Shown here in pieces: positions 1 to 64,000 of a stretch of DNA of 64,000 nt (position 1 is the stretch's first letter; each line of letters opens with the position of its first letter). The notes beneath the pieces were generated by a model that was not told where the DNA came from, made no database searches, and saw only the letters and a list, made by a program, of their open reading frames with translations. The translations under genes were made by a program, and so were the position numbers. This stretch comes from Massalongia carnosa (lineage: Eukaryota), in contig OZ287077.1 of the NCBI GenBank assembly GCA_965645245.1, forward strand, positions 2,108,001 through 2,172,000, in the 5' to 3' direction.

Positions 1-1
1 A

Positions 2-604
2 AGTGTCATTGGTGTGGATCCAAGCACAGAGCGTATCGCCATTGCACGCAAGAAGGCCATGCCAAATCTATCATTCTACGAGGGACGAGCCGAAGACCTC
101 TCACAATTTCCTACGGCTAGTATTGATGTGGTATTTGTGAATTCGACTTTTCACTGGGTGGAGGACCAGCCTTTGGCACTCACTGAATTTGCACGCGTGC
201 TGAAGCCGGGTGGTCGTCTCGGTATCTCCGGTGGTTCTGGAGACTTTGTCGCTGCGCATGAGAAGATCAAGGCGGATGTGCTGTCTCGAGAGCGCTATCG
301 CAGCTACCCCGAGGACAGTCCCCCAAAATTCTTGAAGCGGCGCGAGCTTGAGAATCTAGTCGAAAATGCTGGGTTTGTGAACAGAGAAATTGTCATCAAT
401 ACGATTGTCAAGTCGGCTAAGGATGCGGAAGCGATGATCGAGTGGTTGGATACGAGTTCATCCGGGAAGACATATGGCGGTATCCCTCTTGATCTACGGC
501 CAAGTGCAAAGGACGAAATGAAGCGGGAATGGGACAAGCTTACCACAGAGAAAGGAATCCAGATGAAGATGGAGCTGTTGGTCACTGTGGCCACCAAAGC
601 TTGA
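2..604 (+). CDS. Class I SAM-dependent methyltransferase (Methyltransf_11-like), 5' end outside the window
   Basis: Frame is open from the window edge: VIGVDPS...GRAEDL..F...SIDVVFVNSTFHWV....LTEFARVLKPGGRL, i.e. post-I, II and III motifs; motif I lies upstream. Confidence 0.85.
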   Translation, partial: SVIGVDPSTERIAIARKKAMPNLSFYEGRAEDLSQFPTASIDVVFVNSTFHWVEDQPLALTEFARVLKPGGRLGISGGSGDFVAAHEKIKADVLSRERYRSYPEDSPPKFLKRRELENLVENAGFVNREIVINTIVKSAKDAEAMIEWLDTSSSGKTYGGIPLDLRPSAKDEMKREWDKLTTEKGIQMKMELLVTVATKA

Positions 605-816
605 GCGAGCCTCATCGAGCGCTATGGTAAAGCCACTTTCAAATTGAGTAGAACTCTGTGTTATTGAATATCTTAACCTCTGCACGTGGCAGAAAAGTAC
701 TTATATCGAACCTTTGTTTTCAGCGGCTACTATCCCTCTCGCTGGTGAATTGGCACCCCCCTCCCGCACTAGCTATAGATGGTTTAGAGCTCCCGAAACC
801 TTAAATATCTACCAAT

Positions 817-1078
817 CACGCGCGTGACAAAAATGGCCTAACACCAAAACTCGCTTGACAGGCGGTTTTTACTAAAGATTTTTTCCAATATCTTGCTTTG
901 GAAATTTTTCTTAAATAACCACGCTTCAGTATAAAATATCATAAGGTTAAAACCGAATGTCAAACAAGCTGCACTCACAAAATTACAAGTTTGAAAAGCT
1001 TGTAAAATAATCTGATGTTTTTAATCAGACTGCAAACATAGTAAAGTTTGGTATTCGGCCCATTTTGTCACGCGCGTG
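817..1078. mobile_element. MITE, 262 bp, ~33-bp imperfect TIRs, 5-bp TSD CCAAT
   Basis: Left end CACGCGCGTGACAAAAATGGCC; reverse complement of the right end CACGCGCGTGACAAAATGGGCC; CCAAT at 812-816 and 1079-1083; AT-rich non-coding interior. Confidence 0.85.
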
Positions 1079-1959
1079 CCAATCAAATAAGCGGCTTGCT
1101 ACCCCTTTCTGACCTTTTTAAGAATTGCCCAATCAATTACTATCTACCTGAACTCCATCTACTTCTTTCAGTTCAAATGTATTGCCGCCCAGCAGGCCTG
1201 ATATTGAGCTTGATTTATTGATCTAAGCTCTTGGTAATTGGAGAATGATTTACGTTTTAGATAGACACTTGGAATTGAGGTGATGATTGCTTGCATTGAA
1301 AGGATTTTCCCCAATTCTCTCATAGAATGTTGGGATTCGGTTAATAGATTACCGTATCCGAGCTACATATCGCTTACTGCTTGACCACTAAATTGGCTGA
1401 CACATCCCCTTGATGAAGATTTTCTCCTTCAGTGGAATCTTCATCATTTCCTTTCTCATATCCTAGGCCTAATAGCCTAATGAATTGCTTTTGACGTTGG
1501 GGGGGGAATGACTTTGTTAGTCCATCTGTCAGGACCTGCCATAGAGACTACGGAGAAGGATACGGAAAAGGGGCATCAGCATGGACTCGGCCGCCGAACC
1601 CGGCCCGACCCTAATGGGCTGATTCCGCTGTCGGCCACATGCCGTCTCAGGGGGACGGCTGGCGAGGGGGACGGCTGGCGAGGGGGACGGCTGGCGAGGG
1701 GGACGGCTGGAAACCCATGTCGGATGGCACTAACCGCCCAAAGGGGCCGGGAGCCATTTGGACCAATCAGATAGCTGGGGGCTATCCGATAAGGGCATAG
1801 ATCAATAACATACATTATTGAGACACCCTTCACGTGACCAACACGCCCTCTGAGGAGAAGCATACGTCTTACACTTTGATCTATCCAACCTTCTAGGGAG
1901 CCCGTTGGTCATTCCTCATTACCTCGACATTTCAACCTATGGTATTAATTAGATCGCAA

Positions 1960-3042
1960 ATGTCTTCGTCCACCGCTTCCGGGGCGAACCCGACACCTAA
2001 CCCGGACGAGACCCTAATTTCCGCCACCATGGCAGACATGCAGCGAGAAGTTGAGGCCATTGAGGCTGAACGGAAGCAGGCGCACCTAGCCAAACCGCTG
2101 GAGGACCTGAAGAAGGAAAAGGCCGCCGGCTTCCCCACTCTCACGGATTGAACCAAACCCGTCGACCCGCTGGCCCTGGAAAGGTCTCTTCGTTCCGTAG
2201 ACCCGACGACCTACGCCGGCGACAATCAGCGGGCGTTTGACACATTCCTACGTGACTGCAAGAGAACTTTTCTGCAGAAGCCAGTCACATACGAATCGCC
2301 CTCGGCACAGGTCCTCTACGCCGAGAACTATCTATCCGGAGCCCCTGCCGACGATTGGCACCGTGAGAAGGAAGCGACGACGAAGGCGGCGGAAGGTGAG
2401 CTCACCTGGAAAATCTTTGCCGACTTCCTCCAGGAAAAGCTCAAACCGAAGCATCTACGCTTGATGGATCTGGGGGGACAACTGAAGAAATTGCGCCAAT
2501 TCCAGGGGCAGACCGTGTCCGATTTTGTCACATATCTGGAAAGCCTAGAAGCTCAACTCCCCGAACCCCCCACGGAAATGCAGAAGCATTCCAACCTCTT
2601 ACACAGCGTGCACGACTACTTGAAGACGGCTGTGATCCGGGCGGGTAGTCAGGGGACGACCAGGGCGGAACTGGTCGAGGCGGTGAGGATTGCGGAAAGG
2701 GTTGAGCCAAAACCCGATGGATGGAAGAAGACTTTCAATAAAAGCCGGAATCAAAATCGAAACAATCAATCTTCCTCAACCCCCAAACCTGAAGAAGATG
2801 GACCTGCTGACGCTCCACAGGCACCCGTGATTAATCCGAACCACCAATCAAACAAAAGAAAGCTGGATGATCAGGAAGATCAGCAAGCTCAAGAAGCCCC
2901 GCCCCCTACGAGACCAAAAGGAAATCGGTCGGATAAGGATTGCTGGAACTGCGGGAAAATGGGGCACCTTCAATTCGAATGTCGGTCCCGGCCGTCGCCG
3001 CGGGGATCGTCCCGCCGGCCGGGAAAAGGTCGGGGCCAATAG
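1960..3042 (+). pseudogene. gag: Gypsy A gag (stop and frameshift), with CCHC zinc knuckle
   Basis: ORF pieces 1939-2151 and 2461-3042; LRQFQGQTVSDF capsid motif; CWNCGKMGHLQFEC. Confidence 0.85.
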
Positions 3043-6000
3043 ACGTTTCCTCCGTCGTATTGGCCCGGCAAATGAGGAAATCCCCATGCCGCCACCTCTT
3101 CTCAACGGTTTTCCTATATTACGACAACAGTCAGCATCGTGTCCGAGCAATGATCGACTGCGGAGCAACTTGAAACCTTATCGCTCAAACCTGGCTAAAT
3201 GAGGTAGGTGTTCGAGATCCTCCCGGCTCCCCTCCACCATCTTGGTTGAAAACTCTCGATGGAACCCCCTTCCAGACTTATTTTGATCATGCCCTGCGCG
3301 TCGGGGTTGTTGATGACAATGGTCTTGAGCGAGTGGCCGAGCAGGCATTCGTCGCGTCAGACATGTATGGGGTGGACATGATCCTGGGCTTGCCCTGGTT
3401 GGGTCATGCCAATCCATCCATCGGCTGGCGCGAAAGGAGGATAATCCATGAAAGCCACCTCATCGAAGGTGAAGTACGAGATGACCTGCCAGGGGAACGT
3501 CCCGGGGTCACTGTAGGCGATGAGGAAACCCCTCATCGAAGTAGCAATCTCCCAGTAGTGGCAATGGTGAGTGAGCAGGAGATCTTTGACATCTGCGAAT
3601 GCGAGGGCGTCGACGCATTTCTAATAGACATTCGGGAAGTGCTCGGTGGGAGCCCGGAGTCGGAGTCAATAGTTGGTGCCATCTCTACGTCTAGCAATAA
3701 ACTTCTGCCTCTGTATCAATCCTACAGTGACGTCTGCTCCAATGAAAAAGCTTCAGTGCTACCAGAACGAGGGCCCCACGACCATAAAATCAATCTGGAA
3801 GGCGAACCACCCCCGACCCGGGCCATGTATAACCTCTCCCTCACCGAACTAGAAACCCTAAAAGACTACATCGACGACAACCTGGCAAAAGGGTATATTA
3901 CCCATAGCACCTCACGACTAGGCGCGCCCATCCTATTCACCAAGAAGAAAGATGGTAGTCTACGTCTCTGTGTCGATTATCGGGCCCTAAATGCTGCTAC
4001 GATTAAGAATAAGTACCCTCTACCCCTGATCCAGGGGCTGTTCGACATCGTCAGCGGGTCGGCTATTTACACCAAGTTGGATTTGAGGGACGCATACAAC
4101 ACCCTCCGAATCGCCGCCGGGGACGAATGGAAGACGGCCTTCAGATGTAGATATGGCCATTTTGAGTATAGAGTCATGCCCTTCGGACTGGTCAATGCCC
4201 CCGCCTCCTTTCAAGCGTTCATTCAGGAGGTGTTGAAAGAGAATCTCGACCGGTTCGTAGTAGTATATCTTGACGACATCCTCATCTTCTCCAAGACGGA
4301 AGAGGAGCATTCGGGCCACGTTCGATGGGTTCTGGATCAATTGCGGAAATGGAAACTACACGCAAAGTTATCGAAATGCATCTTCCACGCGTACGAGCTG
4401 GACTTCCTGGGCTACATACTCTCCCGAAAAGGCATCGCCATGGACCCAGGACGAATTTTTACGGTGACGCAATGGCCGGAGCCGAAATCTCATCGAGAAG
4501 TTCAAGTCTTTCTTGGATTCGCCAACTTCTATAGACGCTTCATCAAAGGATTCTCGCGCATAGTGGCGCCAATCACTTCCTTGCTGAAAGGTGGGGACAA
4601 AGGCCGTTTCCGGGGGAAGTTCGTGTGGACGGACAAGGCAAAGGGGGCTTTTGAGGCGTTAAAAATCGCGTTCACTAGCGCCCCAATGTTGCTGCATTTC
4701 GATCCTGCAAGGCGTATTAAGCTCGAGACGGATGCGTCAGATTTCGCCCTATCAGGAATCCTCAGTCAACTAGTCGAAGAAACGGGCCAATGGCACCCGA
4801 TCGCCTTCTGGTCCCGGAAAATGACCCCTGCAGAAATCAATTATGGGGTCGGGGAGAAGGAAATGTTAGCAATCGTGGAAGCGTGCAAAAATTGGAGACA
4901 CTATCTTGAAGGGGCAAACTTCCCCGTCAAAGTGCTCACCGATCATGGAAACCTTCGCACCTTTTTCACAACCAAAACACTATCTAGACGCGAAGCGCGT
5001 TGGTGGGAAAGACTATCCAGTCTAGACCTACAGCTCGAGTACAGACCTGGTCGGAATAATCCGGCAGATGGACCCTCGCGACGCCCGGACTACGCAGGGC
5101 CAGGCTTGCATCGTCAAGACGAGGCCACACTGCTGGGTCAGGGGGTCGTCGGGGGGGAAAGCGAGGTATATCAAACGAGACCCTACGCATTAGTTTCTTC
5201 AGATGAAGTCGGTCAAGGGCCGAAGGAATCCTTCGTCTTCAACAATACTCCACCGGAGACGCGCACGGAATCCTCAATTGCTGTCGTAGGGATGGATACC
5301 ATCCCGAATGCTGCACGGGCGTCGGATCCTGATATCCAGGCGGCAATGAGAAGGACCAAGGGGGGGAAGAAAAAGGGCAAAAAGCCTGCCCCTCCGAAGT
5401 CAGACGAGACCGCGGCTGACTCCAAGCCTGTGGGATTCCGACTCGTCGAGGCCGAGAGGGACTCGTCGAGGCCGAGAGGGACTCGGACACATTAAGCCAG
5501 CGCGTCCTAGACGTGACTGAGTCGGAAGCTGCCTTTGCATCGCCCCCCCTGGAACTCAGCACCGTCCTTCGTATTCTTCAAGAGACTGATCACCTTGCGA
5601 AGCGAAGACGGCCCCTCGCCGCATCGTCGTTGCAGGGAGAGCTGGATCAGGAAAGGGACGGTCAGAGGCAGCCCACCGAGGGAACGGAGGGGGTCGCAGG
5701 AGACGACCTTCCTGCCGATGAGAAAGAAGACGGGCTCTGGCATCTCAAAGATGACATCCTCTGTCGAAATAACAGGTGGTATATACCGCCTGGATTGCTG
5801 AGAAACGAACTGCTAAAAAGGAATCATGATGATCCAAACGCAGGGCATTTCGGTACCCTCAGAACGACAGAACTTCTCCAACGAAAATACTACTGGCCCC
5901 GAATGGTCCCTGATGTCAAGCACTACGTTGATACCTGTACTCGCTGTCATCAAGTCAAGGCAGTCAGGCATAGACCATTCGGCGAATTAGAATCCTTGCC

Positions 6001-7036
6001 AGTACCTCTGGGTCCAAGACAGAATTGGACACTAGATTTCATTACGGATTTGCCCCCGAGCATCCGCCGCACCCTTATTTTTGATGCAATACTAGTAATT
6101 GTTGACAGGTATACAAAGTACGCCCGATACATCGCGGCCAGGAAAGACTGGACGGCGGAGAACCTTGCCGACGCCCTGGTAGAAGAAGTCTTCACCTGCT
6201 TTGGAATGCCGGTCTCGCTGGTGACCGACAGGGGAAGCCTGTTCACCTCGAATTTCTGGTCCAACTTCTGCTATCATCTGAGGGTACGGCTCAATTACAG
6301 TACGGCCTTTCACCCCCAGACCGACGGGCAAACGGAACGTCAAAACCAGACGTTGGAACAGTACCTTCGTTGCTACGTCAATTATCAACAAGACGACTGG
6401 GTGTACTGGCTACCGATGGCAGAATACGCCTACAACAACAGTCGGCATAGCGTACTGAAAATGTCCCCATTCGAGGCCCTTTTCGGAGAGGCACCGAGGT
6501 GGGAGGAGGAAATAACGGAAACCGAAAAGGAAACGCCAGCAGCGAAAGACAGGGCGATAGAAACGCTCGAAAAGAGACGTCGTCTCGAAACTCTGCTGCA
6601 AAAAGCATCATCAGATCAAGCTAAGCCTTCAAAGAAACTGGACTATAAATACTACGGTCCTTATGAGATAACCAAGGCTATAGGAAAGCAAACGTATCGT
6701 CTGAAACTACCGCCGCTACTAAAAGGCGTCCACGACGTCTTTCACGTCAACCTTCTAGAACCATACAATGAAGACTCAGCAAGAGGTCCTGAGCTCCCCC
6801 CGGCCATCGAGGTCGACGGCGAGGAGCAATACGAGGTGGAGGAGGTACTGAGCAGTCGAATCCGATACGGGAAACTGCAATATCTGGTCAAATGGAAAGG
6901 ATATCCGGATTCGGACAATCAATGGCTGTCATTGGAAGACATGGAAGGGTCACAAGACCTAATTAGGATTTATCATCGGACATACCCATCGAACCCGTCG
7001 AAAAGCGGGGAAAAGAGAAGAAAGATAAGCAAATAG
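3021..7036 (+). pseudogene. pol: Gypsy A pol (PR-RT-RNase H-IN-chromodomain), disrupted
   Basis: AMIDCGAT then a stop; RT LRLCVDYRALN and YLDDILI; RNase H ETDASD; frameshift at a 20-bp tandem duplication ~5440-5485; IN HHCC and DFIT/TDRG/ERQN; chromodomain YEVEEVL..YLVKWKGY. Confidence 0.92.
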
Positions 7037-10000
7037 ATCTTTTCCCATACCGGGCATGCGAAAAATATAATCTTATCTTATCGACCTAAGACACAGTTAA
7101 GTAAACAGCTTTGATTATTGCTAAAAAGAAAGCTAGCTACCCCTCATGATCCGACACCTGATCCTCACCCTCCGGGACGGTCACGGGAAGCCCCTTTTCC
7201 CACCGAAGTAGGGCGTCGGTCTCAAAGGCCTGCCGTCGGATCTGCGCAAGGGCATCTAGTCCCTCCACGCTGTCGGTTTTCAAGGCCTTGGCACGGGCGC
7301 GCTCCCAAATGGCCACACGGGCGACATATCGCTCATGCTTGGCAGCGAGAGCAGCGAACCGGGCCCGATTTGGGGTCGGCAGGTTGTTGATGGCGGTTGC
7401 TTCTTACAGCAACCGAAGGACCGTCCGCCGAAAAGGAACTGGGATCGGGCGACAAACCTCCTTTCGACGAATGCAATCAGCGCACTTCCCCGAGGCTGGT
7501 TATCGGTGGTGCAGTTGAAATTAAGTTCAGGATTGTGTTGGAACACCGATGGCAGAGAGAAGCCTCCGAGGTGGGGCCGACCCATTTGGGAGGCACCCGC
7601 ACCGCTGCAGCAGGGGGAGGAAAGTCGGGCAAATGGACATCGTACGCTCGGGGTGGCCGACGGCGACTGGCGGCGGGGGGTGGTACATCAGACATAATTG
7701 GGAAATTGGAGGATTGAACTGATGAAAAGTAAGTCATGGATTGGGGACTACTGAGGGGAGATAGACAGGCCAAGTGGCTATTTATGCTCGAATTACTGGC
7801 ATTACGAGGGCATCCGACAACAAAGAATATCACCAACAACGAAAAGAAGATATCACGTGAGTCGAAGCCTCCTGCGACATGAGCCCTAGGGGGAGGATAA
7901 TGTCAGGACCTGCCATAGAGACTACGGAGAAGGATACGGAAAAGGGGCATCAGCATGGACTCGGCCGCCGAACCCGGCCCGACCCTAATGGGCTGATTCC
8001 GCTGTCGGCCACATGCCGTCTCAGGGGGACGGCTGGCGAGGGGGACGGCTGGAAACCCATGTCGGATGGCACTAACCGCCCAAAGGGGCCGGGAGCCATT
8101 TGGACCAATCAGATAGCTGGGGGCTATCCGATAAGGGAGTCTTAGGGGGAGACACGTCTGTAGGATAAAGAGGTCGATGCCCACCTTATTCTAAGGGCAT
8201 AGATCAATAACATACATTAGTGAGACACCCCCTTCACGTGACCAACACGCCCTCTGAGTAGAAGCATACGTCTTACACCATCAGCTAGAATGTTATTTGT
8301 TGAATCCCATTCTATACCGATTTTCCCCCTAGATATTTCCTGGCGGAGCCAATGCTTGTGAATATCCACATGCCTAAGCTTGGTAATAAGGCGGTTAGTG
8401 GTCAGGGCTCGAATGGTTTGACGGTTATCGCATTGAATACTAGTTGGATGATCGAGGTGGAAATTTATTGATTGAAAAAAGCGAGTCCACCATATCAATT
8501 CTTTCCCTGCGGCTGATATGGCTAGCAATTCGGCCTCGGTTGAGCTAGTTGTGACTGTGCGCTGCTTAGAGGCCTTCCAATCGATCATCCCATTGAATAG
8601 TTTGAATGCATAGCCTTGAGAGCTATATCTAGTGCTTGAATCATCTGCGAAGGATGCATCGCTACTGGCCAAGAATATCTCTCGTGAATAAGTAGCCTGT
8701 GTGTTGAACACAATTGCTAGATGCTTAGTATGAGCTAGATATTTGAGGGTACGGTTGACGCAATCCATATGGTGTTTGGATTGGTTGGTAAGAAATTCCG
8801 ATAATTTGGAAGCTGCTTGGGCCACATCGGGCCTAGTGATGACTGCGGCAAAATTCAATGATCCTACCCGCTGTTGATAGGAGTGAATTTCTTGAGCTGT
8901 TGCCATGGAATTATTTTTGGTTAATTCTTCTAGTCTCTAGTGGTAGTGGTGATTGTTTTGAGCGCTTGGTGAGGTCCAAGCTGATGTTGAACTTGGCTAA
9001 TAGCTTGTCAATGTATGAATCTTGGCATAGCCATAGCTGACGAATATTCCTATCCCTGATGATGTGAATTCCTAGAAACCATTCCAATTGGCCCAAGTAT
9101 CGCATCTCGTACTTCTGAAATAGTAGAGCTTGAAACTGATCCAGTTGATTGGTGTAGCGGCGATCATATAATATGACGATATCATCCACGAAGAAGAATA
9201 GCAAGATATGAGTATCTTGACTAATGAAAAGGCAGTCCACCCCCGGGACGGGTTCAAGATTCATCTCGATTAGGACTTTTGATAGATTTTGGTACCATAG
9301 GGCCGGTGATTGCTTGAGACCGTATAGTGCTCGCAATAGGAGTAGTAGAATATTGACTTTTTCTGATCCAGGCCACCCCTCGGGCAATTTACAATAGGTA
9401 GGTTCATCAATAGGACTATTTGCAAATGCATTGACTGCGTCGTACTGGCGTGTTTCAAGGTCAAATGCGGCTAGTATAGCCATTAGCGCTCTAAAAATCC
9501 GTGCGGCCAAGGTGGCTGCAAAGGTATCTTGCTCGGTACGTTGAAGATCACCCCTAGCACATAGTCTTGATTTGTATTTGACTAAATACCCCTTTTCATC
9601 GAGTTTGTACTTGAACACCCACATGGTTGGAATAGGTGTTTTCCCTGCTATTGTTGCTGCATTGATGTTGACCTCGGTCTAGGTGTTCTTTGCAACAAGC
9701 GCCTGAATTTCCATCTGCATGGCTAATTTGAAGCCTTCTGCATGCGGATGCTTTAGCATTTGACGATAGTTTTCAGGTTCAATAGGTAAGCTATCTCTAT
9801 GAAAGCGAGTGCTTTGAGTCGGGGTATGGTCCTTTTTAGGCTCTTGATTGGAAATGTAGTAGGAACTTGCCATGATATTGGCCGAGAATGCAGCGTGATA
9901 TGAATTCAACTCGCCATTCTTGGCTTGTGCTAAGGCGGTTGAATAGGCTTCATTTCATAGCTTCTATTGCGATTGCGACTTCTTCCCATCCCCTCAGGTA

Positions 10001-10306
10001 AGATATTATCCGTATCGACACTTGAATTGATATCCCTTGATGCTTTTCTAGACTTGTTACTCTTTGCGGTGATTGATTCTGATGGATTTGAACTATGAAT
10101 TGATGGGTTTGGGCTTGATGAGCTGGTAATGGAGGGGCTTGGTGTTAATAGGTAAATGTCGTCTGATGAAATTTCTGCAGCATTTCCGTATCCAGAATTT
10201 TTGTCCAGAATTATTTCCTCCATATTTTCTTCCATACCTTGTATGTTTTCCCTCATGCCGATTCCCCTTTCCTCCTCTTCATCATCCGATCCTATTTCGG
10301 TGATAA

Positions 10307-10921
10307 GTGGTGGTACCGGGAAAAACCTTTCTCCGACGCCTTTTCAACAGCAAAATCGGGCCCGCGCGCCCATTTATTCATATCAATTCTCACATAAAAG
10401 CTGATCTTTTATGGTGGCATCATTTCCTTCCATTATGGAACGGCATACACATTATTAGCCCTTCGAGACCCCTGCTCCGTCTCTGGACGGATGCCAGTGG
10501 GGACTTCGGAATCGGGGCATACATACTTCAAGGTGGTCAGACCACACACACATTGCCCGCTGAGCAAGTGGTTTCTGAACATTATACCACCAGGCTCAGA
10601 GCCAAACATATCAATGAGAAGGAGATGACAGCGATTCTGCACGCCATACGGCGGTGGCTCCCCATGTGCAAGGGAGCTCATCTCCTTCTTTATTGCGACA
10701 GCTTTGCTGTAATGTCCGGGGTCAAAAAGACCTCCATTCGAGGCGGGGCCATGCATCCCCTCCGGAATATCGCCATGATGGCAGCAATATATGACATTGA
10801 GATTGAACCACACTGGCTGTCTACCAAAGAAAATTTCTTAGCAGATTGGTTGTCCCGAGGACTATTTGGAAAAATCGCTGACAATTACCCCAACCTGCAG
10901 GGCATTTCATCGAACAAATAA
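10307..10921 (+). pseudogene. Ngaro/DIRS RT C-terminus and RNase H fragment
   Basis: GKTFLRRLF..DLLWW, LWTDAS, HINEKEMTAI, LYCDS, NFLADWLSR. Confidence 0.85.
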
Positions 10922-11946
10922 CGGCGTCACTCGCCCGCGACCCTCCAGAGACATGGTATAACGAGGTTCCGCTGGATCGCCGAGCAGCCAGATATTTATG
11001 GTGGGGCATAGCAATTAGGACTCGAGGGCTATACGATGCAGCCCGGAAAAGCTACACGACCCACTGTCAATTGGCAACGAATTTCCCTCCCTTTCCAGCG
11101 ACAATTCGAAGCCTTTCGGCATGGATAGCCGCCCTGGGTCAGCGAGGGCTCCGCCCCAAAACCATCAAAAACTATTTAGCTGGAGTACGATCGAGCCAAT
11201 TGGACATGGGCCTAGGGGACCTGGAGGTCTTTCACCATCCAGTCCTAGACAGAATAATTGCGGGAATAAAACGAACGCACGGTGAACCAGAAAGACGAGA
11301 AAGGCTACCAATCACACGCAACATTTTGATAAAATTGCTACGGAAACTAGACACTACTAACGAGGTCCAGGCAACACTTCATGCGGCATACAGCATCGCA
11401 TTCGCTGCCTTCTTAAGAGCGGGAGAACTTACCTACAAACAGGGAGAAATGCAAGACTCCAGCTTCGATTCATGGCATTTAACTAGGAAATCGGTGGATC
11501 TACAGGCGGATCGAATAATTCTTTCCCTACTGTCATCCAAGACGGATCCTTTTCGAAGGGGTAGAAAAATTTATATCGCAGCAACAAACGACGAAGCATG
11601 CTCGATCACCTCCATTCGGAACTTGTTTACCCGATTCCCGAAACCAGCATCGTCCCCATTGTTCCAATTTCAGGACAAGGCCTTCACTCGTGAATATTTA
11701 GTGCAGGCCCTACGGAGTGGCCTCCGGGCAGTTGGCGTCCGAGGGAATTACTCGGGTCATTCGTTTCGACGGGGTGCAGCAACAACGGCCAAGAACTCGG
11801 GCTTGCTAGAGGAAGATATTCAAACCTTGGGCCGATGGAAAGCAGACTCGTATCAATTGTACATTCAGACACACCTGGACCAATTAATAGCGACCTCCCT
11901 TCGTTTTCAACGACCCCCCGCCACGTTCCGAACAGCACCACCGTAG
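10882..11946 (+). CDS. Tyrosine recombinase of the Ngaro/DIRS element (no ATG; frame open from 10882)
   Basis: AFLRAGE (R), SKTDPF (K), GHSFRRGAAT (HxxR), LGRW, SYQLY (Y). Confidence 0.9.
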   Translation, partial: QLPQPAGHFIEQITASLARDPPETWYNEVPLDRRAARYLWWGIAIRTRGLYDAARKSYTTHCQLATNFPPFPATIRSLSAWIAALGQRGLRPKTIKNYLAGVRSSQLDMGLGDLEVFHHPVLDRIIAGIKRTHGEPERRERLPITRNILIKLLRKLDTTNEVQATLHAAYSIAFAAFLRAGELTYKQGEMQDSSFDSWHLTRKSVDLQADRIILSLLSSKTDPFRRGRKIYIAATNDEACSITSIRNLFTRFPKPASSPLFQFQDKAFTREYLVQALRSGLRAVGVRGNYSGHSFRRGAATTAKNSGLLEEDIQTLGRWKADSYQLYIQTHLDQLIATSLRFQRPPATFRTAPP

Positions 11947-12600
11947 GTGGGCCATTCCCTGCTTGGGGTTGGGAGTTTTTCCCCTCACTGCTGCCAAAAC
12001 AAAGCCATTATAGGAGGGGCCCTCAGCAAAACTGAGCGCCAGCAGGGCAGCAGCGAGGGGAGAGTTGCCCAAACATAGATAGAAATTATATATGTTCAGC
12101 TGACACGATGGAGCCCGCGAATTACTTCCGAATAAGCGGGTGTTCCGAATACAGGTGAATTACGTTAGTCGAACATTTGACCTGTAAACAGCTGCTCTTT
12201 GACTATTGATTACCTTTACCTTTCTTTGTCTAATGATGATAATTGCTTTATTGACTCTTTTGTGTCATTGTAAGCATTTGAATCCAATAATTTTGTCAAG
12301 GGACTGGATTGGATGGTCAAGCTTTCTAATTGACTGAGTCTATAGCTACAGCTAGGCTAGATTGGCTATTCAAGACGTCGGACAAGGAGCCAGAACTTTC
12401 GAGACTCGACCCCTTCTTTTATATCTGTTCCTCACCTCCTTACCCCTTTGTTTCCTTGATCTTCGATGTCTCCTATTCATCTCCTTTTCCTAAGTTAATA
12501 CGAAGACACCTAATGGGGACCGGGTAATTATGGTTTCGAAGATCGGAGGCGGAGCCGTACTCGATCTAACCGCATCGAGAAAGGTTGGAACAGCGCGCAC

Positions 12601-12800
12601 TGACCAATGAAGCTGTGGTAGGTCTAATGAACCTGCGGTAGGTCTAATGAACCCGCGGTAGGTCCAATGAACCCGCGGTAGGTCCAATGAACCCGCGGTA
12701 GGTCCAATGAACCCGCGGTAGGTCCAATGAACCCGCGGTAGTTCCAATGAACCTGCGTTAGGTCCAATGAACCCGCGGTAGCTCCAATGAACCTGCGGTA
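12601..12800. repeat. 20-bp tandem repeat in the Gypsy C 3' LTR (10 units)
   Basis: GGTCCAATGAACCCGCGGTA and variants. Confidence 0.95.
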
Positions 12801-13382
12801 CGGTAGGTAGGGACAGGATAGAGGGGGCAACTAGGGATAAGGCCGAGATCCTTTTGGTTCGAAGCCGTTTCATGACAGTAGCTCCCCTCTCAAAGGCAGA
12901 GCTCCTGCGATGCAATTTTAATCACGACACCGACAACGAGGAATTTGGCACGGGGTGAGATGAGGGCCAGCCGCGTTGGGGTAAGCTTGATGATACTCGT
13001 CTAGGGCTTGCTGACAGTTGGTGATGTAGTTGAATGGTTCTGTTGAAATAGGTATATGACTATGGCTATATGGCTATGTAATAATAAAGGTATGTATGAC
13101 CGTGATGTTAAGGATGAAGAGTTGCTAGGCAGCAATCTTTTCCTATTACTGGTCACCCCCTTCTAAGCGAGGTGATCTTATCTTATCTTGGGACTAAGCC
13201 TAATGCGGCATCTACGGTTTCCATAGATGATCTGTCCATCTAGGGCAGCCGTAGGTGCTATGTTCATCGTACTGATAGGTGTTCATTGTGCTGGTAGGAA
13301 TTGGATATTCAACACCCCCCCTCAAGTCCTACCAGTACTTGTTTCCATCGTGGATTCAACCGTGGTTGAACTTCTTTACCTC

Positions 13383-16300
13383 TCATGTCTGTTTGTCCAT
13401 GTTGAGCTGTCTCATAAAGGAGAAGAACTTGACGTGCGTGAGGGTTTTTGTCAGTCCATCTGCAATCATGTCTTCGGTCGGAACATAGGTGAGGTCGATT
13501 CTTTCTTCTAGCACCTCGTTTCGTATGAAGTAGTGCTGAATGTCGATATACTTGGTCCTGGAGTGTAATACGGGGTTATTGGCCAGTGCTATGGCGCTTT
13601 GATTGTCGCCTTTCAATGCAATTGTGCCTTCTCCTCTTAACACGTTTATTGTCGGGGATCCGTCATCAGAAGTCATCAATCCGAGTTGGGTCATCAGTAA
13701 ACGTAGCCATGTTGCCTCCTTTGCTGCTAAGGTGAATGCCATATACTCTGCTTCGGTTGATGACAATGTGACGGTTGTTTGTCTTTTGGAACACCAGCTT
13801 ATTGGTCCATTGTTCAGCATGAACACATAACCTCAGTTGGATTTTCGCTGCTATTTGTCGAAGGTGATGTCTCTATTCTTGGTACCGCTAAGGTATCTGA
13901 GAATGTGTTTGGCCGCTTCCATATTTGTTTTGCCTGGATTCTTTGCATGTCGACTGATTACGGACGTTGCGAAAGCTATGTCAGGCTTGGTTTCTATCAT
14001 TGCGAACGTGATGGATCCGACCATGGTTTGATATTGCTTTATGTCCTTGTCGGAGTCCTGAAATTCATTGATGAAGAGACAGCCTTCTCGCATGGGAGTG
14101 CTTTATGGTTTTGTTGACTCGATCTCGTTCGACTTTAAGGCCTAGATAGTAGCTGATTGGTCCCATGTCTACCATCTTGAAAGCTAGCTTGAGCTGTTTC
14201 TTGACTTCGGTGATCATCGGGGAACCCTTTGGGCCTATGATGTTCAAATCGTCAACGAAAGAGGTAACAATGTGTCCTTTTATCCCTTGAGGTGTGACGA
14301 AAATGTTATGATCTGCGTGGAGTTTCTCCAATCCTAATTTGCTCAATAGAAAAGCTGACAGTCATTCATACCAGAGACGCGGAGACTGTTCAAACCGTAC
14401 AGGGCTTTGTTCAACCTACACACCATGCCAGCTGTGTCATATCCTTTCGGCATGTGGACATAGATGAGTTGATAATGAGACCGTTCAGAAAAGCTGTCAC
14501 TATATCCAGTCGCTCGATGTACAGATAGTGATGAGCAGCTAACGCGAATAGCAAGCGAAAAGCCATTGTTTGACCATAGATGCAAAGGTTTGATCGAAAT
14601 CTACTCAGTATTGTTGTAGATATCCTTTGACAACCCATCTGGCTTTAAAGCGAACGATCTTTTCATTTACGTCCCGTTTCAGCTTGAATACTCATTTGCC
14701 ACTTAAGACTATATGTCCGGGTTCCATGGACTCGGTAGGTAATGTATCCCAGGTTTTATTCTCCAGTAGATTTTTGATCTCATCCATTACCCAGACTGAC
14801 TCCATTCGTTTGCGTATTTGGAGTTCATTGCTTGATGATATGTTGAGTCGTACGTGGGTAGATCGGTCCCATCTTTGAATGTGGCGTCTTCATGAATTCG
14901 TAAGTCCTTGACCCTGATGACCTTGTAGTCTTTTTCCATAAAGACGCGATAGATGGTGCTTCTGTCATATCCACACAGGATTCCTTTCTGAGCCCTCGGA
15001 GAAAATTTAGCAGCCTTGCTGTTTATTCCTTTTCGCTCTTTTTCGTGAATTAATGCATAGACTGTAGATCCGAGAATTCTCAGGTGATCCAGCTTAGGTG
15101 ACTTCTTCTCGAAGATCTCATACGGGGTTTTACCTGCTAAGGCGTTGGTTGGTCTGATGTTCTTGGTGTGAACCATGGCTAGAACCACTTCTGCCCACAA
15201 GTAGTCTGGAATGTCTCCGGCAATGACACTGCATCTTGTCATGTCCATGATGGTTCTGCCCATTCGTTCCGCGACTCCGTTTTCCTCTTGAGTATGGAGC
15301 AGCTGTTTCAAACGTTATGCCTTGTTCCAAGGACCAAACGTCTGACTTGTGACTGCGAAGCTCCGTGCCGAAGTCAGTGCGAAAACTGCTTATGAGTTTA
15401 GCCTTTCCGGATTTGTTTTGAGCCATGCTGTAGTATGTCAACAAGTGATCAAACCATTCACTCTTCCTGTGTCCGGTATAGACATGAGTGTATCTGCTAG
15501 CATCACAGGTGAAAGTGAAGAAGTAAAGTTCTTCAAGAAGTCCTGATGGCTTGATTAGTCCCACTAGGTCAGAGTTTATCTTTTGAAAGAGCTCTGTGGC
15601 CTTCTCTTGCCGTGTTCGGTTGTATATCTTTTTGGCTTTTCCCATTTCGCATGCATGGAAAAACCAACCGTGGTTGATATCGTCATCGTACGTTATGTCT
15701 AGCGTTTTCAGATATTTTCGACACGTTGCTATGTTGAGATGACCAAGCCTTCCATGCCATGTAGTGAGTTTTGATTTGACAGATAATGACGTCCAGTCCT
15801 TGATAGGTGTCCTCGTCCACTTTGCTCAACTGCATCCTCAAATCTGGAGTGTCAATGGTCGTTGGAATGTTGGTTGAAGTATGAGATAAGTCCGCCCTTC
15901 GTTTCTAACGAGGTAGTCTTTTGTTTCTTTGCTCTTCCGGATTCGAGCGAACTTCTATGTCTTTTTAACTGTGGAAACTTCTGTAAACAGGTATCTAGCC
16001 AATGACGAGTGTTCTTTCTCTTGACACATTAAGAGAAGGTGCAGTTCCCTGATGGGGCTCGACCTCTTGAGTGAGGTGTGCTGATATGAAGTGCCTTGGT
16101 GATTTTCATGTTGACATAATAAGCAATAATGGTCTTCATTGCTTCCGACAGGTTTGTGGTTTCGTATGTTCAATCTCGTCGAAGTTGGGCTATCAATGGG
16201 GAATAGACGTCTGGTGTTACCCAGCATCATTCCCTTAAGCATAAACTCCACGGTATGCACATCCACTTTGGCCTTGTCGTCCAGTATTCCTTTAATCTTG

Positions 16301-16764
16301 TTTAAAGCGCTCTCGTAATATGCACAGTATAGACTGGTCGTCTCGAAGTCGGTCATCTTCTTGGAACTAACCTTCAGAATGATGTCGCTGATGCTCATTG
16401 GTGCTATATCTTGGAATCTATCCTTCAGGATTTTCCACATTTCTGCCGCATTCTTGTTGTCGATGAGGCTGTAATGGCACTCCGCAACTAATCCGTGAAT
16501 GATTCCTATAGCCTTGGTCATCTCGGCCTTCTGTCTATTCTTCTAGTCACGCAGATCTTTTACCAAGATGCTGACTGAAATACCTTTGGCGTCGAAGCCT
16601 GCTTGTATTAAACCTTCCTTGATGGTTTCAGCGGTGATTTCTGATTGATTCTCCAGAATGGCTCCTTCGCAGTTGTTCTTGAGCAGAATGCCTTTCGTAT
16701 AGCTTGCCCATGCCGAATATCTTTCGGCTTTCTCCAAAAGATGTGACGTATCTATGATAGACAT
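13383..16764 (-). pseudogene. Copia D gag-pol, fragmented by many stops, frameshifts and deletions
   Basis: gag (ERYSAWA, NAAEMWKILKDRF), IN (INSDLVG, RTDFGTE, ENGVAER), RT (FVDDL, YYLGL), RNase H (ISWCSKRQ, TEAEY, GDNQSAI, MIADGLTK). Confidence 0.9.
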
Positions 16765-17177
16765 AATGGGAGAATGGGGAGCAATTGAACAAGGCGAGAA
16801 ACTTAGTAGTGACTGAAAGGATCTGGATCTGTGACCTTTATGCTTGTTTGCCATGATGAGAATTTCAACTTCGGCTTTTTCAAGGGTCCAATTGCCTAGA
16901 AGCAAATTGAGCGCAGGGTTATTCCAATTTGATTTAACCGACTTTAGGCCGGTTAAATAATAAGAGGCAACTGCCGCACAATCTCATCTAGTGCCTTAAG
17001 AAGGCATAATTGCCAAAAAGAAAGGTCTTTGTGCCTTCGATCAATGAGTTTACTAAGCTCTTTGATGTCCGAGGGATTTTGTATTTTTTGCGTGTCCAGA
17101 ACTCAACCACGGGTGAAACTGACGCTTTGATGATTTTTGAACCAATGCGGCGCTCAGGGCCAGCAATATACTTTTTT

Positions 17178-18340
17178 TTGCCTTCGACCATCGAGCTTAG
17201 CGAGCTCTTCTGGTGTCCGAGGACTTCGGTGCCTTCGACCATCGAGCATAGCAAGCTCTTTTGGTGTCCGAGGACTTGAGTGCCTTCGACCATCGAGCAT
17301 AGCAAGCTCTTTTGGTGTCCGAGGACTTCGGTGCCTTCGACCATCGAGCATAGCAAGCTCTTCTGGTGTCCAAGGACCTGGGTGCCTTCGACCATCGAGC
17401 TTAGCAAGCTCTTTGGTGTCCGAGGGCTTGGGTGCCTTCGACCATCGAGCTTAGCAAGCTCTTTGGTGTCCGAGGGCTTGATTGCCTTCGACCATCGAGC
17501 TTAGCAAGCTCTTTGGTGTCCGAGGACTTAAGTGCCTTCGACCATCGAGCTTAGCAAGCTCTTCTGGTGTCCGAGGACTTAAGTGCCTTCGACCATCGAG
17601 CTTAGCAAGCTCTTCTGGTGTCCGAGGACTTGGGTGCCTTCGACCATCGAGCTTAGCAAGCTCTTCTGGTGTCCGAGGACTTGGGTGCCTTCGACCATCG
17701 AGCTTAGCAAGCTCTTCTGGTGTCCGAGGACTTGGGTGCCTTCGACCATCGAGCTTAGCAAGCTCTTCTGGTGTCCGAGGACTTAAGTGCCTTCGACCAT
17801 CGAGCTTAGCAAGCTCTTCTGGTGTCCGAGGACTTGGGTGCCTTCGACCATCGAGCTTAGCAAGCTCTTTGGTGTCCGAGGACTTGGGTGCCTTCGACCA
17901 TCGAGCTTAGCAAGCTCTTCTGGTGTCCGAGGACTTGGGTGCCTTCGACCATCGAGCTTAGCAAGCTCTTTGGTGTCCGAGGACTTGAGTGCCTTCGACC
18001 ATCGAGCATTGCAAGCTCTTTGGTGTCCGAGGACTTGATTGCCTTCGACCATCGAGCTTAGCAAGCTCTTTGGTTTCCGAGGACTTGATTGCCTTCGACC
18101 ATCGAGCTTAGCAAGCTCTTTGGTGTCCGAGGGCTTGATTGCCTTCGACCATCGGGCTTAGCAAGCTCTTTGGTGTCCGAGGACTTGATTGCCTTCGACC
18201 ATCGAGCTTAGCAAGCTCTTTGGTGTCCGAGGGCTTGATTGCCTTCGACCATCGAGCTTAGCAAGCTCTTTGGTGTCCGAGGACTTGAGTGCCTTCGACC
18301 ATCGAGCTTAGCAAGCTCTTTGGTGTCCGAGGGCTTCGGT
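17178..18340. repeat. Tandem array of 23 units of 50/51 bp in the Copia D 5' UTR
   Basis: Unit GTGCCTTCGACCATCGAGCTTAGCAAGCTCTT(C)TGGTGTCCGAGGACTTGG; one degenerate extra copy at ~17031. Confidence 0.97.
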
Positions 18341-18863
18341 GTAGTACGATCAATGTGTTCATGCTCTTTCTAATACGCAGTTTTTGTGCTTCTGACAAGA
18401 AATCGCTGTGTACAGAAGAGAGAACTGATTGATGTGATTTGAGGGATCGTTTCTAAAGACACAGAAAGATTTTAGTCATGTGTCTACGATTCATTGAATA
18501 GGAACGATGCTTAGCTGATTGCACTGCGATGCTGCGGATTAAAAGCTTCGATTCATTTAAATCGATAGCACCCTTCCGGGCTCATAACCTGTTGAAATAG
18601 GTATATGACTATGGCTATATGGCTATGTAATAATAAAGGTATGTATGACCGTGATGTTAAGGATGAAGAGTTGCTAGGCAGCAATCTTTTCCTATTACTG
18701 GTCACCCCCTTCTAAGCGAGGTGATCTTATCTTATCTTGGGACTAAGCCTAATGCGGCATCTACGGTTTCCATAGATGATCTGTCCATCTAGGGCAGCCG
18801 TAGGTGCTATGTTCATCGTACTGATAGGTGTTCATTGTGCTGGTAGGAATTGGATATTCAACA

Positions 18864-21800
18864 GGTTCCCAGGTGGAGGCGTGTCCTTCCCAGCCGACAA
18901 GATACTTCAGAAGTGGGGGTTGGAAACGTCGATCGAGTTTGGAATTCAGAATGCTATTTACATACCATTCTCGCTGGCCGTCTTCAGCAATAACGGGGTT
19001 TTGAGGCTCCGGTATTTGTCCGGGAAGCGGGTCATTGGCGTCGTGTTGCAATAGATTGACGTGAAAAACGGGATGAATTTTGACGGTATCGGGAAGTTCG
19101 ATTTGAACAATCAGTGGGTTGGAAAAAACCTTGCTGACCCGATAGGGACCGATGTTTCGATCGTCCAATTTAACTGTTGGGCGGGCGGTCTGGATGTTTC
19201 TGGTGCTTAGCCATACCATATCTCCTACGAAATAGCGGGGGCAGGGACGTCGATTAGCATTTGCGGTTGATTCATAAGATGCTTGTGCCATTAGCATTTC
19301 GTCTCGGAGATGAGTATCGATGTCCTGCATTTTGTCCACAAACTGATTGGCTGCAATCAGGTTTGCCCTTCCCTGAGCGGTCAGGTCTTGAGGTAACGGT
19401 TCCTCCGGTTCAAATCCCACACGAGGATGTTGTCCGAAGTTGGCTAGGAAGGGGGAGGCTAGAATACTAGAAGAGTCGGTGTTATTGCTAGCGAATTCGG
19501 CGCCGGGAAGCCATTGTGCCCAGTCATCTTGCATGTAGTTGACATAAACCCTAAGATAATGCTCCATAGTGGCATTAGCTCTTTCGGTTTGTCCATCAGT
19601 CTCAGGATGATAACCAGTGGAAAGTTTGGCATCGATTTTCAACCTTTTGCACATCAGTTCCCAGAAGTCGGAGATAAACTGAGAGCCGCGGTCGGAGACT
19701 AGGACATCGGGAAGGCCATGCAATTTCCAGACATTCTGATAGAAAGAATTGGCCGCTTCTTCAACTTCCATGGTTGCTGTGGGGATAAAGTGTCGCATTT
19801 TGGAAAGACGGTCTATAAACACTAAGACATAGCGATAGGTGATTCCCATAAAGGTGCTGGGAGTCAGTGGTCCTACATAATCCATGGAGACATCACGCCA
19901 TCTACGTTCTGGAGGGGGTAGCGGACGCAGCCAGCCTTGATAACGCTGACGAGATGGTTTTGATCTTTTGCAGGTGTGGCAATTCCGAATAAATCTTTTG
20001 ATGGACTGATACATACTGGGCCACCAATGTGTTCGATTTACCAATTCGTGACATTTGGAACGGCCTGGATGTCCTCCGGCGACGCTATCGTGGGCAAGTT
20101 GAATGATACGAAGTCGTAGGCGGTCTGATCGAGGCACATATTTCTTATTCCGAAAATATAGGACACCTTCTCTGTCTTCGCATTCTGCTAGCTGAATTTG
20201 ATTATGATGTCTTTCGTTATTGCGAAGAGCTTCTAGAATTCTGGGTGCGAATTGATCTCGTGCGAGGGCTTGTTCCCAAAGAAGCTGAGTGGGAATATCC
20301 TCATCTGGATTGATTGGGCCCTCGTCTAGCTGAGGTTCTTCGGGGTGAGGTTCTTCGTCATTTAGAAAGGCTGGGGCTAGAAGAATGGAAGAAAGATAGC
20401 TTTTTGCGATTTCCTCGTCTAGGTTTTCGGTTTTTAGAATAGTTTGATGCTGATATTTCCTTCGATCGTCCGTATCATCCCCTTCTTTAGGAAGATCTCC
20501 TGATCGTCGAGTCAAAGCGTCCGGTTTTCCTCCCGCTTTTCCTGGTCGGTAGACTATCTTGAAGTCAAAACGAGAAAGAAATTCACTCCACCTGGCCTGA
20601 CGACGACTGAGTTGTTTGGTCGAGGCAAAGTATTCGAGGTTTTTATGATCAGATATGACGTTAATAGGAAATGCAGATCCTTCCAATTCTGATCTCCATT
20701 CTTCGAAACATCGAACAATTGCCATTAATTCTTTGTCATATATCTCATAGTTGCATTCAGCCGGATTGTGTTTTCTGGAAAAGTAGGCGACAGGATGAAG
20801 CACTCCCTTATCATCATACTGAGAAAGAATGCCACCCGACACATAGTCGGAGGCGTCGGTTTCTACGACTATTGGACGATCCGGATCGAAATGTCTCAAT
20901 ATAACGTCAGAGGTGAAGGCTTTTTTCAAGATTTCGAAAGCGGTTTGACATTTTTCAGTCCATCGAAATTCCGTTTCCTTTTTGGTCAGATTGGTTAGGG
21001 GGCCGGCTATGTTGCTAAATCCATACACGAATCGTCTATAAAAGTTAGCAAATCCCAAAAAGCTTTGCACGTCTTTCACATTGACGGGAATTGGCCAGTT
21101 CGTGACGGTTTCCACTTTGGCTGGGTCCATCTTTATTCCCTTTGTGGTCACAATCAGCCCTAGGTATGCAATTTCGGTCACGTGAAATTTGCACTTGGTG
21201 ATATCGGCCTGCAGACCAGCGTCTCGAAGTCTGGAGAGTATTTTCTTGACGTGTGTCTCGTGTTCTAGCTCATTATCGCTGTAGATGAGAATGTCATCTA
21301 AATAGGCCGTGCATAAGTCGTCAAGATACTCGCGAAGGGTGTCATTGATAAAATGTTGAAAAGAGGCGGGTCCGTTGCACAGACCGAATGGCAGGACCAG
21401 AGACTCGAACAGGCCAAAACGAGTGCGAAATGCGGTGAGTTCTTCATCTCCTTCTTTTATTCGAAGCCTGTTGAAGGCGGCGATGATGTCTAGCTTGGTG
21501 AAAATCTTGGCTCTAGACAATCGATTTAGTGTCTCGGCGATCAGAGGTAGCGGATAGCGATTCTTTATCGTGATGGCATTTAGGCCTCGATAGTCAACAC
21601 AAAAGCGAAGTCCTCCTCCAGGCTTTTTGACGAACATTACTGGTGAGGCAGCGTGAGAGCGACTAGCTCTAATAAATCCTTTGGCTAAATTCTCATCTAG
21701 ATAGCGACGAAGCTCCTCGCTTTCATTGCGGCTCATTCCATAAAGAGCCTGACTAGGGGCCTGAGTGCCTTCTTTTAACTTGATGGCATGATCGTACGGG

Positions 21801-23110
21801 CGTTGATCGGGTAGGATGTCGGAGTTTTTCTTTGAAAAAACATCTAGGAAGTCGTGATATTGCTTGGGCAAAAAAGGAGCTGGATCGACGTTTTTTCTTT
21901 CCCGATATTCGTCTAATTCCTCCTGGGTAACGGTTGCGTGCAAGGTTAGGGCTTTATTCATTTTGAATAGGGCTAGATGGATTTCCTTTTCACTGAGACT
22001 CGACTGGGGGGACAATGGTTGATAACTTGGGTTGGGACTAGAATTGATCACTAGGCTGGGACTTTGATTGAGGGCTAGACTGGGAACTGGGCTGGGTGAG
22101 GCTTCCATTCCTAAGAAGCGATCGATTTCTTTCATCGAAAGAACAAAGATATCGTGATTTTTCTCCCGACTTAGTCGGTTGAAGGAGGCGGCTTCGATTT
22201 CGCAGACGTTTAGCTGCAGGCTAGGGATGTTTTTGCGTGCTTTGAGTAGATGTACGAAGTGAAGAAGGACTTCTATATCGAATTTTCGGAGTGAGTCCTT
22301 GCTGAATTGTCTTCTCGATACGGCTCGGTTCATCATTTGATAGGGGCTCGAGGGGGGTTTCGATTTTGGGCTCGATTTGTTTAGTTGAAGAGGTATTTTT
22401 TTTCTCTTGTTTTAGGAAAGTTTTCGACATACTGATAATTTGCATGGACGTGATGTCTTCGAAAACTTTCTTGACTGAGTTGACATCCTCAGCCTCCCTG
22501 ACTTTCTGACTTTCGACTGGGGTGAGGAATTCTTCCTCGATGGCATGAACCTTGAAAGGATGGGGGCAACAATGGGTGAGGCAGAAAGGAGAGGCAAAGG
22601 TGAGGGTATTGTTTCCAAAATCAGCTACAGCATTGTGCCGTCGAAGCCATGGGTGACCCAGGATAATTGGGTAATGTTTTAATCCGGTGACAAATAGAAA
22701 TAATCTTTCTACATGACCTTCTAGGTCCATAATAATTTCGGCCACCTTGGTGATGTTTCCGGACAGGGCTGCCTGGCCGTCAAATCCTTCAATGCGTCGA
22801 GGATATTTGAGGGGATGAAGAGGGATTTGATGAGTTGCGCAAAGTTTTCATCAATAAATGAGTAGCCAGATGCACCACAATCGACAAGGTTAAATGTTTT
22901 AATTCTGAATCTACATAAACGTAAAGTACAGGCAACTACCATGTGGCTGTCTTTGAACGTTTTATCTAATTCGAACAGGTCCAAAGCGGACGCTACGGAA
23001 AAACGAGTATTAGACCTTAGAAAAGGGGAAAATGAGTCGCCCATCAAACAAGAAGAGATGAAAACGGGAGGTTCCTGCACGCGACTAAGCGCAGGGACTA
23101 GGCTTTTTCC
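18864..23110 (-). pseudogene. pol: Gypsy C pol (PR frameshifted; RT-RNase H-IN-chromodomain open; C-terminal 40 aa at 13040-12918)
   Basis: LVDCGASG; LRFCVDYRGLN; YLDDILI; ETDASD; DYVG/SDRG/ERAN; chromodomain WYVNSIL..YLVGWEG..WEP|FNYITNCQQALDEYH. Confidence 0.92.
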
Positions 23111-24277
23111 TGATTGTTATCAGGACCCTCGGGGATGAGATCCATGGTTCGAAGGTGAGTTGATTTTTTATTGGGACAGTCAATGGCTGACTTCCCGGGA
23201 TGCTGGCGTTTGCAATAAAAACAGAGCTACCAGTCTTCGCAAATCTTCCTAACTCCCACGGTTTTTAGTGAATGGCCCTTGACTGGGGCCATAGCAGAGC
23301 TAAGATCCATCGGGTCGCCGACGGGCAGAGGTGCTGGGGGGGTGGAAGAGGAGGGGACAGAAGCAGCTCTGACTGCCGAGGGCTGATTTGTTGATTGTCC
23401 CTTTCGGGACGTTGAGGTGATGGCGGCCGAAGCATTGAGTCCCGCGGTAGTGTTGGAGGATTTAGGGGCGAGGTGACGAATTTGACGCAGGCCGCGGTCC
23501 GTCTCCAACCACATGGTGACGTGTTCATCGAAGGTAATCGGTTGTCGATTGGTACCCGGAACCCGATACATGAGGGCCGCTGACTGAGTTGAATAGTTGA
23601 CGTTTGTCTTCATAGCGTCAATCAGAGAGGCGTCCTCCATTCTCGAGCGATCCTTCTTTTGGGAGAACAGGTTATAGTATTCCTCAAAGCTCATACTGCC
23701 CTGTTTCAACGTTTCTCGGAGATATTTTCGAGCATCTTCTTGTTCGTAGGGGTTGCCACAGGCACGACGAAGAGCGAATCGCCAGTCGGAGAGGGAGGTC
23801 AGTGTGCAAAGGCCATCAACTCGATAGGAGTTCATGAGGTTGTGAGCCTTTTTTCCGATGATTAGTCGATTTTCTGCATACGCGATTTTGGATTCGTCGG
23901 AGGGATAGCGATCATTGTTTATATGCATTCGCTGAATGAGGCTTTGTTCCCAGGCGTTCAGTCGAGCTTCGTCCCCGTCGTATTCCGGAATATCTGGGAG
24001 CTTTTCTGAACGTGGTTCGGGGTTCCTGGCTAGGAGTAGCTTCATCAGGGCAGCTATCTGGGGATCCAAGGATGGGGCGAGAGCTGGGTTGAGAGTCGAG
24101 ACGGGGGGATCGGAAGCGGACGGGGATGGGGTTTTGGCAGCGGCGCGAAGCTGAGCTAATTCGTTCGACATGGCTTCCATTTCGTTCAAGAACTGTTGAG
24201 GGTTGGATTGAAGACGTTCCTGAACAGATCTCACACGCTCATCCTGATGAGGGGGGTTTTCTTCCTGAGAAGACATG
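23098..24277 (-). pseudogene. gag: Gypsy C gag, premature TAG before the zinc-knuckle-like CFYC motif
   Basis: SEKLPDIPEYDG, KIAYAENRL, DPMDLS, EDW*LCFYCKRQH. Confidence 0.85.
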
Positions 24278-24656
24278 GCTGGGTTGAAAAAGGAATGGAT
24301 GGAGAAAAGTGCTATGGAAGGCACTTTTTAAGGGATAGGTCCGACGTAATGTCAGGGGACTGGATTGGATAGTCAAGCTTTCTAATTGACTGAGTCTATA
24401 GCTACAGCTAGGCTAGATTGGCTATTCAAGACGTCGGACAAGGAGCCAGAACTTTCGAGACTCGACCCCTTCTTTTATATCTGTTCCTCACCTCCTTACC
24501 CCTTTGTTTCCTTGATCTTCGATGTCTCCTATTCATCTCCTTTTCCTAAGTTAATACGAAGACACCTAATGGGACCGGGTAATTATGGTTTCGAAGATCG
24601 GAGGCGGAGCCGTACTCGATCTAACCGCATCGAGAAAGGTTGGAACAGCGCGCACT

Positions 24657-24796
24657 GACCAATGAAGCTGTGGTAGGTCTAATGAACCTGCGGTAGGTCC
24701 AATGAACCCGCGGTAGGTCCAATGAACCCGCGGTAGTTCCAATGAACCTGCGTTAGGTCCAATGAACCTGCGCTAGCTCCAATGAACCTGCGGTAC
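24657..24796. repeat. 20-bp tandem repeat in the Gypsy C 5' LTR (7 units)
   Basis: Same unit as 12601-12800. Confidence 0.95.
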
Positions 24797-25745
24797 GATA
24801 GGTAGGGACAGGATAGAGGGGGCAACTAGGGATAAGGCCGAGATCCTTTTGGTTCGAAGCCGTTTCATGATAACTACCGATTCGCTTATGTCAGGACGTG
24901 AGTGAAACGGTTCCCTAACCTACCGGGTTGAGCCCTACAGGTTCCCCAACCCGGTAGCGGGTCAGGTCCGACTAGTCAAAACCCGACCCAACCCGACCCG
25001 TTGCGCGGCGTACTCAGCGGGAAGAGCGTGCAATTTTACAGGATTATTCTTACAAAGAATATAGTTATGAGTTAAAAGGAGACTCTGGTTGCAGGTGATC
25101 GCATTGACTATGAAGCTATCTAAGAGGAAAGAGCAGACTTTTCACCAAAGGGCAAAGCACGCTAAACCTAAAACCTTCCTAGAGAAGATTAGACTACCCG
25201 CTATCCACGTTATGAGGCAGTGAGCCCAAGCCATTATAACCATAAGCGCAACCGCCATTCAACAGTCCCCCTGCGGTGCGATACCACCTTACTCTTTCCA
25301 TTTTTGCAGTCCCAATTGACCAATGAACCGATTGAAGATGGGCTTATTTAGAGGCTTGGTTAGGCCGTCGGCAATCATCTCTCCGCTGGGTATGTGTCAT
25401 GGTGCGAATAAGGATAATCTAGGAAAGGTAGTCACAAGAAGGTTGCTAAGATTGCTAAGCGATACCCCCGACATTTAGCGTCGCGGGAGGTAGCGCATTG
25501 GGTTTAGCGGGAAGCTAACCTCATCAAGGTTAGTAAAGGGATCAAGGAGTTATAAGAAAATCTCTGCAGCAATTGCTGCTTTCTTCTTTGTGTTCGTCTT
25601 GTTTATTTAGCATAGCTATTAGCTAGCCATCAAGACCATCATCACCACCACTTGAGTAGGCCTTCTATTGCCCACCCGTTACATTACGAACACCTCCCCC
25701 ATACCTCAAGTGGTCCTTCGTCCCCAGGTCCTTCTCCCGAAAAGG

Positions 25746-26975
25746 ATGGCCTCCAGCTTCTCCGCCGAGGCATCTACCTCTCTCTCCGAAGGCCAGACCT
25801 TCGATCTTCCCCCTCCGGACTTCAAAAACGAAGCCTCTCTTGCCCCTCACGTCATCGCGCCTGATGCTTGGAGCCACTCGATCCAGAAATTTCCCCACGA
25901 GTGGTACAATTTTTCTATTCAAGCTGCCAATCAGATCACGTCCCTCTCGAGCTCCCTGGACATAAAAACGAGTCAGTGCGAGTCTTTAGAATCGGAGCGT
26001 GATCAAATCCGCCGTCAGCTGCGTGACTCCAATGACGAGCTGATCGCGGCTCGAGCCTTGATCATCAGCCTTCGCGGACACCCATCCCCCATCAGCCACG
26101 CAGACTCCCGATCGGAGAGACTCCCGGATATTCCCAAGTTCTCGGGAAAGAAGGAGGATTTACGTTCCTGGACAACCCAACTGCACTTGAAACTTTTCGT
26201 CAATAAAGACCGCTTCACCGGAGAAAAATCAGGACTCATCTATGCTATCAGCCGATTGGAGGGGCGTGCGCTCTCCCAGGTACAACCGTATGTCAAGTCA
26301 CAGCACGAAATCTCTCTGCCGGATGTACCGTCCCTCCTGGTGCGGTTGGACCGTGCGTTCGGGGACCCTGACCGAAAGGCCACCGCGCAGCGTGAGCTGC
26401 GTGCCCTTCGTCAGGCAAATCGAGAGTTCCATGTGTACTTAGCAGATTTCCAACGCATCGCCCCGGACACCAATTTTGATGAGGAAGCTCAACGCGCTGC
26501 CCTGCAACAAGGTATCAGCGAAGAACTTCAACAGCTAATGGTAACGCAGCTGGTCCCGGAGGACCTCAACGAGCTGATCTCGTTACTGCAACGGCTAGAT
26601 ACTCGCCAGCGCAATGTCAATGCCCTGCTCCGGAAGCCCTACTCGCCCCGGTCCGCCCCATCTTCTTCTGATGCGGGGACCACACTTCGTAACCCTCCGT
26701 CTGGGGGGGTTGCCCTACCCCGAACCGTCTTCCCCGCCGCTGCCGCTCCCGCCTCGCCTCCAGACGCCATGGACCTCTACGCCTTCTCTCGAGGCAAGTT
26801 ATCCTCGGCGGAAGTAACTCGTCGTATGAACGAGGGGCTGTGCCGTTACTGCGGGGAGTCCGGGCACTTTGCGGCCAACTGTCCCAAACTGGCACGAGGG
26901 GGGAAACCCAAGCCGTCACGACTCAACGAGTCTACCCTTGCGGAGTCGACGGAAAACGCTGTGTCTTCGAGCTAA
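25746..26975 (+). CDS. gag: Gypsy G Gag
   Basis: SERLPDIPKFSG, AFGDPDRKATAQREL, AMDL, CRYCGESGHFAANC. Confidence 0.93.
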   Translation: MASSFSAEASTSLSEGQTFDLPPPDFKNEASLAPHVIAPDAWSHSIQKFPHEWYNFSIQAANQITSLSSSLDIKTSQCESLESERDQIRRQLRDSNDELIAARALIISLRGHPSPISHADSRSERLPDIPKFSGKKEDLRSWTTQLHLKLFVNKDRFTGEKSGLIYAISRLEGRALSQVQPYVKSQHEISLPDVPSLLVRLDRAFGDPDRKATAQRELRALRQANREFHVYLADFQRIAPDTNFDEEAQRAALQQGISEELQQLMVTQLVPEDLNELISLLQRLDTRQRNVNALLRKPYSPRSAPSSSDAGTTLRNPPSGGVALPRTVFPAAAAPASPPDAMDLYAFSRGKLSSAEVTRRMNEGLCRYCGESGHFAANCPKLARGGKPKPSRLNESTLAESTENAVSSS

Positions 26976-29900
26976 GTCGCTCTCGAAGACCGACGGAAGG
27001 ATTTCCTGTGTCAATTTCGGCTTTTTCCATATCAGAAGACTCGTTAGATGGTAGACATTTCGTCGTATCCATAGAACTCTCTGTAGAAAATCGCGTTTTA
27101 CACACACATGCATTAATAGATTGCGGCGCTTCTGGCTATGCATTCATTGATTCGTCCTTCGCGCAAAGAAATTCCCTGCCTCTCACCCCCCTTGTCCGCC
27201 CTCGCGTTCTCGAAGTTGTGGACGGCCGACCAGCCGCGGCTGGTATGCTCACACACCTGGCCAAGTTGAAGATGAACGTCAACGGGCATCACGAGCACGG
27301 CTCATTCCTTGTGACCCAGTTGGGTCACTATCCGGTAGTCCTGGGAGTCAAATGGCTTCAAATTCACGACCCTTTCGTCAGCTGGTCTCGAAATACTCTG
27401 ACCTTCTCGTCCTCGTATTGTCGTCTGGAGTGTTTAGAGAATAAACACGTCCCTCTTGTTATTCCTGGCCTTTCTGATCTTTCCGAAGAGTCTCCTCCCC
27501 CGGAGTCTGCTTCCTCAGTGCGTCTTGACCCTCTTGAAATCCGTGAGAACAAGGTCTCTCACGCGAATCCTGAATTCTTGAAACCCACCGAGTTTATTGA
27601 ACATATCGAGTTTATTGAACATCCCGAGCCCATGATCCGAGTCCCGAGTTCACGTCTTGAACCCCCGAAAATCACCAAGTACACTGAACACTCTCAGCCT
27701 CCGAGTCTCGTCCCAGAACTTAAGAAGTCCAGCGCCTTGCCCATGAAAATCTGTATGATAGGAGCCGCGCCATTTTCCACCCTGATGAAGGATCGAAAGA
27801 ACGAAATCTTCACTGCGTCCTTGTACGAGATCGAAAAAGCCATACAAGCCTTGAAAAACCCGAGCAACCTCAGCCTTGCAGCCGCATCTCTGGATGATGT
27901 GGCCAAATCCTTGAAACCTAAGAGATTCATCGATCCTGCTACCGTAGTACCCGAGGAATTTCATGATCTCCTGGACGTGTTCTCCAAACAAGAGGCCGAT
28001 AAACTGCCTCCGCATCGTTCATACGATCACAAGATCGTGTTGATGGAGGGCGCAGTTCCTTCTTCGGGTCCTCTATACAAGATGTCAGCTCCCGAGCTTT
28101 TAGTTTTGCAGAAATATCTCAAGGAAAACTTAGCCAAGGGATTCATTCGAGCCAGTTCCTCTCCTTGTTCCTCGCCGGTATTGTTCGCACGAAAGCCTTC
28201 AGGCGGACTGCGATTCTGTGTCGATTACAGAGCCCTGAACGCGATCACCGTAAAGAATCGCTACCCAATACCCCTGATTCAGGAGACCCTCGATAGGCTC
28301 GCAAAAGCCGTTATATTCTCGAAATTTGATATTGTAGCGGCTTTCAATAAGCTGCGCATGCAGAAGGGACAAGAATGGATGACGGCCTTCAAAACAAGAT
28401 ATGGGCTTTTCGAGTATGATGTTCTTCCTTTCGGATTGTCTGGAGGTCCTGGATCCTTTCAGCATTACATTAACGATGTACTCCGCGAATATCTAGACGC
28501 CTTTTGCACCGCGTACATCGATGACATCTTGATTTACAGTAAATCGAGAAAAGAACACAGTATCCACGTAAGAAAAGTTTTAACAGCTCTACGAGAAGCG
28601 GGGTTGCAACTGGACATTGAGAAATGCGAGTTCTTCGTCACCGAGACAACATATTTGGGATTGATTATCTCCAATAAAGGAATAAGAATGGATCCTCGCA
28701 AAGTTCAAACCATCAAAGACTGGATCACGCCCAAGAATGTTAAAGATATTCAAGCCTTTGTAGGATTCGCGAACTTCTATCGCCGTTTCGTCAAAAACTT
28801 CTCCGCCATTGCCGCACCCCTGATAAAGCTGACTCGAAAGAGTGTGATCTTTTCTTGGAATCAGGAATGCGAGACCGCATTTCAAAGATTAAAGGACGCG
28901 TTCATGAGCGACCTTGTTCTGATGCATTTTGATCCTGAGAAAAAGATCGTTGTAGAAGTTGACGCCTCGGATTGGGTAGTGGGGGGAGTGCTCTCGCAAC
29001 ATGACGACGAAGGAATTCTAAGACCTGTGGCATTCTTCTCAAAGAAACACTCACCAGCGGAAGTAAATTATGAGATTTATGATAAAGAGCTTATGGCTAT
29101 CGTTCGTGCCTTTGAGGAATGGAGAGCTGAACTCGAAGGAGCCGCATTTCCAATACAAGTAATTTCCGATCATAAGAATCTGGAATATTTCATGACAACG
29201 AAGCAATTGAGTAGAAGGCAAGCACGCTGGTCCGAATATCTTTCTCGTTTTGATTTTCAGATTGTGTACCGCCCAGGGAAGAGTGGCGGAAAGCCCGATG
29301 CCCTTACCAGAAGGTCTCAAGACCTACCTGAGGGGGGGGATGATCCACGAGTGAAGATCCAACATCAAACGGTCTTGAAACCTCGAAATCTTGAACTTCT
29401 AGCGAACGGGTTAGCAAAGGAATCTTCGGAAGAGAACGATATTGAATCAGGTTTAGATCAAGAGGAAGTCAAGACCCTGGAAGAATTATGGCAGGAGGCT
29501 CTGAAAAATGATCCTTTCCCTGTCAAGATACTGAACCTGTTGCGGTCAGGAGCAAGGCACTCCAAGGATATCTCGTTAGCGGAATGCACCGAAATCGACG
29601 GTCGATTACACTATCGAGAGAAAATGTTCGTTCCCGACTCTCATGCTTTGAAAATGAGGCTCTGCGAGTCTGTTCATGATAGTCCAGTGGCAGGTCACCC
29701 CGGCCGAGCCAAGACCTTTGATCTTTTACAGCGCCACTATTACTGGCCTCGATTTTATCAGTTCGTAGCGAAGTATGTACAGCACTGTCAAGTATGCGCA
29801 CGAAGCAAATCATCTCGTCAAGGGAAAATGGGAGTTCTCAGACCACTGCCCATTCCCGAGCGTCGCTGGCAAGATATCTCAATGGACTTTGTCACTGGAC

Positions 29901-30931
29901 TGCCGGAAAGCAATGGATTCGACGCTATACTGGTCGTGATCGATCGTCTGTCGAAAAGACGTCACTTCTCTTCATGTCTCACTACAATCAACGCTCAAGA
30001 ATTGGCTGAGCTCTTTCTTCGGGATATCTGGAAACTCCATGGACTACCAAGCACCATTGTATCAGATCGAGGAGTGCTTTTCGTGGCGGAGTTTTGGAAA
30101 AAGCTGTGTCAAGGGTTGGGAATCAAGAGTCTTCTGTCGACAGCCTTCCATCCAGAAACAGATGGGCAGACGGAGCGAGTAAATGCCTCCATGGAACAAT
30201 ACCTTCGCAGTTACACGGATTATCTTCAGGATGACTGGGCAAATTGGTTGCCCATGGCGGAATTTACAGGAAACAATGTCGTGTCCGAAACGACTGGGTG
30301 CAGCCCTTTTCTTGCGGAGATGGGATACCACCCGCGTATGGGATTTGAATCAATGGAACCCTCTAGGTCCCCGGCCAGTTTGAACGCAGGGGAATTCGCC
30401 AAGAAAATGCAAGATATCACGATCGTGCTGCAAGAGGAAATGAGATTCGCGCAAGCACGATACGAAGCAGGGGCCAACGAAAATCGCGTGCCAGCACCGG
30501 TTTATCAAGTAGGAGACGCAGTATGGCTAAGCACAAAAAACATACGTACACAACGACCCGCTCGAAAGCTCGATTGGAAGAATCTAGGCCCATTCAAGAT
30601 ATCTAATGTGGTAAGCAAGTATGCGTATCGACTCGATCTCCCCATCGGCATGAAGATTCATCCCGTGTTTCATGTATCTCTTCTCTCGCCCGTGCCTCAA
30701 GATCCTCACCCTGATCACGTTCCACCTCCTCCTCCACCAGTCGAAGTTGACGGCGAAGAGGAGTATGAAGTGGAGGATATCCTCGATTCTAAGAAGTTCC
30801 GGAATCGCTTGAAGTATCTGGTGCAGTGGATCGGTTGGAACGACCCCACCTGGGAGTACGCAGAGTACGTCATCAATGCCAACGAAAGAGTAGCAGACTT
30901 TCACCGACGATATCCAGAAAAGCCCCGATAA
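26951..30931 (+). CDS. pol: Gypsy G Pol (PR-RT-RNase H-IN-chromodomain), expressed by -1 frameshift
   Basis: ALIDCGASG, YIDDILI, EVDASD, DFVT/SDRG/ERVN, YEVEDIL..YLVQWIGW; slippery site G GAA AAC at 26951. Confidence 0.95.
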   Translation, partial: GKRCVFELSRSRRPTEGFPVSISAFSISEDSLDGRHFVVSIELSVENRVLHTHALIDCGASGYAFIDSSFAQRNSLPLTPLVRPRVLEVVDGRPAAAGMLTHLAKLKMNVNGHHEHGSFLVTQLGHYPVVLGVKWLQIHDPFVSWSRNTLTFSSSYCRLECLENKHVPLVIPGLSDLSEESPPPESASSVRLDPLEIRENKVSHANPEFLKPTEFIEHIEFIEHPEPMIRVPSSRLEPPKITKYTEHSQPPSLVPELKKSSALPMKICMIGAAPFSTLMKDRKNEIFTASLYEIEKAIQALKNPSNLSLAAASLDDVAKSLKPKRFIDPATVVPEEFHDLLDVFSKQEADKLPPHRSYDHKIVLMEGAVPSSGPLYKMSAPELLVLQKYLKENLAKGFIRASSSPCSSPVLFARKPSGGLRFCVDYRALNAITVKNRYPIPLIQETLDRLAKAVIFSKFDIVAAFNKLRMQKGQEWMTAFKTRYGLFEYDVLPFGLSGGPGSFQHYINDVLREYLDAFCTAYIDDILIYSKSRKEHSIHVRKVLTALREAGLQLDIEKCEFFVTETTYLGLIISNKGIRMDPRKVQTIKDWITPKNVKDIQAFVGFANFYRRFVKNFSAIAAPLIKLTRKSVIFSWNQECETAFQRLKDAFMSDLVLMHFDPEKKIVVEVDASDWVVGGVLSQHDDEGILRPVAFFSKKHSPAEVNYEIYDKELMAIVRAFEEWRAELEGAAFPIQVISDHKNLEYFMTTKQLSRRQARWSEYLSRFDFQIVYRPGKSGGKPDALTRRSQDLPEGGDDPRVKIQHQTVLKPRNLELLANGLAKESSEENDIESGLDQEEVKTLEELWQEALKNDPFPVKILNLLRSGARHSKDISLAECTEIDGRLHYREKMFVPDSHALKMRLCESVHDSPVAGHPGRAKTFDLLQRHYYWPRFYQFVAKYVQHCQVCARSKSSRQGKMGVLRPLPIPERRWQDISMDFVTGLPESNGFDAILVVIDRLSKRRHFSSCLTTINAQELAELFLRDIWKLHGLPSTIVSDRGVLFVAEFWKKLCQGLGIKSLLSTAFHPETDGQTERVNASMEQYLRSYTDYLQDDWANWLPMAEFTGNNVVSETTGCSPFLAEMGYHPRMGFESMEPSRSPASLNAGEFAKKMQDITIVLQEEMRFAQARYEAGANENRVPAPVYQVGDAVWLSTKNIRTQRPARKLDWKNLGPFKISNVVSKYAYRLDLPIGMKIHPVFHVSLLSPVPQDPHPDHVPPPPPPVEVDGEEEYEVEDILDSKKFRNRLKYLVQWIGWNDPTWEYAEYVINANERVADFHRRYPEKPR

Positions 30932-31280
30932 CTCACACCAACCATGAAGCAATTATGCCTGCGTGGAATCAGGCCTGAAGGAGGGAGCTACTGTCATGGT
31001 GCGAATAAGGATAATCTAGGAAAGGTAGTCACAAGAAGGTTGCTAAGATTGCTAAGCGATACCCCCGACATTTAGCGTCGCGGGAGGTAGCGCATTGGGT
31101 TTAGCGGGAAGCTAACCTCATCAAGGTTAGTAAAGGGATCAAGGAGTTATAAGAAAATCTCTGCAGCAATTGCTGCTTTCTTCTTTGTGTTCGTCTTGTT
31201 TATTTAGCATAGCTATTAGCTAGCCATCAAGACCATCATCACCACCACTTGAGTAGGCCTTCTATTGCCCACCCGTTACA

Positions 31281-34200
31281 GTATGTACTCGACCTGAATT
31301 CGATTTCGCTTGTGCAGGTCCCGAATGTGATGATAGGCAACGTCGATATGCTTAGATCTATCATGAATGTGAGCGTCTTTTGCCAGGTGGATAGCGGCTT
31401 GATTATCTCCTTTTAACCGCATCGGTGAGTCAGCTTGATGCTTCAAGTTCTCACGAATATTGACGTTATGACTGAAATATTTCTCGAAGCCTATGTCTTT
31501 CATCAGCTGAACGAGCCATAAACCCTCCTTAGCACAAGTTGATAAGGCCATGTATTCTGCCTCCGTTGTAGACGTAGCAACCGACTTTTGCTTTCTGCTC
31601 ATCCACGATATAGGCCCTCCCCCTAGCATGTACACGTATCCCAAGATCGATTTTCTTTCGAGCCTATCAGCTGCGTAGTCTGAATCGGAATACCCAATGA
31701 GGCCTTGGCCATGATTCCCCCCAGCCCCATACAGTATACCGATCTCAAGGGTGGACCGAACGTATCTAAGCAGCGTCTTTAGTGCATGACCGTGATGAGC
31801 AGCTGGATCACTGAGATATTGGCTCAGCCTTCCAAGAGCAAAAGCTATATCTGGCCGCGTATGAATTGCCGCGTACATCAGGCTTCCAACAATTTGCTGA
31901 TATTCTCTTTGATCTATGCGCTTATCATCTTTTCCAGCCGGTCGCAATGAATCATAGCCGTTCATTGGAATTTCGGTAGGCCTATGTTTGTCAGCGCTCA
32001 TATGTGTTCTCTCCATCACATCTTTGAGATAATGCGTCTGGTCCATTCGAAGAGTTCGATTTTTCCGATCTCTGGTTACTCGTATGCCCAGAACCTTCGA
32101 CACTTCTCCTAGGTCCTTGATGCTAACAGCAGCATTGAACTCTTTCTTGAACCAATTAATCTCTTTCGTCATTTTGGAGGCGATCACCAGGTCATCTACG
32201 TGCATGAATATAATGATTCCCTTTTTAGGATGAGTGAATAGGCATGGGTCAGATGAGCATTGAATGAAGCCTAGTTTGGTCAGCTCATTTGTACAGCGGC
32301 TATTCCATTCTCTGGCGGACTGCTTTAAACCGTATAGACTTTGCAGAATCTGAAGAACTCTACCAGGGGCAACGTTTACTCCTTCTGGTGCGGTCATGTA
32401 AATAACATCTTTCAAGGTTGATTGGGTAAATGCGTTATTCACGTCCACTTGATGACATTCCAGGTTTTCCATCGCTACTATGGCAAGCACTGCACGTAGG
32501 GTATCCGATCTTACCGTGGGGGCGAAAGTGTCCTCATAGTCGATGCCGTATTTTGGAGTAAACCCACGGGCGACTAATCTTGCTTTGAACTTCTCCAATG
32601 AACCATCGAGGTTGGTTTTTACTTTAAACACCCATTTGCAGGTGACGATGTTCGTTTTGGGAGGTGGAACAACTTCTTTCCAAGTCTTATTACCGATGAG
32701 CGCCTTGATCTCGGTGTTCACTGCTTCTTTCCATAGTTCCCCCCACACCGGATCATTTACTGCTTCCTTGTAAGACTTAGGCTCGGGTATGTTTCTTTCA
32801 AATGCAGAAGCACCAGCCGATAGGGCAGATTCGAATTTGAGATAGCCATCTTCATCCTCGTTATTATCGTCGGCGAACAGCGCTAGAAAAGCGCGTGGTA
32901 TTTTGAAAGCCGGTTCTTCGGGAACTGAGTCTTCATCAGATCGCTTTCGCTTCGGGATTGCAACATGAGAGAATATGCTAGTGCTAGCCTTAGGCACAGC
33001 TGCGGCTGGGATTGAATCATTCGCTATGGGCGACTCTTCGGAAGTTGGGATTGGTGGTACGTTTTGAGTGACATCATCTTTCGGGTTTGGTTGGTCATGA
33101 GTTTGATTCTGTTGACTAGGAACCTCCACATGCGAAAATCATTCTACTAATTTGGCGGGTTCGCTGATTTTCGTTTCTTTTGTCTTTTGTGGTCTTCCTA
33201 CTGGCCGTCTTTCTGGTAGCACGTTGGGTGTCTGCTTCCGCAAGTTTAAAGCAACGCTGCCACCTTTTAAATTTTCATCAAATTTTACGACATGGCTTCT
33301 GATGATTTTTCCCATGTCGGGTGCCCAGAGACGATACTGTTTAGTGGTCTCTTCTACATATCCCATAAAGACTCCGATTCTGCCTCTGTCCATGAACTTG
33401 TCTCTTCTGTCCCCCGCGGGTAGCGATTTGGGATCGACGTACGAATAGCATTTGCATCCCCATACCCTAATGTGATCAATGGATGGCTTGACTCCCGTGA
33501 AGGCTTCTTCCGGTGTGCTAGCATAGCCGTTGATGATCGGTCCGCATCCCGTGCGATTCCGAAGATATGCATCAGTTTCCATGGCTTCCTTCCAGAATTC
33601 GATTGGGAGTTCTGCGTCCTTTATCATGGCTCGCACCGAGTTCTCGGTGGTACGAATTGCTCGCTCGGCGACTCCGTTCTGAATAGACATATGAGGAATG
33701 GTGTATTGCGGAATAATACCGATTAAGGAGCACCATTCATCAAGAGTAGCCTTCAGCTCGGTGGCATTGTCACTCCGTACAGCCAATAGTCTTTGTGCAC
33801 TTTGTAATTCGACTTTTATTCTCCATTTTTGCAATTCACCTGGTGCTTCGTCTCGCCTTTTGAGTGGAATGGACCATATCTTTCTAGAATAGTTGTCCAC
33901 AATTTCCAAAAAGTATATGTATCCTTCTCGAGAGGCAGGCAAAGGACCGCAAATATCGATGGAGACCAGAGCCAGAAGAGAGGTTTTTCGCTCGGTCGCT
34001 TTGCCTCTTTTATTGGTGAGCTTAGTGAGCGCGCATACCTCGCAAATGTGATCCTCTTCTTTGCTGACCGGAATAGGCTTTTCTAGGGTGGTGACCTTAT
34101 GCAGATTACGAAGCTTTTCTCGGCCTAGGTGAGCGAATCTTCGATGCCATAGCCTGTACATTTCAGAGTGTTTGTCCGTCTTGGTTGGGTTAAGTGCGGG

Positions 34201-35847
34201 TGTTGACTCAATCTCGATTTCCATATTGTTATGTGTTGTTGGACATGTTAAACCCGCGCCGCGCGGCTTTAACGCCTCTGATGAAGACGAGAGTGATGCA
34301 ATATCAACTTTGCTTGGAAAGGCAATGTCATGATGCATGGACGCGGTTAATGCGAATTCATCGAGATCCTTTGCTATTTTCTCGACGATATATACTCCCC
34401 CTCGCTGCCGTGCCTCCATGATCTCCTTGCCTTGCTTGTCATGCATCTTCAGCCCGTGCTGGTCGAAACTTCCGATGAGGCCCTTCTCGCACATCCGCCT
34501 TCCAGACAAGAGATTAACCCCTAGCTTGGGGACATAAAGGACAGAAGAAAGAAATCCCTGATTTCCGTGCCCATCCTTGATCACGCACGTACCGCGATGA
34601 CATGCTCTTAATTCTCCCCCGCCGACCTTTATTCTTCTTTCTCTGATCTTTGTCAGGGGTCCGCTAAAGAGCTGAAGCTTGTCAGTCATGTGGGATGATG
34701 CGCCAGAGTCAGCTACCCATTTTGATCTGGGAATCTTACAGACAGCTTCTCTGGAGAGAGCCGCAGTTTCCTCGAGATCATCTAGATCATCGTCATTGTC
34801 GCCTGATGAGAAGCTATCGTTCTCGTCCTCTTCTTCTGACTCGCCAGCGAGATAGCTCCGATGGCGCTTGACGGATGATTTGCCCTTATTGACCTCTTCC
34901 TTCTTCTTCGCGAGGCTCCTGACGTGGCTGCGAGTGCTTTCCAAGAATTCGCACTCTTTGGTCCAGTGGCCGACTTCTCCACAGATTAAGCATCCCTTTT
35001 GCGAGTTGACCTTGATTTTCGTTTCTCTCTTTGCACTTGAGGACCTTTCGTGCCGTCTGGATCGCTCCTGCCTGGAGTTGTTGAATGTGCTTCGACTTCT
35101 GGATGGGTTGAGAGGCCGTCGCTGCTCTCTTCGCTGTTCTTTCTGCTTTGCGAGCAAGGCTAAATCTGCTTTCGCCTGTGTTAGCTGCATTTCTTTGTCT
35201 TCCAACCTTTTTATGCCAATTTCGGCATCTACTCCCCCAATTGCATCAATTCCGTCCCTAATGACCGCGTACTCGGCTGGGAGAGATTGTAAGAGTAATT
35301 GGAATAGTTGCCGAGTGGGAAATGCGTCTCGAAGTGTGGGTGTGGCCATGACGACCTTGTCTCTCAACAACAAAAGTTCCCCCCATGCCTCCTGAACGGT
35401 GGTGTTCTCTTTCATTTTATATGACACCAGCTCTTGAAGGTAATGCCTTCCTGAAGTGGGAAGGATGTTGTTGTACTTGCTTAACAGCGAGGTCCACTTT
35501 TCCGCCGCTGTCTTCATCACTCTTACGCGTTCTTGATCGAATTGGCTTAAGCAGATGGTTATAAGATAGCATGCTTTAGCGTTGTCCTTTCTCCATCTTT
35601 CCGAATCGATGAAGGGGGTTCCCGGGGTGAGGGGTGTGTCTGATTTATCTATTCCTTTTCCATCAAGGCTTAATTTGTCCATTCGCTGCTGAAGGTACGA
35701 GGAATTGGGCTGTGGCTCGCTTATTGTATGAAAGATGCCTTCCGCTTCGAAATGCATTTCGGCCAGCTCGAACCATCTTTGATAGTTCTCCCTTGTCAGA
35801 ACGGGCAAGGGTCTTCTTTTCGCTAGATCGTCTGCGATTGTTGTCAT
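31281..35847 (-). pseudogene. Copia F gag-PR-IN-RT-RNase H polyprotein; one in-frame TGA at 33139-33141; last 34 aa at 25394-25289
   Basis: CLICGEVGHWTKEC, WVADSGASSHM, WHRRFAH..CEVC, DICG/SDN/ERA, LYGLKQS, HVDD, SDSDYA; resumes PSGEMIADGLTKPL. Confidence 0.93.
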
Positions 35848-35886
35848 TTTTGATATTTGATTGTGCTTGTTGGATCCGTCGTATCA

Positions 35887-36030
35887 AGCTGCCGGGAGTG
35901 CTGGTTTGTCCTGCCACAGGAATCGTAAGGAGCTGCCGAGGTGCTGGTTTATCCTACCATAGGAATCGTAAGGAGCTGCCGAGGTGCTGATTCTTCCTAC
36001 CTAAAGGAATCGTAGTCGAGCTGCCGAGAT
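35887..36030. repeat. About 3 tandem units of 43-44 bp in the Copia F 5' UTR
   Basis: AGCTGCCGAGGTGCTGGTTTATCCTACCATAGGAATCGTAAGG and variants. Confidence 0.85.
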
Positions 36031-36664
36031 AGCGATTTGCGAAGAGCTATATCCTTTTCTGATATTCGGAAGCTTGTTGCTGACCGTGCTCATAACCAGT
36101 TAAAAGGAGACTCTGGTTGCAGGTGATCGCATTGACTATGAAGCTATCTAAAAGGAAAAGAGCAGACTTTTCACCAAAGGGCAAAGCACGCTAAACCTAA
36201 AACCTTCCTAGAGAAGATTAGATTACCCGCTATCCACGTTATGAGGCAGTGAGCCCAAGCCATTATAACCATAAGCGCAACCGCCATTCAACATTATGCA
36301 TTGTGTAAGAACCACTATCCAGGGAAGACGAATAGTAGTCAGCTACCTAAGAGACTAAGCATGAAGAAGAGAAATCTATCTACAAAGAAGAATGTGAAAT
36401 CTATATGCCCGTTTGCCCTTCTTCTCGAAGTTTCCATCCGGCTCTAGAGGCTTATCTCCGAAGCTTCGGTCGGAAAGAGCCGTTGGATTTAGCGCTCCCA
36501 CACCCGAGTCCTGACACATTGATTCGAGATGCAACTTCACCGGTAAATATTGCTGAAGCGGTCATGAAAGGCATTATTAGCTGAATGCGGCTCATATTAA
36601 CGCCTGTACTCAAGTCATCGAAGATGGAAATCTACTTATGAAAGGCCGGCATCGACTACATTTA

Positions 36665-36812
36665 CGCCGCGCAACGGGTTGGGTTTTCGCCACAAAATTG
36701 CTTTTTTGCCATCGGGTTTTTCTTTGAAAACTCAACCCGGACACCAAAAATCATAAGGATCGCTACAAACGAGTTGGATTTTCAGTAGAGAAACCCGACA
36801 CGTTGCCCGGCG
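36665..36812. mobile_element. MITE with ~23-bp imperfect TIRs and TA flanks
   Basis: TA-CGCCGCGCAACGGGTTGGGTTT ... AAACCCGACACGTTGCCCGGCG-TA; a lone matching TIR lies at ~24980-25012. Confidence 0.7.
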
Positions 36813-37727
36813 TAATTACATTAGAGGTTCTTTTTGCGTCGAAAAGAAGAGCTGATGCTCTCGAAAAGAAAGAGTGCAAAATCGTCAGAGAACCGGCCCC
36901 CTTGGCTACATATTCGATGACTGCAGGCCCAGCGTATTTACTCCGCTAGGATAACTTTTGCAAACGAAGAAAAAATCCAAAAATTCTGTTTACGCGAGAA
37001 AACATTTCAATCAACCTATAATGCAGCCGAAACGATTGTTTTAATAAAGATACAATGTTTATCATATAACAAGTCTTTTGACGGGAAAAGTAAATAAGAA
37101 AAATAAATTAGATAAATAAATTCCTCGAGATTATCATTGAAGATTCGTTTTATTCGCGGGTGTTCAATGAACCTTTCTTTTGTTCATTGAACGCCTAGAA
37201 AGCAAGCGAACATCAAATGACGTTTTGTCTATATAATCCTGCTTTCCACCCTAGAACGCTTTGAAAGCAAGAAGATTACCTGCGAATTAGATTTGCATGA
37301 AAGATCATTGATAAACAAGTCTTTGCTTCTTCCGCATTGAAGGAAATCATGTTGGAATACTCGTTTAGCCCCATTAGTTCTAGCTCAGCCCTGCAGGCTG
37401 CCATGACTGCTATAAGCAGTCACCTCAGTAGTAATTTCAACATTATGCCGTCAACTGTTTATTTAACAAATCAGAGTACAGAGCAGGATCAATGCATCTC
37501 ATCAAGAGGACTGCAAAACGCTGAGCAGCTCTCTTCCCTTCATAGTAATAACTTAGATAGTCAATCTTCATTTCTCGTTTCGAGCCGTCATGATTCATCC
37601 GTCGAGTTTTTTGCCTGACTTTGATGCGGTCTTCATCGGTCAATCTCGTTCACTGTAGTCCCTCGCTGTCTCGTGCGAACGAACTTCATCTTCTCTATGA
37701 ACGCTATCTGAGTTCACTTCAACTCCT

Positions 37728-40700
37728 CTACACTTGCACTCGAATCATACCGACCTCCCCCGATTCCTCCAACCCCTCGAAATCGCTGTCATCCCTCGCA
37801 TCGTCCCCCACCCCCCGTATAACCTTGTCATCCTCCTTGATGTTCACTGGATCCAGCGCCAAAGCAATCAAGTGCGCCCGTCGGTTTTGGCGATCGTAAA
37901 TGACTTCTTCCACGTTCGACCCCTTGCACCGCAAGGCATAGGTGTGGGTTTATCCGTGTTGCGTGATGCAGTTGATTCTCTTTCGGGCCTGCAGCTCGTC
38001 GCGACTCATCCATTCCGGGTCCAACTGAACCAGTCGCCGTGCTTTGGTCATGGTGTAAACCACACCGATGAGTTTGGTGGTGCCAACCAGATACTGTGGC
38101 GAGACCTCCCCGGGGTATTTGCTCATGGTGATCGGGTCTTCTTGAAAGAGCCAGACATTGTCCTGGGTTCGCGACTTTTCGATTGCGCCATGAATGAGCG
38201 CCACATCAGCCTTGCGCACGATGCGAAGATACTACACATCATTAGCGAAGCGCCCCGAGAGGGCCCGAGAGAAGGGGGGGGGGTTGGAAGGGTTCTTCCT
38301 CCGGGGTAATCACTCACCCAGTAGAGCAACAACGCGTTCGTGGGGCCCATGGTGGCAAAACACGCCTTCTCACCTGGTTCCCACGCCTCGTCCATCAGTT
38401 GATTGAGGGCGGCGCTCTTGGGGCAATTGGCAGGCGCGCAAACGTCTCGGATGAAGACCTCGTACGGTGAGTTTGTTCGCTGTAGCTCGTACAAGCGACC
38501 GCCGACCGGCTTGATCCATCCGTTGTCCGCGTTCCGATCTTCCTTTCCCGTGTACGACAGCCTCCGCGTTTTGTCCAGTGTACCCAAGCGCGGGAAGGAG
38601 CTGAGGATTCGCATCCGTCGGGCTCGAAGGAGCCAGTTATTCATGTTCAGCTGGGGTTTGGGGGTCAGGCGAGGGACAGTGGCTTCCCATTTCGCGGTGG
38701 CTTGGTCCAGCTCCTTTTGCAAGACGCTGGTGATGGTCAGAACCTCGCTATTCACCACCTCGAGGAATTCGGGCGGCAGGATGCATTCGACATCATGATG
38801 AATGTTGGGCAGAACATTCGTCAGCGGCTGATCAAAGAACTTGGATCTCGTGGCACTGCGCCTGAGCCAGATGGTGTTCAAGACGATGGAAAGCTTGCGC
38901 ACATGCTCCGGCATCAGCAGTCCACTGTCGTCAGTGCCTTTGACCAGTCGTTTGTGCATGGCCCCGAGCTCTTTGATCTTGGCGAACGTACATTCCCGAG
39001 GCTGCTGCCGATACCGATCTCGGCGCGGCCATGGTTTTTGGGGAATGAGGAGCGAGGAGGCCCAACCGTCCTCCAGGGTGGCGATCCAATTCGCCATTTG
39101 CTCGGGTGAGGTTTCAAACGGCGTTCCCGTCAGCAGCCATTTGCGCACGTGCTTGCCCAGCTGCTTAAAGATCCAATGCGCCGTTCCAAAGCCCGACACT
39201 TCCTGATGCGCCTCGTCCATGCATGCTCGGCCCCATGCGAACATCATAGGCTCTCGGGTTACAGTCGGCCTGGACCTGGCGGTTTTCTTGAGTTGCTGAG
39301 CGAAGATTGTGAATGGCTCCACGACGTGTCGGAGATGGCAATGTTTGCTGGTGATCACAACGGTCGCCGAGGCGTCTACATGATACGAGGCCGACCCGCT
39401 GCTCGGTCCTTTCAGCTCCAACCATTTTCGGTCTTGGATGGGATGCAGACGAGGAACGATTCCATTCATCTTAAAGCTGGTGTATCCGTGCCGTATCTGC
39501 CAAGGGCCGAGCACGGGATCCTACACCAGAAACTTAGACGCATGCCGAAGCCAGTTGGCCATGATCGCCGCCGGCACCACGATGAGATTGGCGCCGAGGG
39601 TGGGCTTGAGGCGAGCCGAAGGACCATCGTCCACGCAGGGGTATTCGATACCGTACGGGTTTCGCGATGGACATTGAGCATTCACGGGCTGTGGCTCCTC
39701 GGCCGTCCCCTCCTTCAGATGCTCGGTCCAGGCCTGACGTTCACGCGCATCCTGGATGTCGCGATACGATTTGACGAGCACGCGATTCAGCGCAATCACG
39801 CCGAGCATTTCAATGGTCTGCCGGTTCCATTCGAGTCAGAAAAGAGGGAGGGAGGAAGGAAGACGAGGATTCCGAGCAGGGAGGATGCGCGCAGATGCGT
39901 ACCTTTCCCAAGCCCATGTCATCCGCATTAAATCCTCCTTTCTGAAACATCTCCATCTCCATCATGACAAAGATCGCAACCGCTTGATACAGATAGAGGT
40001 CCGCCGTGCACCCTTGAATGCGAATTCGTTCCGCGGAGCCGACTTTGCCGGATCGTGACAGAACAGACGTGCACAATCGAGCCATCGATTCTCCTAGTGA
40101 AGATGCTCCGTCACGGTGATGCTCACCAGTTCCATGAGTCTACGTCTTGTATGTTAGCTCGTCGCCTCCCATCGCGCCGAGGGGTTCGCCACTCACTTTT
40201 CTGGCATAGTTGTTGGTCGGTCCGTCTCGTCTGAGATATGACTCAGATCCTCCACGATTCCCGCGCCGATGGTGATGTTCTCCACGCCCGCGGGAACGGC
40301 CGGGGCGGTTTGCTCCGTATCATTTTGATCGTCCACGTCAACGACCCGCTCATGCAACTCCCCGGAAGATGGATTGATCCTGCTGTCAATCGTCTCGTGG
40401 CTGTCCATTGATTTCTTGAGGGTGGAGGGGAGAGAGGTCTGCATCGGTCGCGGAGTTTCCGGCGAAGCGACTGCCACTGGCGAGCTCAAGCCGCGGAAGG
40501 CGTCACCTTCGGCCTCCGCCGCGATTGCGAGGGTCTCTTCTGCCCTCCGTTGCGTGCTCGACGGCTCGGATGACTCCTTGCCCAGCTCGATGGGTGCGGC
40601 GTCTAGGGTCCTTTTTCGAGCTTGATTCTCCGGCAAGGCCTCTTCGTTGCACTGAGGTCGCTCTCTTCGTGGTTGCGATGTCGGCGACAGGCCTGACGAG

Positions 40701-41973
40701 GAGGGTGGATTCACGCATTGGTTCTCGGGACTGTCCGCTGCATCCTTAAGGAGTTGAAGGGAGTCGGAACCCATCTGAGGCGGAGTTTATGGCAAAGGGA
40801 ACGCAGCTGATCGGCTCACGCCGTCGAGGGCATCGTCGTCATCATCAGCGTCGATCTCGATGGCGGGAGTTTCCGCTCCCTTGTTGAGCCTTTGGATTCT
40901 CCGTCGCTTTCTCGGCGGCTCGGATGACTCCCTGCCCGGCTCGGCGGGGCCAGCAGCGTCTTGCCTCACTGGTCGGGATCGGTAGGTCGGCACCATCTCG
41001 TCTTCCAGCTGTTCTCGCCCGCTTCGCTGTGATGGTGGTGAAAGGCCTCGCGAAGGACGTGGATCTAGGCAAATCGGATTAGTCGGGTCTCGGGCTCCCG
41101 GGAAGGAAGGAATCATGATCGCCACATACCAGGTGTGGTCTTAGCGACGAGAGTGACTTGAAAATGCGCATGTGGCCAGCCTTGAGCTCGTGCGTCCATC
41201 ACCGCGCTTTTGAGATGTCGATCCGCCCGGATTTGCATCCATCCGCTCCTTGTCTCATAACGCACGACGAAGTTGGTGGTACGAGCCTGCAGATCCTCCC
41301 CCAAGATCTCGTGCCATCTGGTGAACGATATTCGCTGTATCAGACTGAGGCCGACGTTGCGCTCCGTTGCCTGGTCGAGCACATCTCCTACCGTGCAACA
41401 GGACAGCCGCGGGGTGCCTTCGAGCTGGGCGTGAAGCCCAAAGTTCTCCTCCGGACCTTTGGCGAACTTCTCCGCTTCGGGCGACCTTGTTCTCGGAATC
41501 CCATCGCCACAAGGACGAGATGTCTCTGCCGAGGAAGGAGGATCTCGTGACTCCTCCTGGCCCGGACGATGTCGTTCTCGCTTGCTCCGATTCCGCCGTT
41601 GATTGGACAGGGTTCTCTGGATCAGCGCTTTGCATGTGTTTAGCACAAAAGAGCCCGGCTGATCGTCTTCAAAATAGATTCGATAGGTTTGACTCAAATG
41701 CTCCAGCAACGGCTGGATTTGGATATGATCGTGATTGGTTTTCAGCCCTTGCACCTCATTGTCGGGATGTGCCTTGAACCAAGCCTGAATGGTGTTTTGC
41801 ATCTCGCGCCTTTGGGCAGACGTCAACGATAACGTGCGCTCCAGCTCGGCCATGTTCCTGTAGACTGGACTGTCCTCCCCAGCGTGATCGTCCTCGTACT
41901 TCCTTCTGGTGTCCTTCTTGATCGCATCTCCCTGGGATGACCTTCCCCGATCATCCTCCTGCCCGCTGTCCAT
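37728..41973 (-). pseudogene. SNF2-family (SF2) ATPase/helicase with a long unknown N-terminal region; multi-exon, several stops and frameshifts
   Basis: YQAVA..GGFNADDMGLGK|T, LIVVPAAIMANW, MDEAH, WLLTGTP, CPKS, YLVGT...G..YTM, DPEW..ELQA..RI; introns with GT/CTAAY/AG at ~41130-41066 and ~40197-40140. Confidence 0.85.
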
Positions 41974-42326
41974 GCCGAGTGAGAATAATCCGACAATTCT
42001 CGTAAGCGTCCTGCGATGATGGGCGAACAGATGATGATACGTGATGGGATGAAAAGATGAAAGATGAAAGATGATGCGAAAGGTTGGATGTGGGAAGAAT
42101 CCTTGTCGAAAAGGATGGAGACCAACTGGCACTTGCCGTCATCAGGACGCGTGATTCCGGTGATAACGGCGTGATATAGATAAACCCTGGATCGAAGAAC
42201 GTGTTAACACATATCATCTCGCGTTATGGGGGACTGGGCAAACCCTATGTTCAGTGGTTCACTGAACTCCTGAACCTGCTGCAATCCTAGTGCAAACTCC
42301 TCGGTATGAGTCGAGCGTCTTTGTAT

Positions 42327-44893
42327 GGGAATCAATACCGGGACACCTCTTTTCACAACCTTGACACCCAGAAATGTCTCATCATCTTGGCTAGAGAATG
42401 AAACAGCCGCAATGCTAACAGCCGCCCATTTCACTACATTAACACCCCAAAGTAAGCTAACCAAATCGGGTATAAATTTCCCTCGGGCGGCAGAAATAAC
42501 TGGAGAAAACATGCTCGATTTGATGAATTCAGGTGTGTTTTAGATAGTCGTTTGATGCTTTCTCGATGATTGTTTCATTGAATTGGGCTTCATTTCGTGT
42601 TTACATTTGAAAGGCCTGGAGCAAACCCACTCCATCTACTTCAATCGATTGAATAGCTTCACCGGAGGCCACCCCTTCACCTTGTGACTGCCCTCTGCCC
42701 CGTCCTCGCCCTCGCCCTCGCCCCCGCCCTCGCCCCCGCCCTCGCCCCCGCCCTCGCCTCGGAGGCCCATTCAACACCTCCTCGACATGTTCGAACCCTG
42801 ATAACTCCCGTTGGGTAGAGTTATCAGCCTCGCGTTGAGCTCTTTCCGATTGTAAACGCATCGCGATTGACGGACGCCCTCGGGGTCGGGCTACTACCTC
42901 GGGGTCGCGCACCAATAACAAAGGATCGATGACATTTGGAGGTGGTGATTCGTGGCGATAATAAGCCCGATCAAGGGGCGCTGAAACCACCATTTGATGT
43001 GAATGTCGTCGCGCTGAAGCACATTGGGGGCCGGGCCAGAAAGTCGAACCTAATTGCAATAGAATTAGTACGTTTTCAGGGCTATTTCCTTCAGTTTATC
43101 AACTTTCCTGGATTTCATGAGCACATGGTAGCCCCATTGTTGCTCGAAATGCCCCGGTGCATAATGAAAGAGGGGTCATTTGATCCAAAAGACGTTCGTA
43201 CTGACTATGCACCTTCAACAATGCAAAAGGCGTGATATAAGCCCTTACATCGCTGTAAAGAGGTCTTCGTAGTCGGGTAGGAAAGCTCATTTTAGCCTCA
43301 TCCAGTTTTATCACGTACTCTTGATGCTGATTCTTTAGTAATAAATCAATGTTGTCAACCACCGTTTTGAGATCACCGGTAGAAAATCCCAACTGATGTT
43401 TCAAGACAGCATGGCCCCCCTCCACCCTAGAGGTAGCAATATTGTCGAAATGAAGAACTTTGTCGACGAATGCCTTGACGAATTTTCGTTTATATGGGGC
43501 TAGCCATGTGTCTACCAGATACTGCACTTCCGCTGAATGATCATGTGAATATGCATCATTCAGAGCGTCCCAATTGACCTCATATTCCTCTTCAGTCTTT
43601 GAATAAACCACCGCATGCCACATGCTTTCGAAGGCCATCCAGTCATCGTCGGAATGAGCACTATGTCTAAAACAGGTTTCCAATGCTCCTGAACATTCCT
43701 GTGAATATGCCACAAGCATAACAAATGACGTGTGTCAGGAAACACACTGTAAATAGCGGCCATGAGGCCAATGTCTCGATCGTTTACTACTACCTTTGGA
43801 TAGGAAATATGCAGCATTCGATAAAGGGTTTTTAATTGTTGGAGAAACCAAACATAGTCCTCTTTACGTTCTTGACGAAGAAAGGCAAACCCCACATAAA
43901 ATGAGGTGTTCAGGGCCGTTGTTCCCATTGTTGATATCAATGGTAATTTGTATATGTTGGTTTTATAGGTGCAGTCCATGATTAACACGTCGGGGTTGGT
44001 CATCAGGGTGCTTTGACAGGAATCTTTGCTGAAATAAAGATGTGTTATGCGATCGAGATTGTCTTTGAGATAAAACGAATTCCTACTGCAATTTAGTATG
44101 TAAAACATTGCATCTTCTCCGTACATACCAATGAGGCCGATTTAACTCCTGCATCAACGCCTGAATGGGAGTCAGTCGTCCTAGTGCCTTGTGTCGAATT
44201 TCCGCCTTCGCATTGTAAATATCTTGTCGCTTGAAAAGAGGATTATTGTCATTTATATCGTCAGTCTGACCGAGCCGAAGAGACGAAAGGATTTGACTCG
44301 GTTTCATTTGCACCTTCGTTGCGCGCACAATTTCATCAGCTATAGCTGGGGTGATAGCAAGTTTTCTGAGCGATGGATGAGAGCCTTCCACGGTAGCAGA
44401 GTGATTGTGGCCTGGATTTTGAATATCGCGAACTATCCATTTCATCGTCTTTAGACTTGACCACTACAGAGAAAGGACAGTCAATGGTCCTAGAGGTTCC
44501 ATGTAAGCGTTTCTGTCCTCGAGGCTGACGGTCCTTTCGTCCTCGATCACAACAAATATAACATGTGTCTATCAATCCAGTGGTCGCGCACTTTTTGGTG
44601 CGAAGCTGGCAGACAGCATACCCCTCAGGGCCTGCGTGTTTTTGCATGGCGACAAGAAGAAGATTGAGCGATCCATATGTTTCGTTCAGCATGTGGGTGG
44701 GAGGGGCAAGATTCATATTGATAGCTGATTGGTTAATGTGCATGCAATGACGAATGGAATGCATGCAAATATGAGTGCAGAAATCGAAGTTCCAGCTCCG
44801 GAACGGATAAACAATCCGATTTGGTTAGCTTACTTGGGGGGTGTTAATGTGGGTGTCAAGGTAGTGAAAAAGGGTGTCCCGGTATTGATTCCC
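42327..44893 (-). mobile_element. Mutator-like element (MULE) with long TIRs and 8-bp TSD CTTTGTAT
   Basis: TIRs begin GGGAATCAATACCGGGACACC; TSD at 42319-42326 and 44894-44901. Confidence 0.93.
42601..44716 (-). pseudogene. MULE transposase (FAR1-like, MULE DDE, SWIM-like, AT-hook), frameshifted
   Basis: CDRG..CPF..HNH; MDCTYKTN..LPL; NDRD; CLWH; TSRVEGGH; CTGAF..MGLPCAH; RPRGRP; (RG)n tail. Confidence 0.9.
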
Positions 44894-45089
44894 CTTTGTA
44901 TCGGCGTGCATGAATGAATGGAAAAAATGGAAAGAAAAAAACTAAAAAAATTACAGGGAATTCACCCCATAGTCGCCCGGATAACTACCGGTCCAGTTGA
45001 AAAGACAATGCTACTTGAGATTTCGTCATGTACCGAGGGCCTTACTAAAAATACGCAAGCGTTTTCATCACGCATCGTGGGATCGCCGT

Positions 45090-48000
45090 CTACCATACAG
45101 GATCGGCAGGGTTCGACAACGTGATATCGTCAGTGTCTTCCTTCCAGCTTCCGCCGGCTTTGTCTTCCGTGTCCTTCGCTTCCTCCGCATTCTCCTTCCT
45201 GTCCTCTGCGTTCTCCATCTTCTCGCCGTCTTTCCGCTCCTCCATCGTCGGGGCCCGAGCTTGCTGCTCTCTCGTCAATCGCCATTGCATTCCTCGGAAG
45301 GGGGGGAAAGACTTACTGTCGGCTCGTGGTCATTTCTCTCCATCGTCTCGTCATGTTCCTCGTTTGGCACCACTGTTTGCCCCCAATCGGTCTGTTCTCG
45401 CATCAGTCGCTATGACATCCACTTCGCGGGGCTATTTGGGGAGTACCTACCGTGCAATTGCCCTGCTCGGTGGTGGTCTCGGGGATCTGATCGACGCAGT
45501 CTCCCCGCTGAAGCGAGGATGGAAGATATTCGTTCGACTCCAATTCGGGAACCTTGGCCTCCGCTCGCAGTCGCTTGACATGGTTGAACACATTCCCGAA
45601 GTGACGGCGCTCGTGCGCACGCCCTTTCATGACTCCCTCCACGTCCCCGACAATGATCAGCCCCTCCATCGGGCGCGAGCAAGCCACGTTCACCCGGTTT
45701 CGGAGACGCATAAATCCCAGTTGTTCGGTAGTCACGAAATCCAGAATGATGAAGGGCGCCTCTCCTCCTTGCATGGAGTCCACCGTGCGCACGCAAATGG
45801 TGGACATTTCGGGGCGCGATAGCGAGAGGTTGCGCAATCCTTGCCGGTACAATTTGTATTGCGCACGATAAAAGGTGAGAATCGTCAGCTGCGCGGCGTT
45901 CACCACGGCGCCGTCGATGATCTCAATCGCGAGATTGAGGACGATGGCTGCGTTGGACGGGTTGTAGAGCGATTGCGTATTATCCCGGTGGGATTGGCCG
46001 CGGACCTTGAGGGTCATCAACGGGGAGTGGACCTTGTATTTGGTTCGCAAGAACGCAGTGATCTTGGGAGAGCGGACGCGAGGCAAGCGCGGTTCCCGCG
46101 CCATTGATCAGCCGGCCCCTATAGAACAGGGTGGAGATCATGGTGCCCACGGGAGCGACCATGCGGTATTGAATTTTGAACAGCACCGACGGATGTCCTA
46201 ACATCTTCAGGCGTTGAAAGAAGGATACGCGCAGCGGTTGCATAAAGCCGTTCTCGTTGAGGGTGCTCATCACGACTGGCCGGAGCTGAGCCTCATCGCC
46301 TATCAGAACCAGTGGCGTCTTGGCATAGTTTCCGAGAATGTTCCACATGTCCGGTTCGACGGCGCGTGTGGCCTCATCCACAATGATGAGATGTGGATGA
46401 AACGCCGCGTAACAGCCGGCATCCCCGGAATTGGACACGGTGGTGATGACGACGTTGGCGAGGCCGAGGGTACGTTCTTGCAGGAGCTGACGGGCGCGAC
46501 CGTATGCTTGCTGATTGTGGTCATCAACAACTCACCCGCCACCACGCACCGATAGTAGTCGAGGAACACGGTGTGACTTTGGGGCTCGGCGCGGGGTGCG
46601 GTGGGTCGGTAATGATCCCGGCGATGCGTAACATCCAGGTGGCCAGGCTGACCGCCTGCTGCACGTATCGACGGTCCCGCACCCCATGCGGGTGATGTTG
46701 GGTTTCCATGAACGCCCCGAAAATCATCGGCGCGATCCCCATCAGCGGTAGTTCTTCCTCCCCGTCCCCGTCCTCGTCCTCGTCCTCCTGATCGTCCGGG
46801 TTTTCTTGACGCGTCCGGAGCTCGATCACCTCCGCTTCGGTCTTGATGCTATGCAATCGAATCACGATCGCGTTGGCCGTTCTGGGGTCCATGAGGGCGG
46901 TGGTATAGATGCGGTCGGCTAGTTCGTCGGCGGCGGCGTTATCGGGCGTGCACATGAGGACGCGGGTCTGTTGCCCGGGTGGGATTTAGTCTGAGGTGTT
47001 GCTGGGGAGGTTCGCAGCCAGGTGGGAGGTGGTGGAGGCGGACAACAAGGGCTGATTCGCTTGCGAGTCCGGGTTGGCAATCACGGGTGGAAGGTTGGTC
47101 GGACTCCACAGAAAGGGCTGCACCACGGTCACAATGAACGATGTCTTTCCTGTCGCGGCGGGACCGGTCACAATGCCGATGCCGTTGGGTAGCTCTCGCA
47201 GATAGGTGAGACCGTGAAGCTGCGCTTCATTAAACCGCTGAGTTTGCAAAAGAGCCATGGCGGGTGTGGGACAGGGGGCATAGATGTCGGTGCGGACCGT
47301 GACGTCGATGTTTTTTCCGAGCAGGTACGTGCGCCACCACCCACGCGCTTCCTCCTGAAACAACTTGTGCAGAGCCACCAGCTGGCGTCGGAAGGTCTGG
47401 TCACTCGATGTGATCGCGATCCCGATCATGTGGGCCGGGTCGCGCGCGATGTCCAGGAAGGCCTCGGCGACGGTGAGCATGCTGGCGGGGAGTGGGTTGA
47501 GCTCGCCTTCCACGTACGCGTTCGCTTCCCCGTCCCAGTGACGGAAGAGCGCCACGCACACATCTCCTTGCGGGGCACATGGCAGGGTGTCGATCACCAC
47601 CGCGGTCCAGTCCTCTGTTTCCAAGCGGAGAGCGGGGTCGAAGTTGATCTTCAGCCGGTCGCCGATCTCGAACCGAGCATTGACCTCGTCCGGTTTCTCC
47701 ACAAAGCCGATGTAATGCCCGTCATGCGAAAACGGAACCTCCATCACCCGCAGCTTGAAGACATTCTCCGCGATCTCGGCGACCGAGCGTTGCGCGACTT
47801 CATGCTCGTAGATGCAACCGAAGCCGTAGACGGTGTTGTACTCGGACCACGAGTCGAGTGTGGGCGAGGCGGGAACGCGGACCGGTGGACGGGCTGCGGC
47901 TGGTAGGTAATCCCCAAGTTGCAAGAAGTGACGGCGTGGATGTGATGGATAGAAAGTCGGGTAATCGGGAGCCGTGGGCAGCGCAGCGAGAAAGTCGGCG

Positions 48001-48590
48001 ACGATGGTGCGGACATTGTCGTTGGTGTTAATGAGCAGACGTAGCGGTGCATGGGGGGACGTGTTGATTCGAGTGTGTACTCGCGTCAAATCCGGGTGTG
48101 GAAAGCGTTGCCCTAGTGGAGCGGCGAAACCGTATTGCCGAAGACCTGCCGCGTTGTAGGTGATCGTTAGCTGGTAAACCAAGCTCTGGGAAAGGACGTG
48201 GGCCAATAGCTTTTCCTTTTGCAGATTGGGAAGTACGGTGTCGGGGCTGACCATCTCGATCGCGATGTCTTGGATACATCCCAAGCCCAGGCACACATGC
48301 GCCTCGTGAAGATCGGTGGGTTCTCGTGCTTCTTTCTTCGGCCCAAAGGTGCCATTTCCCGATCGGATGTAGAACGAGAGCTGAAGATAGGATTTCCAGG
48401 ACGGAATGTGCATAAAGGTGATCTTCGGCACCAGAACAGGATCTGGAGCCACCACATTGTTGGTGGTCCCGAGATATTCCTCGTCGCCCATTACAAGGAC
48501 CCCGCGATACTGTTGTCGAGGTTGATTGACCTGCAACACATCGTCCACATCGTTGAGGAAGTCCGCTTGACGAGGAGCCTCTATTGCCAT
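45090..48590 (-). pseudogene. SF1 helicase of the Upf1/Sen1/DNA2-NAM7 type, with a large N-terminal domain; disrupted
   Basis: FNEAQ, VTGPAATGKT, CTPDNAAADEL, IVDEA, LIGDEAQL, QYRM, TFYRAQ, TVDSMQGGE, RVNVACSR, IIVGD; the 3' end is approximate. Confidence 0.88.
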
Positions 48591-49806
48591 GTTGACGAAA
48601 ACGTCGAATGAGAGAGAGATGGAAGATTCGGAAAGCAAAGCTTGGTTAAGGATCAAGTGAGGTGTAAATGTGAGGTTGATCTTGATGATGTGGATGTAGA
48701 TTGAATGATGTCAAGGTGAGCTTGGTTTTTGGTGATGTGGATGTAAACTGAATGATGTAGAGATGAGTGATGAAGTGAATGTTTTGGTTGAACGTTAAAC
48801 TCAAACTGCGAGCAATTCAGCCCGCGGTCGCTCGGATGACTGCCGGTCTAGTCGTGAAAGAGATAACGAGTAGAAAACGAAAGGATTGAAAGAATGAAGC
48901 CACCAGTCAACGTTCAGGATCTCATTGCATTGCAGGCGACTACGACCCGCGCAAGTGACGTTTGTGCCATTATTCTCAGCAGGAATCAAGGAAGACGAGA
49001 CATTGCGGGCCTTTTGCAGCCGAGGAGACTCGAAACATCTGCAGCAGCAACTCTTTTTTCCCTGTATGCAGAAGGAGAGCAGAAGATGATGAAAGGAGAG
49101 TTCTTATCTACAGAAGTTTTTTGATTGACCGCGGCTTAACGAGTACTTTTGAAGCGTGTCTAAAGAGGTGACAACGTCATGTCATTCTTTTTCGGCGTCG
49201 GCGACAAATGATCAAGATGTTTCAGCATCTCAACATGATGATTTACCGAGTCACTGGTTGTCTCTACTTCCCTTCCTCTCCTCCCCTCTTCTTCTCGATA
49301 TCTCTCGTTCTTATCCAGCTCCATAATCGCCGCCTGTCCTTTCATCAGTTATCCTTCTTTTTCTTTCCACGGTTCAAAGTCTCATCGCATTGCGTTGAAC
49401 TCGGAAATACTGTGAGACTTTTACCCTTTGATTCAAACTCGCTGCGTGTCCTTGATGGGTCGATCTCATTCTCGGCGCTCTAGATAATCGTGCTTTCACT
49501 TTTCTCTCGTGCGAGTCGATGACCTTGAGAGCGCTTTTCCTTCAAGGCCATCGACTCCGTGACAACGGGAAACATGGGACATTGACCATTCGCATCAAGT
49601 GTAGAAGACAATATGTCGAAAAGATTGAAAGCGGTCATGAGAAGGGGAGTACTACAGCTTGAAGAAAGATAACCGGCATTATGAGAATGAAGGCTTTGCG
49701 GGATAGGTGGTGAGCGGGCAGAAACACGCGTAGTTTTCCTCCTTCGTGGTGATATTTTCCTCATCAAGACGTTTCTCCCTGAACTTGGGCATGTGTCGTT
49801 CAATCG

Positions 49807-50340
49807 GTGTTTGATATTCACCGTGTGAAACCCATCATTCTGGCTTGTTCCAAGTCACCCATTCCACTCTATCCCATATGCTTAATTGCACCGTTGGTTA
49901 GGGTTATGTTGATGGACCCAGGGGTCAAGATCGACGAAGAGGTGAACGATCGGATGCTCGAGCGGGTGTATCCTTCCAAACCCATCTCCTCCCAGGTCGC
50001 GGCCTCGAACGATCTGGTCAAAACGATTCGAACCAAACGCCTATGCCACATTCAGTCCAAAGCTCGGGCCGGTGGTCGATGGGATGAGCTTGGCCATGTT
50101 CTGGGCGGAGATCAGGGCCTGCACCTCTTCGACCCGGCCCTTCCCGACTCGGTCATGGAACATCAGTCCAATGCCTGGTGGACCCAGTTGATCGCCGTCT
50201 TCCGCGACATCAAGCCTTGGGCGCCTCGCCTCACCCGCGCGTACGCGGCCAGTGTCACTCCGCACGGGACTGATGCCATTCCGGACTGGAGTCGACGACC
50301 CTTGACGGAACCCGCGAAGCCCGTGGAGGAAGCATCTTAG
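49807..50340 (+). CDS. Hypothetical protein (possibly a terminal exon)
   Basis: GC-rich 177-codon ORF with protein-like composition and no recognisable motif. Confidence 0.35.
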   Translation: MFDIHRVKPIILACSKSPIPLYPICLIAPLVRVMLMDPGVKIDEEVNDRMLERVYPSKPISSQVAASNDLVKTIRTKRLCHIQSKARAGGRWDELGHVLGGDQGLHLFDPALPDSVMEHQSNAWWTQLIAVFRDIKPWAPRLTRAYAASVTPHGTDAIPDWSRRPLTEPAKPVEEAS

Positions 50341-50591
50341 GTTCAAGCTCGCATTGATTTCTTTTCTTCTTCGGCGATGGGCTTGTCGGATATTTCCGTG
50401 GATTAAGGTTTCTTTCTTCCTGTTCTCGGTCATCATCATGTTAGCATCATGAGATCGTTTTCGTCGCCGCAGTTCCATTGACTCCGCCCCGCACCCTGAT
50501 GAGATGATTGAGCCCCCGCATTCCCATCATGAGATGAACCGACCTTGATGCCTTGCACATGTAATCATGAAATCTGTCGTTTCAGAATGAC

Positions 50592-50638
50592 AATCACGTG
50601 ACGCTTCGCTCGGGCCCCGAGGGAAGCGTCACGTGATT
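50592..50638. repeat. 47-bp near-perfect GC-rich palindrome
   Basis: AATCACGTGACGCTTC-G-CTCGGG-C-CCCGAG-G-GAAGCGTCACGTGATT. Confidence 0.9.
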
Positions 50639-50673
50639 CATCGTTTCATAGGGCCTGCTTAATTGCCGTAGCA

Positions 50674-51985
50674 ACGCGGGTGACAAAAAAAATTTTACTC
50701 ACAAATTTTGACCCCACCAAACCATCAAAGTTTGACCCTTATTTGCATCGTGGCACCACACTATTATTATTGCTACTCCTACTACTATCAATAACCCGTC
50801 ATCGCACCGTCACCATCTATCACCGCTTGCAGCCCTTTCGGCATCTCAGCCACCTTGCTATTGATGAAATTTTGCGAAACCGTGGCCCACCCCTCATGAA
50901 TCAGTCCTACCGTGGTGGCCTCATCCCAATGAGGGAATTTGCGAATATACTGCTTGGGTGGCTGCCAGCAATTTTCAATAGGTGAGAGATCAGGAGACGA
51001 AGCACAGTTGAAATAGCTTTTCAACCCATTTTCTTCCTTCCATTTGCGTACGATATTGTTTTTACTAGTACCGTGCCCTGAATCACCATCTTCTTCCAGA
51101 CAGAAATCATCACCTCTGTCAAGCCACTGCTTGACGACAGGCTTCAAAATCTGATCAATATAGACCCTTTGACTCATCTTTTCATTAGTGTTGCCCGGAA
51201 CGTCGTATAAACGAATGTCTGACTTGAAATTGAGTCCCACAGCAGCCCAAGCATGCTTTTTTTTCAAGTCTTTTTCAGTTGATTCGTTCGTTTCTTGAAG
51301 ACAATCTTGACAGTATCGTTGACCCGGCTTGCGAATGATGCGAATTTTCCCCTGAGGCCCATAGCTATAATGCACCTCATCGCTGAATCGTACAGAAAAC
51401 CAGTCTTTATCATCAGGATATCTTTCTTTCATGACGATAGCCTATTCAAAACGACGTTTAGCCGTCGATTCGCTGACCCAGCCCTTTCTACATGCAATGC
51501 ATTTATGATAATTCATCGTACCCATAACTCTCTGAATTTTACGATCACTGCACTCCAGTCCCACCTCGTAGCCCAATTGAACCCACGTTAACCCGCGAGC
51601 CTCAATGCCTTCTGTCTCCAAAATACGCTCCATCTCTCGTATGTGTCTCGGGGTCACAATTGAATGACGTCCACGTGTTTCAGGAATGTCGGCATTGTGT
51701 CTAGTACGACTGGAATTTTCTCTTGTCAACATTTTCCAGCCAGTTTGTTTTGAAGTGCCGAAAACACGGAAAACATCTTCTTTGAAATAAGGAATCTTCA
51801 TCGCATCGCAAAACTCCACTGCACCCTGAATTTTGGCCCGTGTGGGGGTAGGATGATGGGTCTGAACCTTATGCGACTCCAAAGCAGGTGTGGTAGCTCT
51901 ATTCATGGCTGAATGATGGTGTATAAAATGTGGTGGTTGAAAAGGGGTCAAAATTTGTGAGTAAAATTTTTTTTGTCACCCGCGT
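50674..51985 (-). mobile_element. IS630/Tc1-like DNA transposon with perfect 42-bp TIRs
   Basis: ACGCGGGTGACAAAAAAAATTTTACTCACAAATTTTGACCCC at 50674-50715, inverted at 51944-51985. Confidence 0.92.
50788..51906 (-). pseudogene. Tc1-like DD37E transposase with one in-frame TAG (51442-51444)
   Basis: RGR and HTH-like N-terminus; FSDE, EEDGD, SPDLSPIENCW; 37 residues between the second D and E. Confidence 0.88.
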
Positions 51986-52488
51986 GCGAGGTCATATATC
52001 AATGTAAACACCCTTGTAATTTAGTTACAGCCTGGTGTGTTATTTATTAGCAAACATAGAAGAGATGGCCTCTAAGAGTCATTGAGAAGTGAGTTAATGT
52101 GTGCCTATATTTTCGAGATCAAAACATTATTGACCTTTTTGTGGGCAGAGAAAACAAGCCTGAAATGAAATGCAGTGGTCCATCTCTCATCTTCATCACT
52201 GTGAGGAATACTTATAAGATTTTATAAGCAAAGACTGTCTGCCATCTAAAAGCCACATATCAAAATTCTCTTCTCAAACGCATATCGAGTATAAGTTAGC
52301 TAGTTCACACGTCTAGAACGCACTTGCGCGAAAGTAGACCTCAAGGCGCTCAGTCCTCCACTTTCAAATCATAAATTACAGCTTCTCTCTTCACATTATT
52401 TGTTTCAGCTTCTATATTGCTGGATTTTTCCCGCCGCCCTACCCGTCCCCGGTCGCTCTTGCGCATCACCTCACCACGTCGAGCGTTT

Positions 52489-54925
52489 CATGCCTCAAGC
52501 ATCATCACTCAGCTGGTCTTCATGGTCTTCATGGTCTTTGTCCGACACCAGGTATTTATTTCATCGTGCCCCCCGACCTCCAAAATCGGCTGTTCTGCTC
52601 AGCTTCCCCTCCGTTCCCATCGTCTCTGACGACCTTTCTCTTCGTGTCCCTCAACCCTTCATCTTCGTATTTCCAACCCTCTTATTCTCCCACTTTCATT
52701 TTCGCCGTCCCTCCTTCACGTCGATCACCTATCGTCCACGCTCGTCGACTCTAATTTTCCCTGAACGAGTTTACAAGGACAGCAGCGAGGATCTACAGAG
52801 CTGGGTTAAGAACCTTTGGTATCGGTAAGGAGATGCTACTACTACTATCGTGGACTGGCGAAATCTGATCGAGGCTGACAGATATTGCGAATTCACTGGG
52901 AAGAATTCCGTCATGACTCTCAAGGAGATCTCTATCAACATCCTCTACGTCTTCTTCGACTGGATACTCTCCATTCGAAAAGGTCGGCTGAGTGCGGCTA
53001 GTACCCTGCAAACATACTGGAATTTTTTTTGCCTAGTGCGAAAGAAAGAGACTGGCTGTCTAGAGATCGACCCGCTTATCAAAAGCCAGATGTACGGGGT
53101 ACGAGAGCCCCGTTCTACGCCTCTATTGATTAACCAGTACTAGGCGAGACAACGGCTCGCTCTAAAGCATCGGTTAAGGACTGAGAAGAAGAAGAAGAAA
53201 CTTATCATGCGGGCCGAGGACGATTCGTCGAGATCGTCTTTGATCACGAGCGGCACCGTGTACAACTAGCCTTGATCATGCAGCTAGCCGGGATCACAGA
53301 CAATCGTCCTGCTGCTCTTTTGGGTGTGTGCTACAAAGATTTTAAGATCACCTTGCTTCCGGGTCTCAAAGGAGGGGAGCTTCCTCGACGGTTGATTGAA
53401 ATCGCATTCAAGAATACGAAGGGCTATCTAGGCGATAAAGAAACGTCCGTGTTGCCCTTTTGTGCTTTCTTCGTCGAGACGGACAGTTTCGCTGAACTAC
53501 TAACAAGTATCATAGAAACGAGTTCAGGATTCCTGACGAGCCTGACGAACCATGCCTGCTGCTTTGTCCTCATCTAAACCTACTCACTTTGATCTTTATC
53601 GATCAGGCCTTCGCCGCTCCCGAATTGATTTCTGCCGAACAGTATTCCGTCTCCGGATCCCCCCGGGACAGAAATAGCTGCCGTTTCTCCTTAAGGAAAC
53701 GATGCTACACGTTCTCCTCTTCCGCCGATCCGAATTCCCTGAACGGGGTTCGAATTTCGGACGCCAAAGCTCTGCCTGACAGTACTCTTCGATCACGGAT
53801 GAGAACCCTTGGAAGCGTCACCGGAATGAAGCTTCCCACCGGTTCATACATCTTTCGACGAGGCAATAGCGAAGCTCTCGACAACAGCAAGTGTGTACAC
53901 GACCTCTGTCAATTTTCTTTTGAGCTTTTTGCTGACCCTTGCACAAGCTTCATCAGCGAATCGCAACGGAATCTGATTTTGCAACATCACAACTCCACCG
54001 TGTTCTTAAAAAGCTATCTCTCGAGGTATATCACAAGTGATACCGGGGCCGCCTATCGTGGTTTGAAGCCGCAAACTGCGCTGATGCGACTCGCCAGTGG
54101 AATGAGTCGTAAGATTGATCGACGACGGCCTCGGAAGCTCAATGACGCCCAAAAAGCTCAGGTCGATCGTCACCCAGAGGTGAGACTCCTTTGCCGGAGG
54201 CAAAAGAAAATGTTCCAGTTCATCAAAGACAATTATGGACCCATCGCGAGCATGAAGGGGACATCAGTGTACAATAAGTACCAAAAGGCGTATCAAGCTC
54301 ATCGCAACATAAAACGGCGGCAGAGGAGGCTCTTTTACAAGAGGTCAAAGCGAGGTAAAAGAGGGAGCAGCCGGTGATCGACATTCAACGAAAGCTGAAA
54401 GGACTGCCGTCGGTAGAACTCGAGACGGCGAAGGCAGAGGATTACGTCTTCGAGGAGCGTGTCCGGGTCATCGATACCCTCCTCACCTTCGCGACGTCAT
54501 CCCCAGAGGAAGAGTGCGAACGGCGGGTTGAAGCGATCAAAGTTTTGACAGCCCTTTGTCGCTTGCAGGAAGGCAAGCGTCCACGTCGTTCAAAACTTTC
54601 CGCGCCGGTCGTCAAGGAACGGCATCTGACACCACCATCTGTCCTCGATCCGGCCTCTCTTTCAGACTCCATCTCGATTGAATGCGAACCCACTCAATGT
54701 ATCTTTTGCATCTTTTGCCTCGGCTGTGTAGCGCTAGCCACCGAGACACGTCTGAAGTCTTTCCGCAGCCGCTACGATCTGAAAAAGCGCTTCCATTGTA
54801 AACACCTTCGTCATCACCAAGACGGTCATCCGATCGCATGCCCTCATCCAAGGTGTCAAGATGTTTTGACAAGCACAATGAACTTGCAGAACCATGCGGA
54901 GTTGGTTCACAAGACGCCCACTTGA
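52489..54925 (+). pseudogene. DUF3435 tyrosine recombinase (Starship captain type) with C-terminal C2H2 finger; intron-containing and frameshifted
   Basis: FFDW....STLQTYW; RHRVQLALIMQLAGITDNRPAALL; NTKG; LCPHL; YIFRRG; QRNLILQH..S.VF..SYLSR; MSRKIDRRRP; CPHPRC...LQNHAELVH. The start codon is uncertain. Confidence 0.82.
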
Positions 54926-55627
54926 CTGTCATTCGGCCTTTGCGTGCAGATTGGTTATATAAATTCCTTTTGAGATCACCACCTTACGAGCGGCCATAAT
55001 AGGTTGCCTCCCCATAGAAAAGCTTCGGTTCGGCATCAAGCTTGACTAATTCCATACCCTTCTGCTGTTTTCGATGCGTCGAATGGCAAGTCTCATGACC
55101 ATCTCAGGTTCTTATAAATTCTTCGCTCCTTGTAGCCTATAACTACTACATCATCATCAGCATCAACTCTCGTATCGCTCTAGCTCCCAATTTCGGCTCC
55201 TCTACTCCCTCGCAACATCCCATCTTCAAAATCATGGCTACCGTACCATTTGCAACAGCGACCGAATGGAATAGCCTAGGAGTATACGTACAATGTCTTC
55301 TATCTAAAGACTCATCATCACGGACCAGATCATCGGCCATGGACAGGTCAGACTTGGGTCGCTCACTTCGGGGGCAATCGTGGGTATGCTGACCTTACCT
55401 ATCAATCACTGTATTCTTACGAAGGATAGCTGCCTCCATCTAATATTCATCTAACATGGCTGCCTAAATCATACATGTACCGTGTTATAGATGGAGAGCA
55501 TCTCGGCGCAACCCACATGAAGTCAGAGATAATGGTTTTATCCTTGGGGCCACTATCTAGACCGTTATGTACAATAGTAGCAATATTAAAAAAACGATAT
55601 TAAACTCCTGTGAAACATGATATCTTC

Positions 55628-55730
55628 AGCCAGAGAAAATGCCCGAGGCTTTAAAATGACTGGGGCTTTTTAGTCACTATCCCTTTTCAATCACTACTCC
55701 CTTTTAATCCCTACTCTCTTTCAATTCCTA
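55628..55730 (+). repeat. Direct repeat copy 1 (~100 bp) flanking the NLR
   Basis: Matches 62032-62131: AGGCTTT.AAATGACTGGGGCTTTTTAGTC..CTTTTCAATCACTACTCCCTTT..CCCTACTCTC. Confidence 0.85.
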
Positions 55731-55875
55731 TTTGATCCGATTTGGCACAGCGAGACAAGATGCCAAGAATTTTGAAACTTCCCCCATACGCCTTGCGCCC
55801 CTGCGCCCCTTACCTTCAAGTTCCCTCTCAACGGAACGATAGAATTTCAATTCCATCATTGCCAGCAAGATTAAA

Positions 55876-58800
55876 CTAGCCTTCAGACGGTATTGATCTG
55901 ATCTCATTTTGACGTTTGAATATATCATCCAGCCTTGTCCTGCCTAGAATTGTCATACCTGGCACAGGTAAGCCGCTTGAGCCCCGCAGATACATCTTTT
56001 CGGCCTCGTTCATCTTGCCTTGGATTTTATACAAATTTCCTAGATTGTTGACTGTGGCAAGCGTTGATGTGTGATCAGGACCCCAGGCCTTTTCGTATCC
56101 TGTCAATGCCCGCAGATACATCTCTTCAGCCTCGTTCATCTTGCCTTGATCTGTATACAGACTTCCTAGATTGTTGACTGTTGTAAGCGTTGATGTGTGA
56201 TCAGGACCCCAGGCCTTTTCGTATCCTGTCAATGCCCGCAGATACATCTCTTCGGCCTCGTTCATCTTGCCTTGGATTTTATACAAATTTCCTAGATTGT
56301 TGACTGTGGCAAGCGTTGATGTGTGATCAGAACCCCAGGCCTTTTCGTATCCTGTCAATGCCCGCAGATACATTTCTTCGGCCTCATTCATCTTGCCTTG
56401 ATTTGCATACAGAATTCCTAGATTGTTGACTGTGTCGAGCGTTGATGTGTGATCAGGACCCCAGGCCTTTTCCTTTCCTGTCAATGCCCGCAGATACATT
56501 TCTTCGGCCTCATTCATCTTGCCTTGATTTGCATACAGAATTCCTAGATTGTTGACTGTGTCGAGCGTTGATGTGTGATCAGGACCCCAGGCCTTTTCGT
56601 ATCCTGTCAATGCCCGCAGATACATCTCTTCGGCCTCGTTCATCTTGCCTTGATCTGTATACAAAAGCCCTAGATTGTTGACTGTGTCGAGCTTTGATGT
56701 ATGATCAGGATCCCAGGCCTTTTCCTTTCCTGTCAATGCCCGCAGATACATCTCTTCGGCCTCGTTCATCTTGCCTTGATCTGTATACAAACTTCCTAGA
56801 TTATTGACTGTTTTGAGCGTTGATGTGTGATCAGGACCCCAGGCCTTTTCGTATCCTGTCAATGCCCGCAGATACATCTCTTCGGCCTCGTTCATCTTGC
56901 CTTGGATTTTATACAAATTTCCTAGGTTGTTGACTGTGGCAAGCGTTGATGTGTGATCAGAACCCCAGGCCTTTTCGTATCCTGTCAATGCCCGCAGAAA
57001 CATCTCTTCGGCCTCGTTCATCTTGCCTTGATATGCATACAGACTTCCTAGATTGTTGACTGTGGCGAGCGTTGATATGTGATCAGGACCCCAGGCCTTT
57101 TCGTATCCTGTCAATGCCCGCAGATACATCTCTTCGGCCTCGTTCATCTTGCCTTGATCTGTATACAAACTTCCTAGATTGTTGACTGTTTTGAGCGTTG
57201 ATTTGTGATCAGGACCCCAGGCCTTTTCGTATCCTGTCAATGCCCGCAGATACATCTCTTCGGCCTCGTTCATCTTGCCTTGATCTGTATACAGACTTCC
57301 TAGATTGTTGACTGTTGTAAGCGTGGATGTGTGATCAGGACCCCAGGCCTTTTCGTATCCTGTCAATGCCCGCAGATACATTTCTTCGGCCTCGTTCATC
57401 TTGCCTTGGATTTTATACAAATTTCCTAGATTGTTGACTGTGGCAAGCGTTGATGTGTGATCAGGACCCCAGGCCTTTTCGTATCCTGTCAATGCCCGCA
57501 GATACATCTCTTCGGCCTCGTTCATCTTGCCTTGATCTGTATACAGACTTCCTAGATTGTTGACTGTTGTAAGCGTTGATGTGTGATCAGGAACCCAGGC
57601 CTTTTCGTATCCTGTCAATGCCCGCAGATACATCTCTTCGGCCTCGTTCATCTTGCCTTGGATTTTATACAAATTTCCTAGATTGTTGACTGTGGCAAGC
57701 GTTGATGTGTGATCAGGACCCCAGGCCTTTTCGTATCCTGTCAATGCCCGCAGAAACATCTCTTCGGCCTCCTTCATCTTGCCTTGATCTGCATACAGAC
57801 TTCCTAGATCGTTGACTGTGGCGAGCGTTGATGTGTGATCAGGACCCCAGGCCTTTTCCTTTCCTGTCAATGCCCGCAGATACATCTCTTCGGCCTCGTT
57901 CATCTTGCCTTGATCTGTATACAGACTTCCTAGATTGTTGACTGTTGTGAGCGTTGATTTGTGATCAGGACCCCAGGCCTTTTCGTATCCTGTCAGTGCC
58001 CGCAGATACATTTCTTCGGCCTCATTCATCTTGCCTTGATTTGCATACAGAATTCCTAGATTGTTGACTGTGTCGAGCGTTGATGTGTGATCAGGACCCC
58101 AGGCCTTTTCCTTTCCTGTCAATGCCCGCAGATACATCTCTTCGGCCTCGTTCATCTTGCCTTGATCTGCATACAAAAGCCCTAGATTGTTGACTGTGTC
58201 GAGCGTTGATGTGTGATCAGGAACCCCGGCCTTTTCGTATCCTGTCAATGCCCGCAGATACATCTCTTCGGCCTCGTTCATCTTGCCTTGCTCTGTATAC
58301 AGACTTCCTAGATTGTTGACTGTTGTGAGCGTTGATGTGTGATCAGGACCCCAGGCCTTTTCGTATCCTGTCAATGCCCGCAGATACATCTCTTCGGCCT
58401 CGTTCATCTTTCCTTGATCTGCATACAGAATTCCTAGATTGTTGACTGTGTCGAGCGTTGATGTGTGATCAGGACCCCAGGCCTTTTCCTTTCCTGTCAA
58501 TGCCCGCAGAAACATCTCTTCGGCCTCGTTCATCTTGCCTTGGATTTTATACACATTTCCTAGATTGTTGACTGTGTCGAGCGTTGATGTGTGATCAGGA
58601 CCCCAGGCCTTTTCGTATCCTCTCAATGCCCGCAGATACATCTCTTCGGCATCTTTCTGCTTGCCTTGTTCTTTTGAAAAATAGCCAATAGCATGATACG
58701 AAGGATATAGTACCTGTTCCCATCTCATATTCCTTTCGAGGTTTTGATGTTTTTTTCCAATCCAGAAGTGAACATAACTACAATGACCAGCCAGTCGTTT

Positions 58801-61150
58801 TCGATGCAGCCAGTTTGCTGAACTGCCAGTGGAATGACATGCGGAACCGATTACAGAAACTGCTAAAGAAGCTATCTCGTCGTTAGAGGTTAGATTCAAG
58901 TGAAAACACCAGTCATGTATAATTGGATGAATCGCATAAGATGAGATCTCATATCGTGTTTCTATCAAGGAGTAATCCAGCAGTATTTGAATCTTCTGTG
59001 TAAAATCAAATTCCGTCTTCATGCTACATGAAAACCAGATAGGTAATGTCTCTTTTGGGATAATGCTCTCGTCAAGTACAGGTGCGAATAAAGAATACCA
59101 TAAATCTGAATGATCGAGATATGCAAACAGATTAAGCAATTTTGCAGCGCTCGCGTCATTACGTTGCACATATACATAGGAAATGGTGTACGTAGATAAA
59201 ATGCTACGAGGATAATCTTTTAATCGGGTCGTTTTGTTGTTGTGAAGCTTCTCCCAAGTCTCTTCATAGTATCGAATATAGTCGTTCACACTTGTAGTCG
59301 TTCCGTGGATATAGGAGCCTGCATGAGCAAGTGCAAGTGGGAGACCACCCACTTTCTCGACGATCCTATCAAGGCCTATATAATGCTTAGTAAATTGGAT
59401 TAAGACTGTTGCTTAAATTTCATTACCTTCAACTGATTGTCCTATCCTGCATCGTAATACTTCTGCTCCTTGTAGATCGCTCATCCTTCCAAGTTGCCGG
59501 TCCTGCCCGTGTTGTCGAAGCTGTCGTAATCGGCTTGTGATTAAAATAGAGCCGTGATCGGCTTCCGGGAAAAAATCTTCCACATCATATGATTGAGGAT
59601 CATTTACCTCCGGAGAATTATCACGATCGACATTATCGAAAATGAGAAGCCATTGATTGTTTTCATGTTGATTGAACCAAATAAGAATATTGTGAATAAT
59701 TTCATCTAGCTCTTCACGGGATGTTTTAGAGACTTTTCTACATGAATCCGGAATCTGATCTGGGGGTAATTGCCGAGCAATCTGTGCAAGACTTTGACGT
59801 ACACTTTCCTTACTATCGCCGTTTAACCAAAAAATAGAACTGAAAATCTTCTGTGATCTTTGAGCGAACTCGATTGCTAGCTGAGTCTTGCCGGAGCCGC
59901 CCAGTCCGTGTAAAACGAACACCTTCCGGCGATTCTCACGAGTTGGTTTGGGAAAAAGGGTATTCTTGAGGTCATTCATTTCCTGATCACGAGCTATGAA
60001 TTTGGGTACACGGGGCAAGCCTTTCAAACTGAACGGCACTTTATATGAACCACTATCTATTCAAGGATTTAGTAACTCAAGAATTATCAAGCAAACATTA
60101 ACGCACATTCTCGTGTTGAAAGATTATTTCCACAAAGCTTCATTTGTTTCATCACGCTTTCCAAAGCCACATAGCGGGTTGTGGCGGCCATGATCTTGTT
60201 CTTCTGTGCTGCATCTTCGAGTCCAATACTCTCAAGCCCATGAGAAACATTGAAACGAAAGTAGCGATTCCCATCGTCGAGATCGGAATGCGCTCGATGA
60301 AAAGACTCCGCTGTTTTTTCTGTCTCTGTTGCAATGTCTTTCAACGTTTTTGCAATCTCGAAGAGGCTTGAGCCATAAGAATCCAAGGATGGAGCACCCG
60401 TACCGATAGATATCAGACATTTGATGTTTCCCTCAAGCGCTTCATCTGACCACACACTTTTGGCCTCGTTCCAAAGATGTGCGACAGGATTGTTAGCCCC
60501 CACAGCCCCATCGACAAACTCTTCTTCAAACTGGCCAATTTTAACTGGATCAAAGAAGGATGATGCGGCAGATGTGGCTCGAGCTGCCTCCCAAATTCGT
60601 GTCTTATGGTACATATCTAATGATCCTCGAGAAGGATAGGATGTGAAAAGGACTGTGTCGGCAGTCTCTTTGCTCAGAGCGCATACAAATCTAGCTTTCA
60701 TTAGTATCACTAGAATTATACGTGTAAATGTAACTTCCGAAGCACTAACACCTTGCATTGCTGATTCTCTGATCCTTTGAGGAGAGCATTTTCCCCTGCA
60801 TTCTCCTTCCGCTTTACGATTTCTCGAATCGACCGTTCCAGCTCTTCCGTGTCGAATCTCCCCTGCACGTGTCCGTTTATTGTGACACGTTGCCGCTTTT
60901 TTTTAAACACTTGATCGAACAATGCGACATAGGAATCAATACATTCATCGATATTCATCTCAAGACGACCTAGCATGATAGCAATCAATCCACCGGTACT
61001 TGTCCCTCCGATCATGTCGAAATACTCGCATGGCTTCGGCGGCGCATCCGGATTGATGATCTGCATCAGTCGCTTGAGGATTGCGAGTGACGATAGCCCT
61101 CGCACTCCACCGCCATCAAGAGATAATAGACATAAATCTTTATCTGGCAT
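55876..61150 (-). CDS. Fungal NLR, patatin-like phospholipase + NB-ARC + TPR (PLP-1-like), 4 exons, 1704 aa
   Basis: join(61150-60750, 60690-60107, 60056-59427, 59375-55876) with GT-AG introns is in frame; DGGGVRG, GTSTG, DGA; GLGGSGKT, LLIFDNVD, GGLPLAL; TPR array. Confidence 0.93.
55985..58660 (-). repeat. 21 full plus 1 partial 126-bp (42-aa) TPR repeats with high internal conservation
   Basis: Consensus NEAEEMYLRALTG[YK]EKAWGPDHTSTL[DTAK]TVNNLG[SNIL]LYxxQGKM. Confidence 0.97.
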
Positions 61151-61884
61151 GATAGAAGGTCCTAGCTTTCTTCGACTTATACAACTAGCCTGGTAGGAAT
61201 GTGCAGAGGCTGGCTTTGGAAATGAGTGGTATAGAAAGCATCAGTCAAGCTGTTATTGTTGCGCGGCTGAATGATATCCATATAAGGCTGAAAACGTCTG
61301 TAAACAGTTACTACTCATCCAGGGTGCGTACAAGCTAGTAATGCAACTGCCGACAGCACATTAAACTCTTTTCGGTTTAAGTCGGATGACGTGTTTATTG
61401 CTACTAATAATTACCCTAATCGTGCCAAACCACTTTCGGAATGGAAGAGCATCCCTTATCGACGATGTTGTAAAGAAGTATGAGGTGCGTCCACGACTTC
61501 AGCGAGATATATCTTTTCGTCTCCTTTCGCATGCGCTGTTATCTCGCGGTATCGATGTTCGGCCAGGCTGGTGATGTAAGCGGATTCAGTCTTGTCGGCG
61601 TAGATTCGGATCGCGACACAAGTCTCCCGGAATACTTCATAGATGGGATTTGACGCCTTAGCTGCTTCAAGAGCACAGTTGACTTTTCTGATCAAGACAT
61701 CCGTAGGCTGGTTGGCGAAGAAAAGAACCGACTTGGAAAAAGCGAGTGAAAAGGAAAGGCAATCAGTAATTAAAGGAGGCATAGAGTACAATTAGATTAA
61801 TCTAGATTTTTGCTTTAATTTTGGTGTGTGTTGTAATAATTTTATTCTACGAGTTTGATCCCACGAGTTATGTCTCCTTACGAA

Positions 61885-62305
61885 ATTTATTCCCCCAGGG
61901 CTTTTGTCCCCTCAGGGACTTTATTTCCCCAGGGCTTTTATTCTCCTAGGGCTTTCATTCCCTCGGGAAACGAAAAGAGTAGGGAAACGAAAACCCTGGG
62001 AGAATAAAAGCTCTGGGGAAATAAAGTCCCTAGCCAAGAAACACCAAGGCTTTGAAATGACTGGGGCTTTTTAGTCCATATTCCTTTTCAATCACTACTC
62101 CCTTTCAGTCCCTACTCTCGGCTAATTCCTACTCACTTCCAGTCCCTACTCCCTTTCAGTCGCTACTCTCTTCCAGTTCCTATGCTTTTTGAATTCCTAC
62201 TTCCTTCCAGTCTCTACTCTCTTTCAGTCTTCACTCTCTTTCAACGTCTATAATCTTTCAGTCCCTACTCTCTTTCAGTCCCTACGCTTTTTAAAGCCCT
62301 ACTAG
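61885..62305. repeat. Complex repeat: ~43-bp inverted repeat built of ~17-mers, direct repeat copy 2, and a 17-bp tandem array
   Basis: IR 61913-61957 versus 61989-62032; copy 2 at 62032-62131; (CTACTCTCTTTCAGTCC)n continuing to ~62305. Confidence 0.85.
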
Positions 62306-62673
62306 TCCTCAACCCCCTTTAGTGATAATATTTAACTTTAACTTTTATGAAAAGCTTCATTCGCGAGACGCTGGAGGGGGGTGGAGCGGTGATGCTCAAA
62401 ATTCAAATTGCTAGCGGTTCGGGAATTGGTTCTTTTCGGCTGGTACTCGGTAAAGGTAGCGGGGAAGTCAGGTGACAGTCTTTCTTTTAGTTATAGATAC
62501 AGTACTAGGCCAAAAGTCTGCGGCCCCGCACCCCACCAACATTTTAATCATTCTATTCAATCAACAATCAAGCACGTCATGATTGCTGAAATGTCTTGAA
62601 ATTTTACATAATGATTACATATATACTAAACAATAATTCCCCCAAAAGTTGATTTTTAATATTTAGTATAGAG

Positions 62674-64000
62674 TGTCATGGAGTGACTGGGCACCTGCCA
62701 GTTAGTTCATTGAACCAACCTTAGCTGCTTGAACGAAGCACTAGCCGGCTAGCCGATCCGAAAGGAACTAAGCTTAATCCGGTTTAGTCAGGGCAAAGGT
62801 AAGTGTTCCGGCTGAAGGTAAGTGTTCGGACTGTCAATAGTGTCATAGCGATAGTTTCATGCCAGGGACTTGGGAAATTGGATCAACGGCTGGATTGGGA
62901 CTGGTTCCGTTCGCCAGAGTCTTATACTCGCCCACGTTGGATTTTCTGTTTCTTTTCTCCTTGTCGAACGTCTTGTCCACCTAGCTAGACAATCAAGTAA
63001 TACGTTTGCACCATCTGAATTTCTACCTGACCTCGCACCGTGACACTACGTTCGACCAGCCTATTCACCTGGTGCATCATCATCATGTCTATCAACCTCG
63101 ACCCCCCCACCGCCGTTTCCAATGCCAACGAACTGAGCAGTGCCGTGCAGCAACACCCACAAGCATGGCTCGATTTCCTTCTTCGCATCACCAACTTCGC
63201 GTCCAACGCTCAGGAAATCATCACCACCTTAGAGACCGACAAAGCAACCGCACTATCTTCCCTTGAACAGGCTAACGTCACTCTGACCGAGAATTCAATC
63301 ACCATGGCCGCCGGACAGGCTGTTCTAGACGAACTCCGCACCAACCTTGCCGATGCATCCTCGCAGTCTAAATCACACCGCTCCACTAAGCATCCAGACC
63401 CCTCTCTCTTTGGTGGCGACAAAGCAGAACTTCGAGGATGGATGACACAACTCCGGATCAAGCTAAACATCAACAAGGACCATTATCCCACCGAGCAAAG
63501 CAAGCTGGCTTATGCGCTAAGCCGCTTGAAGGAAAAAGCTTTGGAACAAATGCAGCCGTACCTAGAAAGAGATGGAAACATTGCCCTTGTCGATATGAAC
63601 GCGTTCTATACCAAACTGCAATTGGCCTTCGGTGATCCTGATAGAAAAGCAACAGCACAAAGGGAACTGCGACAGCTTCGACAAAAGAATAAAGAGTTCT
63701 ACTTATATCTATCCGACTATCAGCGCCTCGTTCCCGACACAGGCTTCGACGATGAAGCCAAACGATCGATTCTTCTGGACGGTCTCAGCGATGAGTTAAA
63801 ATCCGCTCTAATCACGGTAGACCTACCCGCTTCCCTGGATGACACTATACAAGTCCTCCAGAAAATCGATAACCGATTCCGCTCCGTTCAAGCATCGCTT
63901 CGCAAACCATTCACGTATGGCGGCACTTCCCGTTCTTCCTCCGCTCCGTCTACTCCGACCACCAAGACCTCTTCCAGTCCTACCACCCCCGCTCCTCGAC
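62674..64000 (+). mobile_element. Ty3/Gypsy element H: 5' LTR (62674-63045) and gag, running off the window
   Basis: LTR TGTCATGG...CCGTGACA; PBS ACGTTCGAC complementary to LTR GTCGAACGT. Confidence 0.85.
63085..64000 (+). CDS. gag: Gypsy H Gag (partial; absent from the ORF track because no stop is in the window)
   Basis: MSINLD...KHPDPSLFGGDK..LAYALSRL..AFGDPDRKATAQRELRQLRQ, homologous to Gypsy G Gag. Confidence 0.88.
   Translation, partial: MSINLDPPTAVSNANELSSAVQQHPQAWLDFLLRITNFASNAQEIITTLETDKATALSSLEQANVTLTENSITMAAGQAVLDELRTNLADASSQSKSHRSTKHPDPSLFGGDKAELRGWMTQLRIKLNINKDHYPTEQSKLAYALSRLKEKALEQMQPYLERDGNIALVDMNAFYTKLQLAFGDPDRKATAQRELRQLRQKNKEFYLYLSDYQRLVPDTGFDDEAKRSILLDGLSDELKSALITVDLPASLDDTIQVLQKIDNRFRSVQASLRKPFTYGGTSRSSSAPSTPTTKTSSSPTTPAPR

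Follow-up and report, generated by a model that had tools for sequence, protein, structure and literature searches.

We analysed a 64,000-nt window (the whole stretch of DNA considered here) of Massalongia carnosa, covering positions 2,108,001-2,172,000 of the forward strand of contig OZ287077.1 (assembly GCA_965645245.1), in which a decayed Upf1-like SF1 helicase gene and a decayed SNF2-family ATPase gene lie next to each other, followed by a Tc1-like element and a Starship-like unit (Table 1). Domain and homology matches place both genes on the minus strand, confirming that they are co-oriented once the MULE is set aside. The spacing of ~550 bp given in the initial annotation holds if the last small SF1 exon ends near 45090, and becomes ~870 bp by arithmetic if the gene ends at 45410. 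In raw sequence, contigs of four runs fill 30 of 30 bins of 36500-53500, with no single piece spanning the block, and no RNA run was listed as containing it.

Table 1. Features of the helicase block and its neighbourhood (window coordinates).
Feature	Position	Strand	Remarks
MITE-like dispersed repeat	36663..36814	none	left edge; in copies A, C (shortened inside) and D; many differing loose flanks at both ends
14-bp-arm hairpin	37159..37195	none	~530 bp downstream of SNF2 stop; imperfect hairpin in copies C and D
LTR-like repeat, 119 bp, high-copy	37350..37469	none	insertion in copies A and C; not in D
SNF2-family ATPase pseudogene	37728..41973	-	~1300 aa (inferred), several introns
MULE transposon	42327..44893	-	clean insertion between both helicase genes, with TIRs and 8-bp target duplication
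Upf1-like (SF1B) helicase pseudogene	45090..48590	-	AAA_11/AAA_12; end at ~45410 or ~45090
Predicted PH-like N-terminal domain of SF1 helicase	47940..48530	-	AlphaFold model and structural search
"Orphan ORF"	49906..50340	+	open frame within separate dispersed repeat family; coding signature absent
47-bp palindrome	50592..50638	none	23-bp arms; two CACGTG motifs; member of separate repeat family
Tc1-like DDE element	50673..51986	-	unmatched flanks; junction fusing helicase block to DUF3435 unit
5'-truncated Starship-like unit	51987..62370	+	co-duplicated neighbour, outside cassette
Broken DUF3435 gene	~52.8-54.9 kb	+	in Starship-like unit
Patatin-NB-ARC-TPR gene	55.9-61.2 kb	-	in Starship-like unit

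The SF1 gene of the window shows 39-60% identity to the relative P0001 (1107 aa) across residues 1-1042 of the latter, in which AAA_11 and AAA_12 both exceed the Pfam cut-offs; Walker A/B and motif VI are legible in the window itself, and the fold of the family matched that of UPF1 over ~820 aligned columns (E 3e-34). By its AAA_11/AAA_12 core, UPF1-type fold and helicase motifs, the gene is a Upf1-like SF1B helicase. The N-terminus, previously described as large and unrecognised, comprises only ~200 extra aa, the remainder aligning with the UPF1 helicase core. For this domain an AlphaFold model (pLDDT 75) and a structural search (best Z 8.5, rmsd 2.3, 88 aligned) predicted a PH-like fold; neither its sequence profile against the PDB nor Foldseek gave anything significant. 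The profile matched 83 of the 153 SF1 relatives examined, having been built from 15 sequences that mostly belong to the same set. A region of plant RdRP ranked 18th (Z 7.5) in the PH-fold comparison, and the atlas matches of the N-terminal half were 1B-domain families, all <0.9; both observations are leads only. A strong AT bias in amino acids was seen in 18 of 151 relatives, as would be expected of RIP-hit repeats, and suggests repeated DNA in other fungi. A scan of prokaryotic genomes found no relative.

For the second gene, 54-71% identity was found to P0153, which lies above the cut-offs for both SNF2-rel_dom and Helicase_C; the window ORF gave only a weak Pfam match, and the SNF2 ORF of another copy in the genome (copy D) exceeded the SNF2 Pfam cut-off. 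The gene is thus a SNF2 family ATPase, composed of a ~280-aa N-terminal domain without assignment, a low-complexity linker and an ATPase core with a subfamily-specific insert, and its introns, as read from the sequence, are of spliceosomal type. Among the helicase relatives, full-length ones carry annotation in Aspergillus, Fonsecaea, Phyllosticta, Peltula and Chaenotheca, and all named ones are fungal. The SNF2 N-terminus had atlas matches in unnamed Ascomycota clusters (all <0.9, leads only). A SNF2 alignment search among proteins of 1228-3505 aa returned nothing, which is weak evidence from a range that misses 1000-1227 aa.

Genome searches recovered three copies of SF1 (A, B and C) and three of SNF2 (A, C and D), in agreement with the earlier description of both as multicopy, non-housekeeping genes. 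These copies are parts of a ~100-kb duplicated unit in TE-rich regions near the ends of contigs C11, C13 and C19, with a rearranged partial copy of the unit at C11:241-289 kb. Both ends of the unit enter TE nests, so that neither the left nor the right end could be defined. The searches with SF1 and SNF2 found no standalone 13-kb copy of the block, for which we also saw no terminus, target duplication or empty site. The helicase block is now a passive passenger inside the ~100-kb duplicated segment. The search tables list SF1-like matches elsewhere in the genome at C8:752 kb, C3:336 kb and C20:948 kb. SNF2 remnants also lie at C8:615 kb and at C9:1292 kb, the latter read for 1.5 kb on either side; inside ~6 kb, the SF1 remnant at C13:1183 kb has no SNF2 partner and the SNF2 remnant at C8:615 kb no SF1 partner.

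Comparison of the copies also bears on how the genes were broken. The four in-frame stops had been explained as C>T changes of Gln codons caused by RIP, and only one of them fits: at 37950 both other copies read CAA, whereas at 39521 both read GAG, at 40787 copy D reads GAA, and at 46986 all three copies read TAA. Among copy-specific substitutions 82 of 240 are transversions, C>T changes do not favour CpA (26 at CpA vs 38 at CpG), and TpA/ApT is not raised (0.26-0.48 in 2-kb bins across 38001-42000 and 44001-52000). These values show no RIP signature, and RIP was rejected. The stop at 46986 and a frame disruption near 46590-46530 are common to copies A, B and C, indicating that SF1 was broken before they split in the recent duplications; pN/pS among the SF1 copies is 0.24-0.75, on small counts. 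The locus itself is dead DNA.

The two hairpins proposed to bracket the block do exist. Hairpins with arms >=12 bp number six in the window vs three, one and one in three base shuffles, so that the long palindrome clearly exceeds chance, the short hairpin only modestly. They are not element boundaries, as homology runs >300 bp to the left of the hairpin and ~80-100 kb to the right of the palindrome. The left hairpin is retained as a hairpin in 3/3 copies, and the CTAG that follows it is peculiar to the window copy, reading CCAG in the two others (C and D). The palindrome belongs to the separate repeat family that also contains the orphan ORF; it recurs on C7 and C8, and half of it is present at C11:241.6 kb. 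The orphan ORF was ruled out as a gene: it has no Pfam match, sits in a dispersed repeat family and lacks coding constraint, with substitutions spread evenly over the three codon positions against four paralogous loci (20/22/18, 27/24/18, 26/23/28 and 30/26/26).

To the right of the block, the Tc1-like element is a secondary junction joining it to the truncated DUF3435 unit, and the sequence upstream of DUF3435 differs from that of the block in 11 of 11 other copies examined. No 5' end could be fixed for the DUF3435 family, three of whose copies diverge at an LTR-like repeat. Related DUF3435 loci lie within 350 kb of contig ends in 15 of 17 cases and point toward the nearer end in 13 of 17, a count that leaves out two loci on C5. 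A candidate second captain in copy D was rejected, the 70% DNA match at C11:279 kb spanning only 45 C-terminal residues.

The gene pair was also found in a second fungus. At one locus (L169), SF1 remnants at 10001-11862 are followed on the same strand by SNF2 remnants at 12236-12555 (86 bits, 39-50% identity) and 15719-15967 (49-60%), flanked by core-looking genes; order and co-orientation match those of the block, and both families are decayed there. A further locus, L170, is 97-99.6% identical to L169, so that the linkage outside the Massalongia genome comes from a single independent locus. The presence of linked remnants of both families in this other fungus shows the gene pair to be old.

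A link between this SNF2 subfamily and a transposon was found within Massalongia itself. Three of five Plavaka (PF18759) loci carry a SNF2 of the block-type subfamily 1.3-10 kb away, head-to-head with the transposase. The loci on C12 and C20 are 93% identical across transposase and SNF2, and C12 and C22 have a single duplicated segment in common (97-98%), so that the link rests on about two independent loci. The unit on C12 bears arrays of a 7-bp motif (six and four copies, in inverted orientation) on either side; no terminus was defined for the units on C12, C20 and C22. Judged by sequence (24% identity, E 8e-31, diagnostic insert common to both), the Plavaka-linked SNF2 is a distant paralogue of the block SNF2; the ORF upstream of it did not align with the block SNF2 N-terminus, and neither the 19 kb read at C20 nor the 10 kb read at C12 contains an SF1 neighbour. 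No Plavaka transposase remnant was found in the block, in the stretches of copies A-D examined or at L169/L170; PF18759 had no match on C11 or C13 and none inside 200 kb of the C19 helicases, and in tblastn with the C12 transposase ORFs C20 alone matched among the loci compared.

With moderate confidence, we read the block as a decayed two-gene accessory cassette, the relic of a cargo-carrying DNA transposon that lost its transposase and became a passenger. The alternatives raised in the initial annotation were a conserved cargo cassette and a new helicase-driven element class. The former has gained real support, because a second fungus has the two families side by side with order and orientation unchanged and because Massalongia has a paralogous SNF2 associated with a transposon. 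The latter is not supported. The cassette would consist of a PH-domain-fused Upf1-like RNA helicase followed by a SNF2 ATPase, and would formerly have been accessory cargo of a DDE transposon, most likely of the Plavaka/CMCT type. In the Plavaka unit the transposase stands head-to-head upstream of SNF2, and the matching side of the block would be the one replaced at the Tc1-like junction. An anti-silencing role may be envisaged for the pair: the intact SNF2 might perhaps have remodelled chromatin over the element, and the intact SF1B helicase might perhaps have unwound or remodelled RNA-protein complexes, aiding escape from host silencing. Only tentatively do we extend this to DNA transposons of fungi that would form an undescribed, widespread class, of Plavaka/CMCT or related type, carrying a SNF2 plus PH-domain Upf1-like counter-silencing cassette against the chromatin and RNA arms of defence, of which the block would be a transposase-less relic. 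If true, the remodeller and RNA-helicase cassette would be a second counter-defence strategy, distinct from TET/JBP against DNA methylation, and would supply a role for the fungal Upf1-like helicases, a large family that lacks annotation.

The pair could instead be a patchily retained host accessory pair, acting for example in RNA silencing or non-self defence, never transposon-borne, segmentally duplicated and then lost. The core-looking genes around the second-fungus locus, the full-length annotated relatives in five fungal genera and, as a lead only, the plant RdRP region among the PH-fold matches speak for it, as do the Neurospora MSUD factors SAD-3 (helicase-like) and SAD-6 (with a SNF2 domain), which act in one silencing pathway according to the portions of the literature consulted. 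Yet decay marks both of the known SF1-SNF2 pairs, a Plavaka transposase accompanies the SNF2 paralogue, the AT bias of some SF1 relatives points to repeated DNA in other fungi, and the C19 SF1 did not group with three other SF1 helicases of the genome (FastTree, weak backbone); we regard a host origin as somewhat unlikely. Viral SF1 and SNF2 genes exist, and coronavirus nsp13 appears low among the SF1 fold matches. An endogenised viral helicase pair is nevertheless extremely improbable, given that the SNF2 gene has spliceosomal-type introns, that all named relatives are fungal, that the IMG/VR matches of SNF2 are generic (three loci at 26-29%, the two checked both without the diagnostic insert) and that, among the IMG/VR matches listed for SF1, at least one is a Walker-A-only match.

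Entry and spread as ordinary cargo, within a giant DUF3435 element that has lost its true captain or its 5' end, would fit the gene content of the ~100-kb unit (DUF3435, patatin-NLR, NACHT-ankyrin, fungal kinase and DUF7924 genes) and copy D, which joins the half palindrome, cargo and SNF2 at 93-97% identity. In the consulted parts of published accounts, patatin and NLR genes figure as auxiliaries of Starships, and helicase domains make up one of the cargo classes tallied for those of A. oryzae; there, captains are the first gene at the 5' end, whereas the block lies upstream of the captain. The junction is moreover a secondary DDE-element fusion, no further DUF3435 match was present in the unit among the best 60 candidates, no helicase match lies near other copies of the family, and a low-sensitivity scan gave no DUF3435 Pfam match in the L169 interval, all of which makes Starship cargo unlikely. 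A hairpin-bounded autonomous element driven by its own two helicases, Helitron-like or otherwise, draws on the hairpins, the left one being kept in every copy, and on six-frame Pfam scans in which the MULE was the only transposase in the block and a retroelement fragment the only hit in the L169 interval; these scans are insensitive, having missed the L169 helicase remnants. Against it, homology crosses both hairpins and the palindrome comes from another repeat family; the private CTAG would, on the plus strand, end an element lying to the left of the block; not one of the 21 Helitron_like_N matches falls within or close to copies A-D; the helicase is Upf1-like and not PIF1; neither protein has a strand-transfer domain; and a standalone copy is missing from the genome searches. 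Such an element is largely refuted for the Massalongia genome, and as a new class it is very improbable.

Among known systems, the block shares AAA_11, AAA_12 and the UPF1 fold with SF1B helicases of the UPF1/SEN1/IGHMBP2/ZNFX1 type. It departs from them in belonging to a patchy, divergent fungal family and in the PH-like domain predicted at the N-terminus, where UPF1 bears a Cys/His-rich domain. SAD-3 and SAD-6 represent the same two enzyme classes, a likeness by enzyme class alone, and are host genes, whereas the block genes are adjacent, multicopy and decayed. The Helitron HLE1, in the parts of its description consulted, encodes an HUH Rep joined to a PIF1 helicase (RepHel) and has a 3' terminal hairpin followed by CTRR at the element end; the likeness of the block to Helitrons (HLE1/HLE2) lies in an SF1 helicase and a hairpin-CTAG, the CTAG in the window copy only, and the block has no HUH Rep, no PIF1 and no terminal hairpin. 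With Starships it shares co-duplication with DUF3435, patatin-NLR and typical cargo; the captain-first arrangement fails, the block lying across a secondary junction, and the patatin/NLR auxiliaries are in the neighbouring unit only. Plavaka elements (CMCT clade) are fungal DNA transposons that bear accessory genes, for example TET/JBP, proposed to counter silencing and DNA methylation (PMC12730594), and their termini, in the material consulted, are CA..TG with a 2-3 bp target duplication. "SNF2" is absent from the main text and one supplement file of that paper, whose sole mention of "helicase" there concerns Helitrons, and neither the SF1-SNF2 pair nor the SNF2-Plavaka link was found in open-licence papers. 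The block differs from Plavaka in having no transposase and no 7-bp motif, and in its additional SF1B helicase. The likeness is that of DDE elements carrying non-transposase genes, with the accessory SNF2 a resemblance in how the elements would work and not a published defining feature, and Massalongia itself has a Plavaka transposase head-to-head with a SNF2 of the block subfamily.

The window (G000:C11:2108001-2172000, in a genome of 52 Mb and 25 contigs) is a nest of TEs that includes LTR retrotransposons, a MULE and a Tc1-like element; Pfam also identifies one DUF3435 and one patatin-NB-ARC-TPR gene in it. Its gene families and their named relatives point to a filamentous ascomycete. The SF1 (Upf1-like) helicase gene and the SNF2 ATPase gene of the block are separated by the MULE, a clean insertion. 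The SF1 gene matches residues 1-1042 of the 1107-aa reference protein P0001, spread over three frames, and the SNF2 gene is 54-71% identical to its reference P0153. Both genes are real and multicopy, as the initial annotation had proposed: SF1 is present in three near-identical copies (C11, C13 and C19) and SNF2 in three (two on C11, one on C19), and all of them are pieces of one large duplicated unit (copies A-D in the table).

The two hairpins flanking the block, which had been taken for the ends of a mobile module, are both present in the sequence; they are not termini, since homology between copies crosses both. Leftward of the hairpin it runs more than 300 bp further and then enters repeats, and the CTAG after the hairpin reads CCAG in copies C and D. 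Rightward of the palindrome it carries on through DUF3435 and NLR genes, then DUF7924, NDC10_II, fungal kinase and NACHT-ankyrin genes. Clean outer ends of the duplicated unit were looked for and not found, both sides dissolving into TE nests. The block is not an element bounded by hairpins: its two helicase genes are broken and travel as passengers within a large duplicated segment. The stop and frame disruption of SF1 are identical in copies A, B and C, so SF1 was not what drove these duplications; copy D does not share the lesions in the SNF2 core, so that SNF2 may have been intact at the older split from this copy.

The stops had been attributed to RIP, by C>T change of Gln codons. By comparison with the other copies, the stop at 37950 goes back to CAA, those at 39521 and 40787 to Glu codons, and an additional one near 40098 to GAG; that at 46986 is common to all three SF1 copies. 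Together with the Glu-derived stops, the share of transversions (82 of 240 copy-specific substitutions), the C>T changes (26 at CpA, 38 at CpG) and the low TpA/ApT of the block argue against a RIP origin. Nor did the orphan ORF hold up as a gene: it lacks a Pfam match, its substitutions against four paralogous loci fall evenly over codon positions, and with the palindrome it is part of another dispersed repeat, found on C1, C7, C8, C15 and C16 and near the C19 end.

Locations of duplicated copies, Plavaka-SNF2 units and neighbouring features
Feature	Location	Remarks
Copy A	about C11:2145-2242 kb or more	
Copy B	C13:1913 kb	starts within MULE
Copy C	about C19:1459-1572 kb	
Copy D	C11:241-289 kb	93-97% identity; rearranged, SNF2 3' part inverted, without SF1
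Plavaka transposase head-to-head with SNF2 ATPase gene	C12:1986.4-1992 kb (L177)	
Same arrangement	C20:262.8-270 kb (L164, L099)	
Same arrangement	C22:47-59 kb	
MITE	window 817-1078	TIRs related to Tc1-like element at 50673-51986; 5-bp target duplication
Repeat family	window 49909-50650 (L004-L011)	often near contig ends; holds palindrome with two CACGTG motifs (CACGTG is a bHLH site)
ORF after palindrome repeat family	C8:2361 kb	resembles telomere-linked helicase genes; no Pfam match
DUF3435 and patatin-NB-ARC-TPR unit	window 51987-62370 and about 16 other loci	copy number unusually high
17-bp tandem arrays	window 55626-55750 and 62027-62320	mutually related; either side of patatin-NLR gene
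NLR TPR array	window 55876-59412	126-bp repeats; length unequal in copies A and C
NDC10_II/GCR1_C gene	C19:1510 kb (L082:4968-6140); C7:2501.5 kb (L171)	mobile, several copies; presumably Crypton-like
C11 contig end	C11:2297509-2297708	final 200 bases; GC-rich, coding-like, without telomere repeats

The DUF3435-NLR part has many additional copies at 91-95% identity. Upstream sequence differs in all 11 of the other copies examined, so in the window copy the Tc1-like element marks the point of fusion with the helicase block; the flanks of this junction element are unmatched, although a 5-bp target duplication flanks a related element elsewhere in the window. For 17 loci the contig size is known (two C5 loci are not among them): 15 of these are no more than 350 kb from a contig end and 13 are oriented towards it, which suggests exchange between chromosome ends. 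The end of C11 shows that a contig does not necessarily stop at a chromosome end.

One metagenome scan returned two loci with the pair in a second fungus; L169 and L170 are nearly identical to each other and count as one. There, a 10-kb interval between core-looking genes contains scrambled SF1 remnants and, no more than about 400 bp beyond them on that strand, SNF2 remnants of the block's subfamily. Identity of the SF1 remnants to their best matches in the family is only 30-48%, so the linkage is old; by our estimate (about 9 SNF2-subfamily loci in 52 Mb), the pair would come to lie within 1 kb on one strand by chance with a probability of the order of 1e-4. The idea of a conserved cassette gains support from one independent locus outside G000. 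Within G000, no partner helicase was found beside an SF1 remnant or beside several SNF2 paralogues in the neighbourhoods read. No description of the pair was found in open-licence literature; the supplements of three preprints (10.1101/2021.12.13.472469, 10.1101/2025.11.13.688278, 10.64898/2026.06.16.732702) may list helicase cargo.

As regards the proteins, the predicted structure of P0001 is confident (pLDDT 80.8), with UPF1 as the best structural alignment over about 820 columns. The remaining 200 or so residues are modelled as a beta-rich domain with a terminal helix, likely of the PH/PTB/FERM-type fold class, which carries no functional implication; structural matches were mostly of these types (best Z 8.5, rmsd 2.3, 88 aligned, a Z near 8 being common according to the tool's warning). 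The family is sizeable: the N-terminal profile, built from 15 sequences mostly drawn from the 153 relatives that are P0001's own best matches, was matched by 83 of these 153. Named family members come from Aspergillus, Fonsecaea, Phyllosticta, Peltula and Chaenotheca; two divergent paralogues of one Phyllosticta genome, P0036 and P0037, differ by 7 in their accession numbers, a hint of local clustering. In 18 of 151 relatives the FYMINK/GARP ratio exceeds 2, which would fit RIP-degraded repeats. The block's SNF2 has an N-terminal region of 280 aa to which no domain family could be assigned. The diagnostic insert of its subfamily occurs in copy D and in 6 of the 11 relatives taken from databases; among the rest are several fragments that begin past it.

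This SNF2 subfamily is also transposon-associated: at three of five Plavaka (PF18759) loci one of its members lies head-to-head, 1.3-10 kb off. The C12 and C20 units are 93% identical over transposase and SNF2. At C12, arrays of a 7-bp motif bracket the unit in inverted orientation and resemble the subterminal repeats that are a trait of CACTA-type elements. The three units are a candidate for a Plavaka transposon that carries SNF2. Those of C12 and C22 belong to one shared duplication, so the link amounts to about two independent loci. Plavaka-linked SNF2 is 24% identical to that of the block, and both the block and the L169 interval between the core genes lack a Plavaka remnant and the 7-bp motif. 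The word 'SNF2' is absent from the main text and the one supplement searched of PMC12730594, whose transposon sequences could encode SNF2 genes.

At present the block consists of dead genes duplicated passively. Because the linkage is old and the SNF2 subfamily is transposon-associated, the best reading, to which we give about even credence, is that the block is the relic of a DNA transposon's accessory cassette. SF1 and SNF2 would originally have been accessory genes of a DDE transposon; going by enzyme class, SNF2 would open the element's chromatin, while the SF1B helicase would act on RNA or RNA-protein complexes, so that silencing is evaded. A host accessory gene pair, for which the core-looking neighbours at L169 speak, is an unlikely alternative.

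That the pair is Starship cargo seems unlikely. In its favour, helicase domains are among the cargo classes counted in A. oryzae Starships (PMC13562431), and patatin and NLR genes are Starship auxiliaries (PMC13486527; 10.1101/2021.12.13.472469). Against it, the captain is described as the first gene at the 5' end (PMC13486527; 10.64898/2026.06.16.732702), and the DUF3435 gene of the window is joined to the helicases at the Tc1-like junction. A helicase-driven element is very improbable, and a viral origin of the linked pair more improbable still. The gene pair may be set beside Neurospora, where the helicase-like SAD-3 and SAD-6, with a SNF2 domain, belong to one silencing pathway (PMC5555490). 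Among known elements, Helitron HLE1 has a 3' hairpin followed by CTRR at the element end (PMC11417382), and Plavaka (CMCT) has CA..TG termini and a 2-3 bp target duplication (PMC12730594).

Follow-up and report, generated by a model that had tools for sequence, protein, structure and literature searches.

The locus probably derives from a Prometheus-like Starship that took up a receptor gene and died, after which segmental duplication and ectopic recombination spread it while selection kept the receptor. The individual parts are already known, and it is the copy number and the loss of the captain before the spread that are unusual. The original prediction was of a Starship-like giant transposon start with a decayed captain and an intact receptor as cargo. 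What is present is a multicopy family whose captain appears to have died before the copies spread. Features are listed below by position in the window, which is the whole 64,000-nucleotide stretch of DNA that was analysed.

50674 to 51985, minus strand: Tc1/mariner transposon (DDE_3) with perfect 42-bp TIRs, which cuts off the left side of the unit here and in two sister copies
51987 to 52750, plus strand: remnant of the 5′ region of the unit, of which about 1 kb more survives in other copies
52751 to 54925, plus strand: captain-type DUF3435 tyrosine-recombinase pseudogene with a C2H2-like C-terminal tail, catalytic motifs kept, several frameshifts and stops
55643 to 55730, plus strand: 88-bp direct repeat, copy 1 (87.5% identical to copy 2); the receptor gene lies between the two copies
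55876 to 61150, minus strand: intact PLP-NB-ARC-TPR receptor gene, 1704 aa, with introns at 60749-60691, 60106-60057 and 59426-59376
55983 to 58672, minus strand: TPR array of 21 exact 126-bp (42-aa) repeats, 19 distinct as protein, with variable positions 9, 22, 29, 32 and 33
61914 to 62031, no strand assigned: 49-bp inverted repeat (hairpin) upstream of the receptor, common to other copies
62044 to 62308, plus strand: 88-bp direct repeat, copy 2, which leads into a 17-bp tandem array
62373 to 64000, plus strand: nested insertion in the unit, comprising a short repeat, a Gypsy LTR (62674-63045) and gag

The captain was recognised by DUF3435 profile matches between 53185 and 54922 in three reading frames (E 5e-17, 2.6e-60 and 2.5e-10), so that the HMM search proposed with the original prediction gave significant matches. 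Homology to full-length relatives begins at 52751, and the predicted catalytic residues are found in the R of NRP (motif at 53302), the K of NTKG (53413), YIFRRG (53847), the H of LQHH (53979) and the Y of KSY (54009). The DUF3435 tyrosine recombinase with catalytic residues that characterizes a Starship is thus present, as a pseudogene. Its decay, also foreseen, extends across the window copy as a 28-bp deletion at 53223, a -1 frameshift at 53642, a stop at 53675, a -2 frameshift at 53736, a further -1 near 54321 and a stop at 54356. The N-terminal region of about 120 aa aligns to residues 31-153 of a homolog and is likely to be the core-binding domain. No upstream exon for the first ~30 residues was found among the 40 best weak matches, and the missing N-terminus is not counted as a lesion because N-termini vary among homologs. 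The captain is the first recognisable gene in all copies, being preceded by a 151-aa frame without a Pfam match and a Copia LTR, with the true end lost.

The receptor lies about 950 bp away on the opposite strand, tail to tail with the captain, and removal of three GT..AG introns gives the single 1704-aa open reading frame, in agreement with the intact gene predicted beside the captain. The pairing of decayed captain and intact receptor is real and far beyond chance. Its profile matches are Patatin (E 2e-15 and 5e-8), NB-ARC (6e-7) and 22 copies of TPR_10, and the DGGGVRG, GTSTG, DGA, Walker A and Walker B motifs are intact, giving the combination of patatin, NB-ARC and TPR domains with catalytic Ser/Asp and P-loop that defines PLP-1-type NLRs. 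The repeats match the Podospora TPR arrays of PDB entries 4Y6W and 4Y6C. Across the arrays, which hold from about 3 to 39 units in different copies, 37 of the 42 repeat positions are nearly invariant and five are hypervariable, yielding 164 distinct five-site codes among 442 repeats. The near-identity of the units, their variable number and their few hypervariable sites are those of NLR repeats with high internal conservation. At the five variable sites piN/piS is 3.05, a purely descriptive value as the sites were picked post hoc for their variability.

The genome contains 21 loci with this type of receptor (type-A), captain sequence being present at 19 of them, and 10 further receptor paralogs (type-B) with no captain nearby. 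Most of the DUF3435 matches and most of the patatin matches in the genome belong to this single Starship-like unit. Nearly all copies (19/21) lie less than 350 kb from a contig end, where ~33% would be expected. Type-A and type-B receptors have only the coding region and ~60 bp in common, which indicates that the receptor gene changes context by itself. An older relative on C12 (172.0-175.5 kb) carries a captain 3′ end (68-71%) beside the same downstream cargo (77-85%), indicating that captain and cargo have long been linked.

For the comparison of captain and receptor evolution, omega was determined in 12 linked independent copies with a correction from 4-fold sites of the same genes. The captain gave 1.15 (p 0.27), with 1.38 for shared variants, and the receptor 0.63 (p 5.5e-4), with 0.41 for shared variants; stop variants number 17-18 in the captain versus 1 in the receptor. 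Judged from these substitution patterns, the captain copies evolve neutrally and the receptor is under purifying selection, and 23 of 30 receptor 5′ ends retain an open frame into the repeats (986-2462 aa). Two points weaken this comparison: a plain synonymous/non-synonymous contrast between the two genes is marginal (Fisher p 0.08), and the correction draws on the genes being compared. Since singleton receptor variants (omega 0.78, p 0.16) are not significantly below neutral, selection per receptor copy may be weak. RIP is thought to limit fungal NLR families; C>T changes among the copies showed no CpA bias, so there is no clear RIP.

Stops or frameshifts are present in every one of the 16 captains covered over more than 1.7 kb. 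The -1 frameshift at 54321 occurs in 15 of the 15 captains covering the site, and in the ITG[N/S]RP motif all 16 captains have D/E versus G in all 18 motif-bearing homologs among the 31 examined. The shared lesions together with the neutral evolution suggest that the ancestor of the present copies already had a non-functional captain, although a truncated form might once have worked, as the shared frameshift falls after the catalytic domain. The history implied by the original prediction, i.e., a burst of an active Starship followed by independent decay of each captain, would suit the many lesions that are private or confined to small groups of copies and the catalytic residues still in place. 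It is improbable in view of the lesions common to all copies, the lack of a purifying signal in shared captain variants and the low copy number described for Starships (PMC11162782).

The predicted left boundary at 51987-52489 did not hold, as the same upstream sequence continues in 8 of the 8 non-sister copies aligned there, running on for ~1 kb as far as a 119-bp Copia LTR; 51987 abuts the Tc1 terminal repeat. The predicted extension past the window was confirmed: the unit, interrupted from 62373, resumes 7.5 kb later at C11:2177927 (window 69,927) after nested transposons, and the last sequence that it has in common with an independent copy lies near window 90,400. Both 51987 and 62372 had looked sharp as element ends, but the shared flanks of other copies run past both, and TTAC as a 5′ target repeat was rejected as it is part of that Copia LTR and also occurs where a separate Crypton-like element ends. 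A right end near 90,400 was likewise rejected, being common to only the window, C19 and C13 trio and C12, with a Crypton following in the trio and other copies breaking earlier. Beyond the Copia LTR, three copies gave unrelated transposons or no match, and among the flanks read neither end showed direct repeats, shared termini or an empty site, the ends being ragged and set in nested transposons. Presence/absence in sequencing runs X21 and X22 was set aside: no query words were found, and because the whole stretch is missing, including its transposons and helicase, these runs are probably from other species and uninformative. Of the predicted Starship start, the decayed captain-type gene, the PLP-NLR cargo and the extension past the window therefore stand, while the left boundary does not and delimiting ends are lacking; without clean ends or direct repeats the unit is classed as Starship-like rather than as a delimited Starship, and the grounds for its proposed Starship origin are captain homology and cargo type. 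Genuine transposition, too, would be masked by erosion of the ends.

Spread by duplication and recombination is indicated by the ragged ends, copied flanks and a recombination signal. The flanks of the window, C19 and C13 copies are 98-99% identical including Tc1, MULE and helicase remnants, the nested-transposon junctions of C7 recur in partial copies on C9, C13 and C17, and four-gamete incompatibility is 0.17 at <100 bp and increases to 0.39 between captain and receptor (permutation p 0.002). A less likely alternative is non-autonomous transposition, in which another captain acting in trans moved the dead-captain element into transposon-rich sites, the ends were later erased and only the youngest duplicates are segmental. 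The long collinear core and rather star-like tree of the copies, the start of several copies at the same LTR and the frequent insertion of Prometheus-family elements into transposons (PMC11162782) are consistent with such a course. Its weaknesses are the absence of common termini and the Copia LTR mutations common to copies (a 23-bp deletion and a ~190 bp insertion), which show that the LTR was copied as part of the unit and was not a new target each time. In addition, the other DUF3435 loci examined (C2 and C5 out of C2, C3, C5 and C21) are only 27-35% identical to homologs of the clade and contain stops.

A chance neighbourhood, in which rearrangement within a transposon island brought a receptor together with a stray DUF3435 relic and the pair never travelled as a Starship, is a poor but conceivable fit. 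It accords with the restriction of type-A/type-B similarity to little more than the gene and with DUF3723, an auxiliary gene not obligatory for Starships, whose three loci in the genome all fall outside the units examined; it conflicts with the long captain-cargo linkage in the C12 relative and with cargo types typical of Starships (PMC9156397). One DUF3723 locus lies ~50 kb beyond the C20 partial copy, and a sequence search with one cargo ORF returned weak C2H2 look-alikes only. Assembly of more than one individual or haplotype is very improbable as a source of inflated copy number. Near-identity of the two C7 arms, which holds around the unit and for other matches >400 kb from the ends, is what such inflation would produce, but most copies differ by 3-4% of aligned sites and hold different nested transposons, and the contigs listed are capped by telomere repeats. 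Moreover, the entire stretch is present, with variant contigs, in runs X1 and X2 of two studies, although one run may be the source sample.

Among known systems, the nearest classified captain homologs belong to fam05, a likeness drawn from homolog search. Zasmidium cellare 30718, among the closest with 50% identity over the query piece, represents a cluster listed under that family, and family 5 is Prometheus (Gluck-Thaler and Vogan 2024, PMC11162782); the best homologs overall (56-68%) are unnamed or from lichen fungi. Unlike Prometheus captains, the gene is a pseudogene in every copy, lacks termini and direct repeats and occurs at 19 loci in one genome. Gluck-Thaler et al. (2022, PMC9156397) describe Starship-like and Derelict regions with PLP and NLR cargo; the unit conforms to their Starship-like class, in which DUF3435 lies near PLP and/or NLR genes without target-site repeats, but differs from the regions described there in that PLP and NLR are fused in one gene, the unit is amplified within the genome and the receptor is under selection. 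The receptor resembles Neurospora PLP-1 and Podospora HET-Z1 (PMC12881547) in its predicted patatin-NB-ARC-TPR architecture with lipase and P-loop motifs intact, and departs from them in having ~31 paralogs where those are single allelic loci, as described in part in that source and otherwise as generally understood. It shares near-identical repeats, number polymorphism, few hypervariable sites and transposon association with fungal NLRs of high internal conservation (PMC4986451; PMC13449251), whose diversity lies mostly across alleles rather than across many paralogs of one genome. The Tangerine Starship of Xanthoria (PMC13486527) likewise comes from a lichen fungus and has a captain with PLP and NLR cargo, but is described as single-locus with clean ends, in a family mostly without the core-binding domain and confined to Lecanoromycetes. 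The captain here keeps its ~120-aa N-terminal region and has non-lichen relatives, including Dothideomycetes at ~50%, and so falls outside the Tangerine family. The present host also appears to be a lichen fungus.

In the favoured reading of a dead, duplicated Starship, a Prometheus-like element would have captured a patatin-NB-ARC-TPR receptor, and the stretch, whose anatomy and copy number are directly visible, would be the front end of a ~25-kb derelict of it. The captain would have lost function in the ancestor of today's copies, and the block would then have been copied, chiefly through segmental duplication and ectopic recombination between chromosome ends rich in transposons, with nested transposons eroding the multiplied blocks. 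Selection has retained the patatin and NB-ARC parts of the receptor, while unequal exchange has shuffled the 126-bp repeats, so that repeat number and order, and with them the recognition surface, differ from copy to copy. If the receptors act like Neurospora PLP-1, whose type is characterised by cell death on ligand binding in the surveillance of SEC-9, the TPR array would bind a protein ligand, NB-ARC would oligomerise and the patatin lipase would kill the cell.

A role of such receptors in non-self recognition by lichen fungi has been proposed, as yet untested, in a Xanthoria preprint (10.1101/2024.08.16.608140). It is possible, as a tentative suggestion, that the dead Starship hull served the host as an amplification cassette, that selection for more and different receptors carried it to at least 13 chromosomes, and that repeat shuffling produced a germline repertoire of ~30 patatin-NLRs used within the lichen thallus to screen partners, parasites or non-self fungi. 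As every copy pairs a selected gene with a neutral clock in the form of the dead captain, the family provides an internal control for selection on paralogous immune receptors. It would illustrate how mobile cargo can survive the death of its vehicle and go on to expand, and offers a defined receptor family for testing non-self recognition by lichen fungi.

The DUF3435 profile matches the window in three reading frames, and the captain, alignable to one full-length homolog from 52751 to 54922, retains the tyrosine recombinase catalytic motifs and carries two stops and four frameshifting changes. The neighboring receptor gene lies on the opposite strand and encodes, in four exons, a 1704-aa protein in which the lipase and nucleotide-binding motifs are intact. 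The original prediction of a decayed captain beside an intact PLP-NLR gene is right in its anatomy. The best named homologs of the captain are from Teloschistales and Heterodermia, and a Pseudocyphellaria protein shares 81% identity with the NB-ARC exon of the receptor; these named homologs indicate a lichen-forming fungus. The unit and the sequence after its cargo are laid out as follows.

52751-54925 (+), captain, DUF3435 tyrosine recombinase pseudogene
61150-55876 (-), receptor, patatin-NB-ARC-TPR gene with an array of 21 exact 126-bp repeats
past the window, cargo, including two inverted DUF7924 genes and a fragmented ankyrin plus SsdA_C-type deaminase gene
after the cargo, Crypton-like element, then fungal kinase

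The left boundary had been placed at 51987-52489, which is wrong: position 51987 lies directly against a Tc1 terminal repeat, and the same sequence carries on upstream for about 1 kb in all eight non-sister copies aligned there. This upstream stretch reaches a 119-bp Copia LTR, past which the copies diverge. The unit does run on past the window, as predicted. Nested elements interrupt the window copy at 62372, where 7 of 10 aligned copies continue directly; the unit picks up again at 69,927 (window numbering continued), and the last stretch in common with an independent copy on contig C12 lies near 90,400. Its size without nested elements is roughly estimated at 25 kb. No shared termini or direct repeats were found at the unit ends among the flanks read, which represent part of the flanks of all copies, and by the definition in PMC9156397 the unit is Starship-like rather than a delimited Starship. 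The pieces of the ankyrin and SsdA_C/OTT_1508-like deaminase gene (L066:4593-5980 and L070:4469-5904, two stretches of this genome) lie between the DUF7924 genes, and further copies of this gene occur on C9, C12, C13, C17 and C18 with no captain detected. The 3.6-kb Crypton-like element (NDC10_II and GCR1_C; C11:2198441-2201904, stretches L070/L071) occurs at TTAT sites and, in several unit copies, lies within the 5′ LTR region.

The window corresponds to C11:2108001-2172000 of a fungal assembly that comprises 52.16 Mb in 25 contigs, with telomere repeats capping the contigs that appear among the first 100 of 989 matches. Searches of this genome and of the sequence around matches, in which all counts are lower bounds, gave at least 21 type-A receptor loci, like the window copy (20 with the 5′ end at ~96-100% identity to the window, one array only), and at least 10 type-B loci, diverged paralogs at ~91% identity with unlike flanks. 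Captain sequence is present at 19 of the 21 type-A loci (16 long, three short 3′ pieces) and at no type-B receptor in the 2-4 kb of flank compared. Nineteen of 21 type-A loci (~33% expected) and 9 of 10 type-B loci (~43% expected) lie less than 350 kb from a contig end, a descriptive enrichment as copies are not independent. The ten type-B loci, five of them on C22, have their own common flanks of at least 2 kb on each side and by these constitute a second amplified unit.

All 16 long captains carry stops or frameshifts, a -1 frameshift at 54321 relative to homologs is common to the 15 covering the site, and at the position where 18 of 18 motif-bearing homologs carry G every one of the 16 has D or E. 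Selection was assessed in 12 linked copies, leaving out near-identical sisters (C19, C13c, C7R) and copies without one gene, with omega corrected by the mutation spectrum from 4-fold sites. Captain omega is 1.15 (p 0.27), with stops as numerous as under neutrality; in the first 770 receptor codons omega is 0.63 (p 5.5e-4) with one stop variant (p 3e-8). Without correction, stop variants number 18 in the captain vs 1 in the receptor (p 7e-6). Counting against a dead captain paired with a selected receptor are the uncorrected contrast, of marginal significance at 0.67 vs 0.47 (Fisher p 0.08), and the singleton receptor changes, in which purifying selection is not significant. An ORF of 986-2462 aa runs into the repeats from 23 of 30 receptor 5′ ends, in some cases breaking inside the array; five ends break early, and two are unmappable owing to insertions or rearrangement. 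There is no evident RIP, as C>T changes do not favor CpA.

Five positions of the 42-aa repeat (9, 22, 29, 32 and 33) are variable (1.1-2.5 bits) and the others nearly fixed. The exact repeats, 293 of type A and 149 of type B, together hold 164 distinct five-site codes, and no exact repeat is common to both types. Repeat number or order differs even between sister copies with flanks at least 99% identical (window 21, C19 18, C13 21; C7 copies 22 and 24). These arrays match the concerted, diversifying evolution of fungal NLR repeats described in PMC4986451 and PMC13449251, and by these sources and helical spacing the variable positions would line a binding groove.

The window, C19 and C13 copies have flanks holding unrelated transposons alike at 98-99%, partial copies on C9, C13 and C17 have nested junctions in common with C7, mutations within the 5′ LTR are common to several copies, and site incompatibility grows with distance (159 sites, p 0.002), all in keeping with segmental duplication and ectopic exchange. 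Two further captains that were examined carry stops and are distantly related. In an older diverged relative at C12:172.0-175.5 kb, the captain 3′ end adjoins this downstream cargo, and no receptor was detected in between. Types A and B are alike only in the gene body. Both observations suggest that the receptor may have been placed behind the captain secondarily. Near-identical inverted matches between the two C7 arms occur around the unit and as far as >400 kb from each end, and reflect either a genuine duplication or a join made in assembly.

A GC-rich block (36.5-50.6 kb), common to C19 and partly to C13 at 98-99%, contains an SNF2 remnant (38.1-39.5 kb, -), also found on C11 at 284-288 kb, and an Upf1-like AAA_11/12 helicase (45.4-48.7 kb, -); a MULE (42327-44893) splits the block. 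Within the block, the stretch 49.9-50.5 kb, whose 185-aa frame has no Pfam match, is matched at 83% in three places on C1, C15 and C16, and two of these lie 10-20 kb from where the contig begins; a near-perfect 47-bp palindrome lies at 50592-50638. At 10307-11946, an RNase H frame precedes a 354-aa frame with an HSFRRG motif and no Pfam match at E 0.01, which by eye resembles a tyrosine recombinase; the two are possibly a DIRS/Ngaro-type element. Near units there is also a second NLR-like family with at least two copies (C12:142.7-147.2 kb, stretch L065; C19:1516-1520 kb), which combines NACHT with a long array of 96-bp repeats, DUF7104 and ankyrins.

The nearest classified captains belong to Prometheus (family 5), and the captain does not fit Tangerine. 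The receptor has the architecture of PLP-1 (PMC12881547) and by this analogy probably works like it. A Peltigera pangenome preprint gives 1-14 captain-like genes per genome, and its main text contains neither 'NLR' nor 'patatin'. The literature searched, mostly open access, showed no account of an NLR amplified inside a single genome by a dead Starship unit. The parts are of known kinds; what is unusual is that a unit whose captain is dead has been amplified within one genome with a receptor that is selected and diversifying.
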